NCBI GenBank assembly: GCA_963714015.1
Contig: OY970223.1
Span: forward strand, 672,001-736,000
Length of the DNA stretch: 64,000 nucleotides
From: Vulcanimicrobiota bacterium
GTDB taxonomy: Bacteria > Vulcanimicrobiota > Vulcanimicrobiia > Vulcanimicrobiales > Vulcanimicrobiaceae
Direction of reading: 5' to 3'
Shown: positions 1 through 64,000 of the stretch, piece by piece
Layout of the letters: each line of letters starts with the position of its first letter
Position numbering within the stretch: the stretch's first letter is position 1
Notes under the pieces: model-generated
Databases searched by the model: none
The model's input: the letters and a program-made list of their open reading frames with translations, nothing else
Told to the model about the DNA's origin: nothing
Position numbers and translations under genes: made by a program

Positions 1-75
1 CAGCGTCAAGCTATGCTCGCCGGCACCCATCCACGCCACTTTCTTGAGGATTCGGGGGCTGTCCTATGGTAAAAC

Positions 76-723
76 ATGATTATGCGCGTCTTGGGCGAGC
101 TGCGGAACATCTGGCGCTATCCGGTGAAAAGCCTGGCTGCTGAATCATTGGCGGTCGCGCCCCTGGAGGCAAACGGCATTCCGGGCGATCGCGCCCGCGC
201 GCTGTTCGTGGAGTCCGGTCACGCTCGCGAGGGGAAAACCTACCGCGGGAAGGAGCACAATCTGCTCCATACGACCGCTCGACCAACGGCGGCAGCAGAT
301 CTGGCCCGCGATCGCGGCGTGAACGTGGAACTGCGGCGCGACGAGGAACAGCGGTTCTTCGACGACGCGCCCGTTTCACTCATATTCGACCGGTGGATCG
401 ACGAGGTGTCCGCCGCGATGGGCACAAGGATGGATCCCCTCCGGTGGCGGCCGAACCTGTACGCTTGTGCCGCGAGCGATTTCGGATTTCGCGAACGCGA
501 CTTGCTGGGCGGATTGCTGCTCTTGGGACAGGCTGTGCTCTTGGCGGTTTCGCCTATCGAGCGCTGCGTGACGACGACCTACGACGTCGCGACCGGCGAG
601 CCCGATCCGGCAGTACTGAAGTACGTCGCGCAACAACGGGGAAACGTAATGGGCGTTTACTGCGAGGTCGAATTGGCCGGAACCGTTCGGGTGGGAGATC
701 CTTTGCGTTTACGCGATCGCTGA
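76..723 (+). CDS. MOSC-domain protein
   Basis: IWRYPVKS N-terminal motif, GDR, RWRPN, RCV.TT and GVYCEV...GTVRVGD motifs typical of MOSC family. Confidence 0.85.
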   Translation: MIMRVLGELRNIWRYPVKSLAAESLAVAPLEANGIPGDRARALFVESGHAREGKTYRGKEHNLLHTTARPTAAADLARDRGVNVELRRDEEQRFFDDAPVSLIFDRWIDEVSAAMGTRMDPLRWRPNLYACAASDFGFRERDLLGGLLLLGQAVLLAVSPIERCVTTTYDVATGEPDPAVLKYVAQQRGNVMGVYCEVELAGTVRVGDPLRLRDR

Positions 724-1028
724 ACCTCACGCACCAACGACTCGAGTTCGTCGATATATTCCAAAAAACGTTCTCGACCGCTTGAGGTGATGCGCACGAT
801 CGTCTGGGGGCGGCCCTTTCCGGTAATCCGCTCCATCTGCACGATCCCGATTTCGGCGAGGGCATGCAGGTGCCGGTTCAAATTTCCATCAGTAAGGTCG
901 CAAGCGTCTTGAAGCTGCGTAAAGGACGCGCCGTCGGGATTCGCGACGAGCGCGCTGCAGATGGCAAGGCGTCCTCGCTCGTGGAACGTGCGGTCTAGTC
1001 CGCTCAGCGAAAACGGAGCTTCAGGCAT
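657..1028 (-). CDS. Winged-helix transcriptional regulator (MarR/ArsR-like, HTH_34 type)
   Basis: FHERGRLAICSAL..SFTQLQDACDLTDGNLNRHLHAL..GRPQT.VRIT..GRERFLEY; ATG at 1028 overlaps stop of upstream gene; 3' end overlaps the MOSC gene convergently. Confidence 0.85.
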   Translation of the reverse strand: MPEAPFSLSGLDRTFHERGRLAICSALVANPDGASFTQLQDACDLTDGNLNRHLHALAEIGIVQMERITGKGRPQTIVRITSSGRERFLEYIDELESLVREVQRSRKRKGSPTRTVPANSTSQ

Positions 1029-1626
1029 GCGCCGCACGCTCGCGCATCACGCTAAAGCCGATCGCCAGCTGACCCGCCGCAAAACCCAGCGCGGGAATCC
1101 ACCACTGCAGCGCGATCGCCGCCGGAACAAAGAACAGCACTAATCCCGCCAGCAGAAATCCCGCCGCTATCGGGGTGGCGGCGCGCGGAATCATCATGCG
1201 CGATGCGCAAAGGCCGACGCCGTAACACCCGAACCACACGCCGGGTAAAAACGCGAACAGCTTCGCGTTCAGCAGCGAAAATGAAAGCGCGCCGCCCAGT
1301 AACAATGCCGGGATGATTGCGAAGCCCACGGTCGCGGTTTGCCACCGGTCGCGGGCGTCCGCGTCATTGACGTACCAGTGGGCGATTGCACCGTAGTTGA
1401 TCAGAACCGAGGCCGCGCAGCAGACGAACCAAATGGCGAAATACAGATGGCCCTGCGCCGCGGTTTGCACGGAGGGCACCATGAGCGATTGCACTACGCC
1501 GGCGATCAACGCAAAAACGCCGGAGACTGCCGACGCAATGCCGGAGTAGCCTTTGAACCGCTGCGCGTGGCCGAGGCGCTCACGCACCTCGGCGATGTCG
1601 GCCAGCGCTCTTTCCAGATCGGTCAT
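1021..1626 (-). CDS. Multi-pass membrane protein, cognate partner of the wHTH regulator
   Basis: ~6 hydrophobic segments; N-terminal ALADIAEVR helix; coupled to the regulator gene. Confidence 0.75.
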   Translation of the reverse strand: MTDLERALADIAEVRERLGHAQRFKGYSGIASAVSGVFALIAGVVQSLMVPSVQTAAQGHLYFAIWFVCCAASVLINYGAIAHWYVNDADARDRWQTATVGFAIIPALLLGGALSFSLLNAKLFAFLPGVWFGCYGVGLCASRMMIPRAATPIAAGFLLAGLVLFFVPAAIALQWWIPALGFAAGQLAIGFSVMRERAAHA

Positions 1627-1632
1627 CTACAA

Positions 1633-1649
1633 ACTTTGTATCACAAAGT
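1633..1649. promoter_or_regulatory. Palindromic operator ACTTTGT-ATC-ACAAAGT
   Basis: Perfect 7-bp inverted repeat 6 nt upstream of the ATG at 1626 of a membrane protein/regulator operon. Confidence 0.65.
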
Positions 1650-1669
1650 GGTAGCGGCCGCAATGCCGT

Positions 1670-2350
1670 TTAGGGCGTCCAGATGCTCGTCGGATAGAAA
1701 TTCCCGTGGCCGTCGATGGTGCCGTGCGCGGCAATTCGTTGTCCGATTCGGAACTGTCCGGCATCCGCTACGACCCATTCTCCGGTGGTGTGGCGCGAAG
1801 GTTCCCATACGGCGATCGTATGGGTGCCGATGCGCTGTACCGTGCCGCTGAGCGTCACCGTGTTCGGAACCGCGCCGACGGCGACGCGCTGCGGAAAGAA
1901 GTGGCCGAAGCGATCCTCCGTGCCCCAGCCCGTCACGATTTGACCGGGCCGATAACCGGACGCGTTGGCCACAATCCATTCGCCGGTTTCGTTAACCCCG
2001 TTTTCCCAAACCGCAATCGTGTTCGTACCGACGCGCTGTACTACGCCGCTGAGCGAGATCGTCGACGGATTTCCGGCAACCCTGACGCGCCTGGGATAGA
2101 AGCGTCCGGAACGGTCTTCAGTACCGACGCCCACGACGTATTCGCCGGAGTGGTACGCTCCTGGATTTGAAAGTACCCATTCGCCGGTCTCGCCGCGTGC
2201 GTTCTCCCAAACCGCGATAGTGTGCGCACCGATGCTCTGCACTGTCCCCGAGAGCGTAATGGTATTCGACTGCGCGGCGGCCCGCAGTGCGGGCACTGCA
2301 AGCGATCCCGCCAAGACCGCGGCGCTCAAGTAGGTGATGAAGCGAGCCAT
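1670..2350 (-). CDS. Secreted protein with three ~67-aa beta-rich repeats (DUF5666/OB-fold-like)
   Basis: GGAGG SD before ATG 2350; signal peptide ending AAA-Q; repeats T.(T/S)LSG.VQ.(I/V)G..TIAVWE....TGEW...G...GT.D..G.F(Y/F)P. Confidence 0.75.
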   Translation of the reverse strand: MARFITYLSAAVLAGSLAVPALRAAAQSNTITLSGTVQSIGAHTIAVWENARGETGEWVLSNPGAYHSGEYVVGVGTEDRSGRFYPRRVRVAGNPSTISLSGVVQRVGTNTIAVWENGVNETGEWIVANASGYRPGQIVTGWGTEDRFGHFFPQRVAVGAVPNTVTLSGTVQRIGTHTIAVWEPSRHTTGEWVVADAGQFRIGQRIAAHGTIDGHGNFYPTSIWTP

Positions 2351-2378
2351 TGCTCTTCCTCCGTTGTGTGTGTTCCAG

Positions 2379-3089
2379 TTACACAACGTTTCCCAGGCCG
2401 GGACGTTCTCGCTCACTTGCTGCACCGGAAACGGAACGCTCTTCTGCGCAGTTGATACGCAGCACGAATCCCGCGCTGACGCGCGCCGCATCGACGCAGC
2501 GAAAGTCCGGAACCGCATCGATGGTGAACGCTTGGTGCGATCCGACGGCGATCGCTTTTGCGCCCGCGCGAATCGCGGAGAGTATTCCGCTGGGAGCGTC
2601 TTCGAACACGAGGCAGCGGCGGCGATCGACGCCTAATGCGGCGATGGCCTTGGCGTACGGCTGAGGATCCGGCTTGCCTTGCGTAACGTCCTCCGCGGCG
2701 ATCAGTACGCGCGGACTGGGAATACCGCACCGCTTCAGACGCGGAATTGCGATTCGGCGTGTGCTCGACGTGGCGACCGCCCACGGCGCGCTCATCTCGA
2801 TCAGGCGGCAAACGAATTGGGCAGCTCCGGCCACGGGCACGACGCTCTCCAGCAAAGATTGTTCCAATTGCTCCATCTGCTCGAACGACGCTTGCAGATC
2901 CCCATCCGGTACCAAGACCCGCAGCGCTTCGATCGTCGTGCGTCCGTGGCCCGTTTGGATCGCGCGGCGCACATCGACGCCGTGCAGACGCGACCACGCT
3001 TCCCACGATTGGTTCACCGCCTGCTTCGAGTCGGCGAGCACGCCGTCGAGATCGAAAACGATTCCTTCGAACGGATGCTCGCGGATCAC
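2379..3089 (-). CDS. HAD-superfamily hydrolase (sugar phosphatase-like)
   Basis: FDLDGVLADS, VATSS, GKPDPQPY, VFEDAPSG motifs I-IV. Confidence 0.9.
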   Translation of the reverse strand: MIREHPFEGIVFDLDGVLADSKQAVNQSWEAWSRLHGVDVRRAIQTGHGRTTIEALRVLVPDGDLQASFEQMEQLEQSLLESVVPVAGAAQFVCRLIEMSAPWAVATSSTRRIAIPRLKRCGIPSPRVLIAAEDVTQGKPDPQPYAKAIAALGVDRRRCLVFEDAPSGILSAIRAGAKAIAVGSHQAFTIDAVPDFRCVDAARVSAGFVLRINCAEERSVSGAASERERPGLGNVV

Positions 3090-3694
3090 AATACCCGGCG
3101 GCCTTCGATCGCTTTGGCCAGGGTCACTTCATCAGCGTAATCTAAGTCGCCGCCAATCGGCAGTCCGTACGCAAGACGCGTAACGCTCACCCCGAGCGGC
3201 GTGAGCAAACGGGAGAGATAGAGCGCCGTCGCTTCACCTTCGGCATTGGGATTGGTTGCGATGATGATTTCGTGCGGTGCTTCGGCGGCAATGCGCTCGA
3301 CGAGCTCTTTTACGTGTAATTGCGCGGGACCGATGCCGTCCATCGGAGAGATCAGCCCGCCCAGTACGTGATAACGGCCCTTGAACGCGTGCGTACGCTC
3401 GAGAGCGTAGATGTCCTTGGCTTCCGCGACGACGCAAATCGTTTTCCCGTCGCGGCGTTCGTCGGTGCAGAACTCGCACGGATCTTCTTCCGTTATTGCA
3501 AAGCAGGTCGAGCACAAACGAACCCGGTCCTTGACCGCGATGATCGCTTCCGCGAGCTCCTGTGCTTCGTTGCGCGGGCGGTTGAGCAGATAGAAGACCA
3601 GGCGCGCTGCAGTCTTCGGACCAACCGTCGGAAGCTTGGAGAATTCGTTGATCAGCGTTTCGACGGGACCCGCGATGCCGTTGGAACCGGGCAC
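3086..3694 (-). CDS. recR: Recombination mediator RecR
   Basis: LPTVGPKTAARL HhH, C4 zinc finger, YHVLGG.ISPMDGIGP, NPNAEGEATA TOPRIM; dnaX-ybaB-recR synteny. Confidence 0.97.
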   Translation of the reverse strand: MPGSNGIAGPVETLINEFSKLPTVGPKTAARLVFYLLNRPRNEAQELAEAIIAVKDRVRLCSTCFAITEEDPCEFCTDERRDGKTICVVAEAKDIYALERTHAFKGRYHVLGGLISPMDGIGPAQLHVKELVERIAAEAPHEIIIATNPNAEGEATALYLSRLLTPLGVSVTRLAYGLPIGGDLDYADEVTLAKAIEGRRVL

Positions 3695-3697
3695 GGC

Positions 3698-4006
3698 TTA
3701 CATGAGGCCGGGAATCTTCATGCCCCCGGTCAGCCGTCCCATCCGCGACTGCGCGGTCTCTTCCACTTTTTTGAGCGCATCGTTGAAAGCCACGACCAGC
3801 AAATCTTCCAGCGTCTCCACGTCGCCGGGATCGACTGCTTCTTTGGAAACGCTTATGCTCTTGACTCGATGGTCGCACGTCATTTCTATTCGAACCGAGT
3901 CGCCCGAAGCAACGCCCGTGACGGCGGTGTTCGCGAGCTCGTCCTGAGCTTTTGCCATCTCTTGCTGCATCTTGCGCATCTGCGCCAACAACTGCGCCTG
4001 GTTCAT
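3698..4006 (-). CDS. ybaB: YbaB/EbfC nucleoid-associated protein
   Basis: VDPGDVETLEDLLVVAFNDA; position between dnaX and recR. Confidence 0.93.
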   Translation of the reverse strand: MNQAQLLAQMRKMQQEMAKAQDELANTAVTGVASGDSVRIEMTCDHRVKSISVSKEAVDPGDVETLEDLLVVAFNDALKKVEETAQSRMGRLTGGMKIPGLM

Positions 4007-4007
4007 C

Positions 4008-5654
4008 TCACTTGATCCGTTCGTTCAAATAGGAAAAGAGTTCGTCGGGGTCGTCGCCGGGGCCATTCGCAAAGGCGTCTGCGCCGTCTTGCAGCCGTGC
4101 TGCCGTACGCGCGGCGGTTCCCCCTTTTGGCTTAGCGGCCGCCGCACCCGCTTCAAACCGAACCTGCAGATCCGCGCCAAGGGCCTCTTGAATCGCCGAG
4201 CGGATCAACGGCGCACTCTCTTTGAGGATCTCCGCCGAGTACGGACTGGGAACTTTGATCGCCAGGACGCCGTCCTGCAACGAGGCCGGCATCGCGCGCC
4301 GCAGCTCCCCGCGCAGCGATTGCCGCTGGCTCTCGACCTTCGTGCGGATCGACTCCCAGGCAGCTCGGACTTTCTGGATCGTCACGGGAGCCTGCGGCGA
4401 AGCAGAAGCGGCCGGCGAGCGGCCGGAAGAGTCCGCCGGCGCAGGGGGCACGCGGGCCGGCGCAGGAGCCGGAACATCCGGCGGCGTTTCGACGGCCGGT
4501 GCGGTTTGGAGCGCGGGTACCGTGGGGCCGGCTTCTAGGACGGAAACGCGGGCGCTCAGGGCGTCGTAGGTGGGGTCCTCCGGCGCAAAGACGTACCGCA
4601 GCAGCGCCGTTTCGAGCTCGAGGCGCGGGTTGCCCGAGGATCGCGCCGTCGTGAGCCCGTCCGAGAGCAGACGCAGCGCGCGCACGACGAGCGCCTGCGG
4701 AAGTTGCCGGCTCCGCTCCGCCGCGACTCGTGCGTCCTCGGGTGCGAGATCGCGGGCCAGCAGCGCCGGCTCGATCCGGGCCACCAGCAAATTGCGAAAC
4801 TCGGCGATGAGGCCGCGCATAAGCACCTGCATGTCGGCGCCTGCGTCGCTGGCCTCGTCGATGGTCTTGAGCACGCCGCTCGCATCGCGCGCGATCAATT
4901 GATCGATCAGCGTACCTGCGTAATTTCGGCCGCTCGCGCCGAACGCCAGATCGATGGTCTGCGCCGCGATCGCGCCTTCCGCGAACGCCGCGGCTTGTTC
5001 GAGCATGGTGAGTGCGTCGCGCAATCCGCCGTCGGCCCGGTACGCAATTGCGGAGAGCGCCGCGTCGTCCACGGGTATGCCTTCGGCTTTTGCAATGTCC
5101 CGCATGCGTTCGATCATCACGGGAATTGCAATGCGACGGAATGCATAACGCTGACATCGTGACAGAATCGTTACGGGCAGTTTCTCCGGCTCGGTCGTCG
5201 CCAAAATGAAGACCGCGTGCGGCGGCGGCTCTTCCAACGTCTTCAAAAACGCGTTAGCGCCCTCTTTGGTGAGCATGTGCGCCTCGTCGATGATGTAAAC
5301 TTTCATCCGCATCGTCGCCGGCGCAAACTTCACCGCGTCGCGCAGCGCGCGGATCTCGTCGATCCCGCGATTGCTGGCCGCATCTATCTCCAGGACGTCG
5401 AGAGCGGTGCCCGCTAAAATGGCCTGACAGTTCTCGCAGGTGTTGTCGGGCGCCGCCGTAGGACCGTTTACGCAGTCGATGCAGCGCGCGAGGATCTTTG
5501 CCGCGGACGTCTTTCCCGAACCGCGCGGCCCCGAGAAGAGATAGGCGTGCGCGAGCTTACCGCTCTCAAGTGCACTCGTCAGCGTACGAACGACTGCGTC
5601 CTGGCCGACGAGATCGGCAAAGGTCTTTGGGCGCCAGGTTCGATAGAGGGACAC
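4008..5654 (-). CDS. dnaX: DNA polymerase III subunit gamma/tau
   Basis: SLYRTWRPKTF, GPRGSGKTS, EIDAASNRG, IIDEAHML, LKTLEEPP, TILSRCQ. Confidence 0.97.
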   Translation of the reverse strand: MSLYRTWRPKTFADLVGQDAVVRTLTSALESGKLAHAYLFSGPRGSGKTSAAKILARCIDCVNGPTAAPDNTCENCQAILAGTALDVLEIDAASNRGIDEIRALRDAVKFAPATMRMKVYIIDEAHMLTKEGANAFLKTLEEPPPHAVFILATTEPEKLPVTILSRCQRYAFRRIAIPVMIERMRDIAKAEGIPVDDAALSAIAYRADGGLRDALTMLEQAAAFAEGAIAAQTIDLAFGASGRNYAGTLIDQLIARDASGVLKTIDEASDAGADMQVLMRGLIAEFRNLLVARIEPALLARDLAPEDARVAAERSRQLPQALVVRALRLLSDGLTTARSSGNPRLELETALLRYVFAPEDPTYDALSARVSVLEAGPTVPALQTAPAVETPPDVPAPAPARVPPAPADSSGRSPAASASPQAPVTIQKVRAAWESIRTKVESQRQSLRGELRRAMPASLQDGVLAIKVPSPYSAEILKESAPLIRSAIQEALGADLQVRFEAGAAAAKPKGGTAARTAARLQDGADAFANGPGDDPDELFSYLNERIK

Positions 5655-5674
5655 TCCGGGTAGTACTTTTCAGC

Positions 5675-5700
5675 GTTTCGCCGAGCCTGCCGCAGGGTAT
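5675..5700 (+). promoter_or_regulatory. Putative SigB/SigF-type promoter for recQ
   Basis: GTTT-N16-GGGTAT in the dnaX/recQ divergent intergenic region. Confidence 0.35.
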
Positions 5701-5786
5701 ACTGGTCACGTGCCGCCTCTTTCGTCCTTTTAGTGAAGAGGTGGGAACTTTGTTCTCCCCGGGCAATGCAAATAAGGAAGAGTGCC

Positions 5787-7433
5787 GTGGATCTGCGGAC
5801 TGCGCTTCGTGAGAAGTTCGGTTTCGAGTCGTTTCAGCCGGGCCAGGAAGAAGTCGTGAACCGGGTCGTCTCCGGTCAGGACACACTGGCCATTTTGGCC
5901 ACCGGTGCCGGCAAAAGTCTGACGTATCAACTGCCTGCTCTGCTGCTCGAGGGAACGACGGTCGTGGTGAGCCCGCTCATCGCGCTCATGAAGGATCAGC
6001 TCGATATGCTGCGCGAGCTTTCGATCACCGCAGTGGTCGCCCTCAACTCGACGCTCTCGGAAGATCAGGAAGCCGCAGCACTCGAACGCATTCGCAGCAA
6101 AGGCATCAAGATCGTGTTCGTGACTCCGGAGAAACTCGAAGACGAGACGTTTATGGCGCTGCTGCAGTCCGTCAAAGTACCGCTCTTCGTCGTCGACGAG
6201 GCGCACTGCATCAGTCAGTGGGGCCACGATTTTCGCCCGGCGTATCTCGCGCTCGGGCACGTCATCGAGCGCCTGGGACATCCCACCGTGCTCGCCTTGA
6301 CCGCGACGGCAACGCCGGCCGTGCGCGAAGACATTCTGCATCAGCTCGGGATACCGAACGTCAAACCGATCGTCAAAGGGTTCGACCGGCCCAGTCTGAT
6401 CTATCAGGTGCGGCGCGCGGAGAAGGAAGCCGACAAGTTCAAGATTCTGAAGGCGCTGTTCGAACGCGAGTTGCAAGGCACCGGCATCATCTACACCGCG
6501 ACGATCAAGAACGCGCTCGAAGTACAGCACTATCTTCAAGAATATCTCGACATTCCGGCGGCGGTGTATCACTCAAAACTGCAAAAACACGATCGCACGG
6601 CCGTACACGAGCTGTTCATGGGCGAACACATCCGTGCCGTCGTCGCGACGAACGCATTCGGCCTTGGCATCGACAAGCCGAACATCCGCTTCGTCGTGCA
6701 TTACGACTTGCCGGGATCGGTCGAGGCTTACACGCAGGAAGCCGGCCGATCGGGCCGCGACGGTTTGCCTTCGAACTGCATCCTGATCTATCGAATGAGC
6801 GACACGCGGGTGCAAAACTACTTTCTGACGGGCAAGTATCCGGATATCGAAGAGGTGCAGAAAGTCTTCGGGACCTTGGAGATATTCGGCGCGCAAGAGG
6901 GCGGCGTTTCAATGACCGATCTGCGCAAAATCCTGCAGCTGCCGCTCACCAAGCTCAAAGTGATTCTGGCGCTGCTCAAGAAGGGCGGCTTCATCGAAAC
7001 CAGCAGCCGTTCGAAGTACCGGCTCACCGAAGCGGCGCGCAAGAACCGCGACATGGTCTTGAACCTGGCGAGCTACGAAACCAAGAAGTCGTACGATCAG
7101 AGTAAATTGGCGATGATGCTGCAGTACGCGGAGACGACGTCGTGCCGCCGTAAGTTTATCCTGAATTACTTCGGCGAAGATTTTGAGAAAGGGTACTGCG
7201 GCGCGTGCGACAACTGCTTGCGTGCTGCCGCAGCAACCACGCCCAAGGCCGAGCGAGGCGAAGTCGCGGTGGTTTCAGGCTATCGGATAGCCGACGTCGT
7301 CTTTCACCGGAAATTCGGACAGGGCACCGTCGAACGGACCGAAAAAGACTTGGTCACCGTGCTGTTCCCGAGTGTCGGCTATAAAACGCTGCTTGCCTCC
7401 GCGGTGAGCCGCTCCGAAGCCAAGATCGCCTAG
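5787..7433 (+). CDS. recQ: RecQ-family ATP-dependent DNA helicase
   Basis: TGAGKSLTYQLPAL, VDEAHCISQWGHDFRP, TATAT, QEAGRSGRDG, CRR..ILNYFGE..CGACDNC; GTG 5787 preceded by AAGGAAG. Confidence 0.93.
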   Translation: MDLRTALREKFGFESFQPGQEEVVNRVVSGQDTLAILATGAGKSLTYQLPALLLEGTTVVVSPLIALMKDQLDMLRELSITAVVALNSTLSEDQEAAALERIRSKGIKIVFVTPEKLEDETFMALLQSVKVPLFVVDEAHCISQWGHDFRPAYLALGHVIERLGHPTVLALTATATPAVREDILHQLGIPNVKPIVKGFDRPSLIYQVRRAEKEADKFKILKALFERELQGTGIIYTATIKNALEVQHYLQEYLDIPAAVYHSKLQKHDRTAVHELFMGEHIRAVVATNAFGLGIDKPNIRFVVHYDLPGSVEAYTQEAGRSGRDGLPSNCILIYRMSDTRVQNYFLTGKYPDIEEVQKVFGTLEIFGAQEGGVSMTDLRKILQLPLTKLKVILALLKKGGFIETSSRSKYRLTEAARKNRDMVLNLASYETKKSYDQSKLAMMLQYAETTSCRRKFILNYFGEDFEKGYCGACDNCLRAAAATTPKAERGEVAVVSGYRIADVVFHRKFGQGTVERTEKDLVTVLFPSVGYKTLLASAVSRSEAKIA

Positions 7434-7436
7434 GGC

Positions 7437-9117
7437 GTGAAGTTCGCGTGGGTCTGGAGCGCGATCGTTTCGATCGCGTGCCTTCTGGTTTGGGGCAACG
7501 TGCTGGCTCAGACGCCTGCGCCGCAGTCGTCACCGAGCGGATCCGCGGTCCCCTCAGCAACTCCGTCTGCAACGCCGACGCCGCCGGGAATGGCCGGCCC
7601 TACCCCCGAGCCTTCAGTCCGGACCAGTGTCGCACCGGCTCCCACACCAACACCGACGCAGCCGCCGATCATCGTTCAGCCGCAAGCCGCATCGGTACCG
7701 GTCGGACAGACGCAGCAAATTCGCGTACAGTCCGCATTAGGGAATCTCACCGTCACGGGACAAAATTCTGCGGTGGTCGACGTTTCGATCGATCAGCCGG
7801 ATCAGATCGTCACGCTCACCGGAAAATCTCCGGGTGCAACGGTGCTGACCATCACGGACCAGCGAGGAATTTCGGCCAGCGTACCCGTGCGGGTTGCATT
7901 CAACGCCGGAACCATTGCGGATCAGGCGGACGTGCGCGTCACCGGCGACCCCGCTTCAGCCGCATTCGTCAAAGAACAGGCCGTAACGGCTGCGGTTGCA
8001 CTGGCACAAGCGCGGACCGGCGCGCAGGTCGTCGCGGCGCCGGACGAGGTCCAGTTCGATCGATCGCTCTCACAAGACGACGCGGCGATCGTGGACGTTC
8101 CGATTCTGATACAGGGCAATGAGTATTTCAGCGTCGAGGGCACGACGCACGTGCGCGTCGAGAACGTCGCCGCTCCGAAGATCGTACCTGACTCGCTCAT
8201 GGTCAGCGATTTTCCGGAACGCCTAACCGAAAACGGCGTGCTCTTTACGGCGGATCTGAAACGCACGCAGCCCTCGCGATTTTTGTACTTCCACTATAAC
8301 CCGCCCGGCGAACCGGACCGCCGCGTGGTTCTGCGCGCGCAGAACCTCTCGCCAGAGCCTGCAATCGTGCAATACATCAACGGTCAAGGCGCAACCTCGA
8401 CCAACGAGATGCTGACCGGGCACGAAGCTGACTTCCGAATTTCTGAAAAATCTGGTCCAGAATCAGGGGCACATCATCGAGATTCCGGGCAACGGCACGA
8501 TGAACATCAGCGAGCAGGATCTGCCCGCGAAAAGCATCGTCTGCAGCCTGCTGCAGTTGCGGGTGCTGAACGGCAGCACCGTCCATTTAACGCTGTTCGC
8601 GCAGGACGCGACCGACTCGCCCGATGCCTCCCTGGCAGACACGGGACTCTTGTCCGGCGGCCATCCGCACGCGCGGGGGGTCTACAAGATTCCCGAATTT
8701 CACTTCAGCACGCTCTGGGACGTCGACGAAGAGTATCTCGAATTGCCTATCGGGCAAGTGCCGCTGCCGAACCTGATCAACGGCCAGGCGCTGGCGGGCG
8801 ATTACGGCGTGCTCGAAACGTTCGTCATCAAAGTGCAGAACCCGAACCGCTCGCCGCAGGCCATCGCGATTTACGAAAATCCGCGCGGCGGACGCGCCAC
8901 CGGCACGTATCTCATCGACGGCGTGCTGATCCAATCGCATCAGGTCCCCGCGTTCTCACGCTATAAAGTGCGGCAGTACGTCGTGCCGGCTCGAGGCTTC
9001 GTCCGCGTCACCATCGCCACTATTCCCGACAGCGGCAGCAGCTATCCGCTGAGACTCGAATTTGCACCCGACGACGGCAGCGTGCCGCCCGGCGCACCCG
9101 GTTCTCCGGTTTACTAG
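7437..9117 (+). CDS. Secreted protein with Pro/Thr-rich linker and Ig-like/pilus-assembly N-terminal-like domain (frameshift ~8430)
   Basis: Signal peptide VLA-Q; PT-rich linker; LTGKSPGATVLTITD motif; ORFs 7437-8966 and 8500-9117 join across one indel. Confidence 0.65.
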
Positions 9118-9173
9118 GCCGTTTTAGAGATAGCGCAAGAATAATTGCCGGAGCGGCTCAATCTATTAACCGA

Positions 9174-10196
9174 TCACCGAGCCGATTCATATATCGAAAT
9201 CATCGCTGCGGCGCCCGAAGGCCAGGCAAAGCGCGCAATCGATTTTTCGCGAACGGATTCGCAGTGCGCACCGGCAGTAGCGGGATCGTTCAAGATGTTA
9301 TCGATGGCGCGAGCCCAGGCCGCCGTGTCGTCGACCGGAATGGCCGGTGCATCGCCTGCGGCCACTTCGGGGAGCGACGATTGGTCCGAAACGATCGTGG
9401 GCGTACCCGAGCAAAGAGCCTGCGCCGCGGCGTACCCGAAGCCTTCGTAGCGCGAAGGAACGGCGACGAGCGCGCAGGTTGCGTAAAGTTCCAATAATTC
9501 GGAGCGCTCGACATATCCGCGAAACTCCACGCGATCGTGCACGCCGAGCTCGGCCGCCAACCGTTCGCAGTCGTCCTTGTACGGTGTAAATGGCCCGGTG
9601 GAGACGATGCGGGCGCCGGGCAATTGCGGCAACGCGCGAATCAGCACTTCGATATTTTTGCGCCGCTCGACCGTGCCGGGAACCAAGACCGCGCGGCCCT
9701 CACCGGGGCGCCTTTGAACGGCGCAAAAATCGGCGGCAACTCCCGGGTAGACGACGTGCACGCGCTCTTCAGGCACCCCGAGCACCTCGAGCAGTTCGCG
9801 TTTGGAAAATTCGGAGTCCACGGCAATCGCTGCCGCTCGCCGATATTGCGCGAGCGCAAATTTTCCGAAATACCAGCGGGCGTACGGCCGAGTGTGTGAC
9901 TGCACTTTGAGCCATGCGACGTCATGAACGGTGACGACGCACGGCAGCGCCGATCGCACCGGCATCGTTCCGGAGGCGCAGTGCAGCAACTGTGCTCCGC
10001 TGGCCCGTGCGCGCATCGGCAAGAGAAGTTGGTCCCAAACGACGCGGCGATCGAAACGCCAAGGATCCAAGTTGGGCGCAGCAAGCTCCGCTACGGTGAC
10101 ACCCTGCGCGGACAACGCATCCGCCAACCCTCGCGCGTACTCGCCTATGCCGGTCGCCGTTCCGCTCGCCAGTTGCATGTCGAGCGCGACGATCAT
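9174..10196 (-). CDS. Glycosyltransferase family 4
   Basis: TGIGEYAR, VVTVHD, GTVERRKN, PSRYEGFG...ALCSGTP, SSLPEV. Confidence 0.92.
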   Translation of the reverse strand: MIVALDMQLASGTATGIGEYARGLADALSAQGVTVAELAAPNLDPWRFDRRVVWDQLLLPMRARASGAQLLHCASGTMPVRSALPCVVTVHDVAWLKVQSHTRPYARWYFGKFALAQYRRAAAIAVDSEFSKRELLEVLGVPEERVHVVYPGVAADFCAVQRRPGEGRAVLVPGTVERRKNIEVLIRALPQLPGARIVSTGPFTPYKDDCERLAAELGVHDRVEFRGYVERSELLELYATCALVAVPSRYEGFGYAAAQALCSGTPTIVSDQSSLPEVAAGDAPAIPVDDTAAWARAIDNILNDPATAGAHCESVREKSIARFAWPSGAAAMISIYESAR

Positions 10197-11027
10197 CGCA
10201 GCTTGGCTTGTAGCGACCGTACCGGCGGCGAGGCGGGATTCAACGCCGACGCGCGCTGCAGGTCGGCGCGCGCCGCGGAGCGCTCCCCGAGTCCTAAAGC
10301 CACCATGCCGGCGCCGGCGTACGCGTCGGCGCTCGTGGGATCGGCGCTTATCGCGCGCTGAAAATACCTCGAAGCTTGAGCCGGTCCGACGAAGACGTAG
10401 GTTTCAAATCCCGCAGAGAGCAGATATTTTTCGGAAAGCGGCGAGAGATGAACCGCTTTGAGGAAATCCTGGATCGCCAGACGGCTGTTTCTTTGACCGC
10501 CCGCGAGTTTGCCCAAGCGCCAATACGCCTCGGCCAGCGCGTCCGGGTGCGTGCTCGTTGTTTCCAGACGGTTCTTCAGGCGCAGTTCGAGGGCATATGC
10601 GACCGGAAAGCTTCCTGATTGCCTGCACTTCATCGGTAATTGCATAGATGTCGTCCGCAAGAATGAAGTAGTGCTGCGCAGCGCGCCGATCGCCTCGGGC
10701 AAGCGCGATCCGGCCCAGCAGATCGTCGCGCGTCGTGCCCTGCGGAAGCCTCAGCGCATACATCCGCGCCAGCGATAAATCGCCGCGGTTGAAGGCGGCC
10801 CGCTCCAACATTGCGTATGCGTATGGAGCAGGAGCAACGCGCGCCACGGCCCGGTAGATATTCTCCCCGATCTCGGGACGCAAGTGCGCCGGAACCGACA
10901 ATGCCGCACCCGCTGAAGATAGGATTGCATCGGATCCGATTTGCACCGTACCCAGTGCGGCCGCCAGCAGAAAAATCACCGCGACGAGTATCGCGGTGAC
11001 CGCTGACCGGCGCCGCGCATCGATCAG
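10193..11027 (-). CDS. TPR-repeat membrane-anchored protein (frameshift ~10610; probable CTG start)
   Basis: N-terminal RRR + hydrophobic anchor; AEAYWRLG, ADAYAGAG..ALGLGE..AARADLQRA..LNP TPR motifs; ORFs 10404-10979 and 10193-10702. Confidence 0.65.
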
Positions 11028-12187
11028 AATTTCACCGTGAAATTCAAATCGGCGCGGGTCTGCGTAAGATTGAAATTGGGATCGAAGGTGTCCTGATAGC
11101 GGTACTGGCGCGCGGAAAGCGTCACAATGCTGTTCGTGTTCGGAATCTGATAGCTGAGATTGCCCAAATACGTGTTCTTGTATGCGTCGACGTCGGGCAG
11201 CACAGTGTTGAGGTAGTCGCCCTGATAATGCGCGCGGTCGTACTGCAAACCAAGCGTGATACGGCTGTTCACCGGCACCGCGAGGCGCGCATCCACGCCG
11301 GTCTTCGTAACGTCGGCCAGTCCCGGGTACTGCACGATTGACGACCCGGGAGCCGCAGGTCCAAACGCATTGTCGTTCAGTTGAGCGTCAGGATCCGCCG
11401 GAACGTACTGGAAGATCGCCGAGTCGCCGAGCGAGAGATGCGAAACGGTGCTCGAGAGCTGCAAATTCACGTTGCTGTTCCAGGCGCGCACGTTGAAATC
11501 GGTCGCCGCGACGAAACTCTGCGCGCTCGTGTCGTGCAGATACGGACACGCCGCGTTTTGATCGGTCGTTCCGCAGACTTGCATGGCGCGGAAAGCGTCT
11601 GACTGGAGTGACTGCTGCTGTGAGCCGGCCATCACTTCGTTGAAGTGCACCTTGCCCACGCGCATCGGAACGTTGACCTCCGCGCCGAGCGACTGCGCGG
11701 CGGGAGTGAACGATGAATAGCTGCCGAACCAGACCGGCGCTATCGGAACCGGCGCTCCGGCGGGTTGCACCTCCGCGCTCGCCGGCGTTGCGGAAACCGC
11801 GACGCTGAGCGCCCCGTCCGAAGGAGCGGCGAGCTCGGGCGCAGGCACCACAGACGCGCGCAGATCGGGGACGTACGTCTTCACCGGCGAGACGCCCGGC
11901 AAATTCACGTCGGCCGCTGATGCGGGCTGACTGGGAGCGAGCAGATCGGCGAGTTCGCGATCGACGAATTGTGAGGACGGTTCGAGATTGAATACCGACT
12001 GCGCCAAGTACGACATCCCGTGGATCTCGCCCGCGAGTGCGCCAAGCAGTGATTCGGAGTTGGGATCGAAGAGCCGGCTTATTTCGAGCCTGACTTGCGG
12101 AGTGGGCACCGCGCTCGCAGGCAAACCGAGAGCAAGCGCTGACAGCAGCACTGCCAAACCGGCGACGCGAACGGACCGGGCCTCCAT
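11024..12187 (-). CDS. Putative outer-membrane beta-barrel protein
   Basis: GGAGGAG SD; signal peptide ASA-V; amphipathic beta-strands in the C-terminal half; ends ADLNFTVKF (beta-signal-like terminal Phe). Confidence 0.6.
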   Translation of the reverse strand: MEARSVRVAGLAVLLSALALGLPASAVPTPQVRLEISRLFDPNSESLLGALAGEIHGMSYLAQSVFNLEPSSQFVDRELADLLAPSQPASAADVNLPGVSPVKTYVPDLRASVVPAPELAAPSDGALSVAVSATPASAEVQPAGAPVPIAPVWFGSYSSFTPAAQSLGAEVNVPMRVGKVHFNEVMAGSQQQSLQSDAFRAMQVCGTTDQNAACPYLHDTSAQSFVAATDFNVRAWNSNVNLQLSSTVSHLSLGDSAIFQYVPADPDAQLNDNAFGPAAPGSSIVQYPGLADVTKTGVDARLAVPVNSRITLGLQYDRAHYQGDYLNTVLPDVDAYKNTYLGNLSYQIPNTNSIVTLSARQYRYQDTFDPNFNLTQTRADLNFTVKF

Positions 12188-12251
12188 TACTCCTCCATAC
12201 CCGCTTACCTTGGGGGGCACTATCTAGTATCGGATAAAACCGGGGTCAGTT

Positions 12252-12668
12252 TCATACGACGTTTGGCCTATTGGACCCCCGTCCTATGTACCGGCGAGCG
12301 ATTAGCAACGCCGCATAATCGTCGATCGGGCGAGGCGGAAGCTGCAATCCGATGGGAAGGAGCCGGCGCCAGCCGCGTGGGGGGTTGTCTGCAAAGTAGA
12401 GGGCGCGGGCCCGGTACGTCGTGTCTGTTTCGTCCACGAGGTGGACGGGGAGTCCCAGCGTCTCGACGACGCCGACTACTACACCCGCGTTCGTCCCGGC
12501 ACCGAGCGCGACCGCGGTGACGTCGTGCTGCGCAATAAGGGGCGTTAGACGCTCGATCAGGGTCTCCACAGGGACGATTCCGAGCGCTAGCGCCGCAGAA
12601 ACGCGATCGGCGGCGACCGCGTAGCCGACTTTGCGGGTGCCGGGATCGATTCCAAGGACGGCGCTCAT
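12252..12668 (-). CDS. YqgF/RuvX-like RNase H-fold nuclease
   Basis: VLGIDPG.RKVGYA, ALGAGT, LVDETDTT, P.RPIDDYAALLIARRY. Confidence 0.8.
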   Translation of the reverse strand: MSAVLGIDPGTRKVGYAVAADRVSAALALGIVPVETLIERLTPLIAQHDVTAVALGAGTNAGVVVGVVETLGLPVHLVDETDTTYRARALYFADNPPRGWRRLLPIGLQLPPRPIDDYAALLIARRYIGRGSNRPNVV

Positions 12669-13630
12669 CGTTGCGGCGCCTGCTGAAGCGTGACCACCAC
12701 CGGAACCCCGAAGGTCGACTCGTAGATGTCCGAAGCCGCGAAGGCTGTCAGGATGTAGGTGCCGGTCGTAGAGGTAAGCGTCTTCTGCATGTGAGCTTCA
12801 TCGGGCAGCATACGCCGTACCGTGACGTTGCCGGCGAAATATGGAAGCATTTGGTGCTGAATCATGACGCGCGGAACCCAGCCGGAGGGTCCCAGCAATT
12901 CGATCAAGGCGACACGGGCGTCGGCGTTCTTTCCGGCCGGAATCTGCTCGGATTCGATGGGCTGGCCGGCCGGGACAATCAACTTGTCCGGCACGGAGTT
13001 CATTGCAAAATGGATTTGGTCGTGGGGATAGAGATTTTGCGAGGCGGTTGCCAGCAGCAGAACGTTGTTTTGCGAAACGTAAGCCTGCATCTTCGGATCG
13101 TCGGCGTACTGGCGCAGGATGCTTTCGACGCCATGCGGCGGGACGAAGGGCTTGAGGTTGTAGGGGGGACGCGTGTACTGTTGATTGATCGACGCGACGG
13201 TCTGGTTGTAAAAGTCGCGGACGATCTGCCGGCGCAGCGCCGATGGCGCGTTCATCGGAATCCTTCCGACGACCGGGCTCATCAGCGATTCATAGTTCAC
13301 CAGCACGGGTGAGGTAGTGAACTTCTCCTCCAGAGCATTGGCGCGCGCCTGCGCCTTCTGAATCTCGGCGTTGATCTCGTTGAGGTGGAAGAACGCGGTT
13401 TGCACCTGATTCGAGGCGAAGATCGCAATCAGCATGATCACCAGTGCAATGATCATACCGGTTCCGACCGCGATGATCGTCGACGTGTATCGCGGCCGGA
13501 TGTTGAAGATCGTCAACCGCTTGCGCCCGACCTGGTGTCCGACGCGATCGCCGATGTAGGCGATGATACCAGCCAGAATCGCGATGAACACGATGAGGCC
13601 GATCCCGCGCAGCATTCCTTCCAGCGTCAT
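12665..13630 (-). CDS. DUF3084-like membrane protein
   Basis: AGIIAYIGDRVGHQVGRKRLTIFNIRPRYT N-terminal motif; ATGA overlap with lptF/G stop. Confidence 0.75.
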   Translation of the reverse strand: MTLEGMLRGIGLIVFIAILAGIIAYIGDRVGHQVGRKRLTIFNIRPRYTSTIIAVGTGMIIALVIMLIAIFASNQVQTAFFHLNEINAEIQKAQARANALEEKFTTSPVLVNYESLMSPVVGRIPMNAPSALRRQIVRDFYNQTVASINQQYTRPPYNLKPFVPPHGVESILRQYADDPKMQAYVSQNNVLLLATASQNLYPHDQIHFAMNSVPDKLIVPAGQPIESEQIPAGKNADARVALIELLGPSGWVPRVMIQHQMLPYFAGNVTVRRMLPDEAHMQKTLTSTTGTYILTAFAASDIYESTFGVPVVVTLQQAPQR

Positions 13631-14734
13631 ATCATTGCCGCCCGGTACAGCCGGCGCCCGCCGATGACCGTGAAGATGAGATTGGGGAGCCACGCCGCCA
13701 GCGCCGCAAGCGGCAGAAACGCTTCACCGACGTACGAACAGATCGTCGAAACGATATAGTAGGCGAACACAATTAGGACCGCAAGGCCGAAGCCCAGCCC
13801 GGTGCTTCCGCCGCCCCGAACCGAACGGATTCCGAACGGCACGGCAATCAAGGTGAATACGAAACACGCGAACGGCTGCGCCAGCTTCTGCTGGTACACC
13901 ATCGTGTACTTGCGAATCTCCCCCGCCGAGAGTTGACCGGTCCGAATGATCTCGGCGATCTGCGCGCGGCTCATGTTCTGGGGATTGTTGTTCGCTACGC
14001 GTTTGGCAATCGCGGCCGGGTTTTGCCCGAGCGAGACTTGGAGGGAGGGCGTACGCACGTCCGTGTCGCCGTTTGCCTGCAGCCGGATCACGCGCGCGTT
14101 CTGCAGCGTCCACTGGTCGGCCAAGAACTGCGCCTGATCGGCGAAGACGATCTGCGTCGGGTTTCCGGAGCGATCGTACTGAACGAGCGTGACGCCGACC
14201 AACGTGCGGCAGTTTTGCAGGCAGGCGCGTTCGAACGTCGTCTGCCTTCCGCCGCCCGGCAGCGGCGCAGAGATCAGTTGATCGCCACCGAAGGCGCTCG
14301 TGTGATTGATTACGACGGCTTCGATGATGCTGGCTTGGCTGTCGGCAAACGGAACGACCGCCTCTTGCAGCGCAAGCGTAACGAAGGAAAGAAAAAACGC
14401 CGCCGCGAGCATCGGCGCGATGATCCGCAGGAACGTAATTCCAGCCTGATTTGAGGGCTGTAATCTCACTCTCGCCGGAGAGGCGCTGAATGGCCAGGAG
14501 CGTGCCGAGCAGCAGTCCCATGGGGATCGTCAGCACGAACATGCTCGGTAACTGCCAAAGAAAGACTTCGATTGCCGCCCAGACCGGTGCGTTGGTTTCG
14601 GAGACCTCCCGCCCGATCGCGATGATCTGACCGGCCGCCAGCAGCAGCGTAAAGGCGGCAACACCGAACAGGAACGGGCCGCTGAGCTCGCTGAGCATGT
14701 ACCGATCCAGAATCGTGAGCCGCAAAGAGTTCAA
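13627..14734 (-). CDS. LptF/LptG-family LPS export permease (frameshift ~14448)
   Basis: ILDRYMLSEL..PFLFG, RLSGESEITALK, KLAQPFAC.VF.LIA.P, AAWLPN; two ORFs joined by one indel. Confidence 0.88.
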
Positions 14735-15465
14735 AGACGAAAGCCTTCGCCGAGATAAAACTGGCGCGCGATCGGACTCTCGAGCACGTCGTGCGCCGTG
14801 CCGGAGACTTCGATCTTTCCGTTGTTAAGAATGTACGCCCGGTCGACGATTGCGAGCGTTTCGCGAACTTGATGGTCCGTAATCAGCACGCCCAAACCGC
14901 GTTCGCGCAGCTGCCGGATCATCGCTTGGATATCGGCGACCGCGATCGGATCGATGCCGGTGAACGGTTCGTCCAACAGCAGAAACGCGGGCTCCGTAGC
15001 GATCGCGCGCGCTATCTCGACGCGCCGGCGCTCGCCGCCCGAGAGCGAATCGCCGCGCGCGTCGACGAATTTGAGCAGGCCGAATTCCTCGAGCAGCGGG
15101 TGAAGGCGCTCTTCCTGCTCTTCGCGCGAGACGCCGTGCATCTCCCAAATCAGACGAATGTTGTCGCCGACGGAGAGTTTGCGAAAGATCGAGTTCTCCT
15201 GCGCCAAGTACCCGATCCCGCGGCGCGAACGCATGTACATCGGCGCCGACGTAAGGTCGAAGTGCTGCGTCTCCGTATCGAGCAGCACCGTTCCGCCGTC
15301 GGGTTTGACCAGACCTACGACCATGTAAAAGGTGGTCGTCTTTCCGGCACCGTTGGGACCCAGCAAGCCGACAATCTCGCCCGTGCGCACTTCGGCACTG
15401 ACGCCGTTGACCACCGCGCGCTCGCCGTAGCGCTTGAGGAGTCCGCGCATTTGAATCTCGGGCAC
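14731..15465 (-). CDS. lptB: LPS export ABC transporter ATPase LptB
   Basis: GLLGPNGAGKTTTFYMVVGL, GIGYLAQE.SIFRKL, LSGGERRRVEIARA, LDEPFTGIDP, YLGEGFRL; GTG 15465 overlaps lptC stop. Confidence 0.95.
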   Translation of the reverse strand: MPEIQMRGLLKRYGERAVVNGVSAEVRTGEIVGLLGPNGAGKTTTFYMVVGLVKPDGGTVLLDTETQHFDLTSAPMYMRSRRGIGYLAQENSIFRKLSVGDNIRLIWEMHGVSREEQEERLHPLLEEFGLLKFVDARGDSLSGGERRRVEIARAIATEPAFLLLDEPFTGIDPIAVADIQAMIRQLRERGLGVLITDHQVRETLAIVDRAYILNNGKIEVSGTAHDVLESPIARQFYLGEGFRL

Positions 15466-16013
15466 TACTGCATCACCATCTGCGTCAGCTTCACGTCCGA
15501 AGTGAACGTGTTTCCGGTCAGAAGTTCCTGTTGGCCGCCCTGCATGCCGGTTATTCGCACGTGTCCCTCTCCGTGAAGCATGGCGGTCGTCTGATCGTAC
15601 GTGAGCCGGTCGCACGTCAAGTGCAGACCGGTGCTCGTCGTCGCGCGAACTCCGCCGGAAAGGACCACCTTCTTGTCCCGCGCGATCGCAGCGGTCGGAG
15701 CCGCCGCCTGCAGCCGCGTACCGTCTTTGTCAAAGAACGTTACCGTCGTTTGCTGAAAATTTGCTTGGGCCAGGTTCTGAGCGGAATGGCTCTCGCAGGA
15801 CTGCGCCAGCATCTCATACGCTTTCCGGTTGCCGGACTGCTGCGTGATGCGGACGGGCCGGGCGCGCGTCCCGCGGCACCGTATGTCGAGCGGCGGCAGA
15901 CCGCTCGGACTTGCAGCCGGACCGGGCGTTCCCCCCGGCCTTCGCTGCGGCTGCGGATTGCACGCCGAGCATGCAAGGACCGCCGCGAGAGCCCAAATCA
16001 GGGTCCCCTTCAT
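15465..16013 (-). CDS. lptC: LptC-like beta-jellyroll protein, probably a lipoprotein
   Basis: VTFFDKDG..LQA.A..A, VVLSGGVRATT..G..LTCDRLTYD; directly upstream of lptB; signal ending LACSAC. Confidence 0.75.
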   Translation of the reverse strand: MKGTLIWALAAVLACSACNPQPQRRPGGTPGPAASPSGLPPLDIRCRGTRARPVRITQQSGNRKAYEMLAQSCESHSAQNLAQANFQQTTVTFFDKDGTRLQAAAPTAAIARDKKVVLSGGVRATTSTGLHLTCDRLTYDQTTAMLHGEGHVRITGMQGGQQELLTGNTFTSDVKLTQMVMQ

Positions 16014-17206
16014 GACTCCTCTCCCAAGCCGTCATCGGCCGCCGCGAGTGCGAGCGCCATAGCGGGCATCCACAATCCGAAGATCACGATGCTCACGGTA
16101 TCGATGAGCCCTTGCACCCACGTTCCGGCAAGTCCCGCCGCGACCGCGAAAGCCAGCACGCGGCCGGTCTGCGAAGCTCCCCGCAGCCGATCGCGCAGCG
16201 TCGTCGCGAATCTCCACCACGCCGCAAGAACGGCAACCAGCCCGACGATCCCGGTTTCGGCAAAAATGGTCAGCAGAAAGCTGTGCGCGTGAAAGGCAAT
16301 CGCGTCGCCGTCGGGCAGCCGCACCAGCGGGTAGATTCGGGCAAAGTCGAACGGCCCGACGCCGGTGAGCGGAAAGCGCCGCACAATCTCCAGTCCCGCT
16401 TCCCAAATCGAAAGACGGGTGTAGTTTTCCGCCGGATTGTGGTGGGCGTTGAATACGACGAGCACTGCGGCCAGACCGGCCAGAAGGATCGCGGGAGCGA
16501 ATCGCCGCTGCACGTTCCCGCTGAGATAAGCGTAAAACGCGATTGCCGCGGCCAAACCCATCCAGCCCGCGCGAGAAAAAGTTAACACGAGGGCAGCGAG
16601 TCCGGCTGCGATCGCGATGCAGGCGATTATCCGCAGAATACGATCGCGTGCAACGCGCGCGAGCGCATATGCCAGCGGCAAGAAGACGATGAGATACCCC
16701 GCGAGCTCGCCCGGCAGAACGAACGTTCCGATCGCGCGCCCATGCCCAATGGCGTACTGATCCGCGGGAAGCCGCAACAGCACCATGACGACCGCCGCCA
16801 GCGATGCCATTGCGCCCGAAACAAGAAACGCGTAATAGATCGCGCGGCTTGCTCCGGGATATGTATAGTAGCGCAGGACGAACAAGTGCCAAATGACGCT
16901 GACCGCCGCTATTCCCAGAAACAACAGCCCGCCCGCGGGATCGAATCCCACGAGTGCCGACAATACGCCGGACGCAACCCATGCAACCAACGGGACGAGT
17001 GTCGGCGGACGCTCGACCGGCGGCCGCAGAATCATTGCTGCGAAATACGACCCGAGCAGGGCGCAAACTGCAAGCAGTGCGATGCCCGCGGTGCGCGGGA
17101 CCAGCGACACTCCGGGAACCGAAACGACGGTCAGCATGATGAACGCGGGGAAGAGCGGCACAATGAAAAACGCGAGCGCCAAGCTTGCGGGGATTAGTCG
17201 TTTCAC
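16010..17206 (-). CDS. O-antigen ligase family protein
   Basis: Multi-TM; LTFSRAGW, RLSIW..GL, PLTGVGP..F, HAHS.LL...AETGIVG. Confidence 0.85.
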   Translation of the reverse strand: MKRLIPASLALAFFIVPLFPAFIMLTVVSVPGVSLVPRTAGIALLAVCALLGSYFAAMILRPPVERPPTLVPLVAWVASGVLSALVGFDPAGGLLFLGIAAVSVIWHLFVLRYYTYPGASRAIYYAFLVSGAMASLAAVVMVLLRLPADQYAIGHGRAIGTFVLPGELAGYLIVFLPLAYALARVARDRILRIIACIAIAAGLAALVLTFSRAGWMGLAAAIAFYAYLSGNVQRRFAPAILLAGLAAVLVVFNAHHNPAENYTRLSIWEAGLEIVRRFPLTGVGPFDFARIYPLVRLPDGDAIAFHAHSFLLTIFAETGIVGLVAVLAAWWRFATTLRDRLRGASQTGRVLAFAVAAGLAGTWVQGLIDTVSIVIFGLWMPAMALALAAADDGLGEES

Positions 17207-18333
17207 GCGATGAGCTGCGCAATCTCGGCTGCGATCCGTTTTGCAGCACCGGGAGGTCCCATCCGTTCGCGTCCCGCGGCCGACATGGCGGCGCGCCGTT
17301 TTTCGTCCGCCAGCAGCTGTGCAACTTCCGAGGCCGCCGAGCGTTCGTCCCCGGCTACGACCAAAAGGGCCTCGCCCAGAAGACCGGCTTGCCTATGCCG
17401 GTACCACGCATGTTTGCCGCGCTCGCTGGTTGTGAACGCGATCACGGGAATGCCGGCGGCGGCGGCAGCTTCGTTTGCGGTCCCCGCCTGCCCGAGCACA
17501 GCATCCGCGCCGCGCAGCATTGCACCGATTGGGCCGCGCCAGGCGCGCAGCATTTCACGTCCGCCGGCCAGGGCGCGGAAAGGAGCGGCCGCATCGGCGA
17601 CGACTTCGAAGCCGGCCGATACCACGGCGCTAGCCATGCGATTTGCGTCCAGCCCGGGCGCGATCGAAAGCGCCGCTCCGAGCGACGGTTGCTCGCGCCC
17701 GAGCTCGCGTACGACGCGTGCGAGAAATTCTGCGGCGGCGTACGCGTCCTGGCGGCTTCCCGGGAAGAGCGCCAAATACGGCGCGAACGCATCATTGGGC
17801 GAGGGCCCTTCGTCCTGATAGAGATCGACGATCACGTTGCCGCTTCGCGCCGCTATACCGTGCCGGCGAAGGCGCTGCGCCGTCGGTTCGTCGCGCACGT
17901 ATACCACGGCCGCCTTACGGATCACGCGCTCTTCGAATGCACCGTAAGGCGCGACATACACGCTCTTTGCGGTTCCGACGAAAGCCGTGGCCGCTCGCGC
18001 CTGGAGTGCCATCATCAGTGCGAACACGTCGCCGACCGCGATTACCGCCGCATACTCCTTGCGGGCACGACGCAGAAATCGCAATTGCGTCAGCGTATGC
18101 GCGGCTAACCCTGCACGCAGATCGCGCAGGATGTTTTGCGCGTTGCCCATGGCGATGAGGCCGCCGCTCGGCATTTGCCGGCGAGGTCCCACGTCCCGCA
18201 TAACACTCGGGTGCTCAAAATCACCGACCAGCGCGAGATGATCGCCGGCAGCCGCCTGCGTCAATTCGGCAGCGATTTGCGCCGCTATGGCGACCTCGCC
18301 GTGGCCGTTCGAAACGAAGAGCACGCGTTTCAT
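17203..18333 (-). CDS. Lipid-A-disaccharide-synthase-related glycosyltransferase (TIGR03492-like)
   Basis: LFVSNGHGE, MPSGG, AVGD, FVGTAKS, LFPGSR, GQAGTANE, RMGPPGAA.RIA. Confidence 0.75.
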   Translation of the reverse strand: MKRVLFVSNGHGEVAIAAQIAAELTQAAAGDHLALVGDFEHPSVMRDVGPRRQMPSGGLIAMGNAQNILRDLRAGLAAHTLTQLRFLRRARKEYAAVIAVGDVFALMMALQARAATAFVGTAKSVYVAPYGAFEERVIRKAAVVYVRDEPTAQRLRRHGIAARSGNVIVDLYQDEGPSPNDAFAPYLALFPGSRQDAYAAAEFLARVVRELGREQPSLGAALSIAPGLDANRMASAVVSAGFEVVADAAAPFRALAGGREMLRAWRGPIGAMLRGADAVLGQAGTANEAAAAAGIPVIAFTTSERGKHAWYRHRQAGLLGEALLVVAGDERSAASEVAQLLADEKRRAAMSAAGRERMGPPGAAKRIAAEIAQLIA

Positions 18334-19046
18334 ACGCCGAGCAGCGGGCGCAGAGCGAATTCGCGCAACGTCCAGCGCCCTTGCGCGTAAGCGATGTCGC
18401 TTTGCGATACGAATTTGCCGTATGGACCCGCGTGCACGATCGGAACGCCGGCAATGACTTCGGGCTGCGCAAGCGTGTCGTGACTGTGGCCGCCCAATAA
18501 TAGCGTGATTCGCGGCACCGCCGCTGCGAGTTTGCGATCGAGGCGCAGACCGATGTGCGAAAGCACGACGAGCGGTTCATCTTGGGGAAGGCTGCACGCG
18601 TATTCGCCGACGACAGTCGCCGGATCGAGAAATCGCCAGCCGAAAACGCGCTCCCACGGACTGCCGGCCGGGTACTGCATAACGAGCAATCCGAGCAAGT
18701 GCACGCGCACGCCGCCGCTTTCAATGACGTGCGATCGTAAAAAGGGCAGTTCCCGCTCCTTGAGATCCACGAGGTTGCTGCAGATCAGCGGATGCCGCAT
18801 CCGTGCAGCTCGCGCTCGAACGCAGCCGAAGACGTAATGAAACTCCCGGTTACCCATGGCCTGCGCGTCATAGCCGGCGGCGTCGATCTCGCCGATGATC
18901 GGCTCTTGGCGGTGATAGACCGTTTGACTGCCGCGCAGTGAGTCGCCGCAGTCGAAGAGCAGCCCGGACTCCCGTTCGCGCAGCGCGCGCAGCGGTGCCT
19001 CGATCCCACGATGATCGTGAAGATCAGAGGTGTGGTAAATCCGCAC
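18330..19046 (-). CDS. Calcineurin-like metallophosphoesterase
   Basis: HTSDLH, DCGDS, GNREF, LSHIG, GGHSH motifs; GTG 19046 overlaps TAG of the lpxB tail. Confidence 0.85.
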   Translation of the reverse strand: MRIYHTSDLHDHRGIEAPLRALRERESGLLFDCGDSLRGSQTVYHRQEPIIGEIDAAGYDAQAMGNREFHYVFGCVRARAARMRHPLICSNLVDLKERELPFLRSHVIESGGVRVHLLGLLVMQYPAGSPWERVFGWRFLDPATVVGEYACSLPQDEPLVVLSHIGLRLDRKLAAAVPRITLLLGGHSHDTLAQPEVIAGVPIVHAGPYGKFVSQSDIAYAQGRWTLREFALRPLLGV

Positions 19047-20162
19047 TACCCGGCACCTTTGCGCGCCGCCGCTACGACGAACGCAGCGCATTGCCGGAGC
19101 GCGTCGTCTGAACCAAGCGCCGCGCGAAGCTCCGCCAGCGCGGCGTATTGCTGGGCCGGATCGTGCAGAGATCTCGTCCATCGCGGTCGACAAGTTGGCC
19201 GGCGTCGCGCGCTCCTGCAGAATCTCCGGCACGATTTCGCGCCCGAGTACCAGGTTGGGAAGCGTGAAAAAACGCCGGGAATAAACTTTGCGCACGTAAC
19301 GTTCGAGCAGCGGTGAGACGATGTACATTGCCGCGCAAGGCACGCCGGAAAGCGCACATTCGAGCACGGCCGTACCTGACGCAACCCACGCTGCGTCGGC
19401 CTGCGCGATTGCGGCACGGGTCCCACGAGCGAACGTCACATCGTTCAGCTGCGCGCGCGCCGCCGCAGACCGAAGCTCGCGCTCAATGCGTTCGTCAGGC
19501 GCACCGATAACGGCGCGGGCGTACGGGCGTTTGCGTTTCAGATCGCGAAATGCGTTCAGCAGCGCCGGCACGTGATACCGCAGTTCGGCCGGGCGGCTTC
19601 CCGGGAGAATCGCCACTGTGCCGCCGTCCCGCGGCGGCGCTTCGCGCGGCGGACGCATCGCATATTGTGAGGCGAGCGGGTGGCCGAAGTATGCCGCTTG
19701 CAATCCGCGTGCGGCGTAAAACTCGTGCTGATGGGCGAATGCCGTAAGCGGCAGCGCAACTGCAGCAACGGCGCGCGCCGTACGCTCGGAGTCCAGCCAC
19801 GCGCCGGGCGGGAAGAGATCGACGATCGTGCCGCCGTAGTGCATGCGGCGCAGGCGTTGCGCGAGCCGCACGTTGAACGCGCCGAAGTCGACGAGCACCA
19901 GCACGTCGGGTTTACTCGCAAAGATATGGCGCGTCGCGGCTTGCCATGCGAAGTACAGCTTCGGAATCTTGGGAATCGCGGCAAACGGCCCGAACGAGGC
20001 CCAGCCCGTGTTTTCGCGCCACACCGTAAAGCCGGCTTCACGCATCAGGCCTGCGCCTATTCCTTCGAATTGCGCGTCCGGATCGATTTGCGCAATTGCT
20101 TGCGCCAACACGACGGCGGCGAACTCTCCCGACGCCTCGCCGGTCGAAAAAAAATACCGCAA
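19046..20162 (-). CDS. lpxB: Lipid-A-disaccharide synthase LpxB (frameshift ~19170)
   Basis: STGEASGE, VDFGAFN, FGHPL, ILPGSRPAE, ASGTAVLECAL, LPNLVLGREIVPEILQ; C-terminus continues in the frame ending at 19046. Confidence 0.9.
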
Positions 20163-20189
20163 TTTACGAAAGGCGGCTCGGCGGCCGCC

Positions 20190-20960
20190 TCATTTCAGCA
20201 GGACGCCGCGCTGCGATTCCCCTTCCAGAAACTGCAGCATATGCCGGCCCGAATCGGTAGCCGCTTCGGACTTCATCACCTCGAGCGCTTCCGCCAAACG
20301 CAACTTCGAACCGTTGAGCAGCTTGTAGAACTTTTTGATCTCGGCTCGGTCTTCGTCGCTGAAGCTGGCGCGCCGAAGGCCGACGCTGTTCAATCCATAC
20401 GGTACGGCCGGGTCGCCTTCGACGAGAAAATACGGCGGAATGTCGCGGCGCACTTTACTGGCGCCCCCGACGAACGCGTAGCGCCCTACGCGGACGAATT
20501 GATGAAATCCCGCCATGCCGCCGATCGTCACGTTGTCTTCGACGAAGCAATGTCCGGCAAGCTGCGCCAGGTTGCTCATCGTCACGTTGTTCCCGACCTC
20601 GCAATTGTGCGCGATGTGCACGTACCCCAGCAGCAAACAGTCGTCGCCGACGACCGTTGCTTGGTCTTCTCCCGTCGCGCGCTGAATGCTGACGTACTCC
20701 CGAATGACCGTACGGCTTCCAATTCTCGTGTACGCGCGCTCGCCTTCGTATTTTTTATCTTGCGAGGCGGCTCCGATGGTCGCGAACGGATAAATCCGGC
20801 TATCCTCGCCGATCGAAGTCCAGCCGTTTACCACGACGTGCGCTTGCAGCACCGTCCCGCGTCCGATCGACACGTTCTCTCCGACGACGCAATACGGACC
20901 GATCTCGACGCCGCGATCGAGTTTCGCATTCGGATGGACGATCGCCGTCGGGTGGATCAT
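20190..20960 (-). CDS. lpxA: UDP-N-acetylglucosamine acyltransferase LpxA
   Basis: MIHPTAIV hexapeptide repeats, QDKKYEGE, IREYVSI, HIAHNC, LAGH, GLNSVGLRR. Confidence 0.97.
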   Translation of the reverse strand: MIHPTAIVHPNAKLDRGVEIGPYCVVGENVSIGRGTVLQAHVVVNGWTSIGEDSRIYPFATIGAASQDKKYEGERAYTRIGSRTVIREYVSIQRATGEDQATVVGDDCLLLGYVHIAHNCEVGNNVTMSNLAQLAGHCFVEDNVTIGGMAGFHQFVRVGRYAFVGGASKVRRDIPPYFLVEGDPAVPYGLNSVGLRRASFSDEDRAEIKKFYKLLNGSKLRLAEALEVMKSEAATDSGRHMLQFLEGESQRGVLLK

Positions 20961-20966
20961 TTAAAA

Positions 20967-21070
20967 GGCGCTCCGCCCTAGGCTCCGCGCCCCCCACGCT
21001 AAAGCGTGGGGCCCCCACGTCCTCATGGCGCTTAAAGCTCGTACTCGACCATCGCCTCCCCGAGGGCGCC
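20967..21070. repeat. 104-bp structured repeat element, single diverged copy between fabZ and lpxA
   Basis: GGCGCTCCGCCCTAGGCT.CGCGCCCCCC..GGGGCCCCCA..CTCCCCG.GGGCGCC shared with copies at 35647-36008; same length. Confidence 0.88.
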
Positions 21071-21102
21071 GGTGAGGTCTCTCCACGGGGGCTGCCAAGG
21101 CC

Positions 21103-21576
21103 TCAAGCATGCAGCACCGTCGCGTCAAAACCGAAGAGCCGCGGATCCGACGCAATTGAAAACATGAGTTCCGCCGAGACGACGAATTGATCTTCTACGC
21201 GTCCTTCGGCATGCACCCAGCCGATGTTGCGCTTGTGTTTGGTCAGGCGCACTTCCATCATGAAACGATCGCCCGGCACGACGGGGCGGCGGAATTTGCA
21301 CGCGTCGATACCGGCCAGGTACGGCGTCTTGCGAGAAAATTCGCCGGGCTCCAGGACGACGGCGCCGCCGAGCTGCGCAAGCGCTTCGATCATGTAGACG
21401 CCGGGCAGGAGCGGATTTCCCGGGAAATGCCCCGTGAATACGGGCTCGGTCGCGGTTACGTTCTTGTAACCGACGGCGCGCACGCCGGGCTCTAATTCCA
21501 CGATCCGATCGACCAGCAGAATCGGATAGCGGTGCGGCAAGATCTCCATGATCTGCCGGATGTCGAGTTCAGCCAA
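21103..21576 (-). CDS. fabZ: 3-hydroxyacyl-ACP dehydratase FabZ
   Basis: LPHRYP.LLVDRI, KNVT, FTGHFPGNP.LPGV..IEALAQ, FRRPVVPGD; TTG start 21576. Confidence 0.95.
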   Translation of the reverse strand: MAELDIRQIMEILPHRYPILLVDRIVELEPGVRAVGYKNVTATEPVFTGHFPGNPLLPGVYMIEALAQLGGAVVLEPGEFSRKTPYLAGIDACKFRRPVVPGDRFMMEVRLTKHKRNIGWVHAEGRVEDQFVVSAELMFSIASDPRLFGFDATVLHA

Positions 21577-21578
21577 GG

Positions 21579-22421
21579 CTATTGCACTTTCGCAGCCGGC
21601 AGAGGATTTTGGCGAAGCTTGCGCAGCTCGCTCGTGGCGAGGCAGTGCAGCTTGTGACCGCTCTTGATCGCCACGATCTCGCATTGCGGATATGCGCCGA
21701 GCAGCGCGAAGTCTCCAAGCAGGTCGAGCACTTTATGGCGCACCGGCTCGTCGGGCCAGCGCAGTTCCTGCATGGGTCCTTCGGGCGCAAACACCACGGC
21801 GTTCTCGAGCGTACCGCCCTTGGCCAGCCCGCGATCCAGCAGCGCCTGCACTTCGTGCAGATATCCGAACGTGCGCGCAGCCGCTATTTCGCGCTCGAAC
21901 ACGCCGGAATCCATTTCGGCGTCAAAGTATTGCGCACCGATGGGCGGAGCAAAGTCGGCGATGAAGCGCACGCGCAAACGCGCGGCGGGAAGAATGACGA
22001 TCGCGCGGTCGCCGTCCCGCAGGAAGACCGCCGAGAGCGGGACGTACGTCTCGCGAACTTCTTTTTGCCGGACGGTGCCGGCTTCATGGATGCGATCGAC
22101 GAAGAACTTGGCGCTGCCGTCCGCGACGGGAATTTCCGGACCGTCGACGTGGATCTCGGCGTTGGCAACTCCCGTTCCGAACAGTGCGGAAAGCAGATGC
22201 TCGACCGTGGAGATAGTGACGCCGTCTTTGCCCAAGACCGTTGCGCGCGCGGTTTCGACGACGAACTCGGCCAGAGCCGGAATGTTTACGCCGCCGGAGC
22301 GAAAGACGAATCCCGAATCGGGAGCCCCGGGACGCACTTCAATGCGGCAAGCAGCGCCGCTATGCAGTCCTACGCCGTGCACTTCGAACGCGTTGCGCAG
22401 CGTGCTCTGGTACTGCGTCAC
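21579..22421 (-). CDS. lpxC: UDP-3-O-acyl-N-acetylglucosamine deacetylase LpxC
   Basis: GVGLHSG, TVEHLLSAL, ARTFG, GGTLENA, RHKVLDLLGD, GHKLH. Confidence 0.96.
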   Translation of the reverse strand: MTQYQSTLRNAFEVHGVGLHSGAACRIEVRPGAPDSGFVFRSGGVNIPALAEFVVETARATVLGKDGVTISTVEHLLSALFGTGVANAEIHVDGPEIPVADGSAKFFVDRIHEAGTVRQKEVRETYVPLSAVFLRDGDRAIVILPAARLRVRFIADFAPPIGAQYFDAEMDSGVFEREIAAARTFGYLHEVQALLDRGLAKGGTLENAVVFAPEGPMQELRWPDEPVRHKVLDLLGDFALLGAYPQCEIVAIKSGHKLHCLATSELRKLRQNPLPAAKVQ

Positions 22422-22424
22422 CGT

Positions 22425-23453
22425 TCAGCGTCCGCTGTCTTTTTCTTCGAGCGCCTCGACACGGGCAACCAGCTTAGGCAGGTCTCGAAGCATGACCTCT
22501 CGTCTGAGGTCCTCCCGATGCGGCCGTGCCGGCGTGCCGCTGACGAATGCGTCGTCCGGAAGGTTGCTCCATACCCTCGCGCCCGCTGCAATTTTCACGC
22601 GAGAACCAATGGTAATGTGTCCTTTGAAGCCTGACTGGCCGCCGACCAGCACGTAGTCTCCCAGAATGGTGCTGCCCGCGAGACCCGTTTGAGCGGCCAT
22701 GCCGACGCCGCGCCCGATGCGGCAATTATGTCCGACCTGGCACAGGTTGTCGATTTTGGTGCCGTCGCCGATCTGCGTACTGCCCGTTTGCGCGCGGTCG
22801 ATGCACGTATTGGCGCCAATCTCGACGTCGTCGCCCAGCACCACGTTGCCGACTTGCGGAATCCGCTCGAACCGGCCGTCGACGAAGACGTAGCCGAACC
22901 CGTCGCTGCCAACGGTCGCGCCGGCTTGCAGAATCACCCGATCGCCGGCGACGCACTCGTCCAAGATGCGCGCGTGCGGATGAAGAATCGCATCGGCGCC
23001 TACTCGCGCGTCTTGCCCGACGTACGTCCCTGCTTCGAGTACCGTTCGGTCACCGACCACCGCACCGCGGGAGACGACGACGTGGGGCCCGATGTACACG
23101 TCCTCACCGACTTGCGCCGAAGCTTCGACGATGGCGGAAGCATCGCGATACGGACCGCACTTTCGAGGACGATCGAACTCACGCAGAAGTTCCATCAGCG
23201 CGATGCGCGCGCTGGCGACGCAGATGAGCGGCTTACGGGCGTCGGTCATGCTTTCGACGAGGGCTTCATCGACGATAATGGCGGCGGCTCGCGACTTCAG
23301 GGCTGCCTGCAGATAAGCCGGGGTCGTTGCGAACGTCAGGGTCCCCGAATCAGCCTCGTCGATAGCCGCTATACTTGCGATGCGCAGGCCGGAATCGCCG
23401 CGAACCGTTCCGCCTACCCGCCGCGCAAGATCGGCCAGCGTTCCGAGGCTCAT
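22425..23453 (-). CDS. lpxD: UDP-3-O-acylglucosamine N-acyltransferase LpxD
   Basis: GSDGFGY, IPQVGNV, EIGANTCIDR, KIDNLCQVGHN hexapeptide repeats. Confidence 0.96.
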   Translation of the reverse strand: MSLGTLADLARRVGGTVRGDSGLRIASIAAIDEADSGTLTFATTPAYLQAALKSRAAAIIVDEALVESMTDARKPLICVASARIALMELLREFDRPRKCGPYRDASAIVEASAQVGEDVYIGPHVVVSRGAVVGDRTVLEAGTYVGQDARVGADAILHPHARILDECVAGDRVILQAGATVGSDGFGYVFVDGRFERIPQVGNVVLGDDVEIGANTCIDRAQTGSTQIGDGTKIDNLCQVGHNCRIGRGVGMAAQTGLAGSTILGDYVLVGGQSGFKGHITIGSRVKIAAGARVWSNLPDDAFVSGTPARPHREDLRREVMLRDLPKLVARVEALEEKDSGR

Positions 23454-23460
23454 CGGCGCT

Positions 23461-23871
23461 TTACGGACTGGACGAAGGCGACGGCGAGGTCTCCGTGATC
23501 CCCAGAATCTTTTCCACGTCCGGAGTGATGTCGGTTCCGCCGTATCCGATGAATTCGCGGGTCAGCACGAGCCGCAAATTCTTCTGCTGCGCGACCTTCT
23601 GGGCCGCGTCTTTGATTTGATCGACCAGCTGTTGGGAAATCTTGCCGTACTTGGCCTGCAACTGCATCGCCTGCGCACGCTTCTGCGCGGTGGACTGGTT
23701 GCCTGATTCGACGGCGCGCTCGTCGGCCATCAGTTGGTTCTGAGCATTGTTGTACTGCGGCCAATTGGCGGTCAACCGCTGAACATCCAGAAGTCCCACC
23801 GGACTCGATTGCGCAGCGCATCCGCTCAAAAGCGCGGCCGCGAGGGCGATAATCGTGCGTTGCTTTTTCAC
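23461..23871 (-). CDS. OmpH/Skp-like protein, lipoprotein
   Basis: Lipobox LSGC; VGLLDVQR; VAQQKNLRLVL...YGGTDITPDV. Confidence 0.8.
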   Translation of the reverse strand: MKKQRTIIALAAALLSGCAAQSSPVGLLDVQRLTANWPQYNNAQNQLMADERAVESGNQSTAQKRAQAMQLQAKYGKISQQLVDQIKDAAQKVAQQKNLRLVLTREFIGYGGTDITPDVEKILGITETSPSPSSSP

Positions 23872-25186
23872 TGGTTCAAACTCTCTATGTCCTTTTCGAC
23901 GTCGTCGGTCAGGTCGATGCCGCCGCTTGCGGCGGTGACGTGGCTGAAAACTACCGTCAGACCGCGCTTTGCCGCCTCGGTGTGCGCGTCGTTTGTGATC
24001 TGATCGACCATCTTGCTGTACAGATCGTCGCGCTGGTGCTGAAGGTCGGCAAGCTGTTTGGCCGCTGCGCCCGTCGCCACGGAAGTGGCTCCCTGCAGCG
24101 CCGAATACTGCGCGTCCAAGTCGTCCTTCGTGGCTTGATACTGCGCGATCGTCTTTTGCGCGTCGGCTTGAAACTCCGACTTGAACTGTTTGTCGATCTG
24201 CGCGAGCCGATCGCGAGTCGAAGCCGGCAGATTGGATGGAATCGGCGCCGGCCGCAGGCCTTGCAGTCTGCGAGGAAACCTGCTGCGAGACTTCGTTCTG
24301 GCGCGAGGAGATCTTCGCGGCGGTTTGACTGTGAATCTTTGCCGCCTGGGCGGCGATATCGCGCTGCGTTGTGGAGGCGAGCTGCTTGCGATATGCCGCA
24401 AGGGTTTGTTGATCTCGCCGGCGCTGCGCAGCGACTGCACCGTTTTCTTGCTCTTGAATTGCGCTTCAGCTGGTTGCGGTACTGCGCGCGCGTGGCATCG
24501 TCCATGGCTAGGTTGTTCAGTTTCGTTTGGAGATCGAGCTTCTTGGAGGCGTCTTGCTGCGAGAGGTTGAGCGCGAGTTGCGACTCTTGTTCGTTCAGCT
24601 CGGTAGCCTTCTGGCGAAACGACTGCTCCGCCCGCAATTGGAGCTGCCGGCTAATCTGGGCGACGGCGGCGTTGTCTTGAGCAACGACCGTAGTACGATA
24701 GTTTTGAAAGTCGGCGTTCGCTTCCGACGTCACGGCCTGCGCCTGTTGGGCGGTCGTGGTCTGCATTTGCGTGAGCGCCTGGTTGCCGTTCGTTCCCGAT
24801 GCAGCCGAACCGAGCGCTGCATCGATCGCCGCTTGTTCGCGGCGCGCATAATCGACCTGCTTTTGGCGAAGGATTGCCGAAGCGCGGTTCTGAGCCTGCT
24901 GCAGTTCTTGATTGAGCTCCCGGGTCTGCTGCGCGATCTGCGCGCTCGAGCGAGGGACCGCGGACGCCCCAAGCGATTTCAGGTCCAGGGCGTCAATCGC
25001 ATCCTGAATCTGAGAGAGTCGCGTGTAAAGCGGGTGCTTCTTGACGACGTCGTCCAGCCGGACGTACCCGATTCCGCGTACGTCGGCATCCGTCGCCTTT
25101 TGCTCGTGCGCGCAGCCGGCGACAAAAAGCGCTGCCAAGACGGCCGGCAACATCACCCCGAACTTACTTGAGCCCATTTTGGACAT
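23868..25186 (-). CDS. Long coiled-coil OmpH/Skp-like lipoprotein (frameshifts ~24460 and ~24260)
   Basis: Lipobox VAGC; IGYVRLDDVVKKHP; Gln/Ala-rich coiled coil; C-terminal AAKRGLTVVF...GGIDLTDDV. Confidence 0.7.
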
Positions 25187-25967
25187 CTTGCGTGATGTCC
25201 GTGCCTCCGTAAATGATATCCGATCGATCGATAACGAGAATCAGATTCTTCTGCTGCGCGACTTTGGACATCACGTTGCGCGTCTGATCGACCAGCGGCT
25301 TGAGCGTCTTGTCCTGCTGCGCGCTCACCTGCTTCTGGTAATCTTGGAAAATCTGTTGCTGCTGTTGCGGATTGTTCTTGGCGGCCTGCATTCGCTTCAT
25401 CGCATCTTGGCGCTGCTGCGCGGCGTACTTTACGAAGTCGTCGTTGGCCTGTTTGATGCGCGGAACTTGATCGATCTGCGTCTGGTCGACGTAGCCGATC
25501 TGGGAGGGCGGCGGCGTCGCCGTCGGCGGAACGACTTGTCCCGGCTCATTGAACAGATCGATTACCGACTTGGTGATGTCCTTACCGCCGTAGACGACGA
25601 TCCGTTTGTCGACGACCACCGACAGGCGATTGTTGGAGCTCGCCTGCGCTATGGCGGCCTGCGCGCGCGCGAAGAGCGGCCCGAGCACCTGGCGCTGACG
25701 GTTGAAGAACTTGTCGCGGAACGGTCCCGCAATGCGCTGTACATCCGCCTGCGACTTGCCGCGCGTCGCGGACGCATATTGCGCGTCCAATTGGCTCTTG
25801 TACTGCGCGACCTGCGCGTTCGCGCGCTGAAACTGCGGAAGGGCGCCGATTGCCGCTTGATCGATGAACCCGACGTCGGTTAAATCCGCGGCGAGAGCGA
25901 CAGGCGCAGCGATGAAGGCCGCGAGAGCGGCCAATGCCACGAGTGTGATGGTTTTCCGAATCTTCAT
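25164..25967 (-). CDS. Tandem-domain OmpH/Skp chaperone
   Basis: Signal peptide ALA-A; two units each beginning (V/I)G(F/Y)(I/V)DQ and ending YGG.DIT. Confidence 0.82.
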   Translation of the reverse strand: MKIRKTITLVALAALAAFIAAPVALAADLTDVGFIDQAAIGALPQFQRANAQVAQYKSQLDAQYASATRGKSQADVQRIAGPFRDKFFNRQRQVLGPLFARAQAAIAQASSNNRLSVVVDKRIVVYGGKDITKSVIDLFNEPGQVVPPTATPPPSQIGYVDQTQIDQVPRIKQANDDFVKYAAQQRQDAMKRMQAAKNNPQQQQQIFQDYQKQVSAQQDKTLKPLVDQTRNVMSKVAQQKNLILVIDRSDIIYGGTDITQDVQNGLK

Positions 25968-26002
25968 GGGTCCTTTAGGAGATCTCTCCTTTAATCTACG
26001 GC

Positions 26003-28261
26003 CTAGAAACTTTGGCCGATGCCGAAGCTGGTGTGCGTGCCGTTCGCGCCCTTGGCGAAATCGATTCGAATCGTATGGAATCCGAGTTGCGGGACATCGA
26101 AGCGGAACCCTATGCCGTAGTCGCCCCGATACGTCCACTCCGCCGGATAACCGACGATGCGGCTGGTATAGGGATCGAGCAACGGAGAGGCGCCGCGTAC
26201 GCGGAATCCGCCCTCGTCGACGAACAGCGCGATCCCGAACTTGCGATCGGCCGTGAACGGATAGCGCAGCTCGGCCTGGCCGAGCACCGTGTCCGTACCG
26301 TAAAAGACGCTGTTATATCCGCGCAGTTGCTGATCGGAGAACGTATAGAGCGAGCTGGGCGGAATGATGCCGGTGGAAAGCCGCCCTTGCCCGTGCAGTG
26401 CGAACGTCGAGTTCTTCAAAACGGGCAGAAACTTGGTCAGGTCGAGCTGCGTCTGCGTGTACCGGAAATTCGAACCGAGCGCCGGATCGGAGAACGTCTC
26501 GCCGAGATTGATCGTGCCGCCGTGGCGCGGGTTGAAGATGTCGTCGAGCGTTGCCGCGGAGTTGGTTCCCAGGCCGAGCGTAACCGTGTCCAAGTCATAG
26601 AGCTGGCCGGTGTTGATGTTGGCGAGCGAGGTTGCGGTGATACCGAACGTTCCGGTGTTCGTCTGCGAACCGAAAGGCCCCGGAGTGGGCCCGACCAGCA
26701 CGTTGGGTTGAACGCTCTGGAAGTAGTACGGCGACGGAACCGTGGTGCTGTTGGAGAAACGCTCGCCGCTCACTCCGACGCTTGCGGTAAAGAAGTCGGT
26801 CAAACGGCGTCCCACCTGCGCGCTGGCGCCGAGCGAGTCCGCCGTGCTCGTGGAAACGACGCCCGGCACGAGCTGCGAGGTACCGGTCTGAAGCAGCGTC
26901 ACGGGAACGGGCGAAGTACCGGTCGCGGTCGTGAGCGACGTGGTGTACACCGGATAGAAGTACGTGTAGCCGTTCGTGAACACGGTGCCGCTGAAGCTGT
27001 ACTTCTGCGAGTTCTTCGTGTTGCCGACGTACGGAATGGTCACCTGCGCCTGCGTGACGTAGCTGTTGGCGCCGCGTTCGAACTGCACGGAAACGCCGTT
27101 GCCGGTGCCGTGCAGATTCGTGTCGGAGTAGCCGAGCGTGCCGTAGAGGCCTTGTCCGGTCAAACCGCCGGAATAGCCGGCGCCGATCGAAGCCTGCGCC
27201 GTTTTCTGTTCCGTGACGACCCAGTCCAGAACGACGCAGCCCGGATCTTTCTTCATCATCTCCTCGGGGCACGACTTGGGATTGACGTCGACCTTCGAGA
27301 AGAATCCGGTGTTGTTGAGGCGTTCGAGATCGCGCTGCACGCCGGACTTGGTGAGCAGAAATCCGGGGCGTTCGGAAAGTTCGCGGCGGATCACGACGTC
27401 TTTGGTCTTGGTATTGCCGGTGATCTGCACCAGACCGACGCGAGCCGCATAGACGTCATATTTGACGCGCGCCGTTCCGGCTTTCTGATCGATGGTGGCC
27501 GGGTCGATGCCGCCCGGCATGTCCCCGAGCAGCAGATTGTACTTCTCGAACAGCGCGTTGACCGCATCACGATCGGATTGATACATCTGGTCCGAATATT
27601 CGGCGCCGGGCTTGGCCTTGAGGACCGGCAGGATCACCGACGGCGGCAAAACCGGATCGCCGCCGATGTCGACGCCCGTGATCGTCAGGCCTTCGCGCAG
27701 ATCGATCGTGAGCGTTCCCGCCTTCGAGTCGATGTTCAGGTTCAGCACGTGCGAGGGTAGCTGGCCGCTGTAGCCGATGCGATCGTAGTAGGAGTTGATC
27801 TTCAGGAAGTCTTCGCGCAGCGTATTCGTGTTGAGCACCTGTCCGACGGACGTGTCCATCAGCGCGAGCAGCGTGTCCGCCGGAACGTGCTGATTGCCCG
27901 TGAAGGCGATCTTGGTGATGACCGGGTTCTCGATAACCCGGTACGTGATAGCGATCCCGCCCGGTCGCTGCCGGATCAGCGGCGCGGCCTGATCGGAAAA
28001 GTATCCCAGCGCGAAGATGCGCCCCAGGTCGCTCTGGATTACCTTCGGGTCGTACGGCTGCCCCGGCCGTGCCTGCACGACCGCCATGATCGTCTGTGTC
28101 GGAACGTGCGCGTTGCCCGAGACGTCCACGGAGACGATCTTCGGGGTCGCGGCCGATTGGGCCGGCGCCGGCGGACATACCAGCAGAACACAGACAAGTG
28201 CGAGCACCAGGCCCACACACCGGTGGAGCGCGCCCCGCGCACGCCAGAGGCTAGAGGTCAT
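26003..28261 (-). CDS. bamA: BamA/Omp85 outer-membrane protein assembly factor
   Basis: Four POTRA-like repeats (VSGNAHV, FTGNQHV, IGGDPV, ITGNTKTKDVVIRREL), NLHGTG, LRGY, GIGFRF...IRIDFA, C-terminal FGIGQSF. Confidence 0.92.
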   Translation of the reverse strand: MTSSLWRARGALHRCVGLVLALVCVLLVCPPAPAQSAATPKIVSVDVSGNAHVPTQTIMAVVQARPGQPYDPKVIQSDLGRIFALGYFSDQAAPLIRQRPGGIAITYRVIENPVITKIAFTGNQHVPADTLLALMDTSVGQVLNTNTLREDFLKINSYYDRIGYSGQLPSHVLNLNIDSKAGTLTIDLREGLTITGVDIGGDPVLPPSVILPVLKAKPGAEYSDQMYQSDRDAVNALFEKYNLLLGDMPGGIDPATIDQKAGTARVKYDVYAARVGLVQITGNTKTKDVVIRRELSERPGFLLTKSGVQRDLERLNNTGFFSKVDVNPKSCPEEMMKKDPGCVVLDWVVTEQKTAQASIGAGYSGGLTGQGLYGTLGYSDTNLHGTGNGVSVQFERGANSYVTQAQVTIPYVGNTKNSQKYSFSGTVFTNGYTYFYPVYTTSLTTATGTSPVPVTLLQTGTSQLVPGVVSTSTADSLGASAQVGRRLTDFFTASVGVSGERFSNSTTVPSPYYFQSVQPNVLVGPTPGPFGSQTNTGTFGITATSLANINTGQLYDLDTVTLGLGTNSAATLDDIFNPRHGGTINLGETFSDPALGSNFRYTQTQLDLTKFLPVLKNSTFALHGQGRLSTGIIPPSSLYTFSDQQLRGYNSVFYGTDTVLGQAELRYPFTADRKFGIALFVDEGGFRVRGASPLLDPYTSRIVGYPAEWTYRGDYGIGFRFDVPQLGFHTIRIDFAKGANGTHTSFGIGQSF

Positions 28262-28320
28262 CAAAAATCTTTTCCCTATATGAGAAGGTTCGACTCCAAC
28301 GCTATTGCTGCATTGGCACA

Positions 28321-28348
28321 TTAACGCGCCCGGAGTACGCGCCGTTTC
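28321..28348 (-). promoter_or_regulatory. Putative ECF-sigma promoter upstream of bamA
   Basis: Minus strand GAAAC-N17-CGTTAA in the tamB-bamA gap. Confidence 0.35.
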
Positions 28349-28402
28349 GACCCGCCCCGCCTGTTCGAGGCTATCGGTCCCGGTCCTTGCAACCGTGAAA
28401 TC

Positions 28403-31400
28403 TCAGAAAAGTCTCTGATAGAGGAAGGTAAAACCAGTAGTGCCCTGCACAGCCTGCCCTGCCGTAACGCGCGGGTTGGTGGAGACCGTGACAACGGGGC
28501 TCGTGATCAGCGGGGTGGGGCCTTGCTGGACGAACATGGTGAACTGCACCGAGGTCAAGGCGTTGGGCTCGTAATCGAAGCCGAACGTCTGGCGAATCGG
28601 AATGCCGAACGTCGTGCCGTAGAGCGCGTAGAAGTCCTGGCCGAGCAGGCGCCTGGCAGCCACCCCGACGTTCCCGGTGTAGTCGACCGTAAGATTGACG
28701 TCCGAGAGGCCGAGCGTGTTGCCGAGCGCCGTCTCAACCGGCGAAAGCAGTCCTGCCGCAAACTGGGCATTGAGAATGTTGAAGGCTTCCTGCCCGACAG
28801 TCAGCGTGCCGTTCTCCCTCCGGACCAAGATGCTCGGCAGGAGCGCGCCCGTGCCCGGCTGGGGAGCGCCGTTGAGCTGGCCGGCCGGCAGGATCACTCC
28901 GGTGTCCGTAAACTGAATCGGTCCAACCAAACCGCCCAATGGGAGCAGCAGGGCAATGATCTGCTGATCGGTATAGCCGGGCGGATCGGAGGTGAAGGTC
29001 GAGCTTCGGATTGCCGACCGAGCCGCTGACCGTGACGGTAATGTCGGCGCTTCCGGTGGGATTTCGGGTGATATCCGGATCCGGATCGGTCACGTGCGTG
29101 GTTCCGACTGCGAAGATGTCCGGGACGACGCCGTTGGCGGGATCGAACGTCACCCTTCCCGTCTGCACGCGGAATGCATGATCGATGTAGGTCAGCGTCC
29201 CGCCGGCCGAATTGAATTGTCCCGCCAGGGCCGGATGCTGCAGCGAGCCCGTTAAGTGCGCTCGGCCTTCGCCCGAAATGTCCAAGCCGAAGAGGCCGAC
29301 GCCGCCGCCACGCACTCGCACGTTGCGCCCGGCGACGATGTTCAAATCGAAGCCGAGATTGAAGGGCGGCCCCGCCGGCGCTGCGCCGCCCGGTCCTGCG
29401 CCGAACTGCATGAACGTATTGAACGGCAGCACCGCATCCGAAATGCGCGCAGTTCCGTCGAGCAATGCTAACGCGCCGTTGGAACGGTGCAATCGCAGCG
29501 ACGCATCGAACGTACCGGCTCCGTACTGCGGCAAGCTCAGCTGCGCACCGACGCTGGTGAGGGCGATTGCATAGGAAAGAGGACCGCCGTGAAGACCGCT
29601 GCCGAAGTCGAGCGATCCCCTACCGTTCACCGTTCCGTTTCCGAGCTGAGCGTGTAAACGATCGAGCGTAGCGTGCGTTCCTCCGAACGTGAGTTGCGCA
29701 ACGGTATTCGTGATCGGAATCGTCTCGAGCGAGCTGACGTAGTTCACGTTGGCCGCCGCGAGCTGTCCGAAGATGCGTGGTGAGCCGACGGTGCCGCTGA
29801 TGCCGACGTGTCCGCTCAGAACGCCGCCGAGTTTCGTATTACTGCCGAGCAGCGGACCGAACGCGGAAAGATCGACGTTTTGACCGATTAGATCCATGGA
29901 GATCGGCGCCGCCGCAGGACCGATGGAGAAGGGCTGCAGCTGCAGTGGAAGCGCGCCGGCGATCGATGCGGTGCCTCGCGCGAACGTGAACTCCGCATTG
30001 CGTACCACCAAGTCGCGACGGTGCAGCTCGAGCTGACCGGTCATGGACGGAATGGCAATCCCGAATGCATTCACCCCGGTTGCGTCGATGCCGGCCGAGA
30101 GTGTGGGCTGCTTGAACGATCCGCCGATCGAGAGCGTCGTTTCAAATCGCCCGGCAAGGTCCAAATGTTTCTTGGAGACTTGCGCCACCAGGCGCGGCAA
30201 ATCGTTCGTGACCGCATGGATTTGCACGTGCATCGCCGAGGCAGGCGTCAATCCGAAATCACCGGAGCCCGTCGCCTGCAGCGACGACAATCCGAAGACC
30301 AGATTCGTAATTTGAATACGATCGCCGGGCGCCGTGCGCGCGGAGACTTCGGCTTGCTCGATAGCCAGCGGCCCGATAGTTCCGTCGTGAATCGAAGCGT
30401 TGCCCGTTACCGCGATGTGCGGATAACTTCCGCGAATTTGGGCCGCGCCGGCGATGCGCCCGGTCAGCGGCAACTGCGGAAACCCCATCGCAGGAAGCCA
30501 GGTGGTCAGACTGACGTCGCTTAGGGACGCATTGATGTTGTAGCGCGAATGCGCGATAACGCCCGACAGCCCCGATGCGGAAGCCAGGCCAATCGTGCCG
30601 GACGCGGCGAGCTGACCTTGATCGCCGCCGACGCGCACGCGGCCCTGCACCACGTTGCGAACTCCGGTCCAATCGGCGAGGGTGTCCCCGATCGGAAAAT
30701 CCTTGTAGCGCATACCCTTCACGTCGATGTCGCCCGAAGTGAACGTCAGGTTCGCGAAGTGCGAGAACTGAATCGCGATGGGCCCTTCTCCCGCGAGCGT
30801 ATCGCCCGTGTTGAAGTAGTCGTTGAAGTCGGCGAGATCGGCATGCGGCGATCGTAAGGAAAACGCTGCTCGTCCTTGGTGACGGTCGCCGCGAACTGCG
30901 CCGTCGTGCTTCCGACTTGCACCGAGGCGTGCTGCACCGATGCACCGCCCGGACTGACCGAAATCTGCGCGAACGCGTCCCGGAATCCCAAACCGTTGAT
31001 CTCACCAACGGGCACTGCGACCGAGCCGTGCACGGTGGGATCGGTGCCGTGGCCGCCGATGCGCACGTGGCCTTCGAAGCTTCCGTCTGCGTTGAAAGCC
31101 GGTGCGCGGGCAAGCGCGGCCATTGGCGCAATTTGCCCAATTGGCACGTCGGCCGCGATGTCGTATGAAGGAACGCCCGCCGCAAGATCGCCGATCGTAC
31201 CGTCGACCGACGCAAAGGTATTGCCCAGTCCCGCAAGTGCATCGCGAACGCGCAGCGTATCGCCCGCTATGGCGATTTCCGCCGTCGTTTCGAACGGACC
31301 GTAGCCGGCGGCGCTGCCGTGCTGCAATACGACGCCGGCATCTACGCCCGGGATCGCGGCTCCGGGGCTCAGTGCGCCGATCGCGCGCAGCGTTCCGTGC

Positions 31401-33666
31401 GCGATGGGCACTCCGAATCCGCCGTGCAGTGCCGCAGCATCGAGCGCGCTGGTGGCTAACGCCAAACGCGTCGGCCGCGAGGACGGGCCGGTCGCGAACG
31501 ATCCGGCGGCCACGACTGTACCGCCCGCTGCCGCAGCCTTCATTCCGTAGACGCGCAGCACGTTGTTGTCGAACTCCATCGTTCCGCTCAGGCGCTGCAC
31601 GGGAATGCCGTGCATCGTCGCGTTCTGCAGTATTGCGTTTTGCGCCTGGACGTAAATCTTGTTCTGCGCGATCGCGATGCCCATCGTGCCGCTGATCCCG
31701 CCGTGTAAGGGGAACGTGCCCAGAAACATGGTGCAGCTCTCGAACGATCCGTTGTAGTTTCCGCGCGCCGCGATGACGTTGGGCGCAAACGTCCCGGTGC
31801 CGTTGAACGTTCCCCATGGACCGTCGGCGTGCACGCGGCTGATCTGCGATGCGGCAAACGGGCCGGCGAAATGCGCGTCGATCGTATCGAACGGCACACC
31901 GGCGATCTTCGCGGGCGACATCAGCGCCGATCCGCCGATGACCACATCGCGCGCGGATCCGGTTCCCGCCAGATTCGCGCTGACTACTCGCGCGTCCATC
32001 GGCGGAAGCTGCGGGATCTCTACGCCGGGCATTACAACCGGCGCCGGCTGATCGAGCCGCATGTTTTGAACGGAGGCCCAGAACGCGCTATTGCCGTGCG
32101 GGCGGTCCAGACTGAACCCGGCTACCAGCGATCCGCCGTCCGGCCGCGCGAACCGCAATCGGGCCCAAAGTTGCCCGCCCGTACTGATCGATCGCATAGA
32201 ATCCGCTGGCGTTCTCAACTCCGCGCATCGAGAGCAGGTATCCCGCGCGCGTTTACTTTCAAATCGACGCCGTTCAGCAGCACTTCGGTGAGAATTGGCT
32301 GCGGCGCAAGCATCGCGCTCAAGTAAGGAATCTGCGTGGACGAGCCTATTGCGTGCAGCGCGAGCACGCTGTTTACCGTCTTGCCCAGCGCGAGATTCCC
32401 TTCGACGTGCATTTTGATGCCGCTGTAGTACGCATGGAACGGAAGCACGACCAGATTGCTGCGATAGAGCGCTACGTCGCCGTGCGGGTCGTCGATCGGT
32501 ACCCGCTGATAATAAAACCGCTTTCCGCTGAAGCCGATGAGCAGGATCGGATTGCTCAGGTCACCTTCGATGAGCGCGTGAATGCGCACTGCGCCGAAGA
32601 TCGGAAGTCCGTTGGCGAAGTGCGCCACTTCCTTCAGATAGCGCAGATCGCCGCGGCCATCGACGCCGAGACGGAACTGAGGGTCTTTGAAATTGAATAT
32701 GCCGCCGGAGAACACGATTGGTATGTGGCCAACCTGCGCGGTCATGTGTGAGGCGGCGAAGCCCGAGCCGAAGACTTCGATCGGTCCTTCAATGTTCCGG
32801 ATCGGCGCATCCAGGCTGCTGACAATCATGGTTCCGTCGCTCAGCCTTCCGCTGCCTGACAGATCGTAATTCGCCGGCAGCGGCCCGTGACCGCCGCGCC
32901 GCAGCTCCGGCGCGAATGCCCACGCCTGCATGTCGAAACTGTGAACGGTCCCGCTCAGGATGTGCGCCGCCGGGGAATTTATGAAATAATTGCCGATGGT
33001 TGAAATCGGAATCGCCCGTACGGTGATATGGTGAAACGCATAACCGGCTTCGTAGTCAATAGTTCCGGCTAACCGAAAGGGCTGCGGTCCCCTGTCCTCC
33101 AGCTGACCTTTGACGAGATACTTCGTTCGTGTGGCGGTATCGATCGAAACGCCGGCGTCGATGGCGTCAATCCGTTGAGAGCGGCTTCCTTTGTAGAAGC
33201 GGTATTGGTCGATCAGCGCCACGGACGCGTCGCGAATTCGAATGGTAAATGCCAGCGGTACGCCGTTCGCGCGGGCGGGGCCCCGGGTTCCGCCGCTGAC
33301 GGCGCGCGGCACCGCGATATTGTACGAGCCGTCGCGATGATGAATGATGGTGATCTGCGGACGATCGATCGCAATGGCGCTCAGCCCGAAACGATGCTTG
33401 CTCCCCGGCAGCAAATCTCGCAGATCGTAATAGACGTCGATGCGCCGCGCCCGCAGTACGGGCTCTCCGCCGCGTGTGATGCGAACGTCCGTCAGGGCGC
33501 CGTGACGGCTCTCCAGACGGAAGTCCGTGCTGCTGATGTCGTAACCCATCGCGAGGCCGGCCATGGAGACGGCAAACCGCGCCGCGCCGTTGTGAAAAAT
33601 GGCGAGCGCGACGATGGCGGTAACAATCAGAGCCGCAGCCGCGGCGAGCAGCCGTTTGCGCAACAA
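28403..33666 (-). CDS. tamB: TamB/AsmA-like translocation and assembly protein (~1750 aa; several frameshifts)
   Basis: N-terminal membrane anchor, long beta-rich body, DUF490-like C-terminus (LTGSLQHPALAG, VTVSGSVGNP); ORFs 32215-33666, 30746-32218, 28734-30722, 28403-28939; upstream of bamA. Confidence 0.82.
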
Positions 33667-33743
33667 GACCTCCGCGCTGGCTTATACCCCACGGCCCTCG
33701 TGTCATCCTGACCGTTCGCGAGCGTCTGCGCTTCGCGCGCAGA

Positions 33744-35639
33744 TTAGAGGTCTAAGTTCTTGACGGATTTGGCGTACTCGAAAATGTACTGCTTGCGCGG
33801 TTCGACTTTGTCACCCATCAGGTCCGTGAAGATCTGCTCCGCCTCGACGGCGTCTTCGACGGTGATGCGTTTGAGCCGGCGGTTCCCGACCTCCATCGTC
33901 GTATCGGCCAGCTGCTCGGCGTCCATCTCGCCCAGGCCCTTGTACTGCTGGACGACGTAGTCTTTACCGTCTTCCCCGATGATGGACTTGAGCTCCGGCT
34001 CGCTGAACGCGTACCACTGCTTTTTTCCCTTGCGCACGCCGTAAAGCGGCGGCTGAGCGATGTAGACGTAGCCTTCTTCGACCAGCGGTTTCATCTGCCG
34101 GTAGAAGAACGTCAGCAGGAGCGTGCGGATGTGCGAACCGTCCACGTCGGCGTCGGTCATAATGATGATCTTGTGATAGCGCAGCTTGCCGGCGTCGAAC
34201 TCGTCGCCGAAACCGGTCCCCAGCGCCGTGATCATCGTGCGAATCTCTTCGTTCGAGAGAACCTTGTCCAGGCGAGCCTTTTCGACGTTGAGAATCTTGC
34301 CGCGCAGCGGCAGGATCGCTTGAGTATTCGGATCGCGCCCGCCTTTCGCGGTGCCGCCGGCCGAGTCGCCCTCGACCAAGAAGATCTCGCTCTCCGCGGG
34401 ATTATTGTTCTTGCAGTCGACCAGTTTGCCGGGCAGACCCGAGCCTTCGAGCGCGTTTTTGCGGCGCGACAGGTCGCGCGCCTTTTTCGCGGCCTCGCGC
34501 GCGCGCTGCGCCTGCATGCACTTGTCGATGATCGTGCGTGCCGATTTCGGCGTCTCTTCGAAGAAAAAGTCCAGGCGCTCGTTGACCAGCGTGTAGACGA
34601 TGTTGCGCACGCTGGCGTTGCCGAGCTTCGTTTTCGTTTGACCTTCGAACTGCGGCTCCGCCAGCTTCACCGAAACGACCGCCGTGAGTCCTTCCATGCA
34701 ATCGTCGGTAGAGAGATTGCTGTCGGATTCCTTGAGCATGCCGCGTTTCTTCGCGTAGCTATTGACCGAATTGCTGATCGCCGTGCGAAAACCGGTGAGG
34801 TGCATGCCGCCCTCGATCGTATTGATGTTATTTGCATACGACGAGATGATCTCGGTGTAGGTGTCGGTCCATTGCATCGCAACTTCGACGTCGACGCCGT
34901 CGCGTTCGTTGTGCGTCGAGATGATGGGATGCAGCGGGTCCTTCTTCTCGTTCAGCCATTCAACGAAGGAGACGATGCCGCCGTCGAACTTGAACGTGCG
35001 CTCGCGCACTTGCTCTCCCCGCTCGTCACGCAGATCGATCGCAAGCCCGCGATTGAGGAACGCTAATTCGCGCAGCCGCTTGGCCAGCACGTCCCAGTGA
35101 AACTCCGTGACCTCGAACATCTCGCGATCGGGAAGAAACCACTGCAGCGTTCCCGTGCCCTCCGCCGCGCCAAGCTTCTTGAGTTTCTGCACCGTCAGCC
35201 CGCGCTCGAACTTCATCTCCCACAACTTGCCGTCACGTTTGACGCGCGTGGTCATCTGCTCGGAGAGCGCGTTGACGACGGAGATGCCCACACCGTGCAG
35301 GCCGCCCGAAACCTTATAGCCGCCTTTGCCGAACTTGCCGCCCGCATGGAGGATCGTCATGATCACTTCGACTGCCGGCATCTTTTCTTCGGCGTGGATG
35401 TCGATTGGAATGCCGCGGCCGTCGTCCTCGACGGAGCACGATCCGTCCTTGTACAGAACGACTTTGATGTTCTTGGCGTAGCCGGCCAACGCTTCGTCGA
35501 CCGCGTTGTCGACGGCTTCGTACACGAGCTGATGCAGCCCCCGCTCCGCAGTGTTGCCGATGTACATGCCGGGGCGTTTGCGAACCGCTTCGAGACCCTT
35601 GAGGACCTCGATTTGCTCCGCGCCGTAGTTGTTACTCAC
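33744..35639 (-). CDS. gyrB: DNA gyrase subunit B
   Basis: LEAVRKRPGMYIG, LHAGGKF, SGGLHGVG, VEGDSAGG, PLRGKILN, MTDADVDG, YKGLGEM. Confidence 0.97.
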   Translation of the reverse strand: MSNNYGAEQIEVLKGLEAVRKRPGMYIGNTAERGLHQLVYEAVDNAVDEALAGYAKNIKVVLYKDGSCSVEDDGRGIPIDIHAEEKMPAVEVIMTILHAGGKFGKGGYKVSGGLHGVGISVVNALSEQMTTRVKRDGKLWEMKFERGLTVQKLKKLGAAEGTGTLQWFLPDREMFEVTEFHWDVLAKRLRELAFLNRGLAIDLRDERGEQVRERTFKFDGGIVSFVEWLNEKKDPLHPIISTHNERDGVDVEVAMQWTDTYTEIISSYANNINTIEGGMHLTGFRTAISNSVNSYAKKRGMLKESDSNLSTDDCMEGLTAVVSVKLAEPQFEGQTKTKLGNASVRNIVYTLVNERLDFFFEETPKSARTIIDKCMQAQRAREAAKKARDLSRRKNALEGSGLPGKLVDCKNNNPAESEIFLVEGDSAGGTAKGGRDPNTQAILPLRGKILNVEKARLDKVLSNEEIRTMITALGTGFGDEFDAGKLRYHKIIIMTDADVDGSHIRTLLLTFFYRQMKPLVEEGYVYIAQPPLYGVRKGKKQWYAFSEPELKSIIGEDGKDYVVQQYKGLGEMDAEQLADTTMEVGNRRLKRITVEDAVEAEQIFTDLMGDKVEPRKQYIFEYAKSVKNLDL

Positions 35640-36025
35640 TCTGAAAGGCGCTCCGCCCTAGGCTGCGCGCCCCCCGCGCAAAAGCGCGGGGCCCCCAAGA
35701 CAGTGGGGCGCGCATGATTCGTTTTACTCCAGAGACTCCCCGTGGGCGCCCCTATCGACGGTTTGCTTTTTGAAAGGCGCTCCGCCCTAGGCTGCGCGCC
35801 CCCCGCGCAAAAGCGCGGGGCCCCCATGACCGTGGGGCGCGCATGATTCGTTTTAGTCCAGAGACTCCCCGTGGGCGCCCCTATCGACGTTTTGCTTTTT
35901 GAAAGACGCTCCGCCCTAGGCTGCGCGCCCCCCGCGCAAAAGCGCGGGGCCCCCATGACCGTGGGGCGCGCATGATTCGTTCTTATCGAGAGCCTCCCCG
36001 TGGGCGCCCCAATCGACGTTTTCAT
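35636..36025 (-). CDS. Repeat-derived 129-aa ORF (3 x 43 aa) bridging dciA and gyrB
   Basis: ATG 6 nt after the dciA stop; TGA overlaps the gyrB GTG (GTGA); no recognisable protein family. Confidence 0.35.
   Translation of the reverse strand: MKTSIGAPTGRLSIRTNHARPTVMGAPRFCAGGAQPRAERLSKSKTSIGAPTGSLWTKTNHARPTVMGAPRFCAGGAQPRAERLSKSKPSIGAPTGSLWSKTNHARPTVLGAPRFCAGGAQPRAERLSE
35640..36025. repeat. Three tandem 129-bp repeats, each containing the 104-bp structured element
   Basis: Cores at 35647-35750, 35776-35879 and 35905-36008; near-identical; period 129 bp. Confidence 0.95.
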
Positions 36026-36031
36026 TGAATG

Positions 36032-36851
36032 TTATTTCCCGTAGAAGATGTCGTGGAGTTCGTCGCCCAGCAGATCGCGCACGACCGCCGGAACGATCCG
36101 CTCCGGATCCAATTCACTCTTGAGCAGCACGTACGAACTGGCAATCAATCGATCGCGAGACGTCAGCGCTTTTCCGCCCGTTCGACGCACTCGTTCGAGC
36201 GCATCGTGCCAGCGGCGCAGCAGACGCTGCCGTATCGCTTGATATTCGCGCTGCGTCAAATCCTCGACCAGCGGTGCTATGCCGGCGTATCCGAGCCACG
36301 GCACTTCAAAAAGCAGGCGAGCTACGGATGCATCCCGTTCTTGCGATTTTGCATTTGCGCAAGGCACGCAAAACGGCCCGGATTCCGGAACATTCCGGGC
36401 ACCGCACCGCATGCATTGTTTCCACCCCGCGACGGTTTTCGCCCGCTTGAACGCCTCCACGTCCTCCCGAAAACGTTCGAACGCGGCTTTGAGCGTTTCG
36501 ACCGGTTCGCGCTTGTCGCGACGGACGCGGCGCGCAGGTCGCGAGGGTCCGAAATTGGGAGCAGTCTGCTGCAAGCGGCCTACCCGGAAGCGGAGGCGCT
36601 CGAGCTCGACGCCGGCGTGGACGCGCAAGGCGTCCAATATCCGGTCGCTCAAGAAGGAGAGCTGCTGACTCCACGCGCCGGACCGCGTGAGCACGAGCAG
36701 TGAACCATGAGCTATTTCTTGCGGGCGGCTGTTTGCGGCGACGTCGTCGCCGACGACGCTGCTCCATGCGGCCCTTATGTACAACAGCGGATCGGCGCTC
36801 AAAGGCTGCAGTTGGTTCCCAGTCGGAGAGCGCCGCACCGAGCCGCTTCAA
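36032..36851 (-). CDS. dciA: DciA/DUF721 family protein with Zn ribbon (frameshift ~36805)
   Basis: AWSSVVGDDVAANSRP, LLVLTRSGAWSQQLSF, LRFRVG; CMRC..CVPC; between recF and gyrB; TTG 36851 overlaps recF stop. Confidence 0.8.
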
Positions 36852-37948
36852 CGCGAGGTCACCATGGCGTCTCGAATTTCGTAAATCTGCGACGCACCCA
36901 AGCCTTGCGGCAGATGCGTGGCGGTGATGAAAGCCTGCTCAAAGCCCCCCACGCCGCTCAAAAACGTCCCGGCACGCTCCGTATCGAGTTCGGAGAGAAC
37001 GTCGTCCAGGAGCAACAGCGGCGCCTCCGCAGAGCGTTCCTGCATAACGCGGTATTCGGCAACCTTGACTGCCAGTACCGCCGTGCGCTGCTGGCCTTGC
37101 GAACCATACGCGGAAAGCGACCGCCCGTCCAGCAAAAGGTCGAGATCGTCGCGATGAGGCCCGGCCAAGGTGACGCCGCGGGTACGTTCCTGGGCGGCAA
37201 CTCCGGCTAATTGGCTTTCGAATGCCGCTTCGACGGCATCTCGCGTGGGGGTTTCGAAGCGGACGCTGGGCGCGTACCGGATCTCCAGATGCTCGCTGCC
37301 GCCCGTCCACTGCGCGTGCGCGTGAGAGGCCGTCTCGGCGAGGGCGTCCACGAACCCATTGCGCGCCAGCATGATCGCTGCACCGGCCTGCACGAGCGTT
37401 TCGTTATAGATCGCCAGCAGTTCCGGATCGGGCTCCGCCGGTGCGCGCAGAAGCGCCGCCTTTTGCGAGAGCACTTTCTGATAGCGCGCGAGCTCGTGGT
37501 AGTACGTCTTCTGCTCCTGCGCAAGTGCCGTGTTGAGAAGCGAGCGCCGCAGTGCCGGCGGTCCGGTTACCAGCTGCAGGTCTGCGGGGACGAACGTCAC
37601 TACGCGCAGACTGCCCAGAAAACTCGCGTACCTGACGCTGCGGCCGTTGACGGCGTACATCTTGCGCATGCCGCGCGCCGTCGACGTCACCGTGCATCCC
37701 AGCCGCACGGTGCCGGCGCGTACGAGCGTCTCTCCCGAGATCGCGGCAATTTCCAAGCCCTCCCGAATCAAATCCCGCTCGCGCGAAGTGCGAAAAGACT
37801 TCCCCGTACCGAGCATCGCAATCGCTTCCAGCAGATTGCTCTTGCCTTGGGCGTTCGCCCCGACGAACACGTTCAGTCCCGGCGCCGGCTCGAGTTCCAG
37901 ATGCGCGTAATTTCGGACATTGGAGAGACGCAGCGCGGTTAAGCGTAT
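36848..37948 (-). CDS. recF: DNA replication/repair protein RecF
   Basis: (I)RLTALRLSNVRNY, GANAQGKSNLLEAI, GPHRDDL, GSQGQQRT, LLLDDVLSELD; conserved N-terminus begins at ATA 37948. Confidence 0.95.
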   Translation of the reverse strand: MRLTALRLSNVRNYAHLELEPAPGLNVFVGANAQGKSNLLEAIAMLGTGKSFRTSRERDLIREGLEIAAISGETLVRAGTVRLGCTVTSTARGMRKMYAVNGRSVRYASFLGSLRVVTFVPADLQLVTGPPALRRSLLNTALAQEQKTYYHELARYQKVLSQKAALLRAPAEPDPELLAIYNETLVQAGAAIMLARNGFVDALAETASHAHAQWTGGSEHLEIRYAPSVRFETPTRDAVEAAFESQLAGVAAQERTRGVTLAGPHRDDLDLLLDGRSLSAYGSQGQQRTAVLAVKVAEYRVMQERSAEAPLLLLDDVLSELDTERAGTFLSGVGGFEQAFITATHLPQGLGASQIYEIRDAMVTSR

Positions 37949-37964
37949 GGCGCGGCCGTTTCAG

Positions 37965-39080
37965 TTATTGCCGAAGCGGCATCAACACGTAGAGTTGCTG
38001 CGCGCCTTCCGGCGGTTCGACGGGACGAATCGCCGCCGGCGAAAGCGGCCCCAGGAACTCCAGAACGGTCTGCGGCGAGTCGATATGATTCAAAATTTCG
38101 ACCAGATAGCGCGCATTGAACGCGATCGTGAGATCTTCGCCTTGCTGCTCGACTTCGAGCTCTTCATAGGCGTTGCCCGAGACGTCGGAACTGGCGGTAA
38201 CGATCAGCGTTTGGTTGGCAACGGCCAACTTCACCATGCTCGCTCTATCGCCGGCGACGAGTTCGGCTCGGCGCAGGCTGCTGATTAGGGCCGCGGTATT
38301 CGCCGTTATCGAGCGGTCGAATTTGGCCGGAATCACTTGTCCGTAATTGGGATATTGGCCGTCGACCAAACGTACGACGATCGAGGTGTCCCCCGCCGCA
38401 AAAGCGAGCTGATTGCTCTGCGCGCCGAGCGCCGTAACCTCGACGGCGTCGGCACTGCCGACGTTTCGTGCGGCTTCTGCAAGCGCGCGCGACGGCACGA
38501 TGTATTTTTCGCTGCCCGAGATACCGCTCTCGAGCGCCGTTTGATACCGGGCCAGACGGTAGCCGTCGGTCGCGACCATCGTCAGAGAATCGCCCTCGAG
38601 TTCGAGCAGCGTACCCATGAGGACCGCGCCCCGTGCTTCTTCACTCGAGGCGGCAAAGATCGTTGCATTGACGCCGTCGCGGAAGCGTTTGGCCCCAAGC
38701 GTGAAGTTTTGTCCGCGCTGCGCGCTGGGCAGCGGCGGGTACTCGTCGGCCGGCAGTGCATGAAAATCGTAGTTGCTGCGCTGCACCTTGATGCTGGCCC
38801 GGGTCGGCGTGCCGGTAAGTTCGAGCGTGCCGGGCTGCAAGTTACCCAGATAACTGCTGAAGAGTTTTGCGGGCACCGTGACGCTGCCGCTCTCGGTCAC
38901 TTCGGCCGGGAAGGCGTGCTGCAGCGTGAGTTCCAGATCGGTTGCGCGCACCGCAATCCGGCCCTCTTCGGCGGTCAACAGCACGTTCGAGAGAATCGGA
39001 ACGGTCGTGTGCGCGTTGACGACTTTGCTGGCCGCTCCGACGGCGCCGGCGATGTCCTTGGTGTTACAGGTAAACTTCAC
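37965..39080 (-). CDS. dnaN: DNA polymerase III beta sliding clamp
   Basis: PILSNVLL, ATDLE, VATDGYRLA, RLVDGQYPNY, IAFNARYL, YVLMPLR. Confidence 0.97.
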   Translation of the reverse strand: MKFTCNTKDIAGAVGAASKVVNAHTTVPILSNVLLTAEEGRIAVRATDLELTLQHAFPAEVTESGSVTVPAKLFSSYLGNLQPGTLELTGTPTRASIKVQRSNYDFHALPADEYPPLPSAQRGQNFTLGAKRFRDGVNATIFAASSEEARGAVLMGTLLELEGDSLTMVATDGYRLARYQTALESGISGSEKYIVPSRALAEAARNVGSADAVEVTALGAQSNQLAFAAGDTSIVVRLVDGQYPNYGQVIPAKFDRSITANTAALISSLRRAELVAGDRASMVKLAVANQTLIVTASSDVSGNAYEELEVEQQGEDLTIAFNARYLVEILNHIDSPQTVLEFLGPLSPAAIRPVEPPEGAQQLYVLMPLRQ

Positions 39081-39335
39081 GGTTGTCCACTTCGTCTTTC
39101 GTGCGGCGTAACTCTAAAGTAAATAAGACCTAACCGTACCAGTAGTAAGGCGGTGTATTCTGCGAACAACCGCAGATCCGCTTGCCGTTACGCGGTTTTT
39201 CGGCCCGAACAAGTTGTGCAGTACCCTTGGACGGCCTTGCACATCTCCACTCCGGCGCGCTCCCAGGCAGTTATCCACGCGCGCGCAGGCGCCCTGTGAA
39301 GCGAAGCGTGCATATTATGGATAACGCGCAGCGGC
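39081..39335. other. oriC segment between dnaA and dnaN (DnaA boxes, DnaA-trio/DUE-like region)
   Basis: TTATCCACG 39271-39279; TTATCCATA (minus) 39316-39324; minus-strand TTGTTCGCA-GAATACACC-GCC-TTACTACTGG then AT-rich tract 39110-39130. Confidence 0.7.
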
Positions 39336-39368
39336 AAAAACGAAACGGCCCGGGGAGCCCGGACCGTC
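39336..39368 (-). terminator. Intrinsic terminator after dnaA
   Basis: Minus strand GACGGTCCGGG-CTC-CCCGGGCCGTT followed by TCGTTTTT. Confidence 0.65.
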
Positions 39369-39396
39369 CATCGAGATCTGCCGCCGCGCGGCCCGA

Positions 39397-40768
39397 TCAA
39401 TCGTTTTGGCAGAGTGCCACCAATTGGCGAATGCGGTTGCGGTAGGCCTCGTCGCGCTGCATCTGCTCTTTAACCTTATCCCGCGCGTACATGACCGTCG
39501 TATGGTCCTTCTTGTTGAATTCGCGCGCGATGTGCGGCAGCGAGCAGTCCGTGAGTTCCGTACAGACGTACATCGCAATCTGCCGCGGAGCGGCAACGCG
39601 CTGGTCGCGGCGATGGTTGTCCATCTCTTTGACGGTTAGACCATGCGCTTTGGCGACTTTTTCTTTGATGGCGGTGATCGTCACGCGGCGCAGCGGAGCT
39701 TGCGCGACCGCGTTCTTGAGAACTTCGGCGGCCAAATCGACCGTAATCGAGGACTTCGTGAGCGAGGAGAACGCCACAACGCGAATGAGCGCGCCTTCGA
39801 GTTCGCGGATGTTCGAGGGAATGACTTTCGCGATGAACGACGTCACCTCGTCGGGCACGGGAATTTTTTCGCTTTCCGCCTTCTTGCGCAGAATCGCTTC
39901 ACGCGTCTCGAGATCCGGCGGCTGAATGTCGGTGAGGAGTCCCCATTCGAATCGGGAGCGCAGCCGGTTCTCGAGCGTTTGAATCTCTTTGGGCGGACGA
40001 TCGCTTGAAATTACGAGTTGCCTCCCGGATTCGTGCAGCGCGTTGAACGTATGGAAGAACTCCTCTTGCGTACCTTCTTTGCCTTCCAGAAACTGAATGT
40101 CGTCGATCAGCAGCACGTCCACTAGACGGTACTTGTTGCGAAACTCGACCGTCTTGTTGTTTTGCACCGCAATGATGAATTCGTTCGTGAATTTTTCGCT
40201 GGAGACGTACACGACGTTCGCGTCGGGATTATCCTGGAGAACGCGATGGCCGATTGCATGCATCAAATGCGTTTTGCCCAGCCCCACGCCGCCGTAGAGG
40301 AACAGCGGATTGTATGCCCGCGCGGGGGCCGCTGCTACGGCTTGCGCCGCCGCATGTGCGAACCGGTTTGAGTTGCCGATGACGAACTCTTCGAACGTAT
40401 AGCGCGAATTGAGGTTTCCGGGCCGGAATTCCGCGGGCCGCAGGGTTCCGTTCGCCGCAGTTCCGGGGCCGGCTCCGGGAGGAGCCCCCTCGCTCGCATC
40501 CGGCACAACCGTAATCTGCAACTGCATGCCCGGTCCGAATACCTCCGAGAGGACCTCAGCTGATCTGGCCCTTCAGGCGATTTTCAACCCAGTCCCGAGC
40601 GAAATTGTTCTGAACCGCGACGAGCAGCTCGTTGCCGGTTAGCGAGACCAGGCGGAGCGGCTTGATCCACATCTCGAAAATCGGCTTGGAAAATTTCCGT
40701 TCCAGCGCCGTCAGAGCGGATTGCCAGAGTTCATTCGAGATGTCCGGGTTGCCAACCACAAGTGCCAT
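39397..40768 (-). CDS. dnaA: Chromosomal replication initiator DnaA (frameshift ~40558)
   Basis: Domain [69 protein letters not shown]. Confidence 0.96.
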
Positions 40769-40904
40769 CTGTCATTCCGTTCCTTGTTAGTGCGTAGAAG
40801 CTTCGAACCAATCCCCGACATAAGTCGGCGGACCCGAGCGGAGCGTTGGAGGCCCAAAGGTTGGCGTAATCAGGCGCCTATCCTGCGGAGTTGAAATCAC
40901 TTTT

Positions 40905-41139
40905 TTATCCACTTATCCACAGGTGCAAAACCCCTGATTTTATAGGCAAAAAGCGACGTTTCGACCCAGTTTGCGACGACTCTTGACAAGCGCTGTTTTG
41001 CCCGAAAAATCGAGCTTTTTCCGGTACATGCCGCCTACGCCGCGGAGAGGATTTCCACAGGGTTGTCCACACGTGTGGAGAGCGGTGGAGCGGGCGGTCC
41101 GGTAGCGGACAATCAGCATTCAGGTGCTCGTGTGGACGA
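40905..41139. promoter_or_regulatory. DnaA-box cluster upstream of dnaA (oriC / dnaA autoregulation)
   Basis: TTATCCACT 40905, perfect TTATCCACA 40913, ATTTCCACA 41051, TTGTCCACA 41063, TGTGGAGAG 41074, TGTGGACGA 41131. Confidence 0.8.
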
Positions 41140-41146
41140 GAGCCGC

Positions 41147-41177
41147 TTGACGGCGCAAGCCTGGCAGGTCCTATACT
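41147..41177 (+). promoter_or_regulatory. Putative sigma70 promoter of the rpmH operon
   Basis: TTGACG-N19-TATACT; spacer longer than optimal. Confidence 0.4.
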
Positions 41178-41237
41178 AGGTGGCTGTGCCCTGCCGCCGA
41201 GCCCGGCGGCGATTTTTTCCTAGGAGAAGCGATCACC

Positions 41238-41372
41238 ATGAAGCGGACTTACCAGCCGCACAATCGGCGCCGCAAGCGCGTCCACGGCTTCCTGGAGCGG
41301 ATGCAGACCAAGAACGGGCGGCGCGTCATCAATGCCCGCCGCAAGAAAGGCCGCAAGCGCCTGACCGTCTGA
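41238..41372 (+). CDS. rpmH: 50S ribosomal protein L34
   Basis: Translated by hand: [51 protein letters not shown]; absent from the ORF track. Confidence 0.97.
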
Positions 41373-41692
41373 TGCGCCGCTTCGCCAGCTTGCGCCGGAC
41401 GGGTGACTTCACTCGCCTGCGCCAGCGCGGCCGGCGCACAGCCACAGCCAATCTGACCATCTTTCGTGCGGACGCCCCCCCCGCGGACAACCGTCCGCTG
41501 GTCGGAATTACGGTTTCCAAGAGCGTAGGAACCGCCGTAGTGCGCAATTTGCTCCGTCGCCGCATCGCGGCAGCCATTCACGAACTGCTTCCCGCGCAGG
41601 TCCGCCTGCGTCTGCTGGTCGTCGCGCGCCCTTCGGCCGCGGCACTTTCGTATTCCGCCCTGCGGGACGAAGTGGCCGGAGTGCTTCGCTGA
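41372..41692 (+). CDS. rnpA: Ribonuclease P protein component
   Basis: [34 protein letters not shown] overlap with rpmH. Confidence 0.93.
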
Positions 41693-41916
41693 TGCGCACG
41701 CTCGCCGTCGGGGTCCTCAAGGGCTATAAGCGCTTCGTCTCCCCGCTGCTTCCGCCGGCGTGCCGGTTCTATCCCACGTGCTCGGAGTACGCTGCGACCG
41801 CTATCGCGAAACACGGGCTCGTGCGCGGCGGTATCCTGGCCGCAAAACGCCTCTCCAAATGTCACCCGCTCAACCCCGGCGGATTCGATCCCGTTCCGGG
41901 GATGCCGGAAAGGTAA
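41692..41916 (+). CDS. yidD: Membrane protein insertion efficiency factor YidD
   Basis: [32 protein letters not shown]. Confidence 0.95.
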
Positions 41917-41925
41917 CGCTTCCAC

Positions 41926-42786
41926 TTGCACGTTTTCCTGGCCGCCTCGTGGCTCGATCCCATCGTTCACGCCGTCGCCTTCGTCGTCGACCACATCAAT
42001 GTGGTGGTGCACAATCGCGGGTGGAGTTTGGTGCTCTTCGCGTTCGGCCTGAAGTTGCTGTTCTGGCCGCTCAACACGAAGCAGTTCGTCTCGATGGTGA
42101 AGATGCAGCAGCTCGCGCCGCAGTTGAAAAAGCTTCAGGAGAAATACTCCAAAAGCGATCCGCAGAAGCTGCAGCAAGAGACGATGCAGCTGTACAAAAA
42201 GAACGGCGCCAATCCGCTCGCCGGCTGCTGGCCGATGCTCGTGCAGTATCCGTTCATCATCAGCGTTTACTATGCCGTCATTCAAAACAAAGCGGCATAT
42301 GCCGGCGAGCACTGGCTCTGGATCGGATCGCAGTTCACGCAGAACATGCCGGTGTTGCCCCTTTGGAAAGCGCCGCTGCTGGCCTCGAGCTTGGCGTTGC
42401 CCGATTTGGTGTTGCTGATCGGATACATGATTTCGATGTACCTGTTCTCGCGTTACGCGACCATGCCGTCGACGGATCCGCAGCAGGCGCAAACACAGAA
42501 GATGATGGCCATTGTGTCCCCGCTGATGCTGGGCTACTTCGGATTTCAGTGGAAGTGGCCGTCCGCGATGGTCCTGTACTGGTTTTCGTACAACGTTTTC
42601 ACGATGGCGCAGCAATTCTATCTGCTGCGCAGGTTCCATCAGCCGCTTTCGGTGCTGGACAACGAGCACGCCATAACCGATATTCAGGAGCCGGCGCCGG
42701 CCAAAGCGATAGCGGGCAACGGCGCCCCCAGAACTTCTTCCGGACCGAAATCATCCGCAAAGAAAAAGAAAGGCGCAAAGCGATAA
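41926..42786 (+). CDS. yidC: Membrane protein insertase YidC (short form)
   Basis: KMQQLAPQLKKLQEKY, LYKKNGANPLAGCWP, PSAMVLYW. Confidence 0.94.
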   Translation: MHVFLAASWLDPIVHAVAFVVDHINVVVHNRGWSLVLFAFGLKLLFWPLNTKQFVSMVKMQQLAPQLKKLQEKYSKSDPQKLQQETMQLYKKNGANPLAGCWPMLVQYPFIISVYYAVIQNKAAYAGEHWLWIGSQFTQNMPVLPLWKAPLLASSLALPDLVLLIGYMISMYLFSRYATMPSTDPQQAQTQKMMAIVSPLMLGYFGFQWKWPSAMVLYWFSYNVFTMAQQFYLLRRFHQPLSVLDNEHAITDIQEPAPAKAIAGNGAPRTSSGPKSSAKKKKGAKR

Positions 42787-42789
42787 CCG

Positions 42790-43440
42790 ATGTTCGAAGA
42801 CGACATTGAACCCGAAGACGAGCAGCCGGCCGACATCCGAGACCGGAACATTCCGGGACGCGGCGGCAGCGGCGGCCGCCGTCCGCCCGGCGGAGCACCT
42901 CGACGGGGCGCACCCGGCGGCGATCGCCGTAAAATGCAGAACGAAGGAGGTCACGCGCCCCGTGCTCCGCGGGTCAAGCAAGAGTTTCCGGAGGATGCCA
43001 AACCGGCGCGCGCGCTGCTCGAAGAGATTCTGTCGCGCATGGGCGTGCCGCATGCGGAGATCGATTACGTGCCGCGTCCCGAAGGCGAATATTTTGAGGT
43101 AACGGGACCGGACCTGGCGATGCTGATCGGCCGGCACGGCAACACGCTCGAGGCGCTGAATTTGGTTTTCAACAACATCCTCAACACCGGCGTGAAGTCG
43201 AACCGCCGTTACTACACGATCGATGCCGAAGGGTACCGCGCGCGTCGCGCGGACCAGCTCAAGAATTTGGCGCTGACCACGCTCGAGCGGTGCATCCGAG
43301 AAAAGAAGCCGCAGAAACTCGATCCGATGCTGCCCTCGGAACGCAAGATCGTGCATCTGGCGCTGGCCGAGAACCAGCACGTGCGAACGGAGTCCGAAGG
43401 AGTCGAGCCCGAACGCCGCGTGGTGGTATTTCCGAAGTAG
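42790..43440 (+). CDS. jag: Jag/EloR/KhpB RNA-binding protein (KH + R3H)
   Basis: LIGRHGNTLEAL, DAEGYRARR, ERKIVHLAL, TESEG.EP.RRVV. Confidence 0.9.
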   Translation: MFEDDIEPEDEQPADIRDRNIPGRGGSGGRRPPGGAPRRGAPGGDRRKMQNEGGHAPRAPRVKQEFPEDAKPARALLEEILSRMGVPHAEIDYVPRPEGEYFEVTGPDLAMLIGRHGNTLEALNLVFNNILNTGVKSNRRYYTIDAEGYRARRADQLKNLALTTLERCIREKKPQKLDPMLPSERKIVHLALAENQHVRTESEGVEPERRVVVFPK

Positions 43441-44777
43441 AGACAATCGCCGCGATCGCGACGCCGCCGGGCAAGGGCGCAATCGCGATCGTGCGCGTCT
43501 CCGGTTCGCAGGCGCAGCATCTTGCCCGGCGCGTGTTTCGTTCGAAAAGAACGCTGCAATCGCGAATGGCGACGTACGGCACCGTCGTTGACGAGGCCGG
43601 TGCGGCGATAGACCGGGGACTCGCTCTGCTTTCCATTGGGCCGCACAGTTACACGGGCGAGGACATGCTGGAATTGCACGTCCACGGTTCGCCGGTGGTC
43701 GCGCGAGAAGTCATGCGTACGTTGATCGCATGCGGCGCGCGCGCCGCGCAGCCCGGCGAATTCACGCGACGCGCGTTCTTGAACGGCAAACTCGATCTGC
43801 ACGCCGCCTCTGCCGTTGCCGATCTGATCGAAGCGGAGACCCGATCCGCAGCCCGCGCCGCGATTGCGAATTTGGCGGGCGGTCTTGCCGCCGAAGTGCG
43901 GCGGATTCGCGCCGAGTTGCTGCAGATTTTGGAAGAGCTTGCCGGCTCGATCGATTTTCCCGACGAGGTTCCCGAACCGGATCGCCTGCACGTTCGAGAG
44001 CGCGTCGACCACGTGGAGACGCAGTTGCGAAAACTGCTGCGCGAAGGCGAAGCGGGCAGACTCGTTCGCGAAGGCGTCAGCGTCGCGATCGTCGGTCCGC
44101 CCAACGCCGGAAAGTCCTCGTTACTCAATGCGCTGCTCGGCGAAGAGCGCGCTCTCGTTTCGGAGATCGCCGGCACGACGCGGGATACGATCGAAGAGTC
44201 GATCGTAATTCAAGGCGTTCAGGTGCGGCTAATCGACACCGCCGGTATTCGCGCGCACGCCGATCGGCTCGAATCTGCCGGTATCGAACGCACCCGGCGC
44301 GCATTGCAAAGCGCGCGCTTGGCGCTGATTGTAATCGACGGATCGCATCCGCTCGGGCGTGCAGCGAGGAGTCTGCTCGACGAGACGGCCGGACGCTCCC
44401 GCATCGTATTCTTCAATAAAGCCGATCTGGGCGAGGGCGGCATCGTTCCGATTGCGCCGGGGGCTACGGTGCTCGGCAGCGCCTACGACCATGCGACGCT
44501 GGAGTCGCTGCGGACGGCCATCGCGCGCGAGGTCTGGAACGGCGAGGAGCCGGACTTGGAGCGCCCGCACTTGGCGTCCGCCGCGGAGTTTGATGCCGCT
44601 GCGCAAGCCCTCGCCGCGCTGGAATCGGCGCAGACCACACTTCGGGCCGGCGATCCCGTCGATCTGATTGCCGGCGAGCTTCAGCGTGCTCATGCGGAAC
44701 TGGGCCACATTACCGGCGATGCGGCCGGTGAGGAGTTGCTCGCGTCCATTTTCGCCCGCTTCTGCATCGGCAAATAG
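43428..44777 (+). CDS. mnmE: tRNA modification GTPase MnmE (start uncertain)
   Basis: TIAAIATPPG.GAIAIVRVSG, SYTGED, GEFTRRAFLNGK, GPPNAGKSS, GTTRD, DTAG, FCIGK. Confidence 0.95.
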   Translation: MSEVETIAAIATPPGKGAIAIVRVSGSQAQHLARRVFRSKRTLQSRMATYGTVVDEAGAAIDRGLALLSIGPHSYTGEDMLELHVHGSPVVAREVMRTLIACGARAAQPGEFTRRAFLNGKLDLHAASAVADLIEAETRSAARAAIANLAGGLAAEVRRIRAELLQILEELAGSIDFPDEVPEPDRLHVRERVDHVETQLRKLLREGEAGRLVREGVSVAIVGPPNAGKSSLLNALLGEERALVSEIAGTTRDTIEESIVIQGVQVRLIDTAGIRAHADRLESAGIERTRRALQSARLALIVIDGSHPLGRAARSLLDETAGRSRIVFFNKADLGEGGIVPIAPGATVLGSAYDHATLESLRTAIAREVWNGEEPDLERPHLASAAEFDAAAQALAALESAQTTLRAGDPVDLIAGELQRAHAELGHITGDAAGEELLASIFARFCIGK

Positions 44778-44821
44778 CCGGGGCGCTCCGCGTCTGCGCC
44801 GGACTGTCGCGTTGCGCGGCC

Positions 44822-44830
44822 TGGTAGAAT
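44822..44830 (+). promoter_or_regulatory. Extended -10 element, probable leaderless promoter of mnmG
   Basis: TG-G-TAGAAT ending 8 nt before the ATG at 44839; no SD. Confidence 0.5.
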
Positions 44831-44838
44831 AGAGCGTC

Positions 44839-46701
44839 ATGCGCGCTTCACCTCGGGCGGACGACGCCGGCGTCATCGTTGTGGGCGGAGGGCACGCCGG
44901 AGTGGAGGCGGCCCTGGCCTGCGCGCGTCTCGGAATTGCGACCATGCTCGTGACCGGCGATCCCGAAAAGATCTGTACGCTGCCCTGCAATCCGTCCATC
45001 GGCGGCAGCGCCAAAGGCCAGCTCGTGCGGGAAATCGATGCGCTCGGCGGCGAGATGGCGCGCATCATCGACAAGTGTTCGGTGCATTCGCGTTTTTTGA
45101 ACGAATCCAAAGGACCGGCGGTGCGCGCACTGCGGGCGCTGGCCGACAAGCCTCGGTACGCGCGTTTGGCGATCGAAGCGCTGCGCTCCGAGCCGAACCT
45201 GCAGATCGCTCGGGGTTTGGTTGAGGCGCTGATCGTTTCCGCCGGAGAGATTCGCGGCGTGATTTGCGCGGGCGGCGCGCGTTACTATGCACGCCGAGTC
45301 GTTCTTGCCACGGGGACGTTTTTGGGAGGCAAGACCTTTCGCGGTGACGTCGTGCAAGCGGAAGGACGTTTTGGCGAAGCCCCCGCAGCGGGACTTTCGC
45401 AATCGCTGCGGTCGCTCGGGTTTCCGACGAAACGTTTGAAGACGGGAACGCCGCCGCGCATCGATCGCGCGCACCTGAACGTCGGTTCGATGCAAGAGCA
45501 ATCGCCGAGCGCGGTGCCGCTTCCATTTTCGTACGACTCCGAACTGCGGTTTGCCGGACCGCAGCTTCCATGCTACGTAACCGAAACGAACGCGCGAACG
45601 CATGCGCTGGTGCGCGAGAATCTGCATCGCTCGCCGCTGTACGGACTCGATTTGATCGAAGGAATCGGACCGCGCTATTGTCCGTCGATCGAAGACAAGG
45701 TCGTGAAATTCGCGCACAATCCGACGCATCAATTGTTCGTCGAACCCGAAGGTTGGGACGAACCCACGTGGTACGTCGGCGGTTTTTCGACCTCACTGCC
45801 CGCCGAAGTGCAGATTGAAATGCTGCACACGCTGCCCGGTTTGGAGGATGCGGTCATGCTCCGCGCGGGCTACGCCGTGGAGTACGACATGGTTCCGCCG
45901 ACGGAATTGCGCGATACGCTCGAGACGCATCGCATTGCTGGTTTATACCATTGCGGTCAGATCAACGGAACGTCGGGATACGAAGAGGCGGCGGCGCAAG
46001 GACTGATCGCCGGAATAAACGCGGCGCGCGGCGCGAAGGGTTTGGAGCCTATACGTTTGGCGCGATCGCAAGCATATATCGGCGTGCTCATCGACGACCT
46101 GGTCACCAAGGGCGTCGACGAACCGTACCGCATGCTGACATCACGCGCCGAACATCGCATCGTGCTGCGTCACGACAACGCGGACACGCGTCTGACTCCC
46201 GTTGGACGAGAGGCCGGCCTGATCGATGACGTTCAGTGGGAGCGCTTTAAGGAGCGGCGCGAGTCAATCGCACGAGGATCGGCTGACGCGAAGTCCACGC
46301 GCATCGGCGTTCGAGAATTTGCGGGGGAATTCTTCGAAGGTGACGCCACCGCGGCCGATGCGCTGCGGCGGCCGGCTTTGGATTTTGAGGCCGTTGCACC
46401 GCTCCTCGCGCCGATATCACGCGAGATTGGCGAGCGCATCGCCATCGAAATCAAGTTTGAAGGCTACGTTCGCAGGCAGGAGATTGCGATCGAGAAGGCG
46501 GCCAAGAACGAGCACGTGGAGATTCCGGAGCAGCTTTCATACGAAAGCATCGCGGCGCTCTCGCGGGAGGCCCGAGAGAAGCTCGGCCGGCAACGACCGC
46601 GCACACTCGGCGCGGCGAGCCGCATTCCGGGCGTTACGCCGTCCGACGTCGCCGTGCTGTCGCTCTACGTAAAGCGTCCGGCCGTGACCGCTTCGGGCTA
46701 G
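44839..46701 (+). CDS. mnmG: tRNA modification enzyme MnmG/GidA
   Basis: [57 protein letters not shown]. Confidence 0.97.
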
Positions 46702-47381
46702 TGAAAGAGGCGTCCGCCCTTCGGGACCTTCTGATCGCAGGCGGAGTCGGTGAAGCGCAGGCTTCACGTTTGGCCGACTATGGCGGGCTTCTGCTCGAGG
46801 CGAACCGCCGCTTTAACCTGAGCGGCGCGGATACCCCGGCCGAATTGGCCCCGCATATTCTGGACAGTCTGACCTTGGCGCCTTATGTGTCGGGCACGTT
46901 GGCCGACGTCGGTTCGGGAGGCGGGCTGCCGGCGATACCGCTCGCCATCGCGACGGCGATACCGGTAACGATGATTGAGTCCACTGCCAAGAAGGCGGCT
47001 TTCCTGCGGCACGTTCTCTCGGAATTGGAATTATCGGGCCGCGTCGTCCCGCAGCGCGCGGAACAGTCCGGACGGGACCCGGCCATGCGTGAGGCATTCG
47101 ATTGCGCGACGGCACGCGCCGTTTCGAGCGCACCGGCGGTTCTCGAGCTCGCGGCGCCGTTCTTGCGAATCGGCGGGCGAGCGCTGTTGCAGCGCGGCGC
47201 CATGGACGGCCGCGAGCGCAACGCAGTCGTCGATGCTGCCCCGATGCTCGGCCTCGAATTCAATCAGGAAGTGCCGCTGGGCGGCGATCGGCGAATTCTG
47301 GTGCTGACGAAGGTGCACTCGACGCCCGAACGCTTCCCGCGCCGCAACGGAATCCCCGAAAAGCGGCCGCTCTGTCTTTGA
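46701..47381 (+). CDS. rsmG: 16S rRNA m7G527 methyltransferase RsmG
   Basis: HILDSL, DVGSGGGLP.IPLAI, ES..KKA.FL, ARAV, FPRR.G.P.KRPL. Confidence 0.93.
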   Translation: MKEASALRDLLIAGGVGEAQASRLADYGGLLLEANRRFNLSGADTPAELAPHILDSLTLAPYVSGTLADVGSGGGLPAIPLAIATAIPVTMIESTAKKAAFLRHVLSELELSGRVVPQRAEQSGRDPAMREAFDCATARAVSSAPAVLELAAPFLRIGGRALLQRGAMDGRERNAVVDAAPMLGLEFNQEVPLGGDRRILVLTKVHSTPERFPRRNGIPEKRPLCL

Positions 47382-47401
47382 CCGCGGGGGGTTCGCGCTG
47401 A

Positions 47402-47417
47402 CGTTCCACGTGAAACA
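47402..47417. other. parS centromere-like site
   Basis: CGTTCCACGTGAAACA matches the TGTTNCACGTGAAACA consensus; ~2 kb upstream of parAB, near oriC. Confidence 0.85.
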
Positions 47418-47501
47418 ATTAGGCGTGCCTAATTGCGAAAATCGCCGGAGAAGAACATTCCGGAACTCTCAGAGTACTACAGTCCGGGAGGTAACTCGCG
47501 A

Positions 47502-47735
47502 GTGGCAATTTGGTTCCTGCCCGTCATCCTACTCGGCCTCGTCGTCGCCGGTATACTGGCAGCAAGCAGGCCCCGGCTAAGAGATCCCCGGTTGGAGCGG
47601 ACCTGGTCGGATGATGACCCGGCTCCCTATGACGCTCCGGCCGGCAGTGAAGAGTTTCAGGAGCGACCGCATTCAATGCCCATAAACCCGGCATACGAGC
47701 GGATGCTCGACGAGGATCGACCCGCGGACTACTAG
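47502..47735 (+). CDS. Small single-TM protein with acidic tail
   Basis: GGGAGG SD, GTG 47502; AIWFLPVILLGLVVAGILAA TM segment. Confidence 0.6.
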   Translation: MAIWFLPVILLGLVVAGILAASRPRLRDPRLERTWSDDDPAPYDAPAGSEEFQERPHSMPINPAYERMLDEDRPADY

Positions 47736-47815
47736 CCGGCCGACGCTTTTGGAAAGCGCGAATGGCGGAACGGTCATAGCGTTCCGGTTTACGCAGGGGT
47801 ACGTTGGAAGGAACG

Positions 47816-47908
47816 ATGCAGGAATCGATTCGGCACTTCCTATTCTCGGCCGTTGCGCTCGGGGCGCTGGCGGCGGTCACGATCTTTCAACTCTACGGTA
47901 ACCACTAA
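47816..47908 (+). CDS. 30-aa hydrophobic small protein
   Basis: MQESIRHFLFSAVALGALAAVTIFQLYGNH; GGAAGGA SD; below the ORF-track cutoff. Confidence 0.45.
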   Translation: MQESIRHFLFSAVALGALAAVTIFQLYGNH

Positions 47909-47965
47909 ATCACTTTCAGTGGTGGCGCGAGGCGGCCTTTGCGCGCCGCGCGAACCGCGCTGACG

Positions 47966-49343
47966 ATGTACGAGCCGCTCCCCGCCGATGCAGCGCTCGC
48001 CGCCGTGCTGCCGGAAGGTGCGCTCTTTGCGGTCGGCGGCCGAGTACGCGACGAACTTCGCCGCGAGCTGCATGACGAGCGAATCGCCCTCAAGGACCTG
48101 GATTACGTCGTGACGGGGCTGTCCGCCGGCGCGCTGGAGCAGCGGCTGCGCAAGGCCGGCAAGGTCGATCTCGTCGGCGCGTCCTTCGCGGTCTTCAAAG
48201 TGACTCTGGACGGCCGCACTATCGACGTGGCGCTTCCCCGGCGCGAACGATCGATCGGTTCGGGGCATCGCGATTTCGAGGTGGACAGCGGGCCCGAAAT
48301 CCCGCTCGAAGACGACCTTGCGCGGCGTGATTTCCGGATGAACATGATCGCGCGCGCGCTCCCTTCAGGCGAGATCGTCGATCCCTACGGCGGCGCCGAA
48401 GACATTCGCGCGCGGCGGATCGACATTTTGGCGGACCGCACGTTCGATGAGGATCCGCTGCGCATGCTGCGGGCGGCACAGTTCGCCGCGCGCTTTGAAT
48501 ACGACGTAACGGCGCGCACGCGCACCGCGATGGAAGCAGCGGCGCATTTGACGCCGGCGATATCCCCGGAACGAATTGCCGAAGAGGCTCACGAAGCTGT
48601 TGGTGCAGGCGCGCAAACCCTCGATTGGCCTCAATTTATTGGCCGAGACGGGCGTTTTGGCGTACGTTTGGCCGGAGCTTACCGAAGGCGCCGGAGTTGA
48701 ACAGAACGAGTGGCATGCATATGACGTTTTTCGTCATAACCTCGAAACTGCCGATGCCGCCGCTCCGGGCGATCTGGTCTTGCGCTTGAGCGCGCTGCTG
48801 CACGACGTCGGCAAGCCTCGCACCAAAGAGGGTCCGCACTTCTACCGGCACGAGCAAGTAGGGGCCGACATGGCGGTTGCCATGCTTTCACGCCTTCGTT
48901 TTTCGAACGACGTCATCGACACGGTGGAACCGCTCGTGCGCCAGCATATGTACGTCGCCGATCCCGATCTGAGCGATGCCGCAATCCGCCGCTTCGCGCG
49001 CAGAATCGGTCTGGAAAGGCTGGATCGACAGTTTGCGCTGCGGGCGGCCGATATTGCCGGGAGCGGCTTGCCCAAGCGCGACGACTCCAACGAGCGCTTT
49101 CAGTCTCGAGTGTATGCCGAGATTGCCCGGCGGCCGGCCTTTTCGATCAAAGACTTGGAGATCGGCGGCGAGGACGTCATCGAAACGATGATTCGCGCCG
49201 GTTTGGCGAGGCCCGGATTCGCCGGCGACGAACGTGTCGGAGAAGCGCTGCGCCATTTGTTCGAGCAGGTCACCGAACAGCCGGAGCGCAACAAGCGGGA
49301 CACGCTAAGAGCGCTGCTGGAGCAGTATTTCGGGGGTTCCTAA
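47966..49343 (+). CDS. CCA-adding/poly(A) polymerase family nucleotidyltransferase with HD domain (frameshift ~48587)
   Basis: VGGRVRD..DLDY, DLARRDF.MN, EDPLRMLRA.QF, ERIAEE, ALLHDVGKP, FYRHE. Confidence 0.88.
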
Positions 49344-49345
49344 CA

Positions 49346-50140
49346 CTGTCGCGAATCATCGCGCTCGTCAATCAAAAAGGCGGAGTCGGCAAGAGCACCA
49401 CTACGGTGAATTTGGGCGCCGCGCTGGCAGTTCTCGGCAAGAACGTTCTGGTCGTCGATCTCGATCCGCAAGGCAATACGTCTACCGGACTGGGCATCAA
49501 CAAATCCGAGCTCAAGCGCGACGTTTACGACCTGCTGATGCATCATGCCTCGATCGACGAAGTGCTTCGTCCCACCGAAATCGACAATCTCCATATCATT
49601 CCCGCGACGATCAATCTTGCAGGCGCGGAGATCGAATTGGTGTCGGCCCTCTCGCGCGAAAACCGCTTAAAAGGCGTGCTGGCGACGATCGCGGACAACT
49701 ATGATTTCGTGCTGATCGATTGCCCTCCGTCGCTGGGATTACTTACAATCAACGCGCTGACCGCAGCGCACGATGTGATCATTCCGGTGCAGGCCGAGTA
49801 CTACGCGCTCGAAGGACTCTCGCAACTCACCAACGTCGTGCGGCGCGTTCAGGACGCGCTCAATCCAAAGCTTCACGTCAGCGGCGTGCTGGTAACGATG
49901 TTCGACGGCCGAACCAAGCTCGCCATGGAAGTGCTGGACGAACTAAACGCGTACTTTCCGCGCCAGATGTTCAAGACGCAGATTCCACGCAACGTGCGCC
50001 TCTCGGAGGCTCCCTCGTTCGGCAAACCCGTGATCCTCTTCGACCTCAAATCCCGGGGCGCTCAAGCCTACATGTCTCTGGCTAAGGAGATGCTCGAAGC
50101 TTACGGCGCAGTGCGCGAGCCGCGCGCCTTCGCGCAGTGA
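49346..50140 (+). CDS. parA: ParA/Soj partition ATPase (probable CTG start)
   Basis: IALVNQKGGVGKSTT lies upstream of the listed ORF start; DLDPQGN, IDCPPSLGLLT.NAL, IPRNVRLSEAPSFG. Confidence 0.95.
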   Translation: MSRIIALVNQKGGVGKSTTTVNLGAALAVLGKNVLVVDLDPQGNTSTGLGINKSELKRDVYDLLMHHASIDEVLRPTEIDNLHIIPATINLAGAEIELVSALSRENRLKGVLATIADNYDFVLIDCPPSLGLLTINALTAAHDVIIPVQAEYYALEGLSQLTNVVRRVQDALNPKLHVSGVLVTMFDGRTKLAMEVLDELNAYFPRQMFKTQIPRNVRLSEAPSFGKPVILFDLKSRGAQAYMSLAKEMLEAYGAVREPRAFAQ

Positions 50141-51013
50141 GCAGCCCGCCGAAACGTGGTCTGGGACGTGGGCTGGGAGCGCTGCTCGGCGAGGGTCCCG
50201 TGCCCACCGCGCCCCGTCCGCCGGCGGAAGACGCCGTCCGCCAAATCGGCGTCGATCGCATCCGCCCCAATCCCAACCAACCGCGCAAGATCTTCAATGC
50301 CCAAGCGCTCGACGAACTGAAAGCCTCCATTTCCGAGCACGGAGTGCTCGTTCCGATCCTCGTGCGTGAACTGGCCGAAGGTTACGAACTGATTGCCGGG
50401 GAGCGCCGCTGGCGGGCGTGCGCCGCTCTGCAGCGCGCGGCGATTCCGGCGATCGTGCGCCCCAGCACGGACCGCGAAAGTTTGGAAGTCGCAATCATCG
50501 AGAATCTGCAGCGCGAAAACCTGAATCCGCTCGAAGAGGCCGCCGGCATCGCGCAGCTCATTGAAGCACATGCATTCACGCAGGAGGAGGTTGCCCAACG
50601 GCTGGGCCGCAGCCGCCCCTCGGTAAGCAATTCCCTTCGGTTGCTCTCGTTGCCGGAAGCCATTAAGGCCCTCGTCGCGGCCGGTCAGCTCAGCGGCGCG
50701 CACGCGCGCACACTGCTCGCCGCTCCCGAAAACGCACGATTGGAGCTTGCAAAGCGCATTGCCGCCGAAGGCCTCTCCGTTCGGGCACTCGAGAAGATCG
50801 TCGAGGCGCTCTCGGCGCCGCATCCGTTGCGCAAGAACGTCGTAAAGGCACCCGCACTTTCGGCCGAAGACCGCGACTTTGAAGGCCGCATGCGGATCAA
50901 GTACGGCGCCCACGTTTCGCTGCGGCGCAGCGGGGCCGCAGGCAGCATCGAGATCAAATATTCGAGCGAATCGGATTTGATACGCATCGCCGAGTCTGCT
51001 GTTGGGAGAATAA
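50137..51013 (+). CDS. parB: ParB/Spo0J partition protein (probable indel ~50996)
   Basis: GLGRGLGALL, NPNQPRK, IAGERRWRA, IENLQRENLNPLEEA, SRPSVSNSLRLL; alternative-frame ending LLLGE-stop at 51013. Confidence 0.93.
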
Positions 51014-51015
51014 TC

Positions 51016-51189
51016 CTGGTCCCGCTGCAACGCGTCCTCGCACTGCTGATGGCGGGCGTCTTCATCTTCGCGTTCCTGGTGCCGCTGGCGCTGGCGCGTC
51101 ACGCGTATCCTCTGATCGTCGCCCTCGTTGCGTTCTTCATCGTGTATTTGGCCGTGAATGCTTGGATATGGAAACGGATGCGATCGTAG
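51016..51189 (+). CDS. Small two-TM membrane protein
   Basis: Hydrophobic tail of ORF 50137-51189; GGGAG SD 7 nt before CTG 51016. Confidence 0.45.
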   Translation: MVPLQRVLALLMAGVFIFAFLVPLALARHAYPLIVALVAFFIVYLAVNAWIWKRMRS

Positions 51190-51797
51190 CGCGCCTCACC
51201 GGAATCTATGCAATCCTCAACGAGGGGCCGGCCGATCCGGTCGCGCTGGGCGCACAAGTGCTTGCAGGCGGCGTGCGGATTCTGCAATATCGCGCAAAGA
51301 GCGGGTTGGTTCCGAATCACGCACGCGCGCTTCGGCGCCTCACGCGCGAACACCACGCCCTCTTGATCCTGAACGACGACTGGCGCGCCGTCGAACCGTT
51401 CGAGGCGGATGGGGTTCACATCGGACCGGAAGATGCCGCGCCCGAGCAGCTCGCGGACATCCGCGCGGCAATGGACGGCCGAATCTTGGGCATTTCATGC
51501 GGCACCGCGCAAGAGGCCAATGCGGCCCAGTGGGCCGGCGCAGACTACATCGGCGCGGGGTGCGTCTTTGCGACGCAATCGAAGGCCGACGCAGGCGAAC
51601 CGATCGGCATTCCCGGGCTGCGGCGAATTGCGGAAGCGACACCTTTGCCGGTCGCTGCCATCGGTGGTATAACGGCGGAAAATTTGTGGGAGGTTCGACG
51701 TACGGGCGTCGCGATGGCGGCGGTAATCTCCGCGATCTCCGCTGGTGCCGATCCGCTTGCCGCCGCGTCCGCGCTGGTTTGGGCTTGGAACGAATAA
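51168..51797 (+). CDS. thiE: Thiamine-phosphate synthase
   Basis: LQYRAK, LILNDD, ADGVHIG.ED, GADYIG.G.VF.T.SK, AIGGIT. Confidence 0.92.
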   Translation: METDAIVARLTGIYAILNEGPADPVALGAQVLAGGVRILQYRAKSGLVPNHARALRRLTREHHALLILNDDWRAVEPFEADGVHIGPEDAAPEQLADIRAAMDGRILGISCGTAQEANAAQWAGADYIGAGCVFATQSKADAGEPIGIPGLRRIAEATPLPVAAIGGITAENLWEVRRTGVAMAAVISAISAGADPLAAASALVWAWNE

Positions 51798-52557
51798 CTC
51801 TGCCGCTCCTCGTCTCGATCGGCACGACGCACCCCTGGAATATCGCCGGCGTCGGGCTAGATGCGCACGTCGCCGCGGAGTACGGCGTTTCTCATGCTTC
51901 GGCGATCGTCGCGGTGAGCGCGCAAGACGCCGGCGGAGTGCACGCGCTGCAGGCGATCGACGTCGACGTCGTGCGCGCGCAGCTGAGAACGCTGCCTGAG
52001 GGAATCGGTGCGTTCTGCATCGGCGCGCTCGTATCGAGTGAAATCGTGCGTACCGTGGTAAGCTATCTGCGCAGCGCCGAGGGCGTTCCGATCGTGGTCG
52101 ATCCGGTGTTCGTCGCATCGCTGGGCGGATCGCTCGCGCGCGATGCAGATCTTCCGGCGACGCTGCGCGACGAATTGATTGCGCTCGGCGTAATCGTCAC
52201 GCCGAATCTGCACGAAGCGCAGACTGCTTTTGGGAACGCACGTGCGCAACGACCGCGAAATGCTCGACGCCGCTCGGCAGTTGGTTCAGCGCAGGCGCGC
52301 GCGCAGCGATCGTGACCGGCGGTCATCTGCCGGCCGATCCCGTCGACATTCTGTTCGGCGATGCACGGGAAGCGCGCTTCGGGGGACCACGTTTGCCGGG
52401 TTCGATGCGCGGAACCGGCTCGACGTTTGCCGCTGCGCTATCCTGCGAATTGCTTCGCGATAACGACGTGCATCGTGCGGCCGCCGCAGCACATGCGTAC
52501 GTACGCGAGAAAATCGCGAAAGGGACGACGCGCGGCGGCTTGCAGGTCGCCTTCTAA
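51785..52557 (+). CDS. thiD: Hydroxymethylpyrimidine/phosphomethylpyrimidine kinase-like (frameshifts ~52228 and ~52295)
   Basis: AGVGLD, VSAQ, VVDPV, VTPNLHEA, TGGH, RGTGSTFAAA; follows thiE. Confidence 0.8.
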
Positions 52558-52582
52558 AACGCGTGCAAACGGGAGCGTTCTC

Positions 52583-53581
52583 ATGATGACCGCCAAACCC
52601 CGAGTCATGTCGGGCATGCGCCCGACCGGGCAGCTGCACATCGGCCATTATTTCGGCGTGCTCAAGCAGTGGGTCGACTACTGCAACACTGCGGACGCTT
52701 TTTTCGAGATCGCCGATCTGCATGCGTATACGACGGGGTTTGCAAATCCGCAAGTGATTCGCAGCGCGCGCAACGAGATGGTCGTCGACTGGCTGGCCGC
52801 CGGGGTCGATCCGCAGCGGTCGACGTTCTTTCTGCAGTCCGGCATTCCGGAAATCTCGGAGCTGCAAGTGTTGCTGGGCATGATCTCTCCGGTCTCGTGG
52901 CTCGAGCGCGTGCCGACGTACAAGGGCCAGATCGAAGCGCTCGGCCAGGAGATCGCGACGTACGGATTTCTGGGTTATCCGCTGCTGCAGCTCTGCGATA
53001 TCGCGGCCTTCCGCGGGCAAGAGGTTCCCGTCGGCCGCGATCAAGTGGCGCATCTGGAGTTTGGGCGCGAGGTGGTGCGCCGCTTCAATTACCTCTACGG
53101 CGAAGGCGAGCAGGTGCTGACGGAACCGAAGGCCATGGTCCTGGAGGACGCCGCCGAAGTGCCGGGCACGGACGGACGCAAGATGAGCAAGTCTTACGAC
53201 AACACGATACTGCTCGCCGACGACGAGGCGGCGACGACCCAAAAGATTCGCTCGATGATTACCGATCCGCAGAAGATCCGGCGCAACGATCCCGGCCATC
53301 CGGAGATCTGTTCCATCTTCGCGCTTTGGAAGCTGGTCAAGCCGCAGCACGTTCCGCTGGTCGACCGCGATTGCCGATCCGGCGCCCTGGGTTGCGTCCA
53401 GGACAAAGGCGATCTTGCTGAAGCGCTCAATGCCTATCTTCGTCCGATTCGGGAACGCCGCGCCCAGATCGCGGCGGACGTCGCGCAAGTTGAAGCCATT
53501 GTTGCGGAGGGCACCGCTCGGGCACGTGAAGCGGCGATAGAAACGATGGCCGACGTTCGGCGGGCTATGCGGTTGATATGA
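52583..53581 (+). CDS. trpS: Tryptophan-tRNA ligase
   Basis: SGMRPTG.LHIGH, IADLHA, YPLLQ..DI, VPVGRDQ, KMSKS. Confidence 0.96.
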   Translation: MMTAKPRVMSGMRPTGQLHIGHYFGVLKQWVDYCNTADAFFEIADLHAYTTGFANPQVIRSARNEMVVDWLAAGVDPQRSTFFLQSGIPEISELQVLLGMISPVSWLERVPTYKGQIEALGQEIATYGFLGYPLLQLCDIAAFRGQEVPVGRDQVAHLEFGREVVRRFNYLYGEGEQVLTEPKAMVLEDAAEVPGTDGRKMSKSYDNTILLADDEAATTQKIRSMITDPQKIRRNDPGHPEICSIFALWKLVKPQHVPLVDRDCRSGALGCVQDKGDLAEALNAYLRPIRERRAQIAADVAQVEAIVAEGTARAREAAIETMADVRRAMRLI

Positions 53582-54450
53582 ACGATCGCGTCGCTGCACT
53601 CGAGCAGCTGGTGGAACTGGCGCGCGGTCTTGCGCGCGACGACTTTGCGGTCGGCCAGATGTGCCGCCGGGTTTACGACTACACGCGCTCGCTGCTCGAC
53701 GTCCGCGTATTTCACGTCTCGATAGCGGCCGAAGATGGAACGCTGCAGCCCGAATACCATGTCGTGGACGGGAATGAAACCTACGCCGAACACACGCCGG
53801 CACGGGAAGAGATGACCGCCTTTCCCCTGCGGCACGGCGATCGCGAGGTGGGGGTCGTGCTGCTGCAGGCGGATGCGGAGAAGGTGTACGAGGCTGCGAC
53901 CGACCTGGAGGCTGCAATGGACTTCTTCGCGCTGGCCATTGCGAGCGTACATCGCCTGCGCGCGACCGAACGGCGCATCGATCGCGACAGTTTGACTAAT
54001 CTCTACAATCGAAACTACGGCGTGCGCCGTTTGCAGGAAGAACTCCAGCGGGCGGCTCGCGCCGGCACGCAAGTCTGCACGCTGATCGTAGACGTCGACG
54101 GCGTCGACGAGCTCAATACCAAGTATGGCCACCAAACGGGTGACAGCGCAATCCGTACCGCCGGCGATGCGCTCAAGTCGATCTGCCGCCACTCGGACGT
54201 ATTGTGCCGTTACGCCGGCGATCGATTCTTGTTGATCTACTCCGATTTCGCGGGCGACGATCCGTCGCCCGTGGCAAAGCGCGTACGCACGCAAATCGAA
54301 ATGCGGGTATTGCCCGTACCCGGAGGAGCCATCGGCTTAAAAGCGTCGATCGGCGCCGTCATCGGCGCGGACGGTATCGACGCAAACGCGCTGATTCAGC
54401 AGACCGAACGCGACCTACTTCGAGAGAAAACCGAACGCCGCCGCCGCTAG
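53578..54450 (+). CDS. GAF-like + degenerate GGDEF domain protein
   Basis: DSLTNLYNR, D.D....NTKYGHQTGD, RHSD I-site, RYAGDRF in place of RxGGDEF, ASIG. Confidence 0.85.
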   Translation: MNDRVAALEQLVELARGLARDDFAVGQMCRRVYDYTRSLLDVRVFHVSIAAEDGTLQPEYHVVDGNETYAEHTPAREEMTAFPLRHGDREVGVVLLQADAEKVYEAATDLEAAMDFFALAIASVHRLRATERRIDRDSLTNLYNRNYGVRRLQEELQRAARAGTQVCTLIVDVDGVDELNTKYGHQTGDSAIRTAGDALKSICRHSDVLCRYAGDRFLLIYSDFAGDDPSPVAKRVRTQIEMRVLPVPGGAIGLKASIGAVIGADGIDANALIQQTERDLLREKTERRRR

Positions 54451-54947
54451 GGGTGCCTTACCGGCGCTGCGTGCACCACCGCCGGTGCATAATGCAGCAT
54501 CATCCGCGGCATGGGCCGTACGGCCGGCTCGATCCGGCGGACCGGCATAGGAACCGGGCGCGTCACCGGTGCGGACCGGTGCGTGCTGAGGTCTTGAATC
54601 GGCGGCTGCGCTTCGTTCCAGTCCGGAACGCACTTGCCGCCGGGGCCGCGAGTCTGCGGGACGCTCACGAACACCGTATTCGCTCCGAAGTTCTGCGAGC
54701 CGACAAGCATCGGGTAAGGCCGGCACTCGTCCGGGAGTAAGCCGTTTGCCAGCTGATGGCAAATGCACCCCATCTGCGCGGCCGCCTCGTTTGTCTGCAA
54801 TGCGCACTGTCCTGGTTGCAGGCCAAGCGTTTCCACAGGCGCCGATGCGTAACGCTGAAAGCCGTAGGTCAGGCTGGGGCAGCCGGTGGCCGCCGCGCAC
54901 GTCCCGGCGGCGGCGAGAAAGGCTAACACGGTCAAGAGCACGCGCAT
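54447..54947 (-). CDS. Secreted Cys-rich, Pro-rich-tail hypothetical protein
   Basis: AGGAGG SD; signal peptide MRVLLTVLAFLAAAG; 6 Cys in the mature part. Confidence 0.6.
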   Translation of the reverse strand: MRVLLTVLAFLAAAGTCAAATGCPSLTYGFQRYASAPVETLGLQPGQCALQTNEAAAQMGCICHQLANGLLPDECRPYPMLVGSQNFGANTVFVSVPQTRGPGGKCVPDWNEAQPPIQDLSTHRSAPVTRPVPMPVRRIEPAVRPMPRMMLHYAPAVVHAAPVRHP

Positions 54948-55009
54948 GGACGGACCCCTCCTACAGCCATTTAACCTTGCGCGCCCCACCTTAAGCAACC
55001 CTGTGCGGT

Positions 55010-56200
55010 CTAAGCGCTGAACCGGGGGATGTATTTCTGCAACTGCGCGGTCGCGTAGTCGATGTCTTCGAGCGAGGCCGCGTACGAGAAGCGCAGGTAG
55101 CCTTTTCCGGCAGCGCCGAAAGCGGAGCCGCCTAGACACGCCACGCCGCCTTCCTGCAGCAAGAACGCCGCGAGCCCCTTGTCGTCCGACGTTACCTTCG
55201 AGACGTTGGGGAAGGCATAGAACGCGCCTTCCGGCATCGTGCACGAGACGTTCGGAATCGCGTTCAGCCCGTTGACGAGATGGTCGCGGCGTTGACGGAA
55301 CGTTTCGTTCATCTTGCGCACCGGTTCGTCGGGCCCCAGAAGCGCGGCGATTCCGGCATGCTGTACGAAGACGGGCGTGCACGAGAACGTGTTGTTGTTG
55401 AACAAGGTGACGATTTTGGCGATCGGCGCCGCCATGATCGCGTAACCCAGGCGCCAGCCCGTCATCGCGTACGCTTTCGAAAAGCCGTCGACGATGATGG
55501 TGCGCTCGCGCATCCCCGGAATCGTGACGATGGACGCAAACTCGTTCTCGTAAAAATTGCGGCTGTAGATCTCGTCCGCGATCACCAGGAAATCGTGTTT
55601 CTGCGCGAGGGCTGCGATGCGCTCCAAATCGCCGCGGGTCAAGACGCCGCCGGTTGGATTGTGCGGCGAGTTGATCATGATCGCTCGAGTCTTATCGGAA
55701 ACGCGGCGCTCGAGTTCGTCCAGATCCATTCGCCAGTTGCGTGACTCGTGCAGCGGAATGGGCGTAACCTTCGCGCCCAGGTAACTCGAGCACGACGCGT
55801 ATGCCGGATACGCCGGGTCGAAGTAGATGAACTCGTCGCCGGGGTTGAGGATCGCGCTCAAAATGTTCCAAATGATCGGCTTCGCTCCGGGTGACACCAC
55901 GACGTTCTCGGCGGCGAATGGCTCGACGCCGCGAAATTTCGCCGCGTAATCGGCGATCACGTCGCGCAGTTCCAGTATGCCGGCGGACGGAGAGTAATGC
56001 GTGTTGTTTTCGCGGATCGATTTGATGCCCGCTTCCTTGATATGATCCGGCGTGTCGAAATCCGGTTCGCCGATCTCCATGTGCACGACGCGTTTACCTT
56101 GCGCTTGCAGCGCGCGTGCGCGAGCAAGAACTTCAAACGCGCTTTCGGATCCGAGGCGCGAGACGGCATCGGCAATGCGATCGACATTGGTTGCGAGCAT
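55010..56200 (-). CDS. PLP-dependent class I/II aminotransferase (aspartate aminotransferase-like)
   Basis: IGEPDFDTP, INSPHNPTG, IADEIY, GFSKAYAMTGWRLGY, PEGAFYAFP, YLRFSYA. Confidence 0.93.
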   Translation of the reverse strand: MLATNVDRIADAVSRLGSESAFEVLARARALQAQGKRVVHMEIGEPDFDTPDHIKEAGIKSIRENNTHYSPSAGILELRDVIADYAAKFRGVEPFAAENVVVSPGAKPIIWNILSAILNPGDEFIYFDPAYPAYASCSSYLGAKVTPIPLHESRNWRMDLDELERRVSDKTRAIMINSPHNPTGGVLTRGDLERIAALAQKHDFLVIADEIYSRNFYENEFASIVTIPGMRERTIIVDGFSKAYAMTGWRLGYAIMAAPIAKIVTLFNNNTFSCTPVFVQHAGIAALLGPDEPVRKMNETFRQRRDHLVNGLNAIPNVSCTMPEGAFYAFPNVSKVTSDDKGLAAFLLQEGGVACLGGSAFGAAGKGYLRFSYAASLEDIDYATAQLQKYIPRFSA

Positions 56201-56220
56201 CGAGTGTTAAACCTTTCGCG

Positions 56221-56237
56221 GTGTCAGAATTGTGTCA
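56221..56237. promoter_or_regulatory. Direct repeat GTGTCA-N5-GTGTCA (OmpR/PhoB-type box)
   Basis: 11-bp period in the 77-bp divergent gap between the aminotransferase and the DUF11 gene. Confidence 0.45.
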
Positions 56238-56277
56238 AGGGGCCGCTAAGCCCGTGGCGAAGTGTGCCCCGACAATC

Positions 56278-59200
56278 ATGCGCACCCTTACGGACGTTTT
56301 TACGCCGGGAGCACCGACAATACCCGAGGGACTTCGGACCCTCATCGTTTCGCCCGAACGCGAGTTGGAACCTGGAATGACGGTGCGTGCGACCTTCACG
56401 TTCCGAAACCAAGGCGGCGCAACCGCGACGGGCGTGCGGGTAAAGTTCAATCTTCCCGAAGGTTTGGTTTATCTCGTCGGCAGCGGCCAGTGCGACGGCA
56501 CGGCGCTCGATGACGAACAAGGTAACTCGCCGCTGCTTGCGCGGGCCGGCGCCGACATCGGCGACGTTGCGGCCGGTGAAGAGCGGCGCATCGACATCGC
56601 ATATAGCGTCGCAGGCGCGATCGAAAATGGTTCGACCGCGGAACTTCAAGCCGCCCTCGCTGCCTTCGAGCTTCCGCCGGCCGGCTCGAACATCGTACGC
56701 CTGGTTGCTCGCAGCCGTCCCGCGCTGGAAAACGCGCTCACCAACATCGCGATCGAATCGCGCTCGAACGAGCCGCGCCCCGGCGCTGATGCGACGGTCA
56801 CGCTGCGTATCCACAATGCCGGCGAGTCCAGCGCCCACGACGTCGTGGTCGTTGCGCCGATTCCGGAAAATACGGAATACGTTCCGAACTCGCTGCGGCT
56901 GAACGGCCGCGAGTTCGAACGCGAACTGCCTGCGCCGTTCGATCGCGTGCACGCGCCCGTCGTCATGCCGGCGCTGCCGGCCAGCGCAACGGTCACGCTG
57001 CAGTATCGCGTGCGCATCGAGGACCCGCTCCCTGATGGAACGCCCATCGTGGTCCGCGCTCAGATCGCTTCGCAAGAGACGGCGGCATTCGAGCTGAAGC
57101 CTTCGGCACTAACAATCCGGGCTCGCGCGGATTTCGAAGGTGAGCGCACTGCGCTGGAGATCGAACCGGCCAAAGAGGTCGCACCCGGATCGCACGTCGT
57201 CGTGCGCCTGCGCGCATACAACGCCGGAACGACCGCTGCGCAGAATGCGATCGCGACTTTGTCGTTTCCCGAAGGGCTGATTCCCGTACGCGGTGCGACG
57301 CGCATCGACGGCGCGCCGGTGCGCGAACGCAAGAAAGATCCGACGACCTTCGATCTCGGTGCCATTCCGGCACGCGGCGCCGCCGAGCTCGTTGCCGAGG
57401 CAACCGTTGCATCGCCCATGCCCGCAACTGCGCTTACTATCGGAGCGGTGCTGCGCTGGGACGGCGCGAGCGGCTCCGAGCAACCCGCGCAGCGCCACTT
57501 CGAGCAAACGGTCTCGGTGGATGCGCGTCCGTATTTGAACCCGCGTCGCAACAGCGTCGAGCGCAGCGGCAACGCAGTCGTGCATCCCGCCGACGAGTGC
57601 GAGGCCGTCGTCACCATCGTCAACGACGGAAGCGCTGCGGCGACCGATGCCGTGCTGCATCTGTCGATCGATCCCGGACTGGACGATCTGCGCGTGCTGG
57701 ACAAAAACGCGCGGCTGCCGGTAGACAACAACTCCGTGGAACTGGGCGACGTCGAACCTTACGGTGCACGCCGTCTGACGATACGCGCTACCGTTCGCAC
57801 GCCGTATCCCGATCGCAGCGATCTGCGGCTGGGCGCCGCGCTTCACACGCAGGAGCTCGGCGAGTCGCCGATCGGGCAGGTCGATTGGCGGGTCGACTCG
57901 CATCCGGCATTTTCCGGTCAGAGCTCGGGATTAACGCTCGTTCAAGACGACGTATTCCGCCCCAATCAGCTCGTCGACGTGTACGTGAGGCTGCGCAACG
58001 AAGGCACGGACACCGCACAGAACGTACGGCTGCGCTTGTACATCTCACCCGAGGCGCGGCTCGAAACGGTCGAAGGCGCCACTCGCGAGCGATCGACGCT
58101 GCTTTTCGGCGAGATCGGTCCCGGCGCGAGCGCCGAAGCGCGGCTCGGCGTTCGGCTGCTGCGCAGTTTGGCCAAGGCGCATCCGGTGACGATCGACTCG
58201 GTGATCAGCGCCGACGCGATGCTGCCCGTGCAGCTTTCCGCGGCGACGATCGTCACCGCAGCCGAACCAAACTTCAGCATCGGAACGCTGCGCACGCTGC
58301 CCGAAGAAATCGCCGACGCGGGCGACGAGATAGAATTCGTCCTGCACGTGCGTAACAGCGGCGACGGCCCCGCGCGCCGCGTGCGCATCGGCGTGCCGGT
58401 ACTCGACTCGCTGATCTACGTTCCCAACAGTTGCACGGTGAACGATCTGCCGGTTCGCGACGTCGGCGCGCAGTCGCCGCTCTCGAGCGAGCGCGGCCTC
58501 ATCATGACGGACGTCGATCCCGGAATCGAGGCGACCATTCGCTGGCGGGAGGTCGTGCACAACGGTTTGGCATCGGGTGAAAGCATCGTGCGGACCGCAT
58601 TCGTCGCGTACGACGGCGACCGCGTGGACGAGATCGCCGCACCCGAGCTGAAAGTGCGCTGCGCGCCGGCGTTCGCGAATACGATTTCGGGGTTGCCTTT
58701 CGGCGTTGACGGCATGCTGGGACCGGCATTCGGGTCATCAGCGCGCGCTGACCGGCAGCGACGACCGTTTCCTGGAGTTACCGCCGGCAACGCCGGTGAC
58801 GCGCGGCGAGATCGCGTCGTCCGCCGTACTCTCGCTGGCGCCGAGTTCGAACGGCAACGGACACGCGCACGAACCGAACGAACGCGGATGGATACAACCG
58901 GCCGACGGCGTGACGGTCGTCGCCGTATTCGATCGCGATCGTCTGGATCGCGCGCTGCGGTTTTTGGGTGAAGCGCGTTTCGGCGGTTTGGTTTCGCACC
59001 TGTTTGCGGTCCGCGCGTTCTTTCCCGATACGGCGGGCGCGCAGGATCAGCAGACGCTGCGCGAGGTGCGGGAAACGCTGCGCGAAACGCTGGACCGGCT
59101 CTTCATCAAACTGCGTTTGCCGGGATACACCATTGCGCCGCGCGATTTGGAGAATGCGGCGGCGCGCGCGGCGCTGCAGTCGCTCGTCGCTTCACTGCAG

Positions 59201-59518
59201 CCTTCGGATGAGCTCGCGGATCCGGCCGGAAGCATCGTTTTGCGGGGGAACTTCGACGTGCGCGAGATGCGAGCGCTCGGCGAGCGTTTGGACTCCGCCG
59301 CACTTGCAACGGCATTGCCCTGGGCCATTCTGGCGCGCTTCATTCCGGGCGAAGGCGATGCGCTGCAGAATTACCGCGACATGCTGATCGCTTCGCTTGA
59401 CGATCTTGCAGGCGTCGACGAAGGATCTTTCGTCGACGCGCTTCAGCGACGGCCGTATCCCGTGTTGGACGCGGCGCTCGACGTCGTGCGGGCGCAGTTC
59501 GCAAATCTGCGTACGTGA
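56278..59518 (+). CDS. Large 6x DUF11-like repeat protein with helical C-terminal domain, paralog A (frameshift ~58740)
   Basis: Six PG....(T/V)...N.G...A..V.....P...Y..S repeats; no signal peptide; ORFs 56116-58971 and 58706-59518. Confidence 0.75.
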
Positions 59519-59919
59519 CGCCCGTCTACGTCGTTCTTGCGGCGATCTTTCTTGCCGGCGTACTGATAGGACTGTATGCCTGGATGGCGCCACGGCGCGT
59601 CGCAATCGAGCCCGAACCGCCCCCCTCCGCCCAGCCGTTCAAACCCAATCTTAGCTGGACGACCGAAGCGGGCGACGAGTTCGCGGGCTTAACGGAATCT
59701 GCACGCTGCGATTTGATCTTCGCGGTCGCGGATCTTCGCGACGAGCGTTCCGAACAGTTGCTCGTGCACGCGCTGGACGATCCATCCGACGCCGTGGCTC
59801 TCGCTGCGGCTCACGCGCTCGCGCGGCGCGGCGAAACAGCAGCCGTTAACGACTATGCCGAGCGTCATCCGGGGGAACGGGCGGATCGCATCGTCGCCAC
59901 GCTGGCTTTACTGGATTAG
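59515..59919 (+). CDS. Membrane-anchored HEAT-repeat-like protein, paralog A
   Basis: N-terminal TM; LLVHALDDPSDAVALAAAHALARRG; GTGA overlap with the upstream gene. Confidence 0.7.
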   Translation: MTPVYVVLAAIFLAGVLIGLYAWMAPRRVAIEPEPPPSAQPFKPNLSWTTEAGDEFAGLTESARCDLIFAVADLRDERSEQLLVHALDDPSDAVALAAAHALARRGETAAVNDYAERHPGERADRIVATLALLD

Positions 59920-59968
59920 AACAAGGAAGCGCAGGTTGAGTCCGAGCGCGTAGGGAAGTCCAATCTCC

Positions 59969-62900
59969 GTGGCCGCACCCGACCGCCCGACGACCAGCTC
60001 GCTGACCGGCGTCTTCGCTGCAGGCTCTCCACCGCTTATGGAGAGTCTGCGCACGCTTGTGGTCACGCCGCGGCGCGCCGTAACGCCGGGCGAGACGATA
60101 CGCGTAGAGTTCGCCTTCTCGAATCTCGGCGGCGCCACCGCGACGAACGTGCGCGTTCGTTTTGCCGTGCCGTCCGGCGTCTCGCACGTTGAAGGCAGCG
60201 ACACCGTCGACGATGCTCCGCTGCAGATCGAGAGATTCGATGCGATAGAAGGTGCACTGCTCGGCGATCTGGCTCCGAATGCTCAGCGGCGCGTCGCTTG
60301 CAGCTTCCGCGTGAACGATCGCGTCGAAGACGCCTCGGAGCTCCTTTTTCAAGCGGCGCTCGCAACGGATCAAACGCCGGTCGTTGCCTCGAACGCGGAA
60401 CGGCTTCTCGTTCGCAGTCAGCCGCAGTCTGCAGAACGCCTCGACACTGGTCACGCTCAGCGCTCCCGAAGATCTGCGGCCGGGCAGTGTCGTCACGGTT
60501 CGCGCAACGATTGCCAACACCGGAGCTTCGAGCGCGCACGACGGTTCGCGTCTTCCTGCCGCTTCCGCCGCACACGCAATACGTACCGCGTACCGCGCGC
60601 ATCGCCGGGACGAGTACTGCTCAACGTCGAAGACGAACCGTTCGATTATGCGTCGAGCGACGATTGCCGCCGAGCAGCTCGCACCCGGACAGAGCGTCGT
60701 CGTCGAATATCAAGCGGCAATCGACTCGCCGCTGGCCGACGGTACGCGGATTCGGGTCTTCGGCGCGGTCTCGTCGCGTGAAGTGGGCGAGTTCGACATT
60801 GGTTCCCCCGACGTCGCGGTCTTCTCGCCGCCGGACTTTACGAACGACGATACGACGCTGACCGTCTTTTGTGACGACGTCGTCTCGCCGGGTACGCGCG
60901 TGCCCATGGTCGTGCGCGTGCTCAACTCGGGAACCGGCGATGCGCAGAACGTTTCAATCACGTTCGATCTGCCGCCCGGTTTGGCGTATACGGCCGGCTC
61001 TGCGCACTTAGACGGTCAGAGCGTCAGCGACGAGGGATTTGCGGGCGCAACGTTTTCGCTTGGTACCGTTCCGTCGGCGAGAGTCGCGGACGTCGGCATT
61101 TCAGCGATCGTCACGCAACAGCAAACGGACCTGCCGATCGTCGCGACGCTGCAGTGGAAAGGCGGCCTCCGGCGCTTCTCGCGCACACTGCAAGTCCGGG
61201 TAAGCTCGCGTTTTACTCGCGCCCGCAATTTCATCGAAGCCGACCGCGGCGTTGCCGCGGCGCGTGAAGACATCACGTTCACCGTTCACGTTTTCAACGA
61301 CGGAACCGCGCCGGAAACCGATGCCCGTCTGCGCATCATTCCGGGAGCGTTCTTGGAAGACGTGCGCGTCGCCGAGTCGGCTGACGAACCCCTTCCCTAC
61401 GATCAGCCTTTCGCGCTGGGCATCGTGCAGCCGCATGGGGAGCGCACGTTCGTCGTACGGACGCGCGTCGCGTCGCCTGTTCCCGATCGTTCGCATTTGA
61501 CGTTGGGTGCGGTGCTCGAGTTCGCAAGCGGCACCTACGATTTGGGTAGTGCGACGGTCATCGTGCGCTCGCGGCCGCAAGTAACCTCGCAGAGTTGCAT
61601 GTGGGAGCGTGACGAGCGGGAGCCGATTCGTCCCGGCCAGACCCACGAAGTCGTCATCCGGTTTACGAACGAAGGCGCGGACATGCTGCGGGATGCCCGC
61701 ATGGATTTGATGCTGCCCGCCGAGCTCGCACTCGACCGCGCACAGAACGCGCGGCGGGAAGGCACGGCGTCGCTGTTCTTCGGGGACGTTGCGGCGGAGA
61801 CCACGCACGAAGCGCGCGTTGCGGTGAGGTTGGTCCGGCCGCCCAAGCGCGATCGAACGCTGATCGTGGAGGGGACGCTTTCCGGCAAGGGGATCAGCCC
61901 CGTTCAATTCGATCGTTTGGAGATACCGACGTTCGCGCAGCCGCAGTTCGCTGCCGATGCGCAGTCTGCGCTCGAATCCGTCCGAGAACGTCAATGCCGG
62001 GGAACGCGTTGCGTACGAGTTGGTTCTTCGAAATAGCGGTGACGGCCCCGCGGAAAACCTCTCGCTGCGCGCCGTGCCGTCGAATCTGGCCGTGTATATT
62101 CCGGGCAGCACCGCGCTCAACGGCATGATGATTCCGGACGACCTCGGTGCATCGCAACTCTGGTCGCAGCGCGGTCTGCAGCTCACCGACGTGAATCCCG
62201 GAATCGACCTGCGGGTGCGCTGGGAGATGCTCGTGATCTCGCCGCTTGGGGCCGGGACGGCGATCGAGACGCGAGTCATCGCCGAGTGGGACGGAATGCA
62301 GTCGATGGCGCTTGCGGCGCCGTCGCTAATCGTGGAATCGGCGCCCTCGCTCGCTGCGGGTGCCGCCGGTACGCCGATCTCGGTCGCGCAGCTCAGCGCG
62401 CCCTTCGAGGTGCCGTCCCCCGAAGCGATCGTTCCGCTCAAAGAAGCCGAACTGCCTGCGCCCCCCGCCGTCACTCAAGCCGCCGCCGTTCAAGAAGAAC
62501 GGCTGGTCGAGCCCGAAGCCGGAACCGCCGGTTCGGCCGGCGCCCCGTGCTGAACCGCCGGTTGTGCGCGCACCGGTCCTCTACGCCGACTTCATCGAAA
62601 ATCCACTGAGCCAAACGATTCGCGCGTTGGAGAAGAACGCAGGCGGCGGTTTGATTCCGCACGTCTTTGCGATTCGCGCGCTCTCCCCGAACGCAATTGC
62701 CGGCGCGCGGCCGGAGCTGGCGCAAAACGTCGAAAATGCCGCCGTCGCCATGCGCGCGCCGCTCGATCGCTTCTTCGTGCGTCTGCGTACCCCGGGCGTT
62801 ACGGTCACGGCAAAAGATTTGGAAGATCGCGAGAGCCGCTTCGCACTCCGCACCCTCGTCGACGCCGTCTTGGAAGCTTCGCCCGCGCCCCCGCCGCCGC

Positions 62901-63240
62901 GCCCTTCAGGCATCGTGCGTCTAAGCGGAAGCGTCAATCTGGAAGCCGTTCGCGCGCGCCGGGATGAGTTGGAGCGCTCGCCGCTGGGCTCGGTCGCCCC
63001 ATGGATCGTGAATGCCGGTTTGCTGGGGTCGCGGATCGAGTACGATGACGGCGGGCGCAGCGAGGTACTCGGCCAATACCGCGACGAGCTGATCAAAGTC
63101 TTCAGCGTTCTGGAGACGCTGCCGATGCCGGAGTTTCATCGCGTCCTGGGTTCGAGCGTGAATCGCATGCTCGACGATGCGCTGTCCGTAGTGCTCGAAG
63201 CACTGCGAACGGCGGCTCACCTTGCAGTTACCGAGTACGC
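59969..63240 (+). CDS. Large 6x DUF11-like repeat protein with helical C-terminal domain, paralog B (multiple frameshifts; end approximate)
   Basis: Colinear with paralog A across ORFs 59969-60781, 60384-62036, 61957-62553 and 62360-63307. Confidence 0.7.
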
Positions 63241-63543
63241 TGGGATTTCGTCATCGCGGCGGGCTTTGTCGCCGGCCTGCTGCTTTTCGTCTTCAGTTCG
63301 GTGCTGATGCGCGCATCCAATCGGCGGGACAAACTTGGCGCGGCGAACGTTTCGTGGCCCGAGCTGGTCGACGACGACATTCAAGAGACCGATGCCGGCG
63401 TGCGTCTGGAGATGGTGGAACGGCTCGCCATGGTTCCGGGCGCCTGGAGCCGCGGCGTTTTGGAGCAAGCCCAACGCGAAGAGCGCGAAGCCGGCGTGCG
63501 ATCGGCGATCGACCGTGCGCTCGCGGCTTTGAATAACGGCTAA
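63235..63543 (+). CDS. Membrane-anchored HEAT-like protein, paralog B (start uncertain)
   Basis: In-frame TM RWDFVIAAGFVAGLLLFVFSS upstream of the listed start 63301; VSW.E...RLEMVERLA..WS..VLEQA..EE...VR.AI..AL resembles paralog A. Confidence 0.6.
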   Translation, partial: VRWDFVIAAGFVAGLLLFVFSSVLMRASNRRDKLGAANVSWPELVDDDIQETDAGVRLEMVERLAMVPGAWSRGVLEQAQREEREAGVRSAIDRALAALNNG

Positions 63544-64000
63544 GGCTTCTTGTTGAAGTACTTGACCAGAATGTCGCGCGCGATCGGCGCCGCAACTTGC
63601 GAGCCGTAGCCGCCGGATCGATCGACGAATACGGCCATGGCCATCTTTGCGTGATTGGCCGGCGCGTAAGCAACGAACCAGGTCGTGTTCGGGCCGCTGC
63701 CGCCGGCCGTTTCGGCCGTCCCCGTCTTGCCGCCGTAAGGCAAACCGTCGATCGCCAAACCATACGCGGTGCCCCACGGCTCCGTCACTTGGTCCATCCC
63801 TTCGCGCACCGCTTTGAGCGCTTCTTGCGTCACCGGAACCCGGCGAACGATTTGCGGCGGAAAGGTTTTGACGACGTGTCCGCGCGGGTCACGCACTTCC
63901 GCGACGATTTGCGGTTTGTAGAGCGTGCCGCCGTTGATTACGGCCGACTCGACGTTGGCCATCTGCAGCGGCGTAGCTTGCAGCGCGCCTTGCCCGATCG
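63540..64000 (-). CDS. mrdA: Penicillin-binding protein 2, C-terminal part (truncated by the window edge)
   Basis: IGQGALQATPLQMA, NGG.LYKP, GGKTGTAE, WFVAYAP, AAPIARDIL. Confidence 0.85.
   Translation of the reverse strand, partial: IGQGALQATPLQMANVESAVINGGTLYKPQIVAEVRDPRGHVVKTFPPQIVRRVPVTQEALKAVREGMDQVTEPWGTAYGLAIDGLPYGGKTGTAETAGGSGPNTTWFVAYAPANHAKMAMAVFVDRSGGYGSQVAAPIARDILVKYFNKKP

What the first reader, a model, noticed from the sequence alone, without database searches (positions are those of the whole stretch)
18330..19046. Metallophosphoesterase coupled to lpxB with a GNRE motif: candidate for the missing LpxH/LpxI/LpxG step
Seen: the cluster has lpxA, lpxC, lpxD and lpxB but no recognisable lpxH or lpxI; the gene coupled to lpxB (TAGTG overlap) is a stand-alone, signal-less calcineurin-like phosphoesterase. 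Its motifs resemble the 5'-nucleotidase N-terminal domain (HTSDLH, DCGD, LSH.G, GGHSH), but motif III is GNRE rather than GNHE. Established: LpxH and LpxG are calcineurin-like enzymes, and LpxH has Arg at this position (GNRD). Inference: a distinct UDP-2,3-diacylglucosamine hydrolase type, or a lipid A phosphatase.
Basis: partly seen in the sequence, partly recalled or inferred. Interest (0 to 1): 0.78.

Follow-up and report, generated by a model that had tools for sequence, protein, structure and literature searches.

The report
Candidate lipid X-forming phosphoesterase in Eremiobacterota
A small cytoplasmic metal-dependent phosphoesterase sits inside the lipid A gene cluster of a soil bacterium whose whole phylum lacks the known enzymes for one essential lipid A step, which makes it a good but unproven candidate for that step.

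Summary
Window 18330-19046 (minus strand) encodes a 238-aa protein with no signal peptide, made only of a UshA/5'-nucleotidase-type N-terminal domain. Its motif III is GNRE, not GNHE. Its GTG start overlaps the lpxB stop (TAGTG), and its stop overlaps the start of an LpxB-like glycosyltransferase, TIGR03492 (ATGA).

In a sample of 151 genomes of the phylum (Eremiobacterota):
- the protein was found in 150
- LpxB in 149
- LpxH in 0
- LpxI in 0
- WaaA in 1

GNRE is a family signature. Longer relatives that carry the 5'-nucleotidase C-domain keep GNH[ED].

The most constant partner is TIGR03492, not LpxB. The two genes are adjacent in 90 of 92 loci, and two sequences only 39% identical to each other carry them as one fused protein. 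An Armatimonadota clade of the family lies away from lpx genes, sometimes beside membrane glycosyltransferases.

My best reading is a fourth, independently evolved UDP-2,3-diacylglucosamine pyrophosphatase (about 0.45). The main rival is a cytoplasmic lipid A 1-phosphatase that feeds the neighbouring glycosyltransferase (about 0.25).

The scan noted the same idea earlier on other Eremiobacterota DNA (e1-4301900, e1-1534385). My literature searches found no paper on this family. The apparent LpxB-phosphoesterase fusion in this assembly comes from a single extra base at 19168.

The parts
18330..19046 (-). Stand-alone phosphoesterase of 238 aa with the UshA/5'-nucleotidase N-domain fold (the finding). 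GTG start, TGA stop.
   Evidence: Translation. NCBIfam best hits are SoxB and UshA-like, far below their cut-offs. The family profile matches 5'-nucleotidase/UshA chains in the PDB at E 4e-37 to 1e-35. AlphaFold model pLDDT 98, top Foldseek hits YunD and UshA with TM 0.79-0.83.
18843..18854 (-). Motif III, GNRE (G65 N66 R67 E68), followed by F69 H70. It aligns to GNHEFD of UshA.
   Evidence: Sequence. Alignment to 2z1a and UshA. Family conservation.
19046..20162 (-). lpxB (lipid A disaccharide synthase). In this assembly one extra base at 19168 splits it over two frames. Its TAG stop overlaps the phosphoesterase GTG.
   Evidence: PF02684 at 1.2e-51 over profile positions 2-335 in one frame. 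The C-terminal 44 aa lie in another frame and align to relatives' LpxB tails. A contig of run X1 lacks one base at 19168.
17203..18333 (-). TIGR03492 'lipid-A-disaccharide synthase-related protein', an LpxB-like GT-B glycosyltransferase. Its ATG overlaps the phosphoesterase stop (ATGA).
   Evidence: TIGR03492 at 9.4e-65, 218.8 bits against a cut-off of 219.2. Invariant SNGHGE, GD, PGSR and GTxxE motifs in 32 sequences. These are compared with the LpxB residues E15/S17, D98, P198-R201 and T277/E281 in PMC5785501. The correspondence is my reading by eye, not a computed alignment.
16010..17206 (-). Membrane protein of the Wzy_C / O-antigen-ligase type
   Evidence: PF04932 at 1e-19
20190..20960 (-). 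lpxA
   Evidence: NF003657 at 2.7e-103
21103..21684 (-). fabZ
   Evidence: NF000582 at 6.8e-52
21579..22421 (-). lpxC
   Evidence: TIGR00325 at 4.8e-68
22425..23453 (-). lpxD
   Evidence: NF002060 at 1.4e-104
13627..16013 (-). lptC (15465-16013), lptB (14731-15615) and lptF/G (13627-14734, also split over two frames in this assembly)
   Evidence: TIGR04409 and TIGR04406. PF03739 profile positions 1-86 lie in one frame and 87-353 in another.

Best explanation
The gene encodes a cytoplasmic, two-metal phosphoesterase derived from the catalytic N-domain of the UshA/5'-nucleotidase family. In Eremiobacterota it most likely does the job of LpxH, LpxI or LpxG: it cuts the pyrophosphate of UDP-2,3-diacylglucosamine to give UMP and lipid X, the acceptor that LpxB needs. 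In the proposed mechanism (inferred), the conserved Asp, His and Asn residues hold two metal ions that activate water to attack the alpha-phosphate, as in UshA acting on UDP-sugars. Arg67, which replaces the usual catalytic His, would bind the departing sugar-1-phosphate, as Arg80 does in LpxH. The protein has no substrate-binding C-domain and no lipid-binding insertion. Substrate presentation probably depends on the membrane surface or on the adjacent, sometimes fused, LpxB-like TIGR03492 protein.
For: Shown here:
1. Homology to the UshA/5'-nucleotidase catalytic domain (profile E 4e-37 to 1e-35; fold TM 0.79-0.83). All metal ligands are invariant in 58 sequences (D8 H10 D35 N66 H164 H187 H189).
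2. GNRE marks the short family (310 of 317 proteins). Relatives that carry the 5_nucleotid_C domain keep GNH[ED].
3. Phylum sample of 151 genomes: the family in 150, LpxB in 149, LpxI_C in 0, LpxH in 0, WaaA in 1, that one in a genome with 9% contamination. In the one genome without the phosphoesterase (G131), the lpxB match itself covers only profile positions 2-173. I read this as a contig break.
4. Synteny: lpxB lies directly upstream in 71 of 73 close-relative loci and within 4.5 kb in 17 of 20 loci from other families of the phylum.
5. The own genome has only four other metallophosphoesterase genes: a Tat-exported CpdA-like protein with GEHD, a YfcE-like protein with GNTD, a broken ApaH-like gene, and a TIGR00282 member. 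None looks like LpxH or LpxG.

From papers (passages read):
- LpxB needs lipid X as acceptor (PMC5785501).
- The His-to-Arg change in motif III is reported as specific to LpxH, where Arg80 salt-bridges the lipid X phosphate (PMC3087551, PMC5016852).
- The cultured phylum member Vulcanimicrobium alpinus has an outer membrane and abundant 3-hydroxy fatty acids (PMC9758169).

Inference: an Arg in place of a proton-donating His suits a phosphate leaving group better than a sugar hydroxyl.
Against: - No biochemical or genetic test exists.
- The protein does not match the LpxH model (not among the NCBIfam hits). No LpxH chain matches the family profile even at E<=10.
- The model shows no helical insertion domain of the kind that holds the acyl chains in LpxH (PMC5016852).
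- The strictly conserved neighbour and fusion partner is TIGR03492, not LpxB. A lipid X maker would be expected to pair with LpxB.
- In the 10 metagenome loci of the Armatimonadota-type clade, none has lpxA/B/C/D or TIGR03492 in its flanks (three have short flanks). Three are followed by polytopic GT-C-like membrane proteins, and one of these is preceded by kdsD-kdsC.
- Cyanobacteria and Dictyoglomi also lack LpxH and LpxI (PMC3087551), and I could not test whether they carry this family. An unknown, shared solution for lipid X is therefore not excluded.
- I could not search for LpxG with a family model.
Confidence: 0.45

Rival explanations
1. The protein is a cytoplasmic lipid A 1-phosphatase. 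It removes the 1-phosphate from the LpxB product (disaccharide 1-phosphate) or from lipid X at the inner face of the membrane. The neighbouring glycosyltransferase (TIGR03492 in Eremiobacterota, a GT-C-type enzyme in Armatimonadota) can then decorate a phosphate-free lipid A.
For: - The constant partner is a glycosyltransferase: TIGR03492 is adjacent in 72 of 72 and 18 of 20 loci.
- Two fusion proteins, P0156 and P0399, are only 39% identical to each other over their full length.
- In the Armatimonadota-type clade, 3 of 10 loci have a homologous 9-12-TM GT-C-like protein directly downstream, and one of these also has a GT2 polyprenyl-phosphate sugar transferase-like gene.
- The phylum has no WaaA, and the own genome has no LpxK, as in cyanobacteria. 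Cyanobacterial lipid A is reported to lack phosphate and to carry sugars instead (PMC4515613 and PMC3087551, passages read).
- 5'-nucleotidase-family enzymes hydrolyse phosphomonoesters.
Against: - The usual proton-donating His is replaced by Arg, and the Asp of the His-Asp pair by His. By inference this is unfavourable for expelling a sugar hydroxyl.
- This reading leaves lipid X formation unexplained in a phylum with LpxB and no LpxH or LpxI.
- In other classes of the phylum, an ICMT/PEMT-type methyltransferase sits next to the gene. Its best NCBIfam hit is the Leptospira lipid A 1-phosphate methyltransferase LmtA, though weakly: 66 bits against a cut-off of 325. If it really methylates the 1-phosphate, that phosphate is kept.
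- Known lipid A phosphatases (LpxE, LpxF) are periplasm-facing PAP2 enzymes (recalled).
Confidence: 0.25
2. The protein is an accessory hydrolase of the TIGR03492 glycosyltransferase and acts on some other nucleotide-linked or phosphorylated LPS or glycolipid intermediate. Examples are hydrolysis of a UDP-sugar, of UDP released by the transferase, or of a phosphorylated product of TIGR03492. On this reading it has no role in lipid X formation.
For: - The TIGR03492 pairing and the fusions.
- TIGR03492 keeps the UDP- and pyrophosphate-binding motifs of LpxB, so it is probably an active UDP-sugar transferase.
- TIGR03492 also gives a match in Deinococcus radiodurans. That organism has no lipid A (recalled), so this glycosyltransferase family is not tied to lipid A.
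- UshA itself is a general UDP-sugar hydrolase.
Against: - A free cytoplasmic UDP-sugar hydrolase would be wasteful.
- It does not explain the near-perfect co-occurrence with LpxB, or the absence of any lipid X-forming enzyme in 151 genomes.
Confidence: 0.2
3. The protein is a housekeeping nucleotidase or phosphodiesterase that only happens to lie in the operon.
For: Source annotations call relatives '5'-nucleotidase' or '2',3'-cyclic-nucleotide 2'-phosphodiesterase'. Several Armatimonadota-type loci have unrelated neighbours.
Against: - The gene has kept its position across a phylum whose GC content ranges from 36 to 69%.
- Translational coupling at both ends.
- The fusions with TIGR03492.
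- Loss of the nucleoside-binding C-domain and of the catalytic His.
Confidence: 0.07

Closest known systems
UshA / 5'-nucleotidase family (E. coli UshA 1USH, T. thermophilus 2Z1A, B. subtilis YunD, human CD73)
   Same: The catalytic N-terminal two-metal domain is homologous in sequence (profile E 4e-37 to 1e-35) and in fold (TM 0.79-0.83). All metal ligands are kept. UshA hydrolyses UDP-sugars to UMP and sugar-1-phosphate, the same bond chemistry proposed here.
   Different: - Only the N-domain is present. There is no 5_nucleotid_C substrate-binding domain (238 aa).
- There is no signal peptide, so the protein is cytoplasmic.
- The motif is GNREFH instead of GNHEFD, so the His-Asp pair is replaced.
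LpxH (UDP-2,3-diacylglucosamine pyrophosphatase of beta- and gamma-proteobacteria)
   Same: Both belong to the calcineurin-like metallophosphoesterase superfamily and are of similar size (about 240 aa). Both have Arg in place of the motif III His (GNRD in LpxH, GNRE here). In LpxH the Arg binds the lipid X phosphate (PMC5016852). Both are cytoplasmic and belong to lipid A gene contexts.
   Different: - There is no sequence relationship beyond the superfamily: no TIGR01854 match and no LpxH chain at E<=10.
- The model has no helical insertion domain for the acyl chains.
- The Arg therefore arose independently.
LpxG (Chlamydia Ct461) and LpxI (alpha-proteobacteria, diderm Firmicutes)
   Same: These are alternative, non-orthologous enzymes for the same step, showing that the step has been reinvented several times (PMC4807358). 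LpxI genes lie inside lpx clusters, as this gene does.
   Different: LpxG has an N-terminal transmembrane helix and GNHD (PMC4807358); this protein has neither. LpxI is a different fold, and PF06230 was not found.
Four-enzyme, Kdo-free lipid A pathway of Cyanobacteria and Dictyoglomi (Opiyo et al. 2010)
   Same: The gene set is the same (lpxD-lpxC-fabZ-lpxA-lpxB without lpxH, lpxI, lpxK or waaA). A TIGR03492 paralogue is present, and that family also gives a match in Synechococcus elongatus.
   Different: No phosphoesterase has been described as part of that pathway. I could not test here whether those phyla carry this family.

Membership tests
LpxH (TIGR01854) | Match to the LpxH family model above its cut-off | tested here: not met
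   TIGR01854 is not among the NCBIfam hits of the protein. No match in the genome or in 151 genomes of the phylum. No LpxH chain matched by the family profile at E<=10.
LpxH (TIGR01854) | Arg in place of His in motif III (GNRD) | tested here: met
   GNRE. R67 is at least 90% conserved and present in 310 of 317 relatives. It aligns to the His of GNHE in UshA and 2z1a.
LpxH (TIGR01854) | Helical insertion (lid) domain that forms the acyl-chain cavity | tested here: not met
   The AlphaFold model (pLDDT 98) has only short helices within the core fold and no insertion domain of about 55 aa. The LpxH domain is described in PMC5016852 (passages read).
LpxH (TIGR01854) | UDP-2,3-diacylglucosamine pyrophosphatase activity, or rescue of an lpxH mutant | not testable with these tools
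   Needs a bench assay.
LpxG | N-terminal transmembrane helix and a GNHD motif (PMC4807358) | tested here: not met
   The protein starts at the DxH motif and has 0 hydrophobic segments. Its motif is GNRE. No LpxG family model was available for a search.
LpxI | LpxI_C domain (PF06230) | tested here: not met
   No Pfam hit on the protein. 0 of 151 genomes.
UshA / 5'-nucleotidase family | Homologous N-terminal metallophosphatase domain with a complete set of metal ligands | tested here: met
UshA / 5'-nucleotidase family | C-terminal 5_nucleotid_C substrate-binding domain | tested here: not met
   The protein is 238 aa and has no PF02872 hit. The longer relatives do have it.
UshA / 5'-nucleotidase family | Catalytic His-Asp pair (GNHEFD) | tested here: not met
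   GNREFH.
UshA / 5'-nucleotidase family | NCBIfam equivalog scores (UshA, SoxB, UshA-like) | tested here: not met
   SoxB 80 bits against 550, UshA 43.7 against 600, UshA-like 51.5 against 275.

The most novel reading that the evidence does not exclude
The phosphoesterase and the LpxB-like TIGR03492 protein form a two-part, sometimes fused, enzyme. The glycosyltransferase-fold protein takes over the role of the lost 5'-nucleotidase C-domain and presents UDP-2,3-diacylglucosamine to the two-metal site. This would be a fourth, independently evolved lipid X synthase and the missing step of the Kdo-free 'four-enzyme' LPS pathway in Eremiobacterota and perhaps Armatimonadota.
Probability: 0.15. 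Interest if true: 0.8.

Novelty: new variant of a known kind. Interest (0 to 1): 0.6.

Why it matters
The step that makes lipid X is essential for LPS and has already been found three times in unrelated forms (LpxH, LpxI, LpxG). Several diderm phyla still have no known enzyme for it. This family fills that gap, on paper, for a whole, globally abundant soil phylum. It comes with clear tests: rescue of an E. coli lpxH mutant, an in vitro assay, and lipid A mass spectrometry of the one cultured species. If it instead proves to be a cytoplasmic lipid A phosphatase coupled to a new LpxB-like transferase, that would explain how phosphate-free, Kdo-free lipid A is built. Either result bears on how outer membranes evolved in the Terrabacteria. 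The independent His-to-Arg change is also a neat case of convergence in an enzyme superfamily.

Tried and rejected
- Complex prediction on TIGR03492 plus the phosphoesterase (alignments A4 and A1) returned 'no answer' with score 0.00 (after two queue refusals). It counts neither for nor against binding.
- LpxB-phosphoesterase fusion: 11 longer proteins were found, all single-member clusters. One is this genome's own 571-aa gene call. A contig of run X1 lacks one base at 19168, which restores the lpxB frame. I therefore reject a real fusion here.
- Other metallophosphoesterases of the genome as the lipid X enzyme. I set these aside but did not disprove them: a Tat-exported CpdA-like protein (GEHD), a YfcE-like protein (GNTD), a broken ApaH-like gene, and a TIGR00282 member.
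- The search for related loci with the 58-sequence alignment failed because it had no conserved stretch. I repeated it with a 9-sequence alignment, but the 80 loci kept of 320 relatives were all Eremiobacterota-like. I therefore obtained no genomes of other phyla.
- Taxon labels: of the 30 cluster look-ups, the four that gave a taxon name gave only Eremiobacterota or Armatimonadota. The protein atlas gave the same two phyla for the three nearest clusters, plus two lower-ranked Bacillota clusters that I did not check.
- Runs X2 and X3 held only short, unlike pieces of the stretch.
- Literature: seven searches were answered and one failed on term syntax. None showed a paper on this family or on lipid A synthesis in Eremiobacterota or Armatimonadota. 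Subscription journals are not covered.
Full report
**What is there.** The minus strand of window 18330-19046 is an open frame of 238 codons. It begins with GTG, and the protein starts directly at the first metallophosphoesterase motif (VRIYHTSDLHDH). A Kyte-Doolittle scan finds no hydrophobic segment, so the protein is cytoplasmic and soluble or peripheral. The GTG shares its G with the TAG that ends the frame carrying the LpxB C-terminus (TAGTG). The TGA stop overlaps the ATG of the next gene (ATGA). The gene order on the minus strand is as follows:
- bamA, then three Skp/OmpH-like open frames, two of which overlap
- lpxD, lpxC, fabZ, lpxA, lpxB
- this gene
- TIGR03492 ('lipid-A-disaccharide synthase-related protein')
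- a Wzy_C / O-antigen-ligase-like protein
- lptC, lptB, lptF/G

**A flaw in the assembly.** In the window, the first ~325 residues of LpxB are in the same frame as the phosphoesterase. The last 44 residues, which align to the LpxB tails of relatives, are in another frame. In the seven relatives whose lpxB tail I read through, lpxB is one frame. A contig of a public soil-metagenome run (X1) matches 19043-19224 with no other difference, but it lacks one base at 19168. Removing that base gives ...AMDEILHDPAQQY..., matching the relatives. The genome's own gene call is a 571-aa 'LpxB-phosphoesterase' protein (P0395). I take this to be an artefact of one extra base. The contig has a depth of only 3.5, so a real strain variant is not excluded. 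lptF/G is also split over two frames, which fits an assembly with indel errors.

**What family it is.**
- Pfam sees only sub-threshold Metallophos matches.
- The best NCBIfam hits are SoxB, UshA-like and UshA, all far below their cut-offs.
- A profile of 58 relatives matches the N-terminal domains of Thermus 5'-nucleotidase (E 4e-37), E. coli UshA (about 1e-35) and CD73.
- The AlphaFold model (pLDDT 98, pTM 0.94) is closest to B. subtilis YunD and E. coli UshA (TM 0.79-0.83 on the query).

So this is the catalytic half of a UshA-type enzyme without the C-terminal substrate-binding domain. In the profile alignment, GNRE lines up with GNHE of 2z1a and UshA. The Asp of UshA's GNHEFD is His here (GNREFH).

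**The Arg is a family trait.** In the 58-sequence alignment, D8, H10, G34, D35, G65, N66, E68, N91, H164, H187 and H189 are invariant, and R67 is at least 90% conserved. Of the 317 retrieved proteins of 200-300 aa, 310 have GNRE, 2 GNHE, 1 GNVD, and 4 show no motif in the window scanned. The longer hits of the same searches have GNH[ED] at that position, and the 5'-nucleotidase-type proteins I scanned among them carry 5_nucleotid_C. Two papers (passages read) state that His-to-Arg at this position is found only in LpxH (PMC3087551). In P. aeruginosa LpxH, Arg80 makes a bidentate salt bridge to the lipid X phosphate, whereas the His of other family members acts in bond cleavage (PMC5016852). 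The family here is not related to LpxH beyond the superfamily: there is no TIGR01854 hit, and no LpxH chain matches at E<=10. The Arg is therefore convergent. The model also lacks the helical insertion domain that holds the acyl chains in LpxH.

**Distribution and the missing step.** The genome is one contig of 3.56 Mb with marker completeness 89.6%. It gave no match to LpxH, LpxI_C, LpxK or the WaaA N-domain. Labelled relatives show that the organism belongs to Eremiobacterota (NCBI: Vulcanimicrobiota), family Baltobacteraceae or near it. An even sample of 151 genomes of the phylum (72 genera, GC 36-69%) gave:

| Family searched | Genomes with a match (of 151) |
|---|---|
| This phosphoesterase family | 150 |
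| LpxB | 149 |
| LpxI_C | 0 |
| LpxH | 0 |
| WaaA | 1 (a genome with 9% contamination) |

- The single genome without the phosphoesterase (G131) has an lpxB match that stops at profile position 173 of 374. I read this as a contig break.
- One of the 151 genomes (G128) is unpublished.
- The phylum thus has the Kdo-free 'four-enzyme' gene set described for Cyanobacteria and Dictyoglomi (PMC3087551) plus this gene.
- The only cultured member, Vulcanimicrobium alpinus, has an outer membrane and 27% 3-hydroxy fatty acids (PMC9758169, passages read).
- The own genome has four other metallophosphoesterase genes. They are a Tat-exported CpdA-like protein with GEHD, a YfcE-like protein with GNTD, a broken ApaH-like gene, and a TIGR00282 member. 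None has LpxH or LpxG features.

**Gene neighbourhood.**
- In 80 loci from species genomes (64-76% identity to the window protein), TIGR03492 lies directly downstream in 72 of the 72 with enough sequence. lpxB lies directly upstream in 71 of 73.
- In 20 loci from other families of the phylum (31-43% identity), TIGR03492 is directly downstream in 18 of 20. lpxB lies 0.5-4 kb upstream in 17 of 20 and is never adjacent.
- The space between holds a second LpxB-like protein and an ICMT/PEMT-type membrane methyltransferase, sometimes fused to each other. The methyltransferase's best NCBIfam hit is Leptospira LmtA, but weakly.
- Two proteins, P0156 (650 aa) and P0399 (640 aa), are phosphoesterase-TIGR03492 fusions. 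They are only 39% identical to each other over their full length, so the fusion is old and real.
- TIGR03492 keeps motifs that I read, by eye, as the LpxB residues for UDP and pyrophosphate binding and the presumed catalytic Asp.

The fixed functional unit is therefore phosphoesterase plus TIGR03492, inside an lpx/lpt cluster.

**The second clade.** A FastTree rooted on 5'-nucleotidase N-domains splits the family in two (I did not examine support values). One clade is Eremiobacterota. In the other, every labelled member is Armatimonadota.
- Ten metagenome loci of that clade (30-34% identity, all GNRE, about 240 aa) have no LpxA/B/C/D or TIGR03492 in their flanks. Three of them have short flanks.
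- Three are followed by homologous 9-12-TM GT-C-like proteins (PMT_2 / LIC_10190-like). One of these is preceded by kdsD-kdsC and followed by a GT2.
- One has a separate 5_nucleotid_C-only gene just upstream.
- The others have unrelated neighbours.

I could not get whole genomes of that phylum, so I do not know whether they carry LpxH or LpxI.

**Weighing the readings.** LpxB needs lipid X, and the phylum has LpxB with none of the searchable enzymes that make it. This gene is the only cytoplasmic phosphoesterase tied to the cluster. It descends from a UDP-sugar hydrolase, and it has independently acquired the one substitution that distinguishes LpxH. I therefore put UDP-2,3-diacylglucosamine pyrophosphatase first, at 0.45.

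Four observations hold it back: the absence of a lipid-binding lid, the pairing with TIGR03492 rather than LpxB, the unlinked Armatimonadota clade, and the possibility that four-enzyme lineages share another, unknown solution.

The main rival, at 0.25, is a cytoplasmic 1-phosphatase that prepares lipid A for glycosylation by the neighbouring transferase. This fits the glycosyltransferase partners in both clades and the phosphate-free lipid A of cyanobacteria (PMC4515613, passages read). It fits the Arg-for-His change less well, and it leaves lipid X unexplained.

An accessory hydrolase for TIGR03492 acting on another substrate gets 0.2. A housekeeping enzyme gets about 0.07.

The complex prediction gave no verdict and is not used.

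**Novelty.** The same idea was noted earlier in this scan on two other Eremiobacterota genomes (e1-4301900, e1-1534385). I reused none of their evidence. I tested one of their claims (this gene or LpxI, never both) only within the phylum. Seven literature searches found no paper on this family. If the best reading is right, this is a new, non-orthologous form of a known enzyme activity.

Noticed in passing
window 19168 (within lpxB, 19046-20162, minus strand): One extra base splits lpxB into two frames and creates an apparent 571-610-aa LpxB-phosphoesterase fusion, which is also the genome's own gene call (P0395). A contig of run X1 lacks that base, and removing it restores the frame.
   Followed up: yes
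window 13627-14734, minus strand: lptF/G is also split over two frames. PF03739 profile positions 1-86 lie in ORF 13724-14734 and positions 87-353 in ORF 13627-14469. This is probably another indel error of the assembly.
   Followed up: partly
P0156 and P0399 (proteins from the public collections): These are natural fusions of the phosphoesterase with the TIGR03492 LpxB-like glycosyltransferase. They are 39% identical to each other over about 640 aa.
   Followed up: yes
L167, L170-L172, L175-L177, L180, L181, L184 and L090 (between lpxB and the phosphoesterase): Other classes of the phylum insert a second, divergent LpxB-like protein and an ICMT/PEMT-type (weakly LmtA-like) membrane methyltransferase. 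In L170, L177 and L184 the methyltransferase domain lies in a single ~650-aa protein; in L170 and L177 that protein also has a weak LpxB match. These clusters thus hold three LpxB-family genes.
   Followed up: partly
L086, L087, L088 (metagenome loci, Armatimonadota-type clade): The phosphoesterase is followed by homologous polytopic GT-C-like membrane proteins. In L086 and L088 a second polytopic protein of about 470 aa (7-9 predicted TM) follows. In L087 the gene is preceded by kdsD-kdsC and followed by a GT2.
   Followed up: partly
L093:5208-5885: A free-standing 5_nucleotid_C-only gene lies just upstream of a GNRE phosphoesterase. It is as if the two halves of a 5'-nucleotidase were encoded separately and in reverse order.
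   Followed up: no
G000:C1:3409426-3410029 (own genome, outside the window): An ApaH-like metallophosphoesterase gene is in two pieces with an in-frame TGA. It is either broken or another assembly error.
   Followed up: no
Phylum sample, family f6, genera g43 and g67 (e.g. G012:C1:59652-60704): LpxB lies in open frames of 807-857 aa, so it seems to be fused to another domain in that lineage.
   Followed up: no
control genomes: TIGR03492 also gives matches in Synechococcus elongatus, Deinococcus radiodurans and Bacteroides thetaiotaomicron (over its cut-off in two of the three). By my recollection Deinococcus makes no lipid A, so this glycosyltransferase family is not restricted to lipid A producers.
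   Followed up: no

Follow-up and report, generated by a model that had tools for sequence, protein, structure and literature searches.

REPs, which measure 21–65 nt, lie mostly at 3' gene ends, their orientation often alternating, and are accompanied by a Y1 (RAYT) gene. Another type of short repeat, MIRUs (interspersed repetitive units of mycobacteria), reportedly goes back to Supply et al. in 1997. In the extracts of the review literature drawn on here, MIRUs are described as short repeats, single or in tandem, which are located between genes within operons and are co-oriented with transcription; the ends of their ORF overlap the flanking genes, insertion is at start codons with a -4 (ATGA) coupling, and genomes hold about 40–50 copies, with filled as well as empty orthologous sites and with G+C-rich internal inverted repeats (PMC12548453, PMC3184786). 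Neisseria REP2 and Borrelia IR-A/IR-B are presented in the same extracts as elements of 120–150 nt lacking terminal inverted repeats, whose RNA is predicted to form internal stem-loops and which lie immediately upstream of ORFs, supplying a ribosome-binding site and reaching the ATG (PMC3184786). REP2 is further described there as carrying a promoter and preceding a co-regulated gene set (PMC3184786).

In the window, i.e., the whole analysed stretch of 64,000 nt, the fabZ–lpxA spacer of 142 nt (20961–21102) holds one repeat unit. The locus comprises the following features:

21681–22421, minus strand: lpxC, upstream of fabZ (Pfam)
21103–21684, minus strand: fabZ, the upstream cistron, FabA-like dehydratase (PF07977, 7.8e-29)
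20961–21110, minus strand: bridging ORF of 49 codons, from an ATG 5 nt ahead of the fabZ stop to a TAA abutting the lpxA ATG
20961–21071, minus strand: single repeat unit in transcript sense (nhmmer and covariance-model matches)
21027–21070, minus strand: helix P1 of the unit, GGCGC (21070–21066) pairing with GCGCC (21031–21027)
20992–21011, minus strand: helix P2, the central hairpin, CCCCACGC UUUA GCGUGGGG (RNA sense)
20967–20991, minus strand: helix P3, GGCGC-GGA-GCC-UAG-GGC-GGA-GCGCC, with a symmetric GGA/GGA internal loop
20190–20960, minus strand: lpxA, the downstream cistron (Pfam Hexapep and Acetyltransf_11), its start codon abutted by the repeat unit

The core of the unit extends from CGGCGCC at 21071 to GCGCC at 20967 and is followed by the tail UUUUAA (20966–20961), which directly abuts the lpxA ATG (all on the minus strand); the covariance-model match covers 20954–21075 with 127.2 bits. 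P1 encloses a variable stretch of about 35 nt bearing the near-invariant UCGGGGAG (21063–21056), and the 3' GGAG of P3 sits 14–15 nt ahead of the start codon. The bridging ORF begins at 21110–21108 (minus strand), overlapping the fabZ stop TGA (21105–21103) as ATGCTTGA, and its TAA at 20963–20961 meets the lpxA ATG at 20960 as TAAATG, exactly as had been laid out in an earlier, sequence-only reading of this DNA, whose gene names fabZ, lpxA and gyrB are likewise confirmed by Pfam. The nearest relative of the lpxA copy, at 85%, is the copy before the NifU gene of the same genome.

A second occurrence in the window, used for comparison, is an array at gyrB:

36032–36838, minus strand: DciA-domain gene, before the gyrB array (Pfam)
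35642–36028, minus strand: three tandem units with a period of 129 (100, 97 and 89% identity), between the DciA-domain gene and gyrB
35636–36025, minus strand: gyrB-array ORF of 129 codons, crossing all three units; its stop is the TGA within GTGA, the start of gyrB
33744–35639, minus strand: gyrB (Pfam GyrB)

The lpxA and gyrB copies align ungapped at 67% identity over 129 nt, in agreement with the divergence without length change previously proposed. On the plus strand, the hairpins read CCCCACGC-TAAA-GCGTGGGG at 20992–21011 and CCCCGCGC-AAAA-GCGCGGGG at 35672–35691, and stem pair 5, A-T at lpxA and G-C at gyrB, is a true compensatory pair, as the earlier reading had it. Its further claim of different frames and unrelated peptides holds as well: the common hairpin is read one base out of register in the gyrB-array ORF (129 aa, i.e., 3 x 43) compared with the lpxA ORF, and BLASTP between the two peptides yields zero alignment.

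Both copies are members of a larger family, with 41 matches at 24 loci found by iterated nhmmer in the 3.56-Mb one-contig genome (G000) and 50 matches found there with the covariance model R1 at E up to 1. Units are single or form arrays of 2–5 with periods of about 108–133 nt (by coordinate subtraction), only some of which are multiples of three. Within the taxonomic family, Baltobacteraceae by title, R1 matches are present in 17 of 24 further genomes (15 of 22 when the unpublished G021 and G023 are excluded), and in none of the 5 and none of the 11 genomes searched from the two neighbouring families. A pattern scan of species-representative genomes returned at least 124 stretches, and among the 80 matches listed nearly all are titled Eremiobacterota, WPS-2, Vulcanimicrobiota, Baltobacteraceae, Elarobacter, Lustribacter, Aquilonibacter or Cybelea. 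Full-length copies of 55–91 bits were also encountered on contigs titled Limnocylindria, Binatia and Acidimicrobiaceae (L107, L138, L160, L169 and L170), which may reflect wrong binning or labelling, or else transfer. In the window, Rfam 15 yielded 0 matches that reach gathering scores, the best being at chance level with 13–14 bits (E 0.4–0.8), and a literature search of limited coverage found no paper on repeats of Eremiobacterota.

In transcript sense, the unit opens with a loose linker of about 8–20 nt and CGGCGCC; the near-invariant (U/A)CGGGGAG follows, and then some 25 variable nt that lead to GCGCC. Next come the central hairpin CCCC(N3-4)-loop-(N3-4)GGGG and the second hairpin GGCGC-GGA-NNN-loop-NNN-GGA-GCGCC, and the A/U-rich tail UUUYAAA (81% A+T) forms the end. 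GGAG is found in 53 of 84 units, and two of the three reading frames of the unit are mostly free of stops. Reduced units occur as well: in the five-unit array at mreB (genome 798974–799519; L035 2471–3030), the upstream four lack P3 and tail, leaving the last unit as the sole complete one, and mreB has an AGGAG of its own, placed between that unit's tail and the ATG.

The postulated conservation of structure is substantiated by covariation in all three helices. In the 29 units of G000, P2 and P3 are paired in 95.7% of cells, and double changes occupy 37 cells, compared with 13.7 ± 2.6 after shuffling. Across 84 units of 13 genomes, in an alignment fitted to the covariance model and hence biased toward P2 and P3, the paired share is 95.9%, double changes occur in 9 of 16 pairs, and 139 double-change cells compare with the 46.2 ± 4.9 obtained by shuffling, where 0 of 500 rounds came as high, a significance that is overstated because the copies are related. 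Slid controls for P2 and P3 pair at 38–65%. P2 shows double changes in 5 of its 8 pairs, pair 5 being AU in 49, GC in 15 and GU in 14 cases, and the inner pairs of P3 alternate between CG (43) and GC (32) and between CG (59) and UA (16). P1, which is outside the model used for aligning, has 92.1% of its cells paired and 27 double-change cells against 4.7 ± 1.9. An excess of G.U over A.C pairs (34 versus 16) mildly favours folding of the sense strand, which could be present as RNA or single-stranded DNA. The folding energy of the lpxA copy is ordinary when compared with shuffles (z of -0.95 in sense and -1.70 in antisense), so that the case for structure is carried by covariation alone. For the 5' half, RNAalifold on a MAFFT alignment suggested CCC.C/GGGG as a long-range pairing; this was dropped for the covarying P1. 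Averaged pair probabilities for the variable stretch inside P1 yield no consistent fold.

At 22 of the 24 loci of G000, the unit is in sense to transcription and co-oriented with a gene starting a few nt downstream, and in the relatives 45 of 50 terminal matches have an ORF of at least 60 aa starting at the unit end, an upper bound as at least one of them is spurious (L071). Exceptions in orientation are antisense copies at fabZ–lpxA in G009 and G003. From GCGCC to the start codon, the distance is 6–8 nt in 43 of 48 junctions from 13 genomes. Nearly all downstream genes are inner cistrons: a co-oriented gene ends a short distance ahead of the array. They are without common function (lpxA, gyrB, atpA, mreB, rpsS, rplN, rplE, rplF, rpmJ, prfA, fliG, fliH, flbD, a PASTA kinase gene, NifU, a nuoN-like gene and others). 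At one locus (L044, genome 2740125–2740290), a full unit abuts no start codon, the next gene being 276 nt away; this unit overlaps a weak opposite-strand match and may be part of a head-to-head pair.

Such a position invites the interpretation of a host cis-regulatory leader, in which P3 would hide or present GGAG and be opened by a factor or condition, making the downstream genes a translational regulon and the ORFs incidental. The fixed spacing of P3 before the start codon agrees with this, as does GGAG in its internal loop at -15/-14, at the edge of the Shine-Dalgarno range of the genome (peak at -11); UCGGGGAG is near-invariant, old decayed copies (fliH, rplN, rpsS and others) retain P3 and tail, and orthologous copies before rplF and rpmJ are kept across genera. 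However, the downstream genes have no function in common, GGAG is missing from 31 of the 84 units, the lpxA, gyrB and NifU copies are missing in congeners, no Rfam family is matched, and tandem arrays of 2–5 units are unexpected for a leader, which renders this alternative unlikely. A sigma-70 scan found 0 sites in either copy of the window; promoters of Eremiobacterota may differ from the pattern used.

At the junction itself, in 46 of 48 cases, a stop is located at -8 to +1 of the start codon, being either a TAA/TAG at -3/-4, as with the TAA at -3 of the lpxA copy, or the TGA of an NTGA start. The latter is found in 35 of 48 junctions, compared with 34–44% for A at +4 genome-wide, and most of the remaining junctions have TAA/TAG at -3/-4. 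Moreover, tails without TAA/TAG are on NTGA in 22 of 24 cases and tails with TAA/TAG in only 13 of 24 (Fisher p 0.008). Judged from these sequence patterns, the stop-start junction looks selected.

As to bridging ORFs, the sequence-only reading had claimed a conserved ribosome passage, proposed comparing the frequency of such ORFs with controls, and cautioned that open frames are common in GC-rich DNA. At locus level, a relay was defined as a frame open across the spacer with a stop at -6 to +1 of the downstream start, with upstream stops set by ORF length and GC3. Among the 21 loci of G000 with a defined upstream stop, 14 are open, 10 form a relay and 8 a relay with a start codon at the upstream stop; the 49-codon fabZ–lpxA ORF qualifies in all three respects. 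Control values by length class, from 623 element-free same-strand spacers of 70–600 nt (based on a crude gene call, and possibly containing unannotated genes), are 42–79% open, 7–30% relay and 4–8% relay with start. Hence, openness alone is ordinary, whereas the tight stop-to-start form is enriched, with about 3.0 relays and 1.2 relays with start expected by length class for the 21 loci against the observed 10 and 8. ATGA or GTGA is present at the upstream stop of 10 of the 21 loci, and the 7 loci without a bridging frame are mostly multi-unit arrays, with a period not a multiple of 3, and degenerate copies. One automatic rule was also applied to the 37 loci where units are full length and an ORF precedes them, a start codon being counted if it lies in the open frame and no more than 18 nt from the upstream stop. 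Of these loci, 33 are open, 31 form a relay and 27 a relay with start; four multi-unit arrays, the antisense copy and one other fail.

At the level of the unit, a stop-free frame running through the core and ending at -8 to +1 is found in 44 of 48 terminal units from 13 genomes, compared with 27.1 ± 3.1 for dinucleotide-shuffled cores (maximum 36 in 1000), 23.1 ± 3.3 for column-resampled cores and 25 for reverse-complemented cores, figures that overstate independence because the copies are related. The mean number of open frames per unit is 1.6, versus 1.19 in column-resampled units. Thus, the earlier claim of conserved passage is partly supported: it finds support in the strict relay (44 of 48 against 23–27 in controls) and not in mere openness, so that the earlier reading appears correct in outline and too strong on this point. 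Absent from it is the main anatomy of the family, i.e., the abutment on start codons, the mobility and MIRUs as known analogue.

These counts also bear on the possibility of a structural repeat of the REP or ERIC type, serving to stabilise mRNA, to mark it for processing or to bind a factor at the DNA level, whose open frames would result from G+C-rich composition combined with purging of operon-breaking insertions. G+C-rich hairpins in operon spacers, openness not above that of control spacers and the unexceptional folding energy are all in line with this. Nevertheless, reverse-complemented cores share composition and stems with the actual ones and still fall far behind in relay formation (25 versus 44 of 48), and neither the junction stop in 46 of 48 cases with its TAA–NTGA compensation nor the strict sense orientation and the abutment on start codons rather than 3' ends conforms to such a repeat. 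In addition, a terminator scan of the units found no terminator-like site, and the Y1 (RAYT) transposase (PF01797) has 0 matches in G000, with 6 of 14 control genomes matched. Overall, this explanation seems improbable.

Anchored on the element, the relay of the 48 terminal units runs in frame 2 in 23, in frame 0 in 10 and in frame 1 in 6 cases, with more than one frame in 5 and none in 4. As the frame differs among copies, the kept feature is the reading path and not the peptide, for which the lack of conservation had been correctly predicted. ATG-started ORFs of 49 and 129 codons may suggest small proteins important in themselves; this can be considered very improbable in view of the differing frames, the two peptides without similarity, array periods that are often not multiples of 3 and an own start behind GGGGAG in only 14 of 48 units. 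With the same count of starts behind the motif leading into the relay ORF, GGGGAG(G) was rejected as Shine-Dalgarno sequence of an own mini-cistron. A different contact with an upstream gene is seen at L031 (genome 161012–161250), where a 444-codon frame enters the first unit by 39 nt and stops at the TGA of a conserved ATGAGG; here, the upstream gene seems to obtain its end from the element.

Mobility is evident from the comparison of orthologous sites. The lpxA copy is absent in both congeners, G001 and G002, and the gyrB array is absent in these as well as in G007 and G009 from two other genera. The fabZ–lpxA site is empty in 19 of 22 other family genomes. Of the other three, G017 carries a degenerate copy in sense; in G009, a second, diverged lpxA start flanks a full antisense copy, and the antisense copy of G003 is cut down. 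Absence in the congeners together with antisense copies in two other genera shows that the element is mobile, and the occurrence of both sense and antisense copies across genera indicates that this junction was hit more than once. Over the 22 genomes, the junction is an NTGA overlap in 3, TAAATG in 1, a 4–21-nt spacer in 12 and a longer one in 3, and the overlap, as in G043, G045 and G042, is probably the ancestral state. The copy at the NifU gene is absent from five relatives. Empty gyrB and NifU sites have short spacers or TAAATG/TGAATG and no NTGA overlap. In turn, the rplF and rpmJ copies are nearest to the same-site copies in G007 and G001, so some insertions are old.

At the junction of a penicillin-binding protein (PBP) gene and a PASTA kinase gene, the congeners G001 and G002 are empty with a TTGA/GTGA overlap, and arrays are present in G000, with 3 units flanked by ATGA...ATGA, and in G013. 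This junction is in line with the MIRU pattern, in which a tetranucleotide is directly repeated around filled sites and single at empty ones; the gyrB and NifU sites are not. G009 has a mini copy lacking the interval from the 5' ACGG to the AGCC of P3, and G007 just the last 14 nt of P3 and tail, GGCGGAGCGCCGTT, at the 3' end of the upstream frame (L265–L268 for G007, G009 and G013). Together, these sites show a decay series. Decay down to P3 and tail is also seen before fliH and rplN, at genome position 3028231 and within the array of rpmJ; the copy at rpsS is mostly full length.

Regarding the insertion process, no general or clean target duplication was seen at the compared sites, and inspection by eye for terminal inverted repeats, which mark MITEs besides an autonomous parent element, revealed only the 5-nt GGCGC/GCGCC common to both unit ends. 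Some sites show individual peculiarities. In G009 (L227, G009:C122), the antisense unit at 2283–2404 lies between the working start GTGATTCATCCAAC and a relic ATGATCCACCCAG that immediately follows the TAA of fabZ; the lpxA start region thus appears duplicated around the copy, and the cut-down version in G003 is alike. At its left edge (window 36001–36031), the gyrB array reads ATGAAAACGTCGATTGGGGCGCC, which is similar to the gyrB start of G001, ATGTCAACGAATTATGGCGCC, hinting at a junction formed at the common GGCGCC at this particular site. The idea derived from gyrB and from lpxA of G009 that the 5' linker is a duplicate of the first downstream codons was discarded as a general rule, matched and mismatched pairs scoring 5.62 and 5.72 (p 0.70). 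In G015 (L246), a sense copy at 875–992 ends about 510 nt before lpxA, about where fabZ should start; in this case, the lpxC–fabZ junction seems to be occupied and not fabZ–lpxA.

Taken together, the family is a real, structured and mobile intercistronic repeat and, by analogy, would add a new family to the MIRU kind. The fabZ–lpxA spacer probably holds a young copy of this non-autonomous repeat of Baltobacteraceae (Eremiobacterota), functioning in the manner of MIRUs. Ribosomes finishing fabZ, or starting at the ATG just before its stop, would read through the unit, thereby melting the hairpins, and, having terminated right over the lpxA start codon, would reinitiate at it. An insertion of this type would cost the operon little, which might be why such copies survive, and the hairpins may be kept for propagation of the element itself or for mRNA stability. 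Against this relay stands that hairpins melted by ribosomes leave the conservation of RNA structure unexplained by the relay itself, and also that antisense copies exist in G009 and G003 and that neither a transposase partner nor terminal inverted repeats nor a clean target duplication was found. It is also conceivable, albeit rather doubtful, that the family spreads by a mechanism recognising operon stop-start junctions as such, without a transposase of known type or terminal inverted repeats, the helices being the signal and the relay ORF the price of tolerance; the fabZ–lpxA junction was indeed hit independently in different genera and in both orientations.

Should the relay as the preferred reading be correct, a second, unrelated repeat family of MIRU design would be at hand, selfish and surviving in essential operons (ribosomal proteins, gyrB, lpxA, atpA, mreB) by ribosome hand-through, from an almost uncultured phylum and with clean structural covariation. 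Its life cycle would be visible from insertion via tandem growth and internal deletion to a remnant kept as translation start region, providing testable material on the reach of termination-reinitiation over 100–500 nt of folded RNA and on the targeting of operon junctions. For annotation, the family is relevant as it produces spurious ORFs of 40–170 codons and displaces start-codon calls in Baltobacteraceae genomes.

In comparison with the systems outlined at the beginning, as far as the extracted accounts describe them, the family resembles REP/BIME and ERIC/BOX elements as interspersed G+C-rich palindromic repeats in presumably transcribed intergenic DNA, but, unlike REP/BIME, it forms direct repeats that run in sense and are tied to start codons, with no PF01797 match in G000. 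With REP2 and IR-A/IR-B, as portrayed in the same extracts, it shares a similar length, internal stem-loops, the apparent lack of terminal inverted repeats and the position directly before ORFs; in contrast to REP2, the sigma-70 scan of the window copies gave no promoter-like site, and the copies of the family are placed between cistrons of operons, upstream of functionally unrelated genes, and include a read-through ORF in their design. Compared with the available descriptions of MIRUs, the present unit is longer (108–133 nt against about 40–100), has three clearly covarying helices and a frame varying between copies, and uses NTGA or TAA/TAG at -3/-4 as junction stop, with clean 4-nt direct repeats at some sites only. 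It belongs to another phylum, and the likeness is one of design as given in reviews. Within these bounds, the design matches: both families occupy operon spacers in sense orientation, form tandem units with a start-codon-coupled ORF, reach about 40–50 copies per genome, leave empty as well as filled sites and bear G+C-rich internal inverted repeats.

Follow-up and report, generated by a model that had tools for sequence, protein, structure and literature searches.

The junction between dciA and gyrB in the genome of a soil member of the Eremiobacterota raises the question of what a tandemly repeated, apparently structured sequence is doing immediately ahead of the start codon of an essential gene, and of how gyrB might be translated behind it. 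Within the window (the whole 64-kb stretch of DNA analyzed here) this gap is filled by three tandem units of 129 nt (Table 1), which Tandem Repeats Finder delimits at 35642-36022 (period 129, 3.0 copies, 96% matches, score 686). With the gyrB-proximal unit as reference, a repeat search of the window returns in-register copies in the middle unit (97%), in the dciA-proximal unit (89%) and at 20962-21090 (67%), the last being the diverged copy of the same core that the original prediction had placed between fabZ and lpxA. Pfam domains agree with the names proposed for the four flanking genes, and the core does end 6-7 nt before the start codon at both loci, as had been claimed: a spacer of 7 nt separates GCGCC from GTG at gyrB, and one of 6 nt separates it from ATG at lpxA, where the copy terminates in GGAGCGCCTTTTAA.

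The 129-codon open reading frame reported to bridge the gap is present both in the ORF list and in the sequence. This relay ORF starts with an ATG (36025) located 6 nt past the TAA of dciA, uses the frame of dciA, which opens directly after the dciA stop, remains open across all three units and ends in a TGA (35638-35636) inside the GTGA of the gyrB start; its product matched no Pfam family. The GyrB N-terminus aligns with those of relatives from the GTG at 35639. At lpxA, a relay ORF of 49 codons begins with an ATG (21110) that overlaps the 3' end of fabZ, whose stop is at 21105-21103, and finishes with a TAA (20963-20961) that directly abuts the ATG of lpxA (20960), in a frame open for 231 nt. 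A scan of the gyrB array for promoters and terminators returned no sites. The sequencing runs listed as matching the region cover small shares of it, and no RNA run is among them. Overall, what we describe looks like a structured repeat of about 120 bases that has recently been copied onto the starts of gyrB, lpxA and some 20 other core genes of this genome.

Table 1. Positions of the genes, element units, relay ORFs and predicted helices at the gyrB and lpxA loci (window coordinates).
Feature	Position	Strand	Basis or detail
lpxA, start codon abutted by diverged copy	20190..20960	-	Pfam Hexapep and Acetyltransf_11
Single diverged element copy, fabZ-lpxA	20957..21090	-	67% to reference unit; CM 130 bits
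Relay ORF of 49 codons, lpxA locus	20961..21110	-	Three-frame translation
fabZ, gene upstream of lpxA copy	21103..21684	-	Pfam FabA 7.8e-29
gyrB, start codon abutted by array	33744..35639	-	Pfam DNA_gyraseB, Toprim, HATPase_c, DNA_gyraseB_C
GTGA, present gyrB start overlapping relay-ORF stop; second (A/G)TGA copy	35636..35639	-	
Relay ORF of 129 codons, dciA-gyrB	35636..36025	-	ORF list, translation
Three tandem 129-nt element units, dciA-gyrB	35642..36028	-	TRF; CM R1 118-125 bits each
gyrB-proximal unit	35642..35770	-	
3' domain with P3, gyrB-proximal unit	35647..35671	-	GGCGC (35671-35667) pairs with GCGCC (35651-35647)
P2, central hairpin CCCCGCG...CGCGGGG, gyrB-proximal unit	35672..35691	-	
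P1, 5' domain, gyrB-proximal unit	35707..35750	-	GGCGC (35750-35746) pairs with GCGCC (35711-35707)
Middle unit	35771..35899	-	
dciA-proximal unit	35900..36028	-	
ATGA, 5' flank of gyrB array	36022..36025	-	
dciA, upstream gene of dnaN-recF-dciA-gyrB operon	36032..36838	-	PF05258 DciA 2.8e-14; recF and dnaN upstream

Distribution of the repeat family and gain at new sites

The dciA-gyrB array is one locus of a wider repeat family. A search with nhmmer identified 38 copies in this genome (3.56 Mb), grouped into 22 arrays. Of 24 further genomes from its taxonomic family, the Baltobacteraceae (Eremiobacterota), 17 carry the element, as against none of the 16 genomes searched outside it. Within the family, Vulcanimicrobium alpinum is reported to have been cultivated (PMC9758169). 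The proposal of a dispersed, MITE-like repeat residing inside essential operons is borne out by the genes on either side: 19 of the 20 downstream ORFs tested have a Pfam family and lie on the strand of the element, and of 18 upstream ORFs tested, 14 are known genes that run in the same direction. Downstream of the arrays are found lpxA, atpA, mreB, rpsS, rplN, rplE, rplF, rpmJ, prfA, pknB, nifU, fliG and flbD, as well as gyrB, likewise identified through Pfam; the one reversed copy seen lies at lpxA of a genome from another genus (G009).

Placement relative to start codons is far from random. In 18 of the 22 arrays of this genome a long ORF begins 5-8 nt past GCGCC, and among 105 arrays from 12 genomes a start codon is found 5-8 nt past GCGCC in 75 and 6-8 nt past it in 73, counts that carry a slight bias toward start-adjacent copies because the copies of relatives are the best-scoring hits of a model whose last three positions are ATG. 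Nine of the 22 arrays in this genome comprise two to five units, with periods of 107-133 that are mostly not multiples of three, and tandem arrays occur in relatives too; the rplF array has one unit in this genome (G000) as against two in G007. Several sites (atpA, rplF, rpsS, rpmJ, fliG and mreB) are occupied across genera, and the number of model hits differs widely among three congeners (46, 8 and 5). A pattern scan of the genome collection matched 25 stretches, the majority by chance and in other phyla of high GC content, and a loose search for the motif GNAGCGCC with a start codon after it proved too permissive, only a handful of its 1726 hits resembling remnants of the 3' end. Separately, a contig of one congener ended at an element site.

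Comparison of filled and empty sites points to recent gains. All seven sites tested in this way (gyrB, lpxA, pknB, nifU, T2SSF, prfA and the gene at array A1) are filled here and empty in both congeners, whose gyrB junctions read, without the element, as the TAA of dciA followed by 11 nt and ATG (G001) and as TAAATG (G002). The element is present at only one of 29 gyrB loci from other genera and absent from the remaining 28, a contig of a relative at about 90% in the Logan collection joins dciA to gyrB without it, and the closest match of the gyrB units (80-86%) is another array in the same genome. These comparisons identify the gyrB and lpxA copies as recent insertions. Some other copies, in the operons for ribosomal proteins and ATP synthase, are old and common to several genera. 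The gyrB array is flanked by ATGA and GTGA and the pknB array by ATGA on both sides, at a junction where a congener has a plain GTGA overlap; these are the two of seven filled/empty comparisons in which a clean 4-nt (A/G)TGA duplication can be recognized, and an NTGA is found at the 5' edge of 30 of 88 arrays (12.7% expected). Since the ATGA that precedes the gyrB array sits where gyrB begins in relatives, shortly past the dciA stop, the ancestral gyrB start was probably here, and this ATGA would be one copy of the target duplication.

As to the enzyme that might mobilize these copies, a TnpA-Y1/RAYT gene or an insertion sequence (IS) was looked for, and none could be linked to the element. 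The single-contig genome has no match to the Y1 (RAYT/IS200) transposase family PF01797, which was detected in six of 14 control genomes, and none to the reverse transcriptase family RVT_1 or to DDE_3. Genes of the DDE_Tnp_1 and rve families do exist in the genome; a scan for element termini around the 12 genes found nothing near 11 and, 3.6 kb from the twelfth, one short 3'-core pattern that looks like chance, so that no parent IS sharing the termini of the element emerged.

Stop codons and open frames at the downstream start

The bridging ORF first noticed at gyrB is not confined to that locus. In 73 of the 75 start-adjacent arrays a stop codon lies at -7 to +4 of the start, overlapping or abutting it, and in 60 of the 75 the ORF that ends at this stop spans the whole array. 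Starts of the NTGA type, in which stop and start overlap as they do in the GTGA of gyrB and the ATGA of pknB, account for 52 arrays (a separate count gives 55 of 75 with a terminal stop in that frame), and the base that follows the start codon is A in 52 of the 75 arrays, as against 33% of all predicted genes. The two ways of placing a stop are complementary, for one is found in the spacer of 21 of 23 non-NTGA starts and of 16 of 52 NTGA starts (Fisher 8.6e-7). Frames that carry the terminal stop are the more often open across the array (41 of 55 versus nine of 20, and 17 of 24 versus 19 of 51). In a NuoM-like gene (Pfam 8.3e-52) and in hisS the coding frame continues through an element as far as the coupling stop, and the products end in tails of about 40 residues.

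The openness of these frames has to be weighed against base composition. At the observed 61-68% GC, shuffled element bodies have open frames in about 45% of cases versus 56-70% observed, and the element carries 0.53-0.64 stops per body per frame, no fewer than its reverse complement (0.66); in view of these results the open-frame signal is a modest one, and the copies are related and not independent. A single ORF, moreover, spans only four of the nine multi-unit arrays in this genome. The relay ORF starts near the upstream stop at gyrB, lpxA, atpA and rplF and does not at arrays A2 and A12. The idea that it is obliged to share the frame of the upstream gene was dropped, since such sharing occurs at only three loci (A2, gyrB and A20), about the one in three expected by chance.

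Predicted RNA structure

Covariation supports three local helices, together with an invariant fourth, in the predicted fold. P1 would enclose a conserved CCCNCGGGGAG motif and a variable stretch, and two of its pairs covary (GC 85, CG 11 and AU 9; GC 92 and CG 13); the helix is absent from the search model. P2 reads CCCCACG...CGTGGGG in the lpxA copy, a compensatory change with respect to gyrB, and P3 would enclose both a hairpin, P3a (GCC 35663-35661 with GGC 35657-35655), and a 3x3 loop of GCA and GGA (35654-35652) that contributes to the SD-like GGAG (35654-35651). Over the 20 modelled pairs, 95.2% of cells are paired and 14 pairs have changed on both sides, values that none of 500 shuffles reached. 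Compensatory change is extensive across at least 11 genera and also maintains the helices when copies that occupy one gene are compared from genus to genus, as seen for atpA and rpmJ (four genomes each). The folding energy of a single unit is no better than that of shuffled sequences (z = -0.5), and the case for structure is therefore one of covariation only. A CCCTC/GGGGG helix put forward by RNAalifold had no compensatory support and was omitted from the model.

This fold departs from the one first envisaged, in which the two ends of the core were to pair and mask the Shine-Dalgarno sequence. Covariation instead pairs the 5' GGCGC with a mid-element GCGCC, and the 3' GCGCC with a GGCGC located just past the central hairpin. 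When partners were swapped, none of ten pairs (five end-to-end and five mid-to-post-hairpin) was compensatory, and where the 5' side of the end-to-end helix varies, its pairing is lost in 30 and 16 sequences. Nor is GGAG a conserved Shine-Dalgarno sequence: only 73 of 116 copies (63%) have this tetramer, with GAAG in 27 and GCAG in eight. The conserved G and A of this tetramer oppose a conserved G and A across the 3x3 internal loop.

A fold maintained in this manner might belong to a lineage-specific cis-regulatory RNA, through which a protein, sRNA, ligand or temperature would set the translation of a growth regulon, with ribosomal proteins, ATP synthase, gyrase, MreB, LpxA, RF1 and PknB as candidate members and the relay ORFs as a secondary feature. 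The three to four helices with their two-sided changes, the same-gene compensation at atpA and rpmJ and the occupancy of six sites across genera all speak for it, as do the near-invariant GNA/GNA internal loop and CGGGGAG motif, which resemble recognition surfaces, and a distance to the start codon that is fixed as in translational riboswitches. An excess of G-U pairs (41) over A-C mismatches (26) adds a weak sign of folding in the sense strand. No Rfam family fits, however: the window holds no match at the gathering score, in line with the earlier failure to recognize a named family, and the best permissive match in the array (E-value 0.24) falls far below gathering scores, at chance level only. 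The gain of all seven tested sites in a single species and the uneven number of copies among congeners are, furthermore, the behavior of a proliferating repeat and not of a stable regulon. Arrays of up to five units, the reversed copy at lpxA in another genus, downstream genes without a single common pathway and the unexceptional folding energy of the unit point the same way, and we regard a dedicated regulatory RNA as unlikely.

A probable mobile translational relay and its counterparts

Taken together, these observations are best explained, and in our judgment probably so, by a non-autonomous mobile intercistronic element of the Baltobacteraceae that acts as a translational relay and resembles the interspersed repetitive units of mycobacteria (MIRUs) reportedly described by Supply et al. 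in 1997. The element would land on, or immediately before, start codons inside operons. At gyrB it inserted at the start codon in this species only and would then have triplicated in place, leaving the array between duplicated (A/G)TGA flanks; as a consequence of this duplication, the old gyrB start would now open the ORF that runs through the element and ends in the TGA overlapping the new start codon. Ribosomes arriving from the old initiation site or from the upstream gene may translate through the element, unwinding its GC-rich helices, including P3, which ends 7 nt before the start, and would then terminate at the start codon and re-initiate there, with the U/A-rich 7-nt spacer, plus GGAG where present, probably aiding the restart. 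Through such re-initiation both the essential downstream gene and the operon would remain expressed despite the insertion. The original prediction had set a mobile element tolerated inside operons against a cis-acting RNA melted by upstream ribosomes, but these are not rivals, and the second is compatible with the helix anatomy modelled here. Compensatory upkeep of helices at the same gene across genera argues, on the other hand, against a purely selfish element, because one that is merely tolerated would not require it.

A more ambitious version, speculative and in our estimate unlikely, is that the Baltobacteraceae have adopted the element as a portable translation-control cassette. A single trans-acting factor or signal would recognize its conserved fold (P1, P2, P3/P3a, GNA/GNA loop and CGGGGAG motif) and join the genes in a growth/dormancy switch. 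Ribosomal proteins, ATP synthase, gyrase, MreB, LpxA, RF1, PknB and flagellar genes would then form one post-transcriptional regulon, which new genes would join by gaining a copy at their start codon.

The same features could also be those of a DNA hairpin, REP/BIME-like or related to IS200/IS605, acting through the binding of gyrase or nucleoid proteins or as a barrier to mRNA decay, with its position at start codons a by-product of tolerated insertion sites. REPs typically lie after genes. Dispersed and often tandem copies, GC-rich imperfect inverted repeats and imperfectly inverted termini are in keeping with such a hairpin, and covarying stems are expected of single-stranded DNA hairpins as well. 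Nevertheless, no Y1 transposase was found in the genome by a search that detected it in control genomes, 75 of 105 arrays end within a 4-nt window at a start codon in the orientation of the gene, and the complementary pattern of stop codons at that start has no rationale at the DNA level. The element (about 115-129 nt) also far exceeds the REP size of about 35 bp tabulated in PMC3184786, and we consider this explanation very unlikely. That the triplication and its ORF are accidents, produced by assembly over-expansion of one unit and a frame open by chance, is most improbable: no read or contig spans the array and 40-codon open frames are common in shuffled bodies, but the units differ from each other, which argues against simple over-expansion, the dciA-side unit has its own 5' junction, multi-unit arrays recur at nine loci here and in relatives, short contigs of run X1, which may be the source sample, fall on the unit junctions with 0-2 mismatches, and chance is a very unlikely source of the stop/start pattern seen throughout the family.

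The interest of the proposed relay extends beyond this genome. In the part of a 2025 review of translational coupling that deals with MIRUs, their movement onto, and tolerance on, operon start codons is given only as a likely explanation (PMC12548453). A design of this type is now seen in an unrelated and largely uncultivated phylum, in longer and more structured copies, with recent insertions that can be dated against empty sites in congeners. With this material the targeting rule (ATGA overlaps and start codons) can be approached by comparison, essential genes such as gyrB, lpxA and pknB offer natural before-and-after junctions, and the alignment of the whole family covaries enough for structure and ORF mutants to be designed from it. 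It also bears on annotation, for the arrays create spurious ORFs, C-terminal tails (as in the NuoM-like protein and HisS) and shifted start codons, and they probably break short-read assemblies at core operons.

Among known systems, REP/BIME sequences and MITEs share with this element a short, dispersed, GC-rich and sometimes clustered sequence with imperfect inverted termini, but neither a Y1/RAYT gene nor an IS with the same termini was found in the genome here, strand and start-codon anchoring are strict, and a flanking duplication is found only at some sites. The Rickettsia palindromic elements, as outlined in PMC3184786, are of about 105-146 bp, stay open in frame and join host proteins, much as the NuoM-like gene and hisS gain tails through the element here; in that outline, however, they reside inside coding sequences, whereas the present element occupies the junctions between genes, with its anchor at the downstream start. 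Coupling through the unfolding of RNA or through re-initiation, for instance from short delivery ORFs, is reviewed in PMC12548453, and the cases treated there resemble ours in having structure beside the downstream ribosome-binding region, an upstream ORF that ends at or over the start (at -4, at -1 or abutting) and a short ORF that probably serves only to deliver ribosomes. The difference is that the coupling module proposed here is a portable, repeated cassette and has not evolved once per gene pair.

The closest parallel is with MIRUs, of which the element looks like an independent counterpart. According to the passages concerned, MIRUs insert at start codons and carry an internal ORF coupled at -4 spacing (PMC12548453), while filled MIRU sites have 4-nt direct repeats, and the units contain ORFs that overlap the neighboring genes along with GC-rich inverted repeats (PMC3184786). 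As far as those accounts go, both families lie in intercistronic regions of operons, oriented with the genes and often in tandem; in both, the insertion point is a start codon and the internal ORF terminates in an overlap at -4 (ATGA-type); both contain internal inverted repeats rich in GC and number dozens of copies in a genome; and a transposase is known for neither. The 4-nt direct repeats of filled MIRU sites have a clear equivalent here at two of the seven filled and empty sites compared. They differ in host phylum (Eremiobacterota here, Actinomycetota for MIRUs, the likeness being one of description) and in unit length, about 107-133 nt as against the 40-100 bp quoted for MIRUs, and on both counts homology between the two sequence families is unlikely. 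Setting the present element further apart are its several helices, with extensive compensatory change between genera, its use of a stop in the 7-nt spacer in place of an overlap where the start is not NTGA, and the existence of old copies, common to several genera, in the operons for ribosomal proteins and ATP synthase.

The dciA-gyrB and fabZ-lpxA junctions

The gap between dciA and gyrB holds three head-to-tail 129-nt units (35642-36022; 96% matches, score 686 in Tandem Repeats Finder), and a repeat search of the window locates a fourth copy, of 67% identity, between fabZ and lpxA (20962-21090), bearing out the tandem units and the diverged copy of the original prediction. The sequence also agrees with the predicted spacing of the core end, since a stretch of 6-7 nt separates the conserved GGAGCGCC from the start codon at both loci. 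The ORF predicted to bridge the first gap was recovered by ORF listing and translation: it starts 6 nt past the dciA stop, crosses all three units without a stop and closes within the GTGA of the gyrB start. At the lpxA locus, translation yields a 49-codon ORF running from an ATG that overlaps the fabZ stop to a TAA abutting the lpxA ATG. Elsewhere in the window (1798-2263), three 64-nt direct repeats of 72-73% identity are spaced exactly 201 nt apart; they probably represent a repeated 67-residue protein domain, unrelated to the element.

Features of the element and its loci (positions without prefix refer to the window; G000 is the genome under study, G009, G013 and G017 are relatives)
Feature	Location	Strand	Basis
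dnaN-recF-dciA-gyrB	window	minus	Pfam
dciA stop codon, TAA	36034-36032	minus	sequence
gyrB start codon, GTG	35639	minus	sequence
Bridging ORF, 129 codons	35636-36025	minus	ORF listing and translation
3'-module remnants	G000:C1 near 1314418, 1289075, 3075672, 146081, 1475120		
Reversed copy	G009:C122:13074-13199 (locus L196, G009:C122)	+	covariance-model match
Long variants	L163, L169, L170 (G013); L172, L177, L178 (G017)		

Distribution and anchoring to start codons

A genome-wide search for the core, run with nhmmer and a covariance model, recovered copies both in G000 and in its relatives. In G000 (3.56 Mb, single contig, 61% GC), iterated nhmmer found 38 copies in 22 arrays, nine of which comprise two to five units, with periods of 107-133 nt. 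The last unit of 18 of the 22 arrays ends in ...G-N-AGCGCC, followed by some seven U/A-rich nucleotides and the start codon of a long ORF. Pfam families are present in 19 of the 20 downstream ORFs tested, identifying lpxA, atpA, mreB, T2SS-F, a WYL regulator, nifU, fliG, flbD, a PASTA kinase, prfA, rpsS, rplN, rplE, rplF, rpmJ, a PurP-like enzyme, a NuoN-like subunit and two others, and the upstream ORFs are co-oriented known genes in 14 of 18 cases (among them fabZ, hisS, atpH, nifS, flgE, rplX, rpsH, map, a PBP and rpmE). With identified co-oriented genes on both sides, the element therefore lies inside core-gene operons, and the ribosomal-protein cluster alone contains it five times. Not all copies occupy tight operon junctions, since the two-unit array between rpmE and prfA lies past a terminator-like hairpin, directly on the prfA start; such a hairpin, with a T-run, is seen on the 3' side of rpmE in G000 (L044) and in its two congeners, G001 (L216) and G002 (L217).

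Placement relative to start codons was tabulated as the distance from GCGCC to the nearest downstream start codon with an ORF of 36 codons or more, in 105 arrays from 12 genomes, with 60 further regions and 21 loci drawn from 11 relatives and unpublished genomes left out. In this sample, which is slightly biased because the relatives' regions are the best-scoring hits of a model containing the ATG, the start codon lies 5-8 nt past GCGCC in 75 of 105 arrays (two at 5 nt, 24 at 6 nt, 42 at 7 nt and seven at 8 nt), is more distant in 18; the other 12 arrays yielded no such codon. In a search with a covariance model based on 18 copies, 17 of 24 further genomes from its taxonomic family contained the element, and none of five sister-family and none of 11 same-class genomes did.

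Individual copies vary in extent and setting. The fliG gene has copies at both flanks; a diverged one with an insertion, overlooked by nhmmer (G000:C1:1951732-1951865, plus strand; locus L039:3660-3793), directly follows the gene and ends in ...GCAGCGCCTTTCCAA, after which comes the ATG of the next flagellar gene. At G000:C1:2740125-2740235 (minus strand; locus L043:2493-2619), a full-length copy of 126 bits is followed by a GC-rich hairpin and by no ORF; it may have been left stranded or be transcribed as a free-standing RNA. Two additional partial copies of the 5' end, about 20 nt each, at the 5' flank of the nifU copy (locus L038, G000:C1 about 1539730-1539770) suggest stuttering or repeated partial duplication at that edge. 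Long variants of 174-187 nt carry 55-65 nt extra within a hairpin loop, with the remaining element intact, and several of them likewise end at a start codon. Remnants consisting of the 3' module only (GGAGCGCC, U/A-rich spacer, start codon) precede other genes in G000, which suggests that old copies shrink by decay to the part serving the start codon.

Bridging frame and RNA structure

A stop codon falls between positions -7 and +4 relative to the start in 73 of the 75 start-adjacent arrays, either as a TGA inside NTGA or as a TAA or TAG in the spacer, and the ORF that it closes is open over the whole array in 60 of the 75. Spacer stops are commoner at non-NTGA than at NTGA starts (21/23 versus 16/52; Fisher 8.6e-7, seen within several genomes), and open frames are commoner with the terminal stop than without it (41/55 versus 9/20, p = 0.026; in a second comparison 17/24 versus 19/51, p = 0.012); because copies are related, these p-values overstate the evidence. 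The NTGA stop and the spacer stop substitute for each other, and the bridging ORF is general across the family, with moderate statistics: open frames amount to 56-70%, versus about 45% in shuffled bodies, the element strand has no fewer stops than the other strand, and only four of the nine multi-unit arrays of G000 are spanned by one ORF. In two genes, hisS and a NuoM-like one (Pfam 8.3e-52), the reading frame continues through an element as far as the coupling stop, which gives their proteins tails of about 40 residues. An A directly follows the start codon in 52 of 75 arrays, versus 33% for predicted genes overall.

Pair counts, together with mutual information from 116 copies, support a fold in which P1, a helix absent from the search model, joins the 5' GGCGC to a mid-element GCGCC (two pairs: GC 85, CG 11, AU 9; and GC 92, CG 13), P2 is a central hairpin (one pair CG 56, UA 38, GC 9, AU 8), P3a a 3-bp hairpin (one pair CG 58, GC 46, UA 4) and P3 a near-invariant GGCGC/GCGCC helix, 99.3% paired. 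Over all modelled pairs, 95.2% of cells are paired and 14 of 20 pairs show changes on both sides; none of 500 shuffles matched the observed pairing values, and slid controls were 33-61% paired. The pairing of the core ends once proposed to mask the SD-like GGAG finds no support, as none of 10 pairs (end-to-end and necessary partner helix) has a compensatory change. The SD-like site itself stands as GGAG in 73 of 116 copies, but reads GAAG in 27 and GCAG in eight. Within a 3x3 loop, its G and A lie opposite a conserved G and A (G.A in 110 and A.G in 109 of 116 copies), presumably as sheared G.A pairs. The distance from the first base of GGAG to the start is 15 nt, versus a peak of SD-like motifs at 11-12 nt in G000, where the 16S tail is canonical. 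With P3 reaching to within 7 nt of the start, de novo 30S binding should be hindered when the element is folded. A search of Rfam for a named RNA family gave no match to the element. That it constitutes a dedicated regulatory RNA seems possible but rather unlikely.

Empty sites, mobility and affinities

At gyrB, both congeners lack the element (dciA-TAA + 11 nt + ATG; TAAATG), as do 28 of 29 other-genus loci, the only filled one belonging to the unpublished genome G023, and a metagenome contig from a ~90% relative joins dciA to gyrB without the element. The lpxA, nifU, T2SSF, prfA and A1 gene sites are also empty in both congeners, making seven of seven with gyrB and pknB. As for the anticipated target duplications, the gyrB array is flanked by ATGA (36025-36022, the site of the gyrB start in relatives) and GTGA, and the pknB array by ATGA on either side, at a junction that in a congener is a plain GTGA overlap; the other five sites show no clean flanking duplication.

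The fabZ-lpxA gap of G009 contains the only reversed copy seen. An 8-nt inverted repeat (CCACCCAG / CTGGGTGG) borders it, as does a duplicated lpxA start: the first four lpxA codons recur in diverged form immediately past the fabZ stop. The copy arose either by a separate insertion into this site or by inversion. Before an aminotransferase gene, where G000 has three units, G001 carries a different insert of about 262 nt (L207; G001:C5, about 4902-5165), whose inverted repeats are long and perfect and whose direct repeats are short, unrelated to the element family; repeats of more than one type are drawn to this junction.

The closest relatives of the gyrB units are in the HMGL-WYL array of G000 (80-86%) and that of the lpxA copy is the nifU copy (81%), while the rplF, rpmJ and atpA copies are closest to same-gene copies in other genera, their hairpins kept via compensatory changes; model hits number 46 in G000 versus 8 and 5 in the congeners. 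The family thus combines old inherited copies with a recent burst in this species. The associated TnpA-Y1/RAYT or IS envisaged earlier did not materialize: no Y1 transposase, reverse transcriptase or DDE_3 was found, and the few DDE_Tnp_1 and rve genes lie away from the element termini. A REP-like DNA element appears improbable, and an artefact is very hard to credit.

The excerpts returned by a full-text literature search on Eremiobacterota/Baltobacteraceae repeats contain no published account of such repeats in Eremiobacterota. Published excerpts describe MIRUs as start-codon insertions whose internal ORF is coupled at -4 (PMC12548453), and as having 4-nt direct repeats, ORFs overlapping their neighbours and GC-rich inverted repeats (PMC3184786). 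The anatomy of the element matches these written descriptions, with the short direct repeats clear at two of the seven sites, gyrB and pknB, and we lean towards regarding it as a MIRU-like relay element.

Follow-up and report, generated by a model that had tools for sequence, protein, structure and literature searches.

What are proteins built like the stalks of surface adhesins doing without a recognisable export signal, and next to small membrane proteins of their own? The question is raised by four genes in a 64,000-nucleotide stretch of DNA from a Vulcanimicrobiota bacterium (the window), which encode two large paralogs with Ig-like repeats, A and B, each followed by a short gene for a membrane protein, sA and sB. 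According to the passages of PMC12617251 that deal with these repeats, DUF11 domains are otherwise known almost exclusively from surface proteins. Arrays of DUF11 ('CLIPPER') domains are taken to indicate exported adhesins; in the family described here, all orthologs scanned are devoid of an export signal by hydropathy.

Re-deriving the open reading frames returned exactly the coordinates of the initial annotation, with the genes for A (~1080 aa), sA (134 aa), B (~1090 aa), and sB (~100 aa) at 56278–63543 on the plus strand (Table 1). A and B each start with a short peptide, continue with six DUF11-type Ig-like repeats and a Pro-rich linker, and end in a C-terminal domain; the linker and the C-terminal motifs were seen on inspection of the sequence where they had been reported. 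The start of sA overlaps the stop of A by 4 nt (GTGA), and in orthologous loci sB usually starts at or within the stop of B. The two halves of the locus are related as a tandem duplication of a two-gene module, as first proposed: A and B share ~35% identity over ~810 aa, and sA and sB are homologous (hhalign 95.2%, E 2.7e-8). An Rfam scan of 50000–64000 gave no match, and predicted promoter and terminator sites were no more numerous than in shuffled sequence.

Table 1. Features of the four-gene locus and its neighbours; positions are counted from the first nucleotide of the window.
Feature	Position	Strand	Remarks
Class I/II aminotransferase	55010..56200	-	Divergent from A; context
Gene A	56278..59518	+	ATG at 56278; ~1080 aa read through one +1 frameshift near 58738; from ORFs, orthologs, and Pfam
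Conserved N-terminal peptide of A, MRTLTDVFTPGAPTIPEG	56278..56331	+	Precedes strand A of the first Ig domain
Six Ig-like DUF11/CARDB-type repeats of A	56323..58630 (approximate)	+	Pfam, TIGR01451, repeat HMM
Variable Pro-rich linker of A	58630..58900	+	Contains the +1 frameshift near 58738
C-terminal alpha/beta domain of A, ~200 aa	58904..59515	+	Motifs GGL..HLFA.RA..P and DRLFIKLR.P.Y....DLE
sA, 134 aa	59515..59919	+	GTG start; N-terminal TM helix and ~two HEAT-like repeats
Gene B, paralog of A, ~1090 aa	59969..63238	+	GTG start; read through six +1 frameshifts; 3' end inferred from orthologs, the frame as written continuing to 63307
sB, ~100 aa, paralog of sA	63222..63543	+	One TM helix and a single HEAT-like helical motif; frame ends at 63543
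3' end of PBP2-type transpeptidase gene	63540..64000	-	Convergent with sB; context

Frameshift-aware alignment against intact orthologs indicated that A is broken once in the window (~58738) and B six times (~60425, 60543, 60607, 60656-9, 61965, and 62458-62539), and every located event in both genes is a +1 shift, i.e., one surplus base. Manual reading of the DNA suggests an eighth event near 63238-63240, where the frame of B reads GAG TAC and the L001 ortholog ends in E-stop. The window copy of sB has no in-frame canonical start ahead of its TM helix; the first canonical start in this region, GTG 63301, lies downstream of the helix, and TTG 63222 is in the adjacent frame. A GC3-based frame plot was too noisy for counting the frameshifts across the window. 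Elsewhere the genes are intact, with 61 uninterrupted ORFs of at least 1000 aa for A and 32 for B. Since lptF/G (13630-14734) and cca (47939-49343) in the window are split by the same type of +1 event, and the orthologs are uninterrupted, the breaks in A and B are most likely assembly errors, as the initial annotation assumed. Programmed +1 frameshifting was rejected because the orthologs are single open frames. It is also very unlikely that the frameshifts are real mutations in a module, and especially a B gene, that is decaying into a pseudogene in this genome. The count of seven or eight events in 7.3 kb, with six in the 3.3 kb of B, would agree with decay, as would the lower documented density in the other 56 kb of the window, where two splits are certain. 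However, all the events go in one direction, which is also that of the splits in lptF/G and cca, presumably essential genes, the re-aligned reading contains no in-frame stop and retains a normal identity to orthologs (60–75%), and similar scattered breaks occur in A, B, and flanking genes of the long-read-style loci L008, L011, L012, and L017. The frameshifts in this record should thus be read through and not labelled as pseudogenes.

The repeats of the large proteins belong to the DUF11/CLIPPER family (PF01345, TIGR01451) above the curated cut-offs. A scores 98.2 bits against Pfam DUF11 (cut-off 24.6, E 4.8e-28), the pieces of B in the window 48.9 and 20.6 bits, and the intact B of L003 83.8 bits; TIGR01451 gives 100.7 and 86.9 bits against a cut-off of 24. 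An HMM built from the six segments of A found exactly six domains in B (E 4e-22 to 2e-7), in agreement with the repeat number reported earlier, and the N.G motifs of the repeats fall at residues 44, 180, 314, 442, 567, and 686 of the L003 A ortholog. Such a six-repeat array very probably forms an elongated rod. The passages of PMC12617251 on extracellular CLIPPER stalks describe a Lys-Asp-Asn isopeptide triad as their mark (Lys715, Asp748, and Asn806 in PDB 9IFR) and mention DUF11 copies devoid of the bond. This isopeptide appears to be absent from the repeats of A because five of the six contain no Lys conserved among 12 orthologs (only K352, in a loop of repeat 3, and K940, in the C-terminal domain, are kept in at least 90% of them), the Asp and Asn positions having been placed manually from a consensus. 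Both large proteins are acidic (median pI 5.0) and poor in Cys (median 3 in A and 2 in B; 0–10 across orthologs). The orthologs of A are 1060–1100 aa long and 60–83% identical. The linker that follows the repeats is poorly conserved (0.38–0.54) and modelled by AF2 with a pLDDT of 49–71.

Conservation in A is highest in the N-terminus and the first Ig domain, not in the C-terminal domain. The peptide MR[TS]L..VF.PG begins all 61 intact A ORFs, with a mean column conservation of 0.93, and its B form begins all 32 B ORFs, so the N-terminal motif noted in the two window copies holds throughout these ORFs. Divergent Elarobacter-type members of the family, at 850–950 aa, are devoid of the peptide. 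It was found on no ORF besides A and B among 20895 six-frame ORFs from the window and the loci with 1.4 Mb of flanks; for these flanks, a role as a general targeting peptide was rejected.

The small proteins each combine one N-terminal TM helix with HEAT-like helices, as the initial annotation had it. The helix of sA (residues ~5–24) is followed by APRR, a variable linker, and ~two repeats, and residues ~60–118 align with a 31-residue HEAT-like repeat consensus. The HEAT-like assignment of sA comes from solved repeat proteins, its profile matching in the PDB both alphaRep HEAT-like repeat proteins (E 2.5e-23) and 6veh, a natural HEAT repeat protein (E 1.1e-9), while the Pfam HEAT_2 (PF13646) score of 26.6 bits is borderline, just below the cut-off of 27.7. 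In sB the helix precedes a single motif, R.E.VERLA.V...WS..VLE.A..EE....VR.AI..AL, and the protein is tied to the HEAT-like family through its homology to sA. Compared with other PBS-lyase/alphaRep-type HEAT-like proteins (HEAT_2; PDB 4zv6, 6veh), sA shares the repeat consensus but has only about two repeats, and sB one, joined to an N-terminal TM helix. The sA family, 672 proteins of about 133–146 aa, is confined to this locus. Lys and Arg residues average 0.0 (sA) and 0.65 (sB) before the helix and 2.9 in the 15 residues after it, the excess lying after the helix in 31/31 sA and 31/34 sB proteins. By the positive-inside rule, the C-terminal, HEAT-like part of both is therefore predicted to face the cytoplasm. 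HEAT-like repeats of this type bind proteins or peptides.

The C-terminal domain of the large proteins is modelled by AF2 as a confident compact fold (pLDDT 88.3 and pTM 0.81 for A). Its window copies matched nothing in Pfam at E ≤ 0.1, and among 27 members searched at E ≤ 1 only isolated weak matches appeared, each in 1/27 and with no family shared. A profile search of the PDB gave a best E of 2.2, a PDB sequence search with full-length A no match, and protein atlas searches with the domain no usable match; Foldseek of the model stayed in the noise (PDB, best E 0.25, TM ≤ 0.28; BFVD, best E 0.13). By Pfam, PDB sequence, and PDB and BFVD fold searches, the domain thus falls in no characterised family, which leaves the original view of it standing. 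The family comprises 173 representative proteins at E ≤ 1e-3 among 1.84 billion. H80, R119, and R136 are invariant in 27 sequences of A, B, and distant members, with R113, D129, E131, and Y205 kept in at least 90% of them, and H894, D943, R950, and D1051 are invariant in 68 sequences. In five loci B is cut down to this domain alone, a stand-alone protein of ~197 aa (hhalign 99.2%). An sB-like gene is still present in four of these five, which points to the C-terminal domain as the partner of the small protein.

All named sources of the module proteins are Eremiobacterota, and the operon is conserved in and specific to this phylum (Vulcanimicrobiota). The gene order was kept in 67 of 68 informative loci, as was the position of sA directly after A (67/68); an sB-like TM ORF follows 47 of 50 B-type C-terminal domains. 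The small genes hence accompany the large ones, as expected of coupled pairs. B and sB are jointly absent from 11 loci and were lost together at least five times, although one deletion can remove neighbouring genes at a stroke, so that such co-loss gives weak support for a functional link. A and B form separate clades, each with 100% support, that span the same lineages, which supports the suggestion that they are an old pair. The Ig region of A is 56–80% identical across loci, compared with 69–88% for the adjacent aminotransferase; judged by these identities, A is conserved like a housekeeping protein. We found no publication linking DUF11 with Eremiobacter, and none joining the phylum names with HEAT or Ig-like terms.

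Localisation was predicted from hydropathy and charge counts. A hydropathy scan detected no signal peptide or TM segment in the window copies of the large proteins, as already noted for them, nor in 61/61 A and 32/32 B orthologs and 72 distant members; the peak 15-residue hydropathy in the first 60 residues of these proteins is 1.79, compared with a median of 2.7 for the TM helix of sA. The gaps of 77 nt between the aminotransferase start (56200) and A in the window and of 13 nt between sA and B in L003 leave no room for a missed leader. No sorting, anchor, or adhesive tip domain was found in Pfam, NCBIfam, and PADLOC scans, which returned only Ig-type families, and no secretion gene lies in the conserved neighbourhood. 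PADLOC assigned none of the four L003 proteins to a defence family.

Our preferred reading, held with somewhat less than even confidence, is that A and B form Ig-domain rods in the cytoplasm, with the C-terminal domain and the HEAT-like partner tethering them to the inner membrane, and that they serve as a structural scaffold and not as an adhesin. The large proteins would remain in the cytoplasm, where each C-terminal domain would dock on the HEAT-like region of its cognate small protein and the Ig rods would thereby be held at the inner face of the cytoplasmic membrane. The N-terminal peptide and first Ig domain would engage a conserved partner or the next subunit, and A with sA would constitute the core module, B with sB being an old, dispensable duplicate. 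A membrane-tethered scaffold or heterodimeric filament, as envisaged in the initial annotation, fits the predicted topology. A more elaborate version is speculative and, in our view, improbable as a whole: a lineage-specific cytoplasmic membrane skeleton in which rods of A, and mostly also of B, hang from HEAT-like anchors and assemble into a lattice or filament by way of the N-terminal peptide and first Ig domain, which may bind head-to-tail to the C-terminal domain. The long rod and filament shape of these bacteria may be connected with such a skeleton.

Non-classical export would place the same proteins in a surface or periplasmic structure (an adhesin stalk, S-layer-like sheet, or sheath), with the N-terminal peptide as the export signal and the small proteins as export or anchoring factors. 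DUF11 repeats are described, in the parts of PMC12617251 devoted to them, as stalks of surface fibrillar adhesins in bacteria and archaea, some copies being without isopeptide bonds, and the strongly conserved N-terminal peptide is common to A and B despite their low overall identity, as expected of a recognition signal. We nevertheless consider export rather unlikely: no hydrophobic leader was seen in any A, B, or distant member, the neighbourhood and the proteins themselves carry none of the secretion, sorting, anchoring, or tip functions searched for, the soluble domains of the small proteins are predicted to be cytoplasmic, the peptide occurs on no other protein in the 1.4 Mb of flanks, and the conservation of A is well above that usual for surface proteins. 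In the C-terminal domain, the invariant H, D, and R residues and those R, E, and Y residues that hardly vary could equally mark an enzyme or ligand-binding site. The domain might then be the working part at the membrane, the Ig array a spacer or oligomerisation arm, and the small protein its recruiter or regulator. The sharing of these polar residues by A, B, and distant members, the stand-alone form, and the compact predicted fold all agree with such a role; it seems quite unlikely, nonetheless, given the lack of sequence or fold similarity to any enzyme family in the searches above and a conservation peak of A that lies at the opposite end of the protein.

Set beside the CLIPPER stalks of fibrillar adhesins, A and B likewise carry tandem Ig-like DUF11 repeats in a long protein, but they differ in having no signal peptide, sorting or anchor domain, adhesive tip, or conserved isopeptide Lys, in their housekeeping-level conservation and restriction to one phylum, and in possessing a C-terminal domain and a membrane partner of their own. 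A tethered cytoplasmic rod would recall, by analogy, eukaryotic filamin-type proteins, in which a cytoplasmic tandem Ig rod with a distinct terminal domain is linked to membrane proteins; the likeness concerns a possible mode of working and not family membership, and the actin-binding domain is absent from A and B. The pairing of sA with A may also be compared with SpoVM and SpoIVA of Bacillus spore coats, where a tiny membrane-bound protein recruits a large cytoplasmic structural protein, although no fold is shared: SpoVM is itself an amphipathic helix, unlike the TM-plus-HEAT small protein, and SpoIVA is an ATPase. If the large proteins are cytoplasmic, the module would add a novel type of membrane-associated scaffold to those of bacteria and would be a hallmark of a globally abundant but poorly known soil phylum. 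The membrane skeleton, if true, would give bacteria an equivalent of filamin- or spectrin-type scaffolds made from a domain so far known only extracellularly. If the proteins are exported, the N-terminal peptide would point to an export route not yet described. A member of the phylum, Vulcanimicrobium alpinum WC8-2, has been cultured, so localisation and knock-out experiments are feasible in principle, provided that the strain carries the locus.

The genes flanking the module deserve a short comment. The aminotransferase is kept in every locus that reaches that far, and it is regarded as context and not as part of the module. A link to cell shape through adjacency to the PBP2-type gene was considered and dropped, as sB and this gene converge and about ten loci have other genes between them, with sB-PBP2 gaps of up to 8.5 kb. 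Synteny with both neighbours may only reflect the shared ancestry of the sampled loci. In L003, mreC, maf, a DUF3465 gene, a cytidylyltransferase-like gene, and obg lie upstream of the PBP2-type gene.

The A/sA/B/sB genes are tightly coupled and co-occur. They lie consecutively on the + strand of the window (56278..63543), each of the large paralogous genes, A and B, being directly followed by a small gene, sA or sB, that encodes a protein with a transmembrane (TM) segment. The module is situated about 16 kb from dnaA, and the cumulative GC skew dips slightly to a local minimum at about 40-42 kb, its lowest value in the window lying at about 20-24 kb.

Coordinates of the module, its sequence breaks and other features of the window
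Feature	Position	Strand	Remarks
A	ATG 56278 to 59518	+	start 77 nt from start (56200) of the divergent aminotransferase gene
sA	GTG 59515 to 59919	+	134 aa; start inside the A stop (GTGA)
B	from GTG 59969	+	
sB	end 63543	+	last small frame, convergent with 3' end of PBP2-type transpeptidase gene
Frameshift in A	~58738		one
Frameshifts in B	~60425, 60543, 60607, 60656-9, 61965, 62458-62539		six
Replication-origin neighbourhood	33747-51186	-	gyrB, DciA-domain protein, recF, dnaN, dnaA
Replication-origin neighbourhood	33747-51186	+	rnpA, jag (R3H), mnmE, mnmG, rsmG, parA, parB
Outer-membrane/LPS cluster	13630-33666	-	lptF/G, lptB, lptC, O-antigen-ligase-like, lpxB, lpxA, fabZ, lpxC, lpxD, two skp/OmpH, bamA, tamB
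lptF/G	13630-14734	-	+1 split, two overlapping frames
CCA-adding enzyme gene	47939-49343	+	+1 split, two overlapping frames
tamB region	28737-33666		likewise spread over several frames
311-aa ORF	54447-55382	-	~370-nt overlap with aminotransferase gene, other frame

The conservation of this gene order was followed in one scan of GTDB species genomes, which gave 153 relatives, with 80 loci kept; the counts come from tblastn maps, in which the filing of L004, L018 and L037 was corrected. Twelve of the 80 loci are uninformative, being cut before A ends or directly behind it. sA was found downstream of A in 67 of the remaining 68, the exception being L043, where A continues in frame into IF-3-like and then rpmI-like sequence (L043:8588-9058), most likely a chimeric contig and no real fusion. 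Among the 67 loci with sA, 45 carry a full B, three a B cut by the contig end and five a stand-alone B-type C-terminal domain, while 11 have no B and three end after sA. In 47 of 50 loci the B-type C-terminal domain is followed by a small ORF that has a TM segment; L026 and L070 show the helical motif but no clear TM segment, and L064 nothing. The five stand-alone loci (L064, L070, L075, L078, L080) belong to a Tyrphobacter-like clade, and their C-terminal-only state of B forms one clade on the tree of A. The protein of about 197 aa at L075:7454-8044 consists of the C-terminal domain alone (hhalign to the domain profile, 99.2%), and in four of the five loci an sB-like gene comes after it. Of the 11 loci devoid of B, L056 carries other genes at this place, and in the remaining 10 PBP2 comes next, at -1 to 161 nt. 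Mapped on the tree of A, in which 47 of the 51 rows are labelled, the absence of B requires six changes, at least five of them forced by starred branches; because A was the entry point to every locus, loss of A is invisible in this sample.

The large proteins share one layout: an N-terminal peptide, six Ig-like repeats, a variable Pro-rich linker and a C-terminal domain of about 200 residues. The peptide, noticed initially as a conserved motif, reads MR[TS]L..VF.PG.P..PEGLRTL in 61 of 61 A ORFs and SLTG[IV]FAPGSP.L.E.LRTL in all 32 B ORFs. The repeat number holds as well, since an HMM built from the six segments of A finds exactly six domains in B (E 4e-22 to 2e-7); its matches to A itself are circular and were left out of the count. 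Pfam assigns A and the pieces of B to DUF11 (E 4.8e-28), CARDB and NPCBM_assoc, and no further family was found in Pfam, NCBIfam or PADLOC scans. Orthologs of A are 1060-1100 aa long and 60-83% identical to the protein of the window. Across the columns of 51 such orthologs, conservation peaks at 0.84-0.93 over the N-terminal peptide and the first Ig domain, stands at 0.60-0.70 in repeats 3-4, is lowest in the linker (0.38-0.54) and returns to 0.81-0.83 in two C-terminal motifs. Overall, the proteins are conserved at a housekeeping level. Both proteins are acidic (median pI 5.0) and contain few Cys (median 3 in A and 2 in B, with 0 to 10 in individual orthologs). A divergent subfamily 850-950 aa long (P0228 and relatives), whose source names fall in Candidatus Elarobacter, shares the C-terminal domain but lacks the N-terminal peptide and starts at the first Ig strand (..EPVLHALSVEPR..).

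The C-terminal domain is novel. When the domain of A from the window was compared with 1.84 billion representative proteins, 173 matched at E <= 1e-3; in long proteins it nearly always occupies the C-terminal end, and the other matches are stand-alone or fragments of about 200-300 aa. An AF2 model from a 27-sequence alignment is a confident alpha/beta fold (pLDDT 88.3, pTM 0.81) with two strands and nine helices. Searches with this domain returned no characterised family: Foldseek with the model gave a best E of 0.25 in PDB, where TM was at most 0.28, and of 0.13 in BFVD, the best PDB profile match had an E of only 2.2, no Pfam family was matched by more than one of the 27 members scanned individually, the Pfam scan of the window gave no match in the C-terminal region of A or B, and protein atlas searches gave no usable match. 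H80, R119 and R136 are invariant in the 27 sequences, with R113, D129, E131 and Y205 in at least 90%, and H894, D943, R950 and D1051 do not vary across the full-length alignment of 68 sequences.

The small proteins belong to the HEAT-like repeat class, as proposed from the first reading. The 31 sA orthologs are ordered as a TM helix (residues ~5-24), APRR, a variable 15-35-residue linker and a helical domain of about 85 residues. Pfam scores HEAT_2 in sA slightly below the cut-off (26.6 vs 27.7 bits) and finds no match in sB. With the sA profile, alphaRep HEAT-like repeat proteins (E 2.5e-23) and the natural HEAT repeat protein 6veh (E 1.1e-9) are matched over residues ~60-118, about two repeats. 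The 34 sB orthologs combine a TM helix with a single HEAT-like motif. The two are homologous (hhalign 95.2%, E 2.7e-8, 98 columns), and A and B share about 35% identity over about 810 residues (E 8e-135); the duplication thus took in both genes of the module, which bears out the tandem two-gene duplication of the initial annotation. Its description as an old pair also stands, because in the joint tree (FastTree, midpoint root for drawing only) A and B form separate clades, each with 100% support, that span the same lineages. The positive-inside rule is an established basis for membrane topology. Lys plus Arg counts ahead of the TM helix are 0.0 in sA and 0.65 in sB, against 2.9 over the 15 residues that follow, and the excess lies after the helix in 31/31 sA and 31/34 sB; by that rule, the HEAT-like domains are predicted to face the cytoplasm.

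Neither A nor B is a single open frame in the window. To place the indels suspected initially, proteins of intact orthologs were aligned to the window DNA by a frameshift-aware dynamic programme, and all seven are +1, one extra base each. Read by hand, the DNA of B has GAG TAC at 63233-63238, the point at which L001, a close ortholog, has E-stop. sB of the window lacks an in-frame canonical start for its TM helix, with a TTG at 63222 in the neighbouring frame; in its orthologs, a TTG or GTG start precedes that helix by six to nine codons. An eighth event, a further extra base near 63238-63240, would account for both. The breaks could mean that the module, above all B, is truly decaying in this genome and that B is a real pseudogene. 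We regard this as very unlikely: +1 splits also occur in lptF/G and the CCA-adding enzyme gene, breaks of like kind are scattered through A, B and flanking genes in L008, L011, L012 and L017, and other genomes carry uninterrupted A (at least 1000 aa, 61 loci) and B (32 loci). Assembly errors are therefore the most likely source, and single-base insertions seem to be a systematic feature of the window record.

The repeats of A and B belong to DUF11 by sequence, a domain described as forming the stalk of fibrillar adhesins with signal peptides (PMC12617251). However, A and B are devoid of the signal peptide, sorting domain, tip domain and isopeptide Lys of those adhesins. All intact A ORFs begin at the conserved N-terminal peptide, and in the loci the aminotransferase match ends 37-91 nt from the A start; the short upstream gaps (77 nt before A in the window, 13 nt between sA and B in L003) leave no room for a missed leader. 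A hydropathy scan of the first 60 residues of 72 more distant members of at least 600 aa found no export signal, the top 15-residue value of 1.79 lying inside the first Ig strands, compared with a 19-residue median of 2.70 for the sA TM helix. The absence of a signal peptide noted initially thus extends to the orthologs. The same paper reports a Lys-Asp-Asn isopeptide in a solved DUF11 copy and its lack in some others (PMC12617251). Of the Lys residues, only K352 and K940 are kept in at least 90% of 12 A orthologs, so five of the six A repeats could not form this bond.

We consider it possible, though short of probable, that A and B are cytoplasmic Ig-repeat rods tethered to the inner membrane face through the C-terminal and HEAT-like domains. 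The large proteins would stay in the cytoplasm and their C-terminal domain would bind the HEAT-like domain of the small protein, for which the best hint is that lineages reducing B to this domain mostly retained sB. The rod would thus be held at the membrane, and its most conserved end, the peptide and Ig1, may contact either the next subunit or a partner that is itself conserved. Filamin offers a functional analogy to such rods, and SpoVM-SpoIVA to the pair of small and large proteins. Non-classical export of A and B to the envelope would agree with the adhesin-stalk role of DUF11, but seems doubtful given the predicted cytoplasmic side of the HEAT-like domains. It is also unlikely, though compatible with tethering, that the C-terminal domain is catalytic or ligand-binding and the Ig array a spacer; the invariant His, Arg and Asp residues might speak for it, and the searches of the domain matched no characterised family. 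The cytoplasmic scaffold, if true, would be categorically new. No account of the module was found in the literature searched, and no one paper had both 'DUF11' and 'Eremiobacter'.

Source names for A, sA and the divergent members are all Eremiobacterota/Vulcanimicrobiota (Baltobacteraceae, Rubrimentiphilum, Aquilonibacter, Elarobacter), save one entry, 'bacterium'. For six of the 80 loci (L032, L033, L038, L039, L045, L061) the record title gives an Acidobacteriota or Verrucomicrobiota bin, and since their flanking genes are the same at the same identity, mis-binned Eremiobacterota contigs are the simplest reading. The LPS/outer-membrane cluster fits a diderm envelope. The sole cultured member of the phylum is described as diderm, with rods or filaments of 1.5-92 um that contain vesicular internal membranes, and no mention of an S-layer was seen (PMC9758169). 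The adjacency of sB to PBP2 was given no weight as evidence, as PBP2 is convergent and inserted genes lie between them in about ten loci. The 311-aa ORF is probably not a gene; its similarity to other loci is confined to the aminotransferase overlap. Two contigs of one bin, L007 and L020, each hold a complete A-sA-B-sB locus, either because two strains are mixed in the bin or because the locus is really duplicated.
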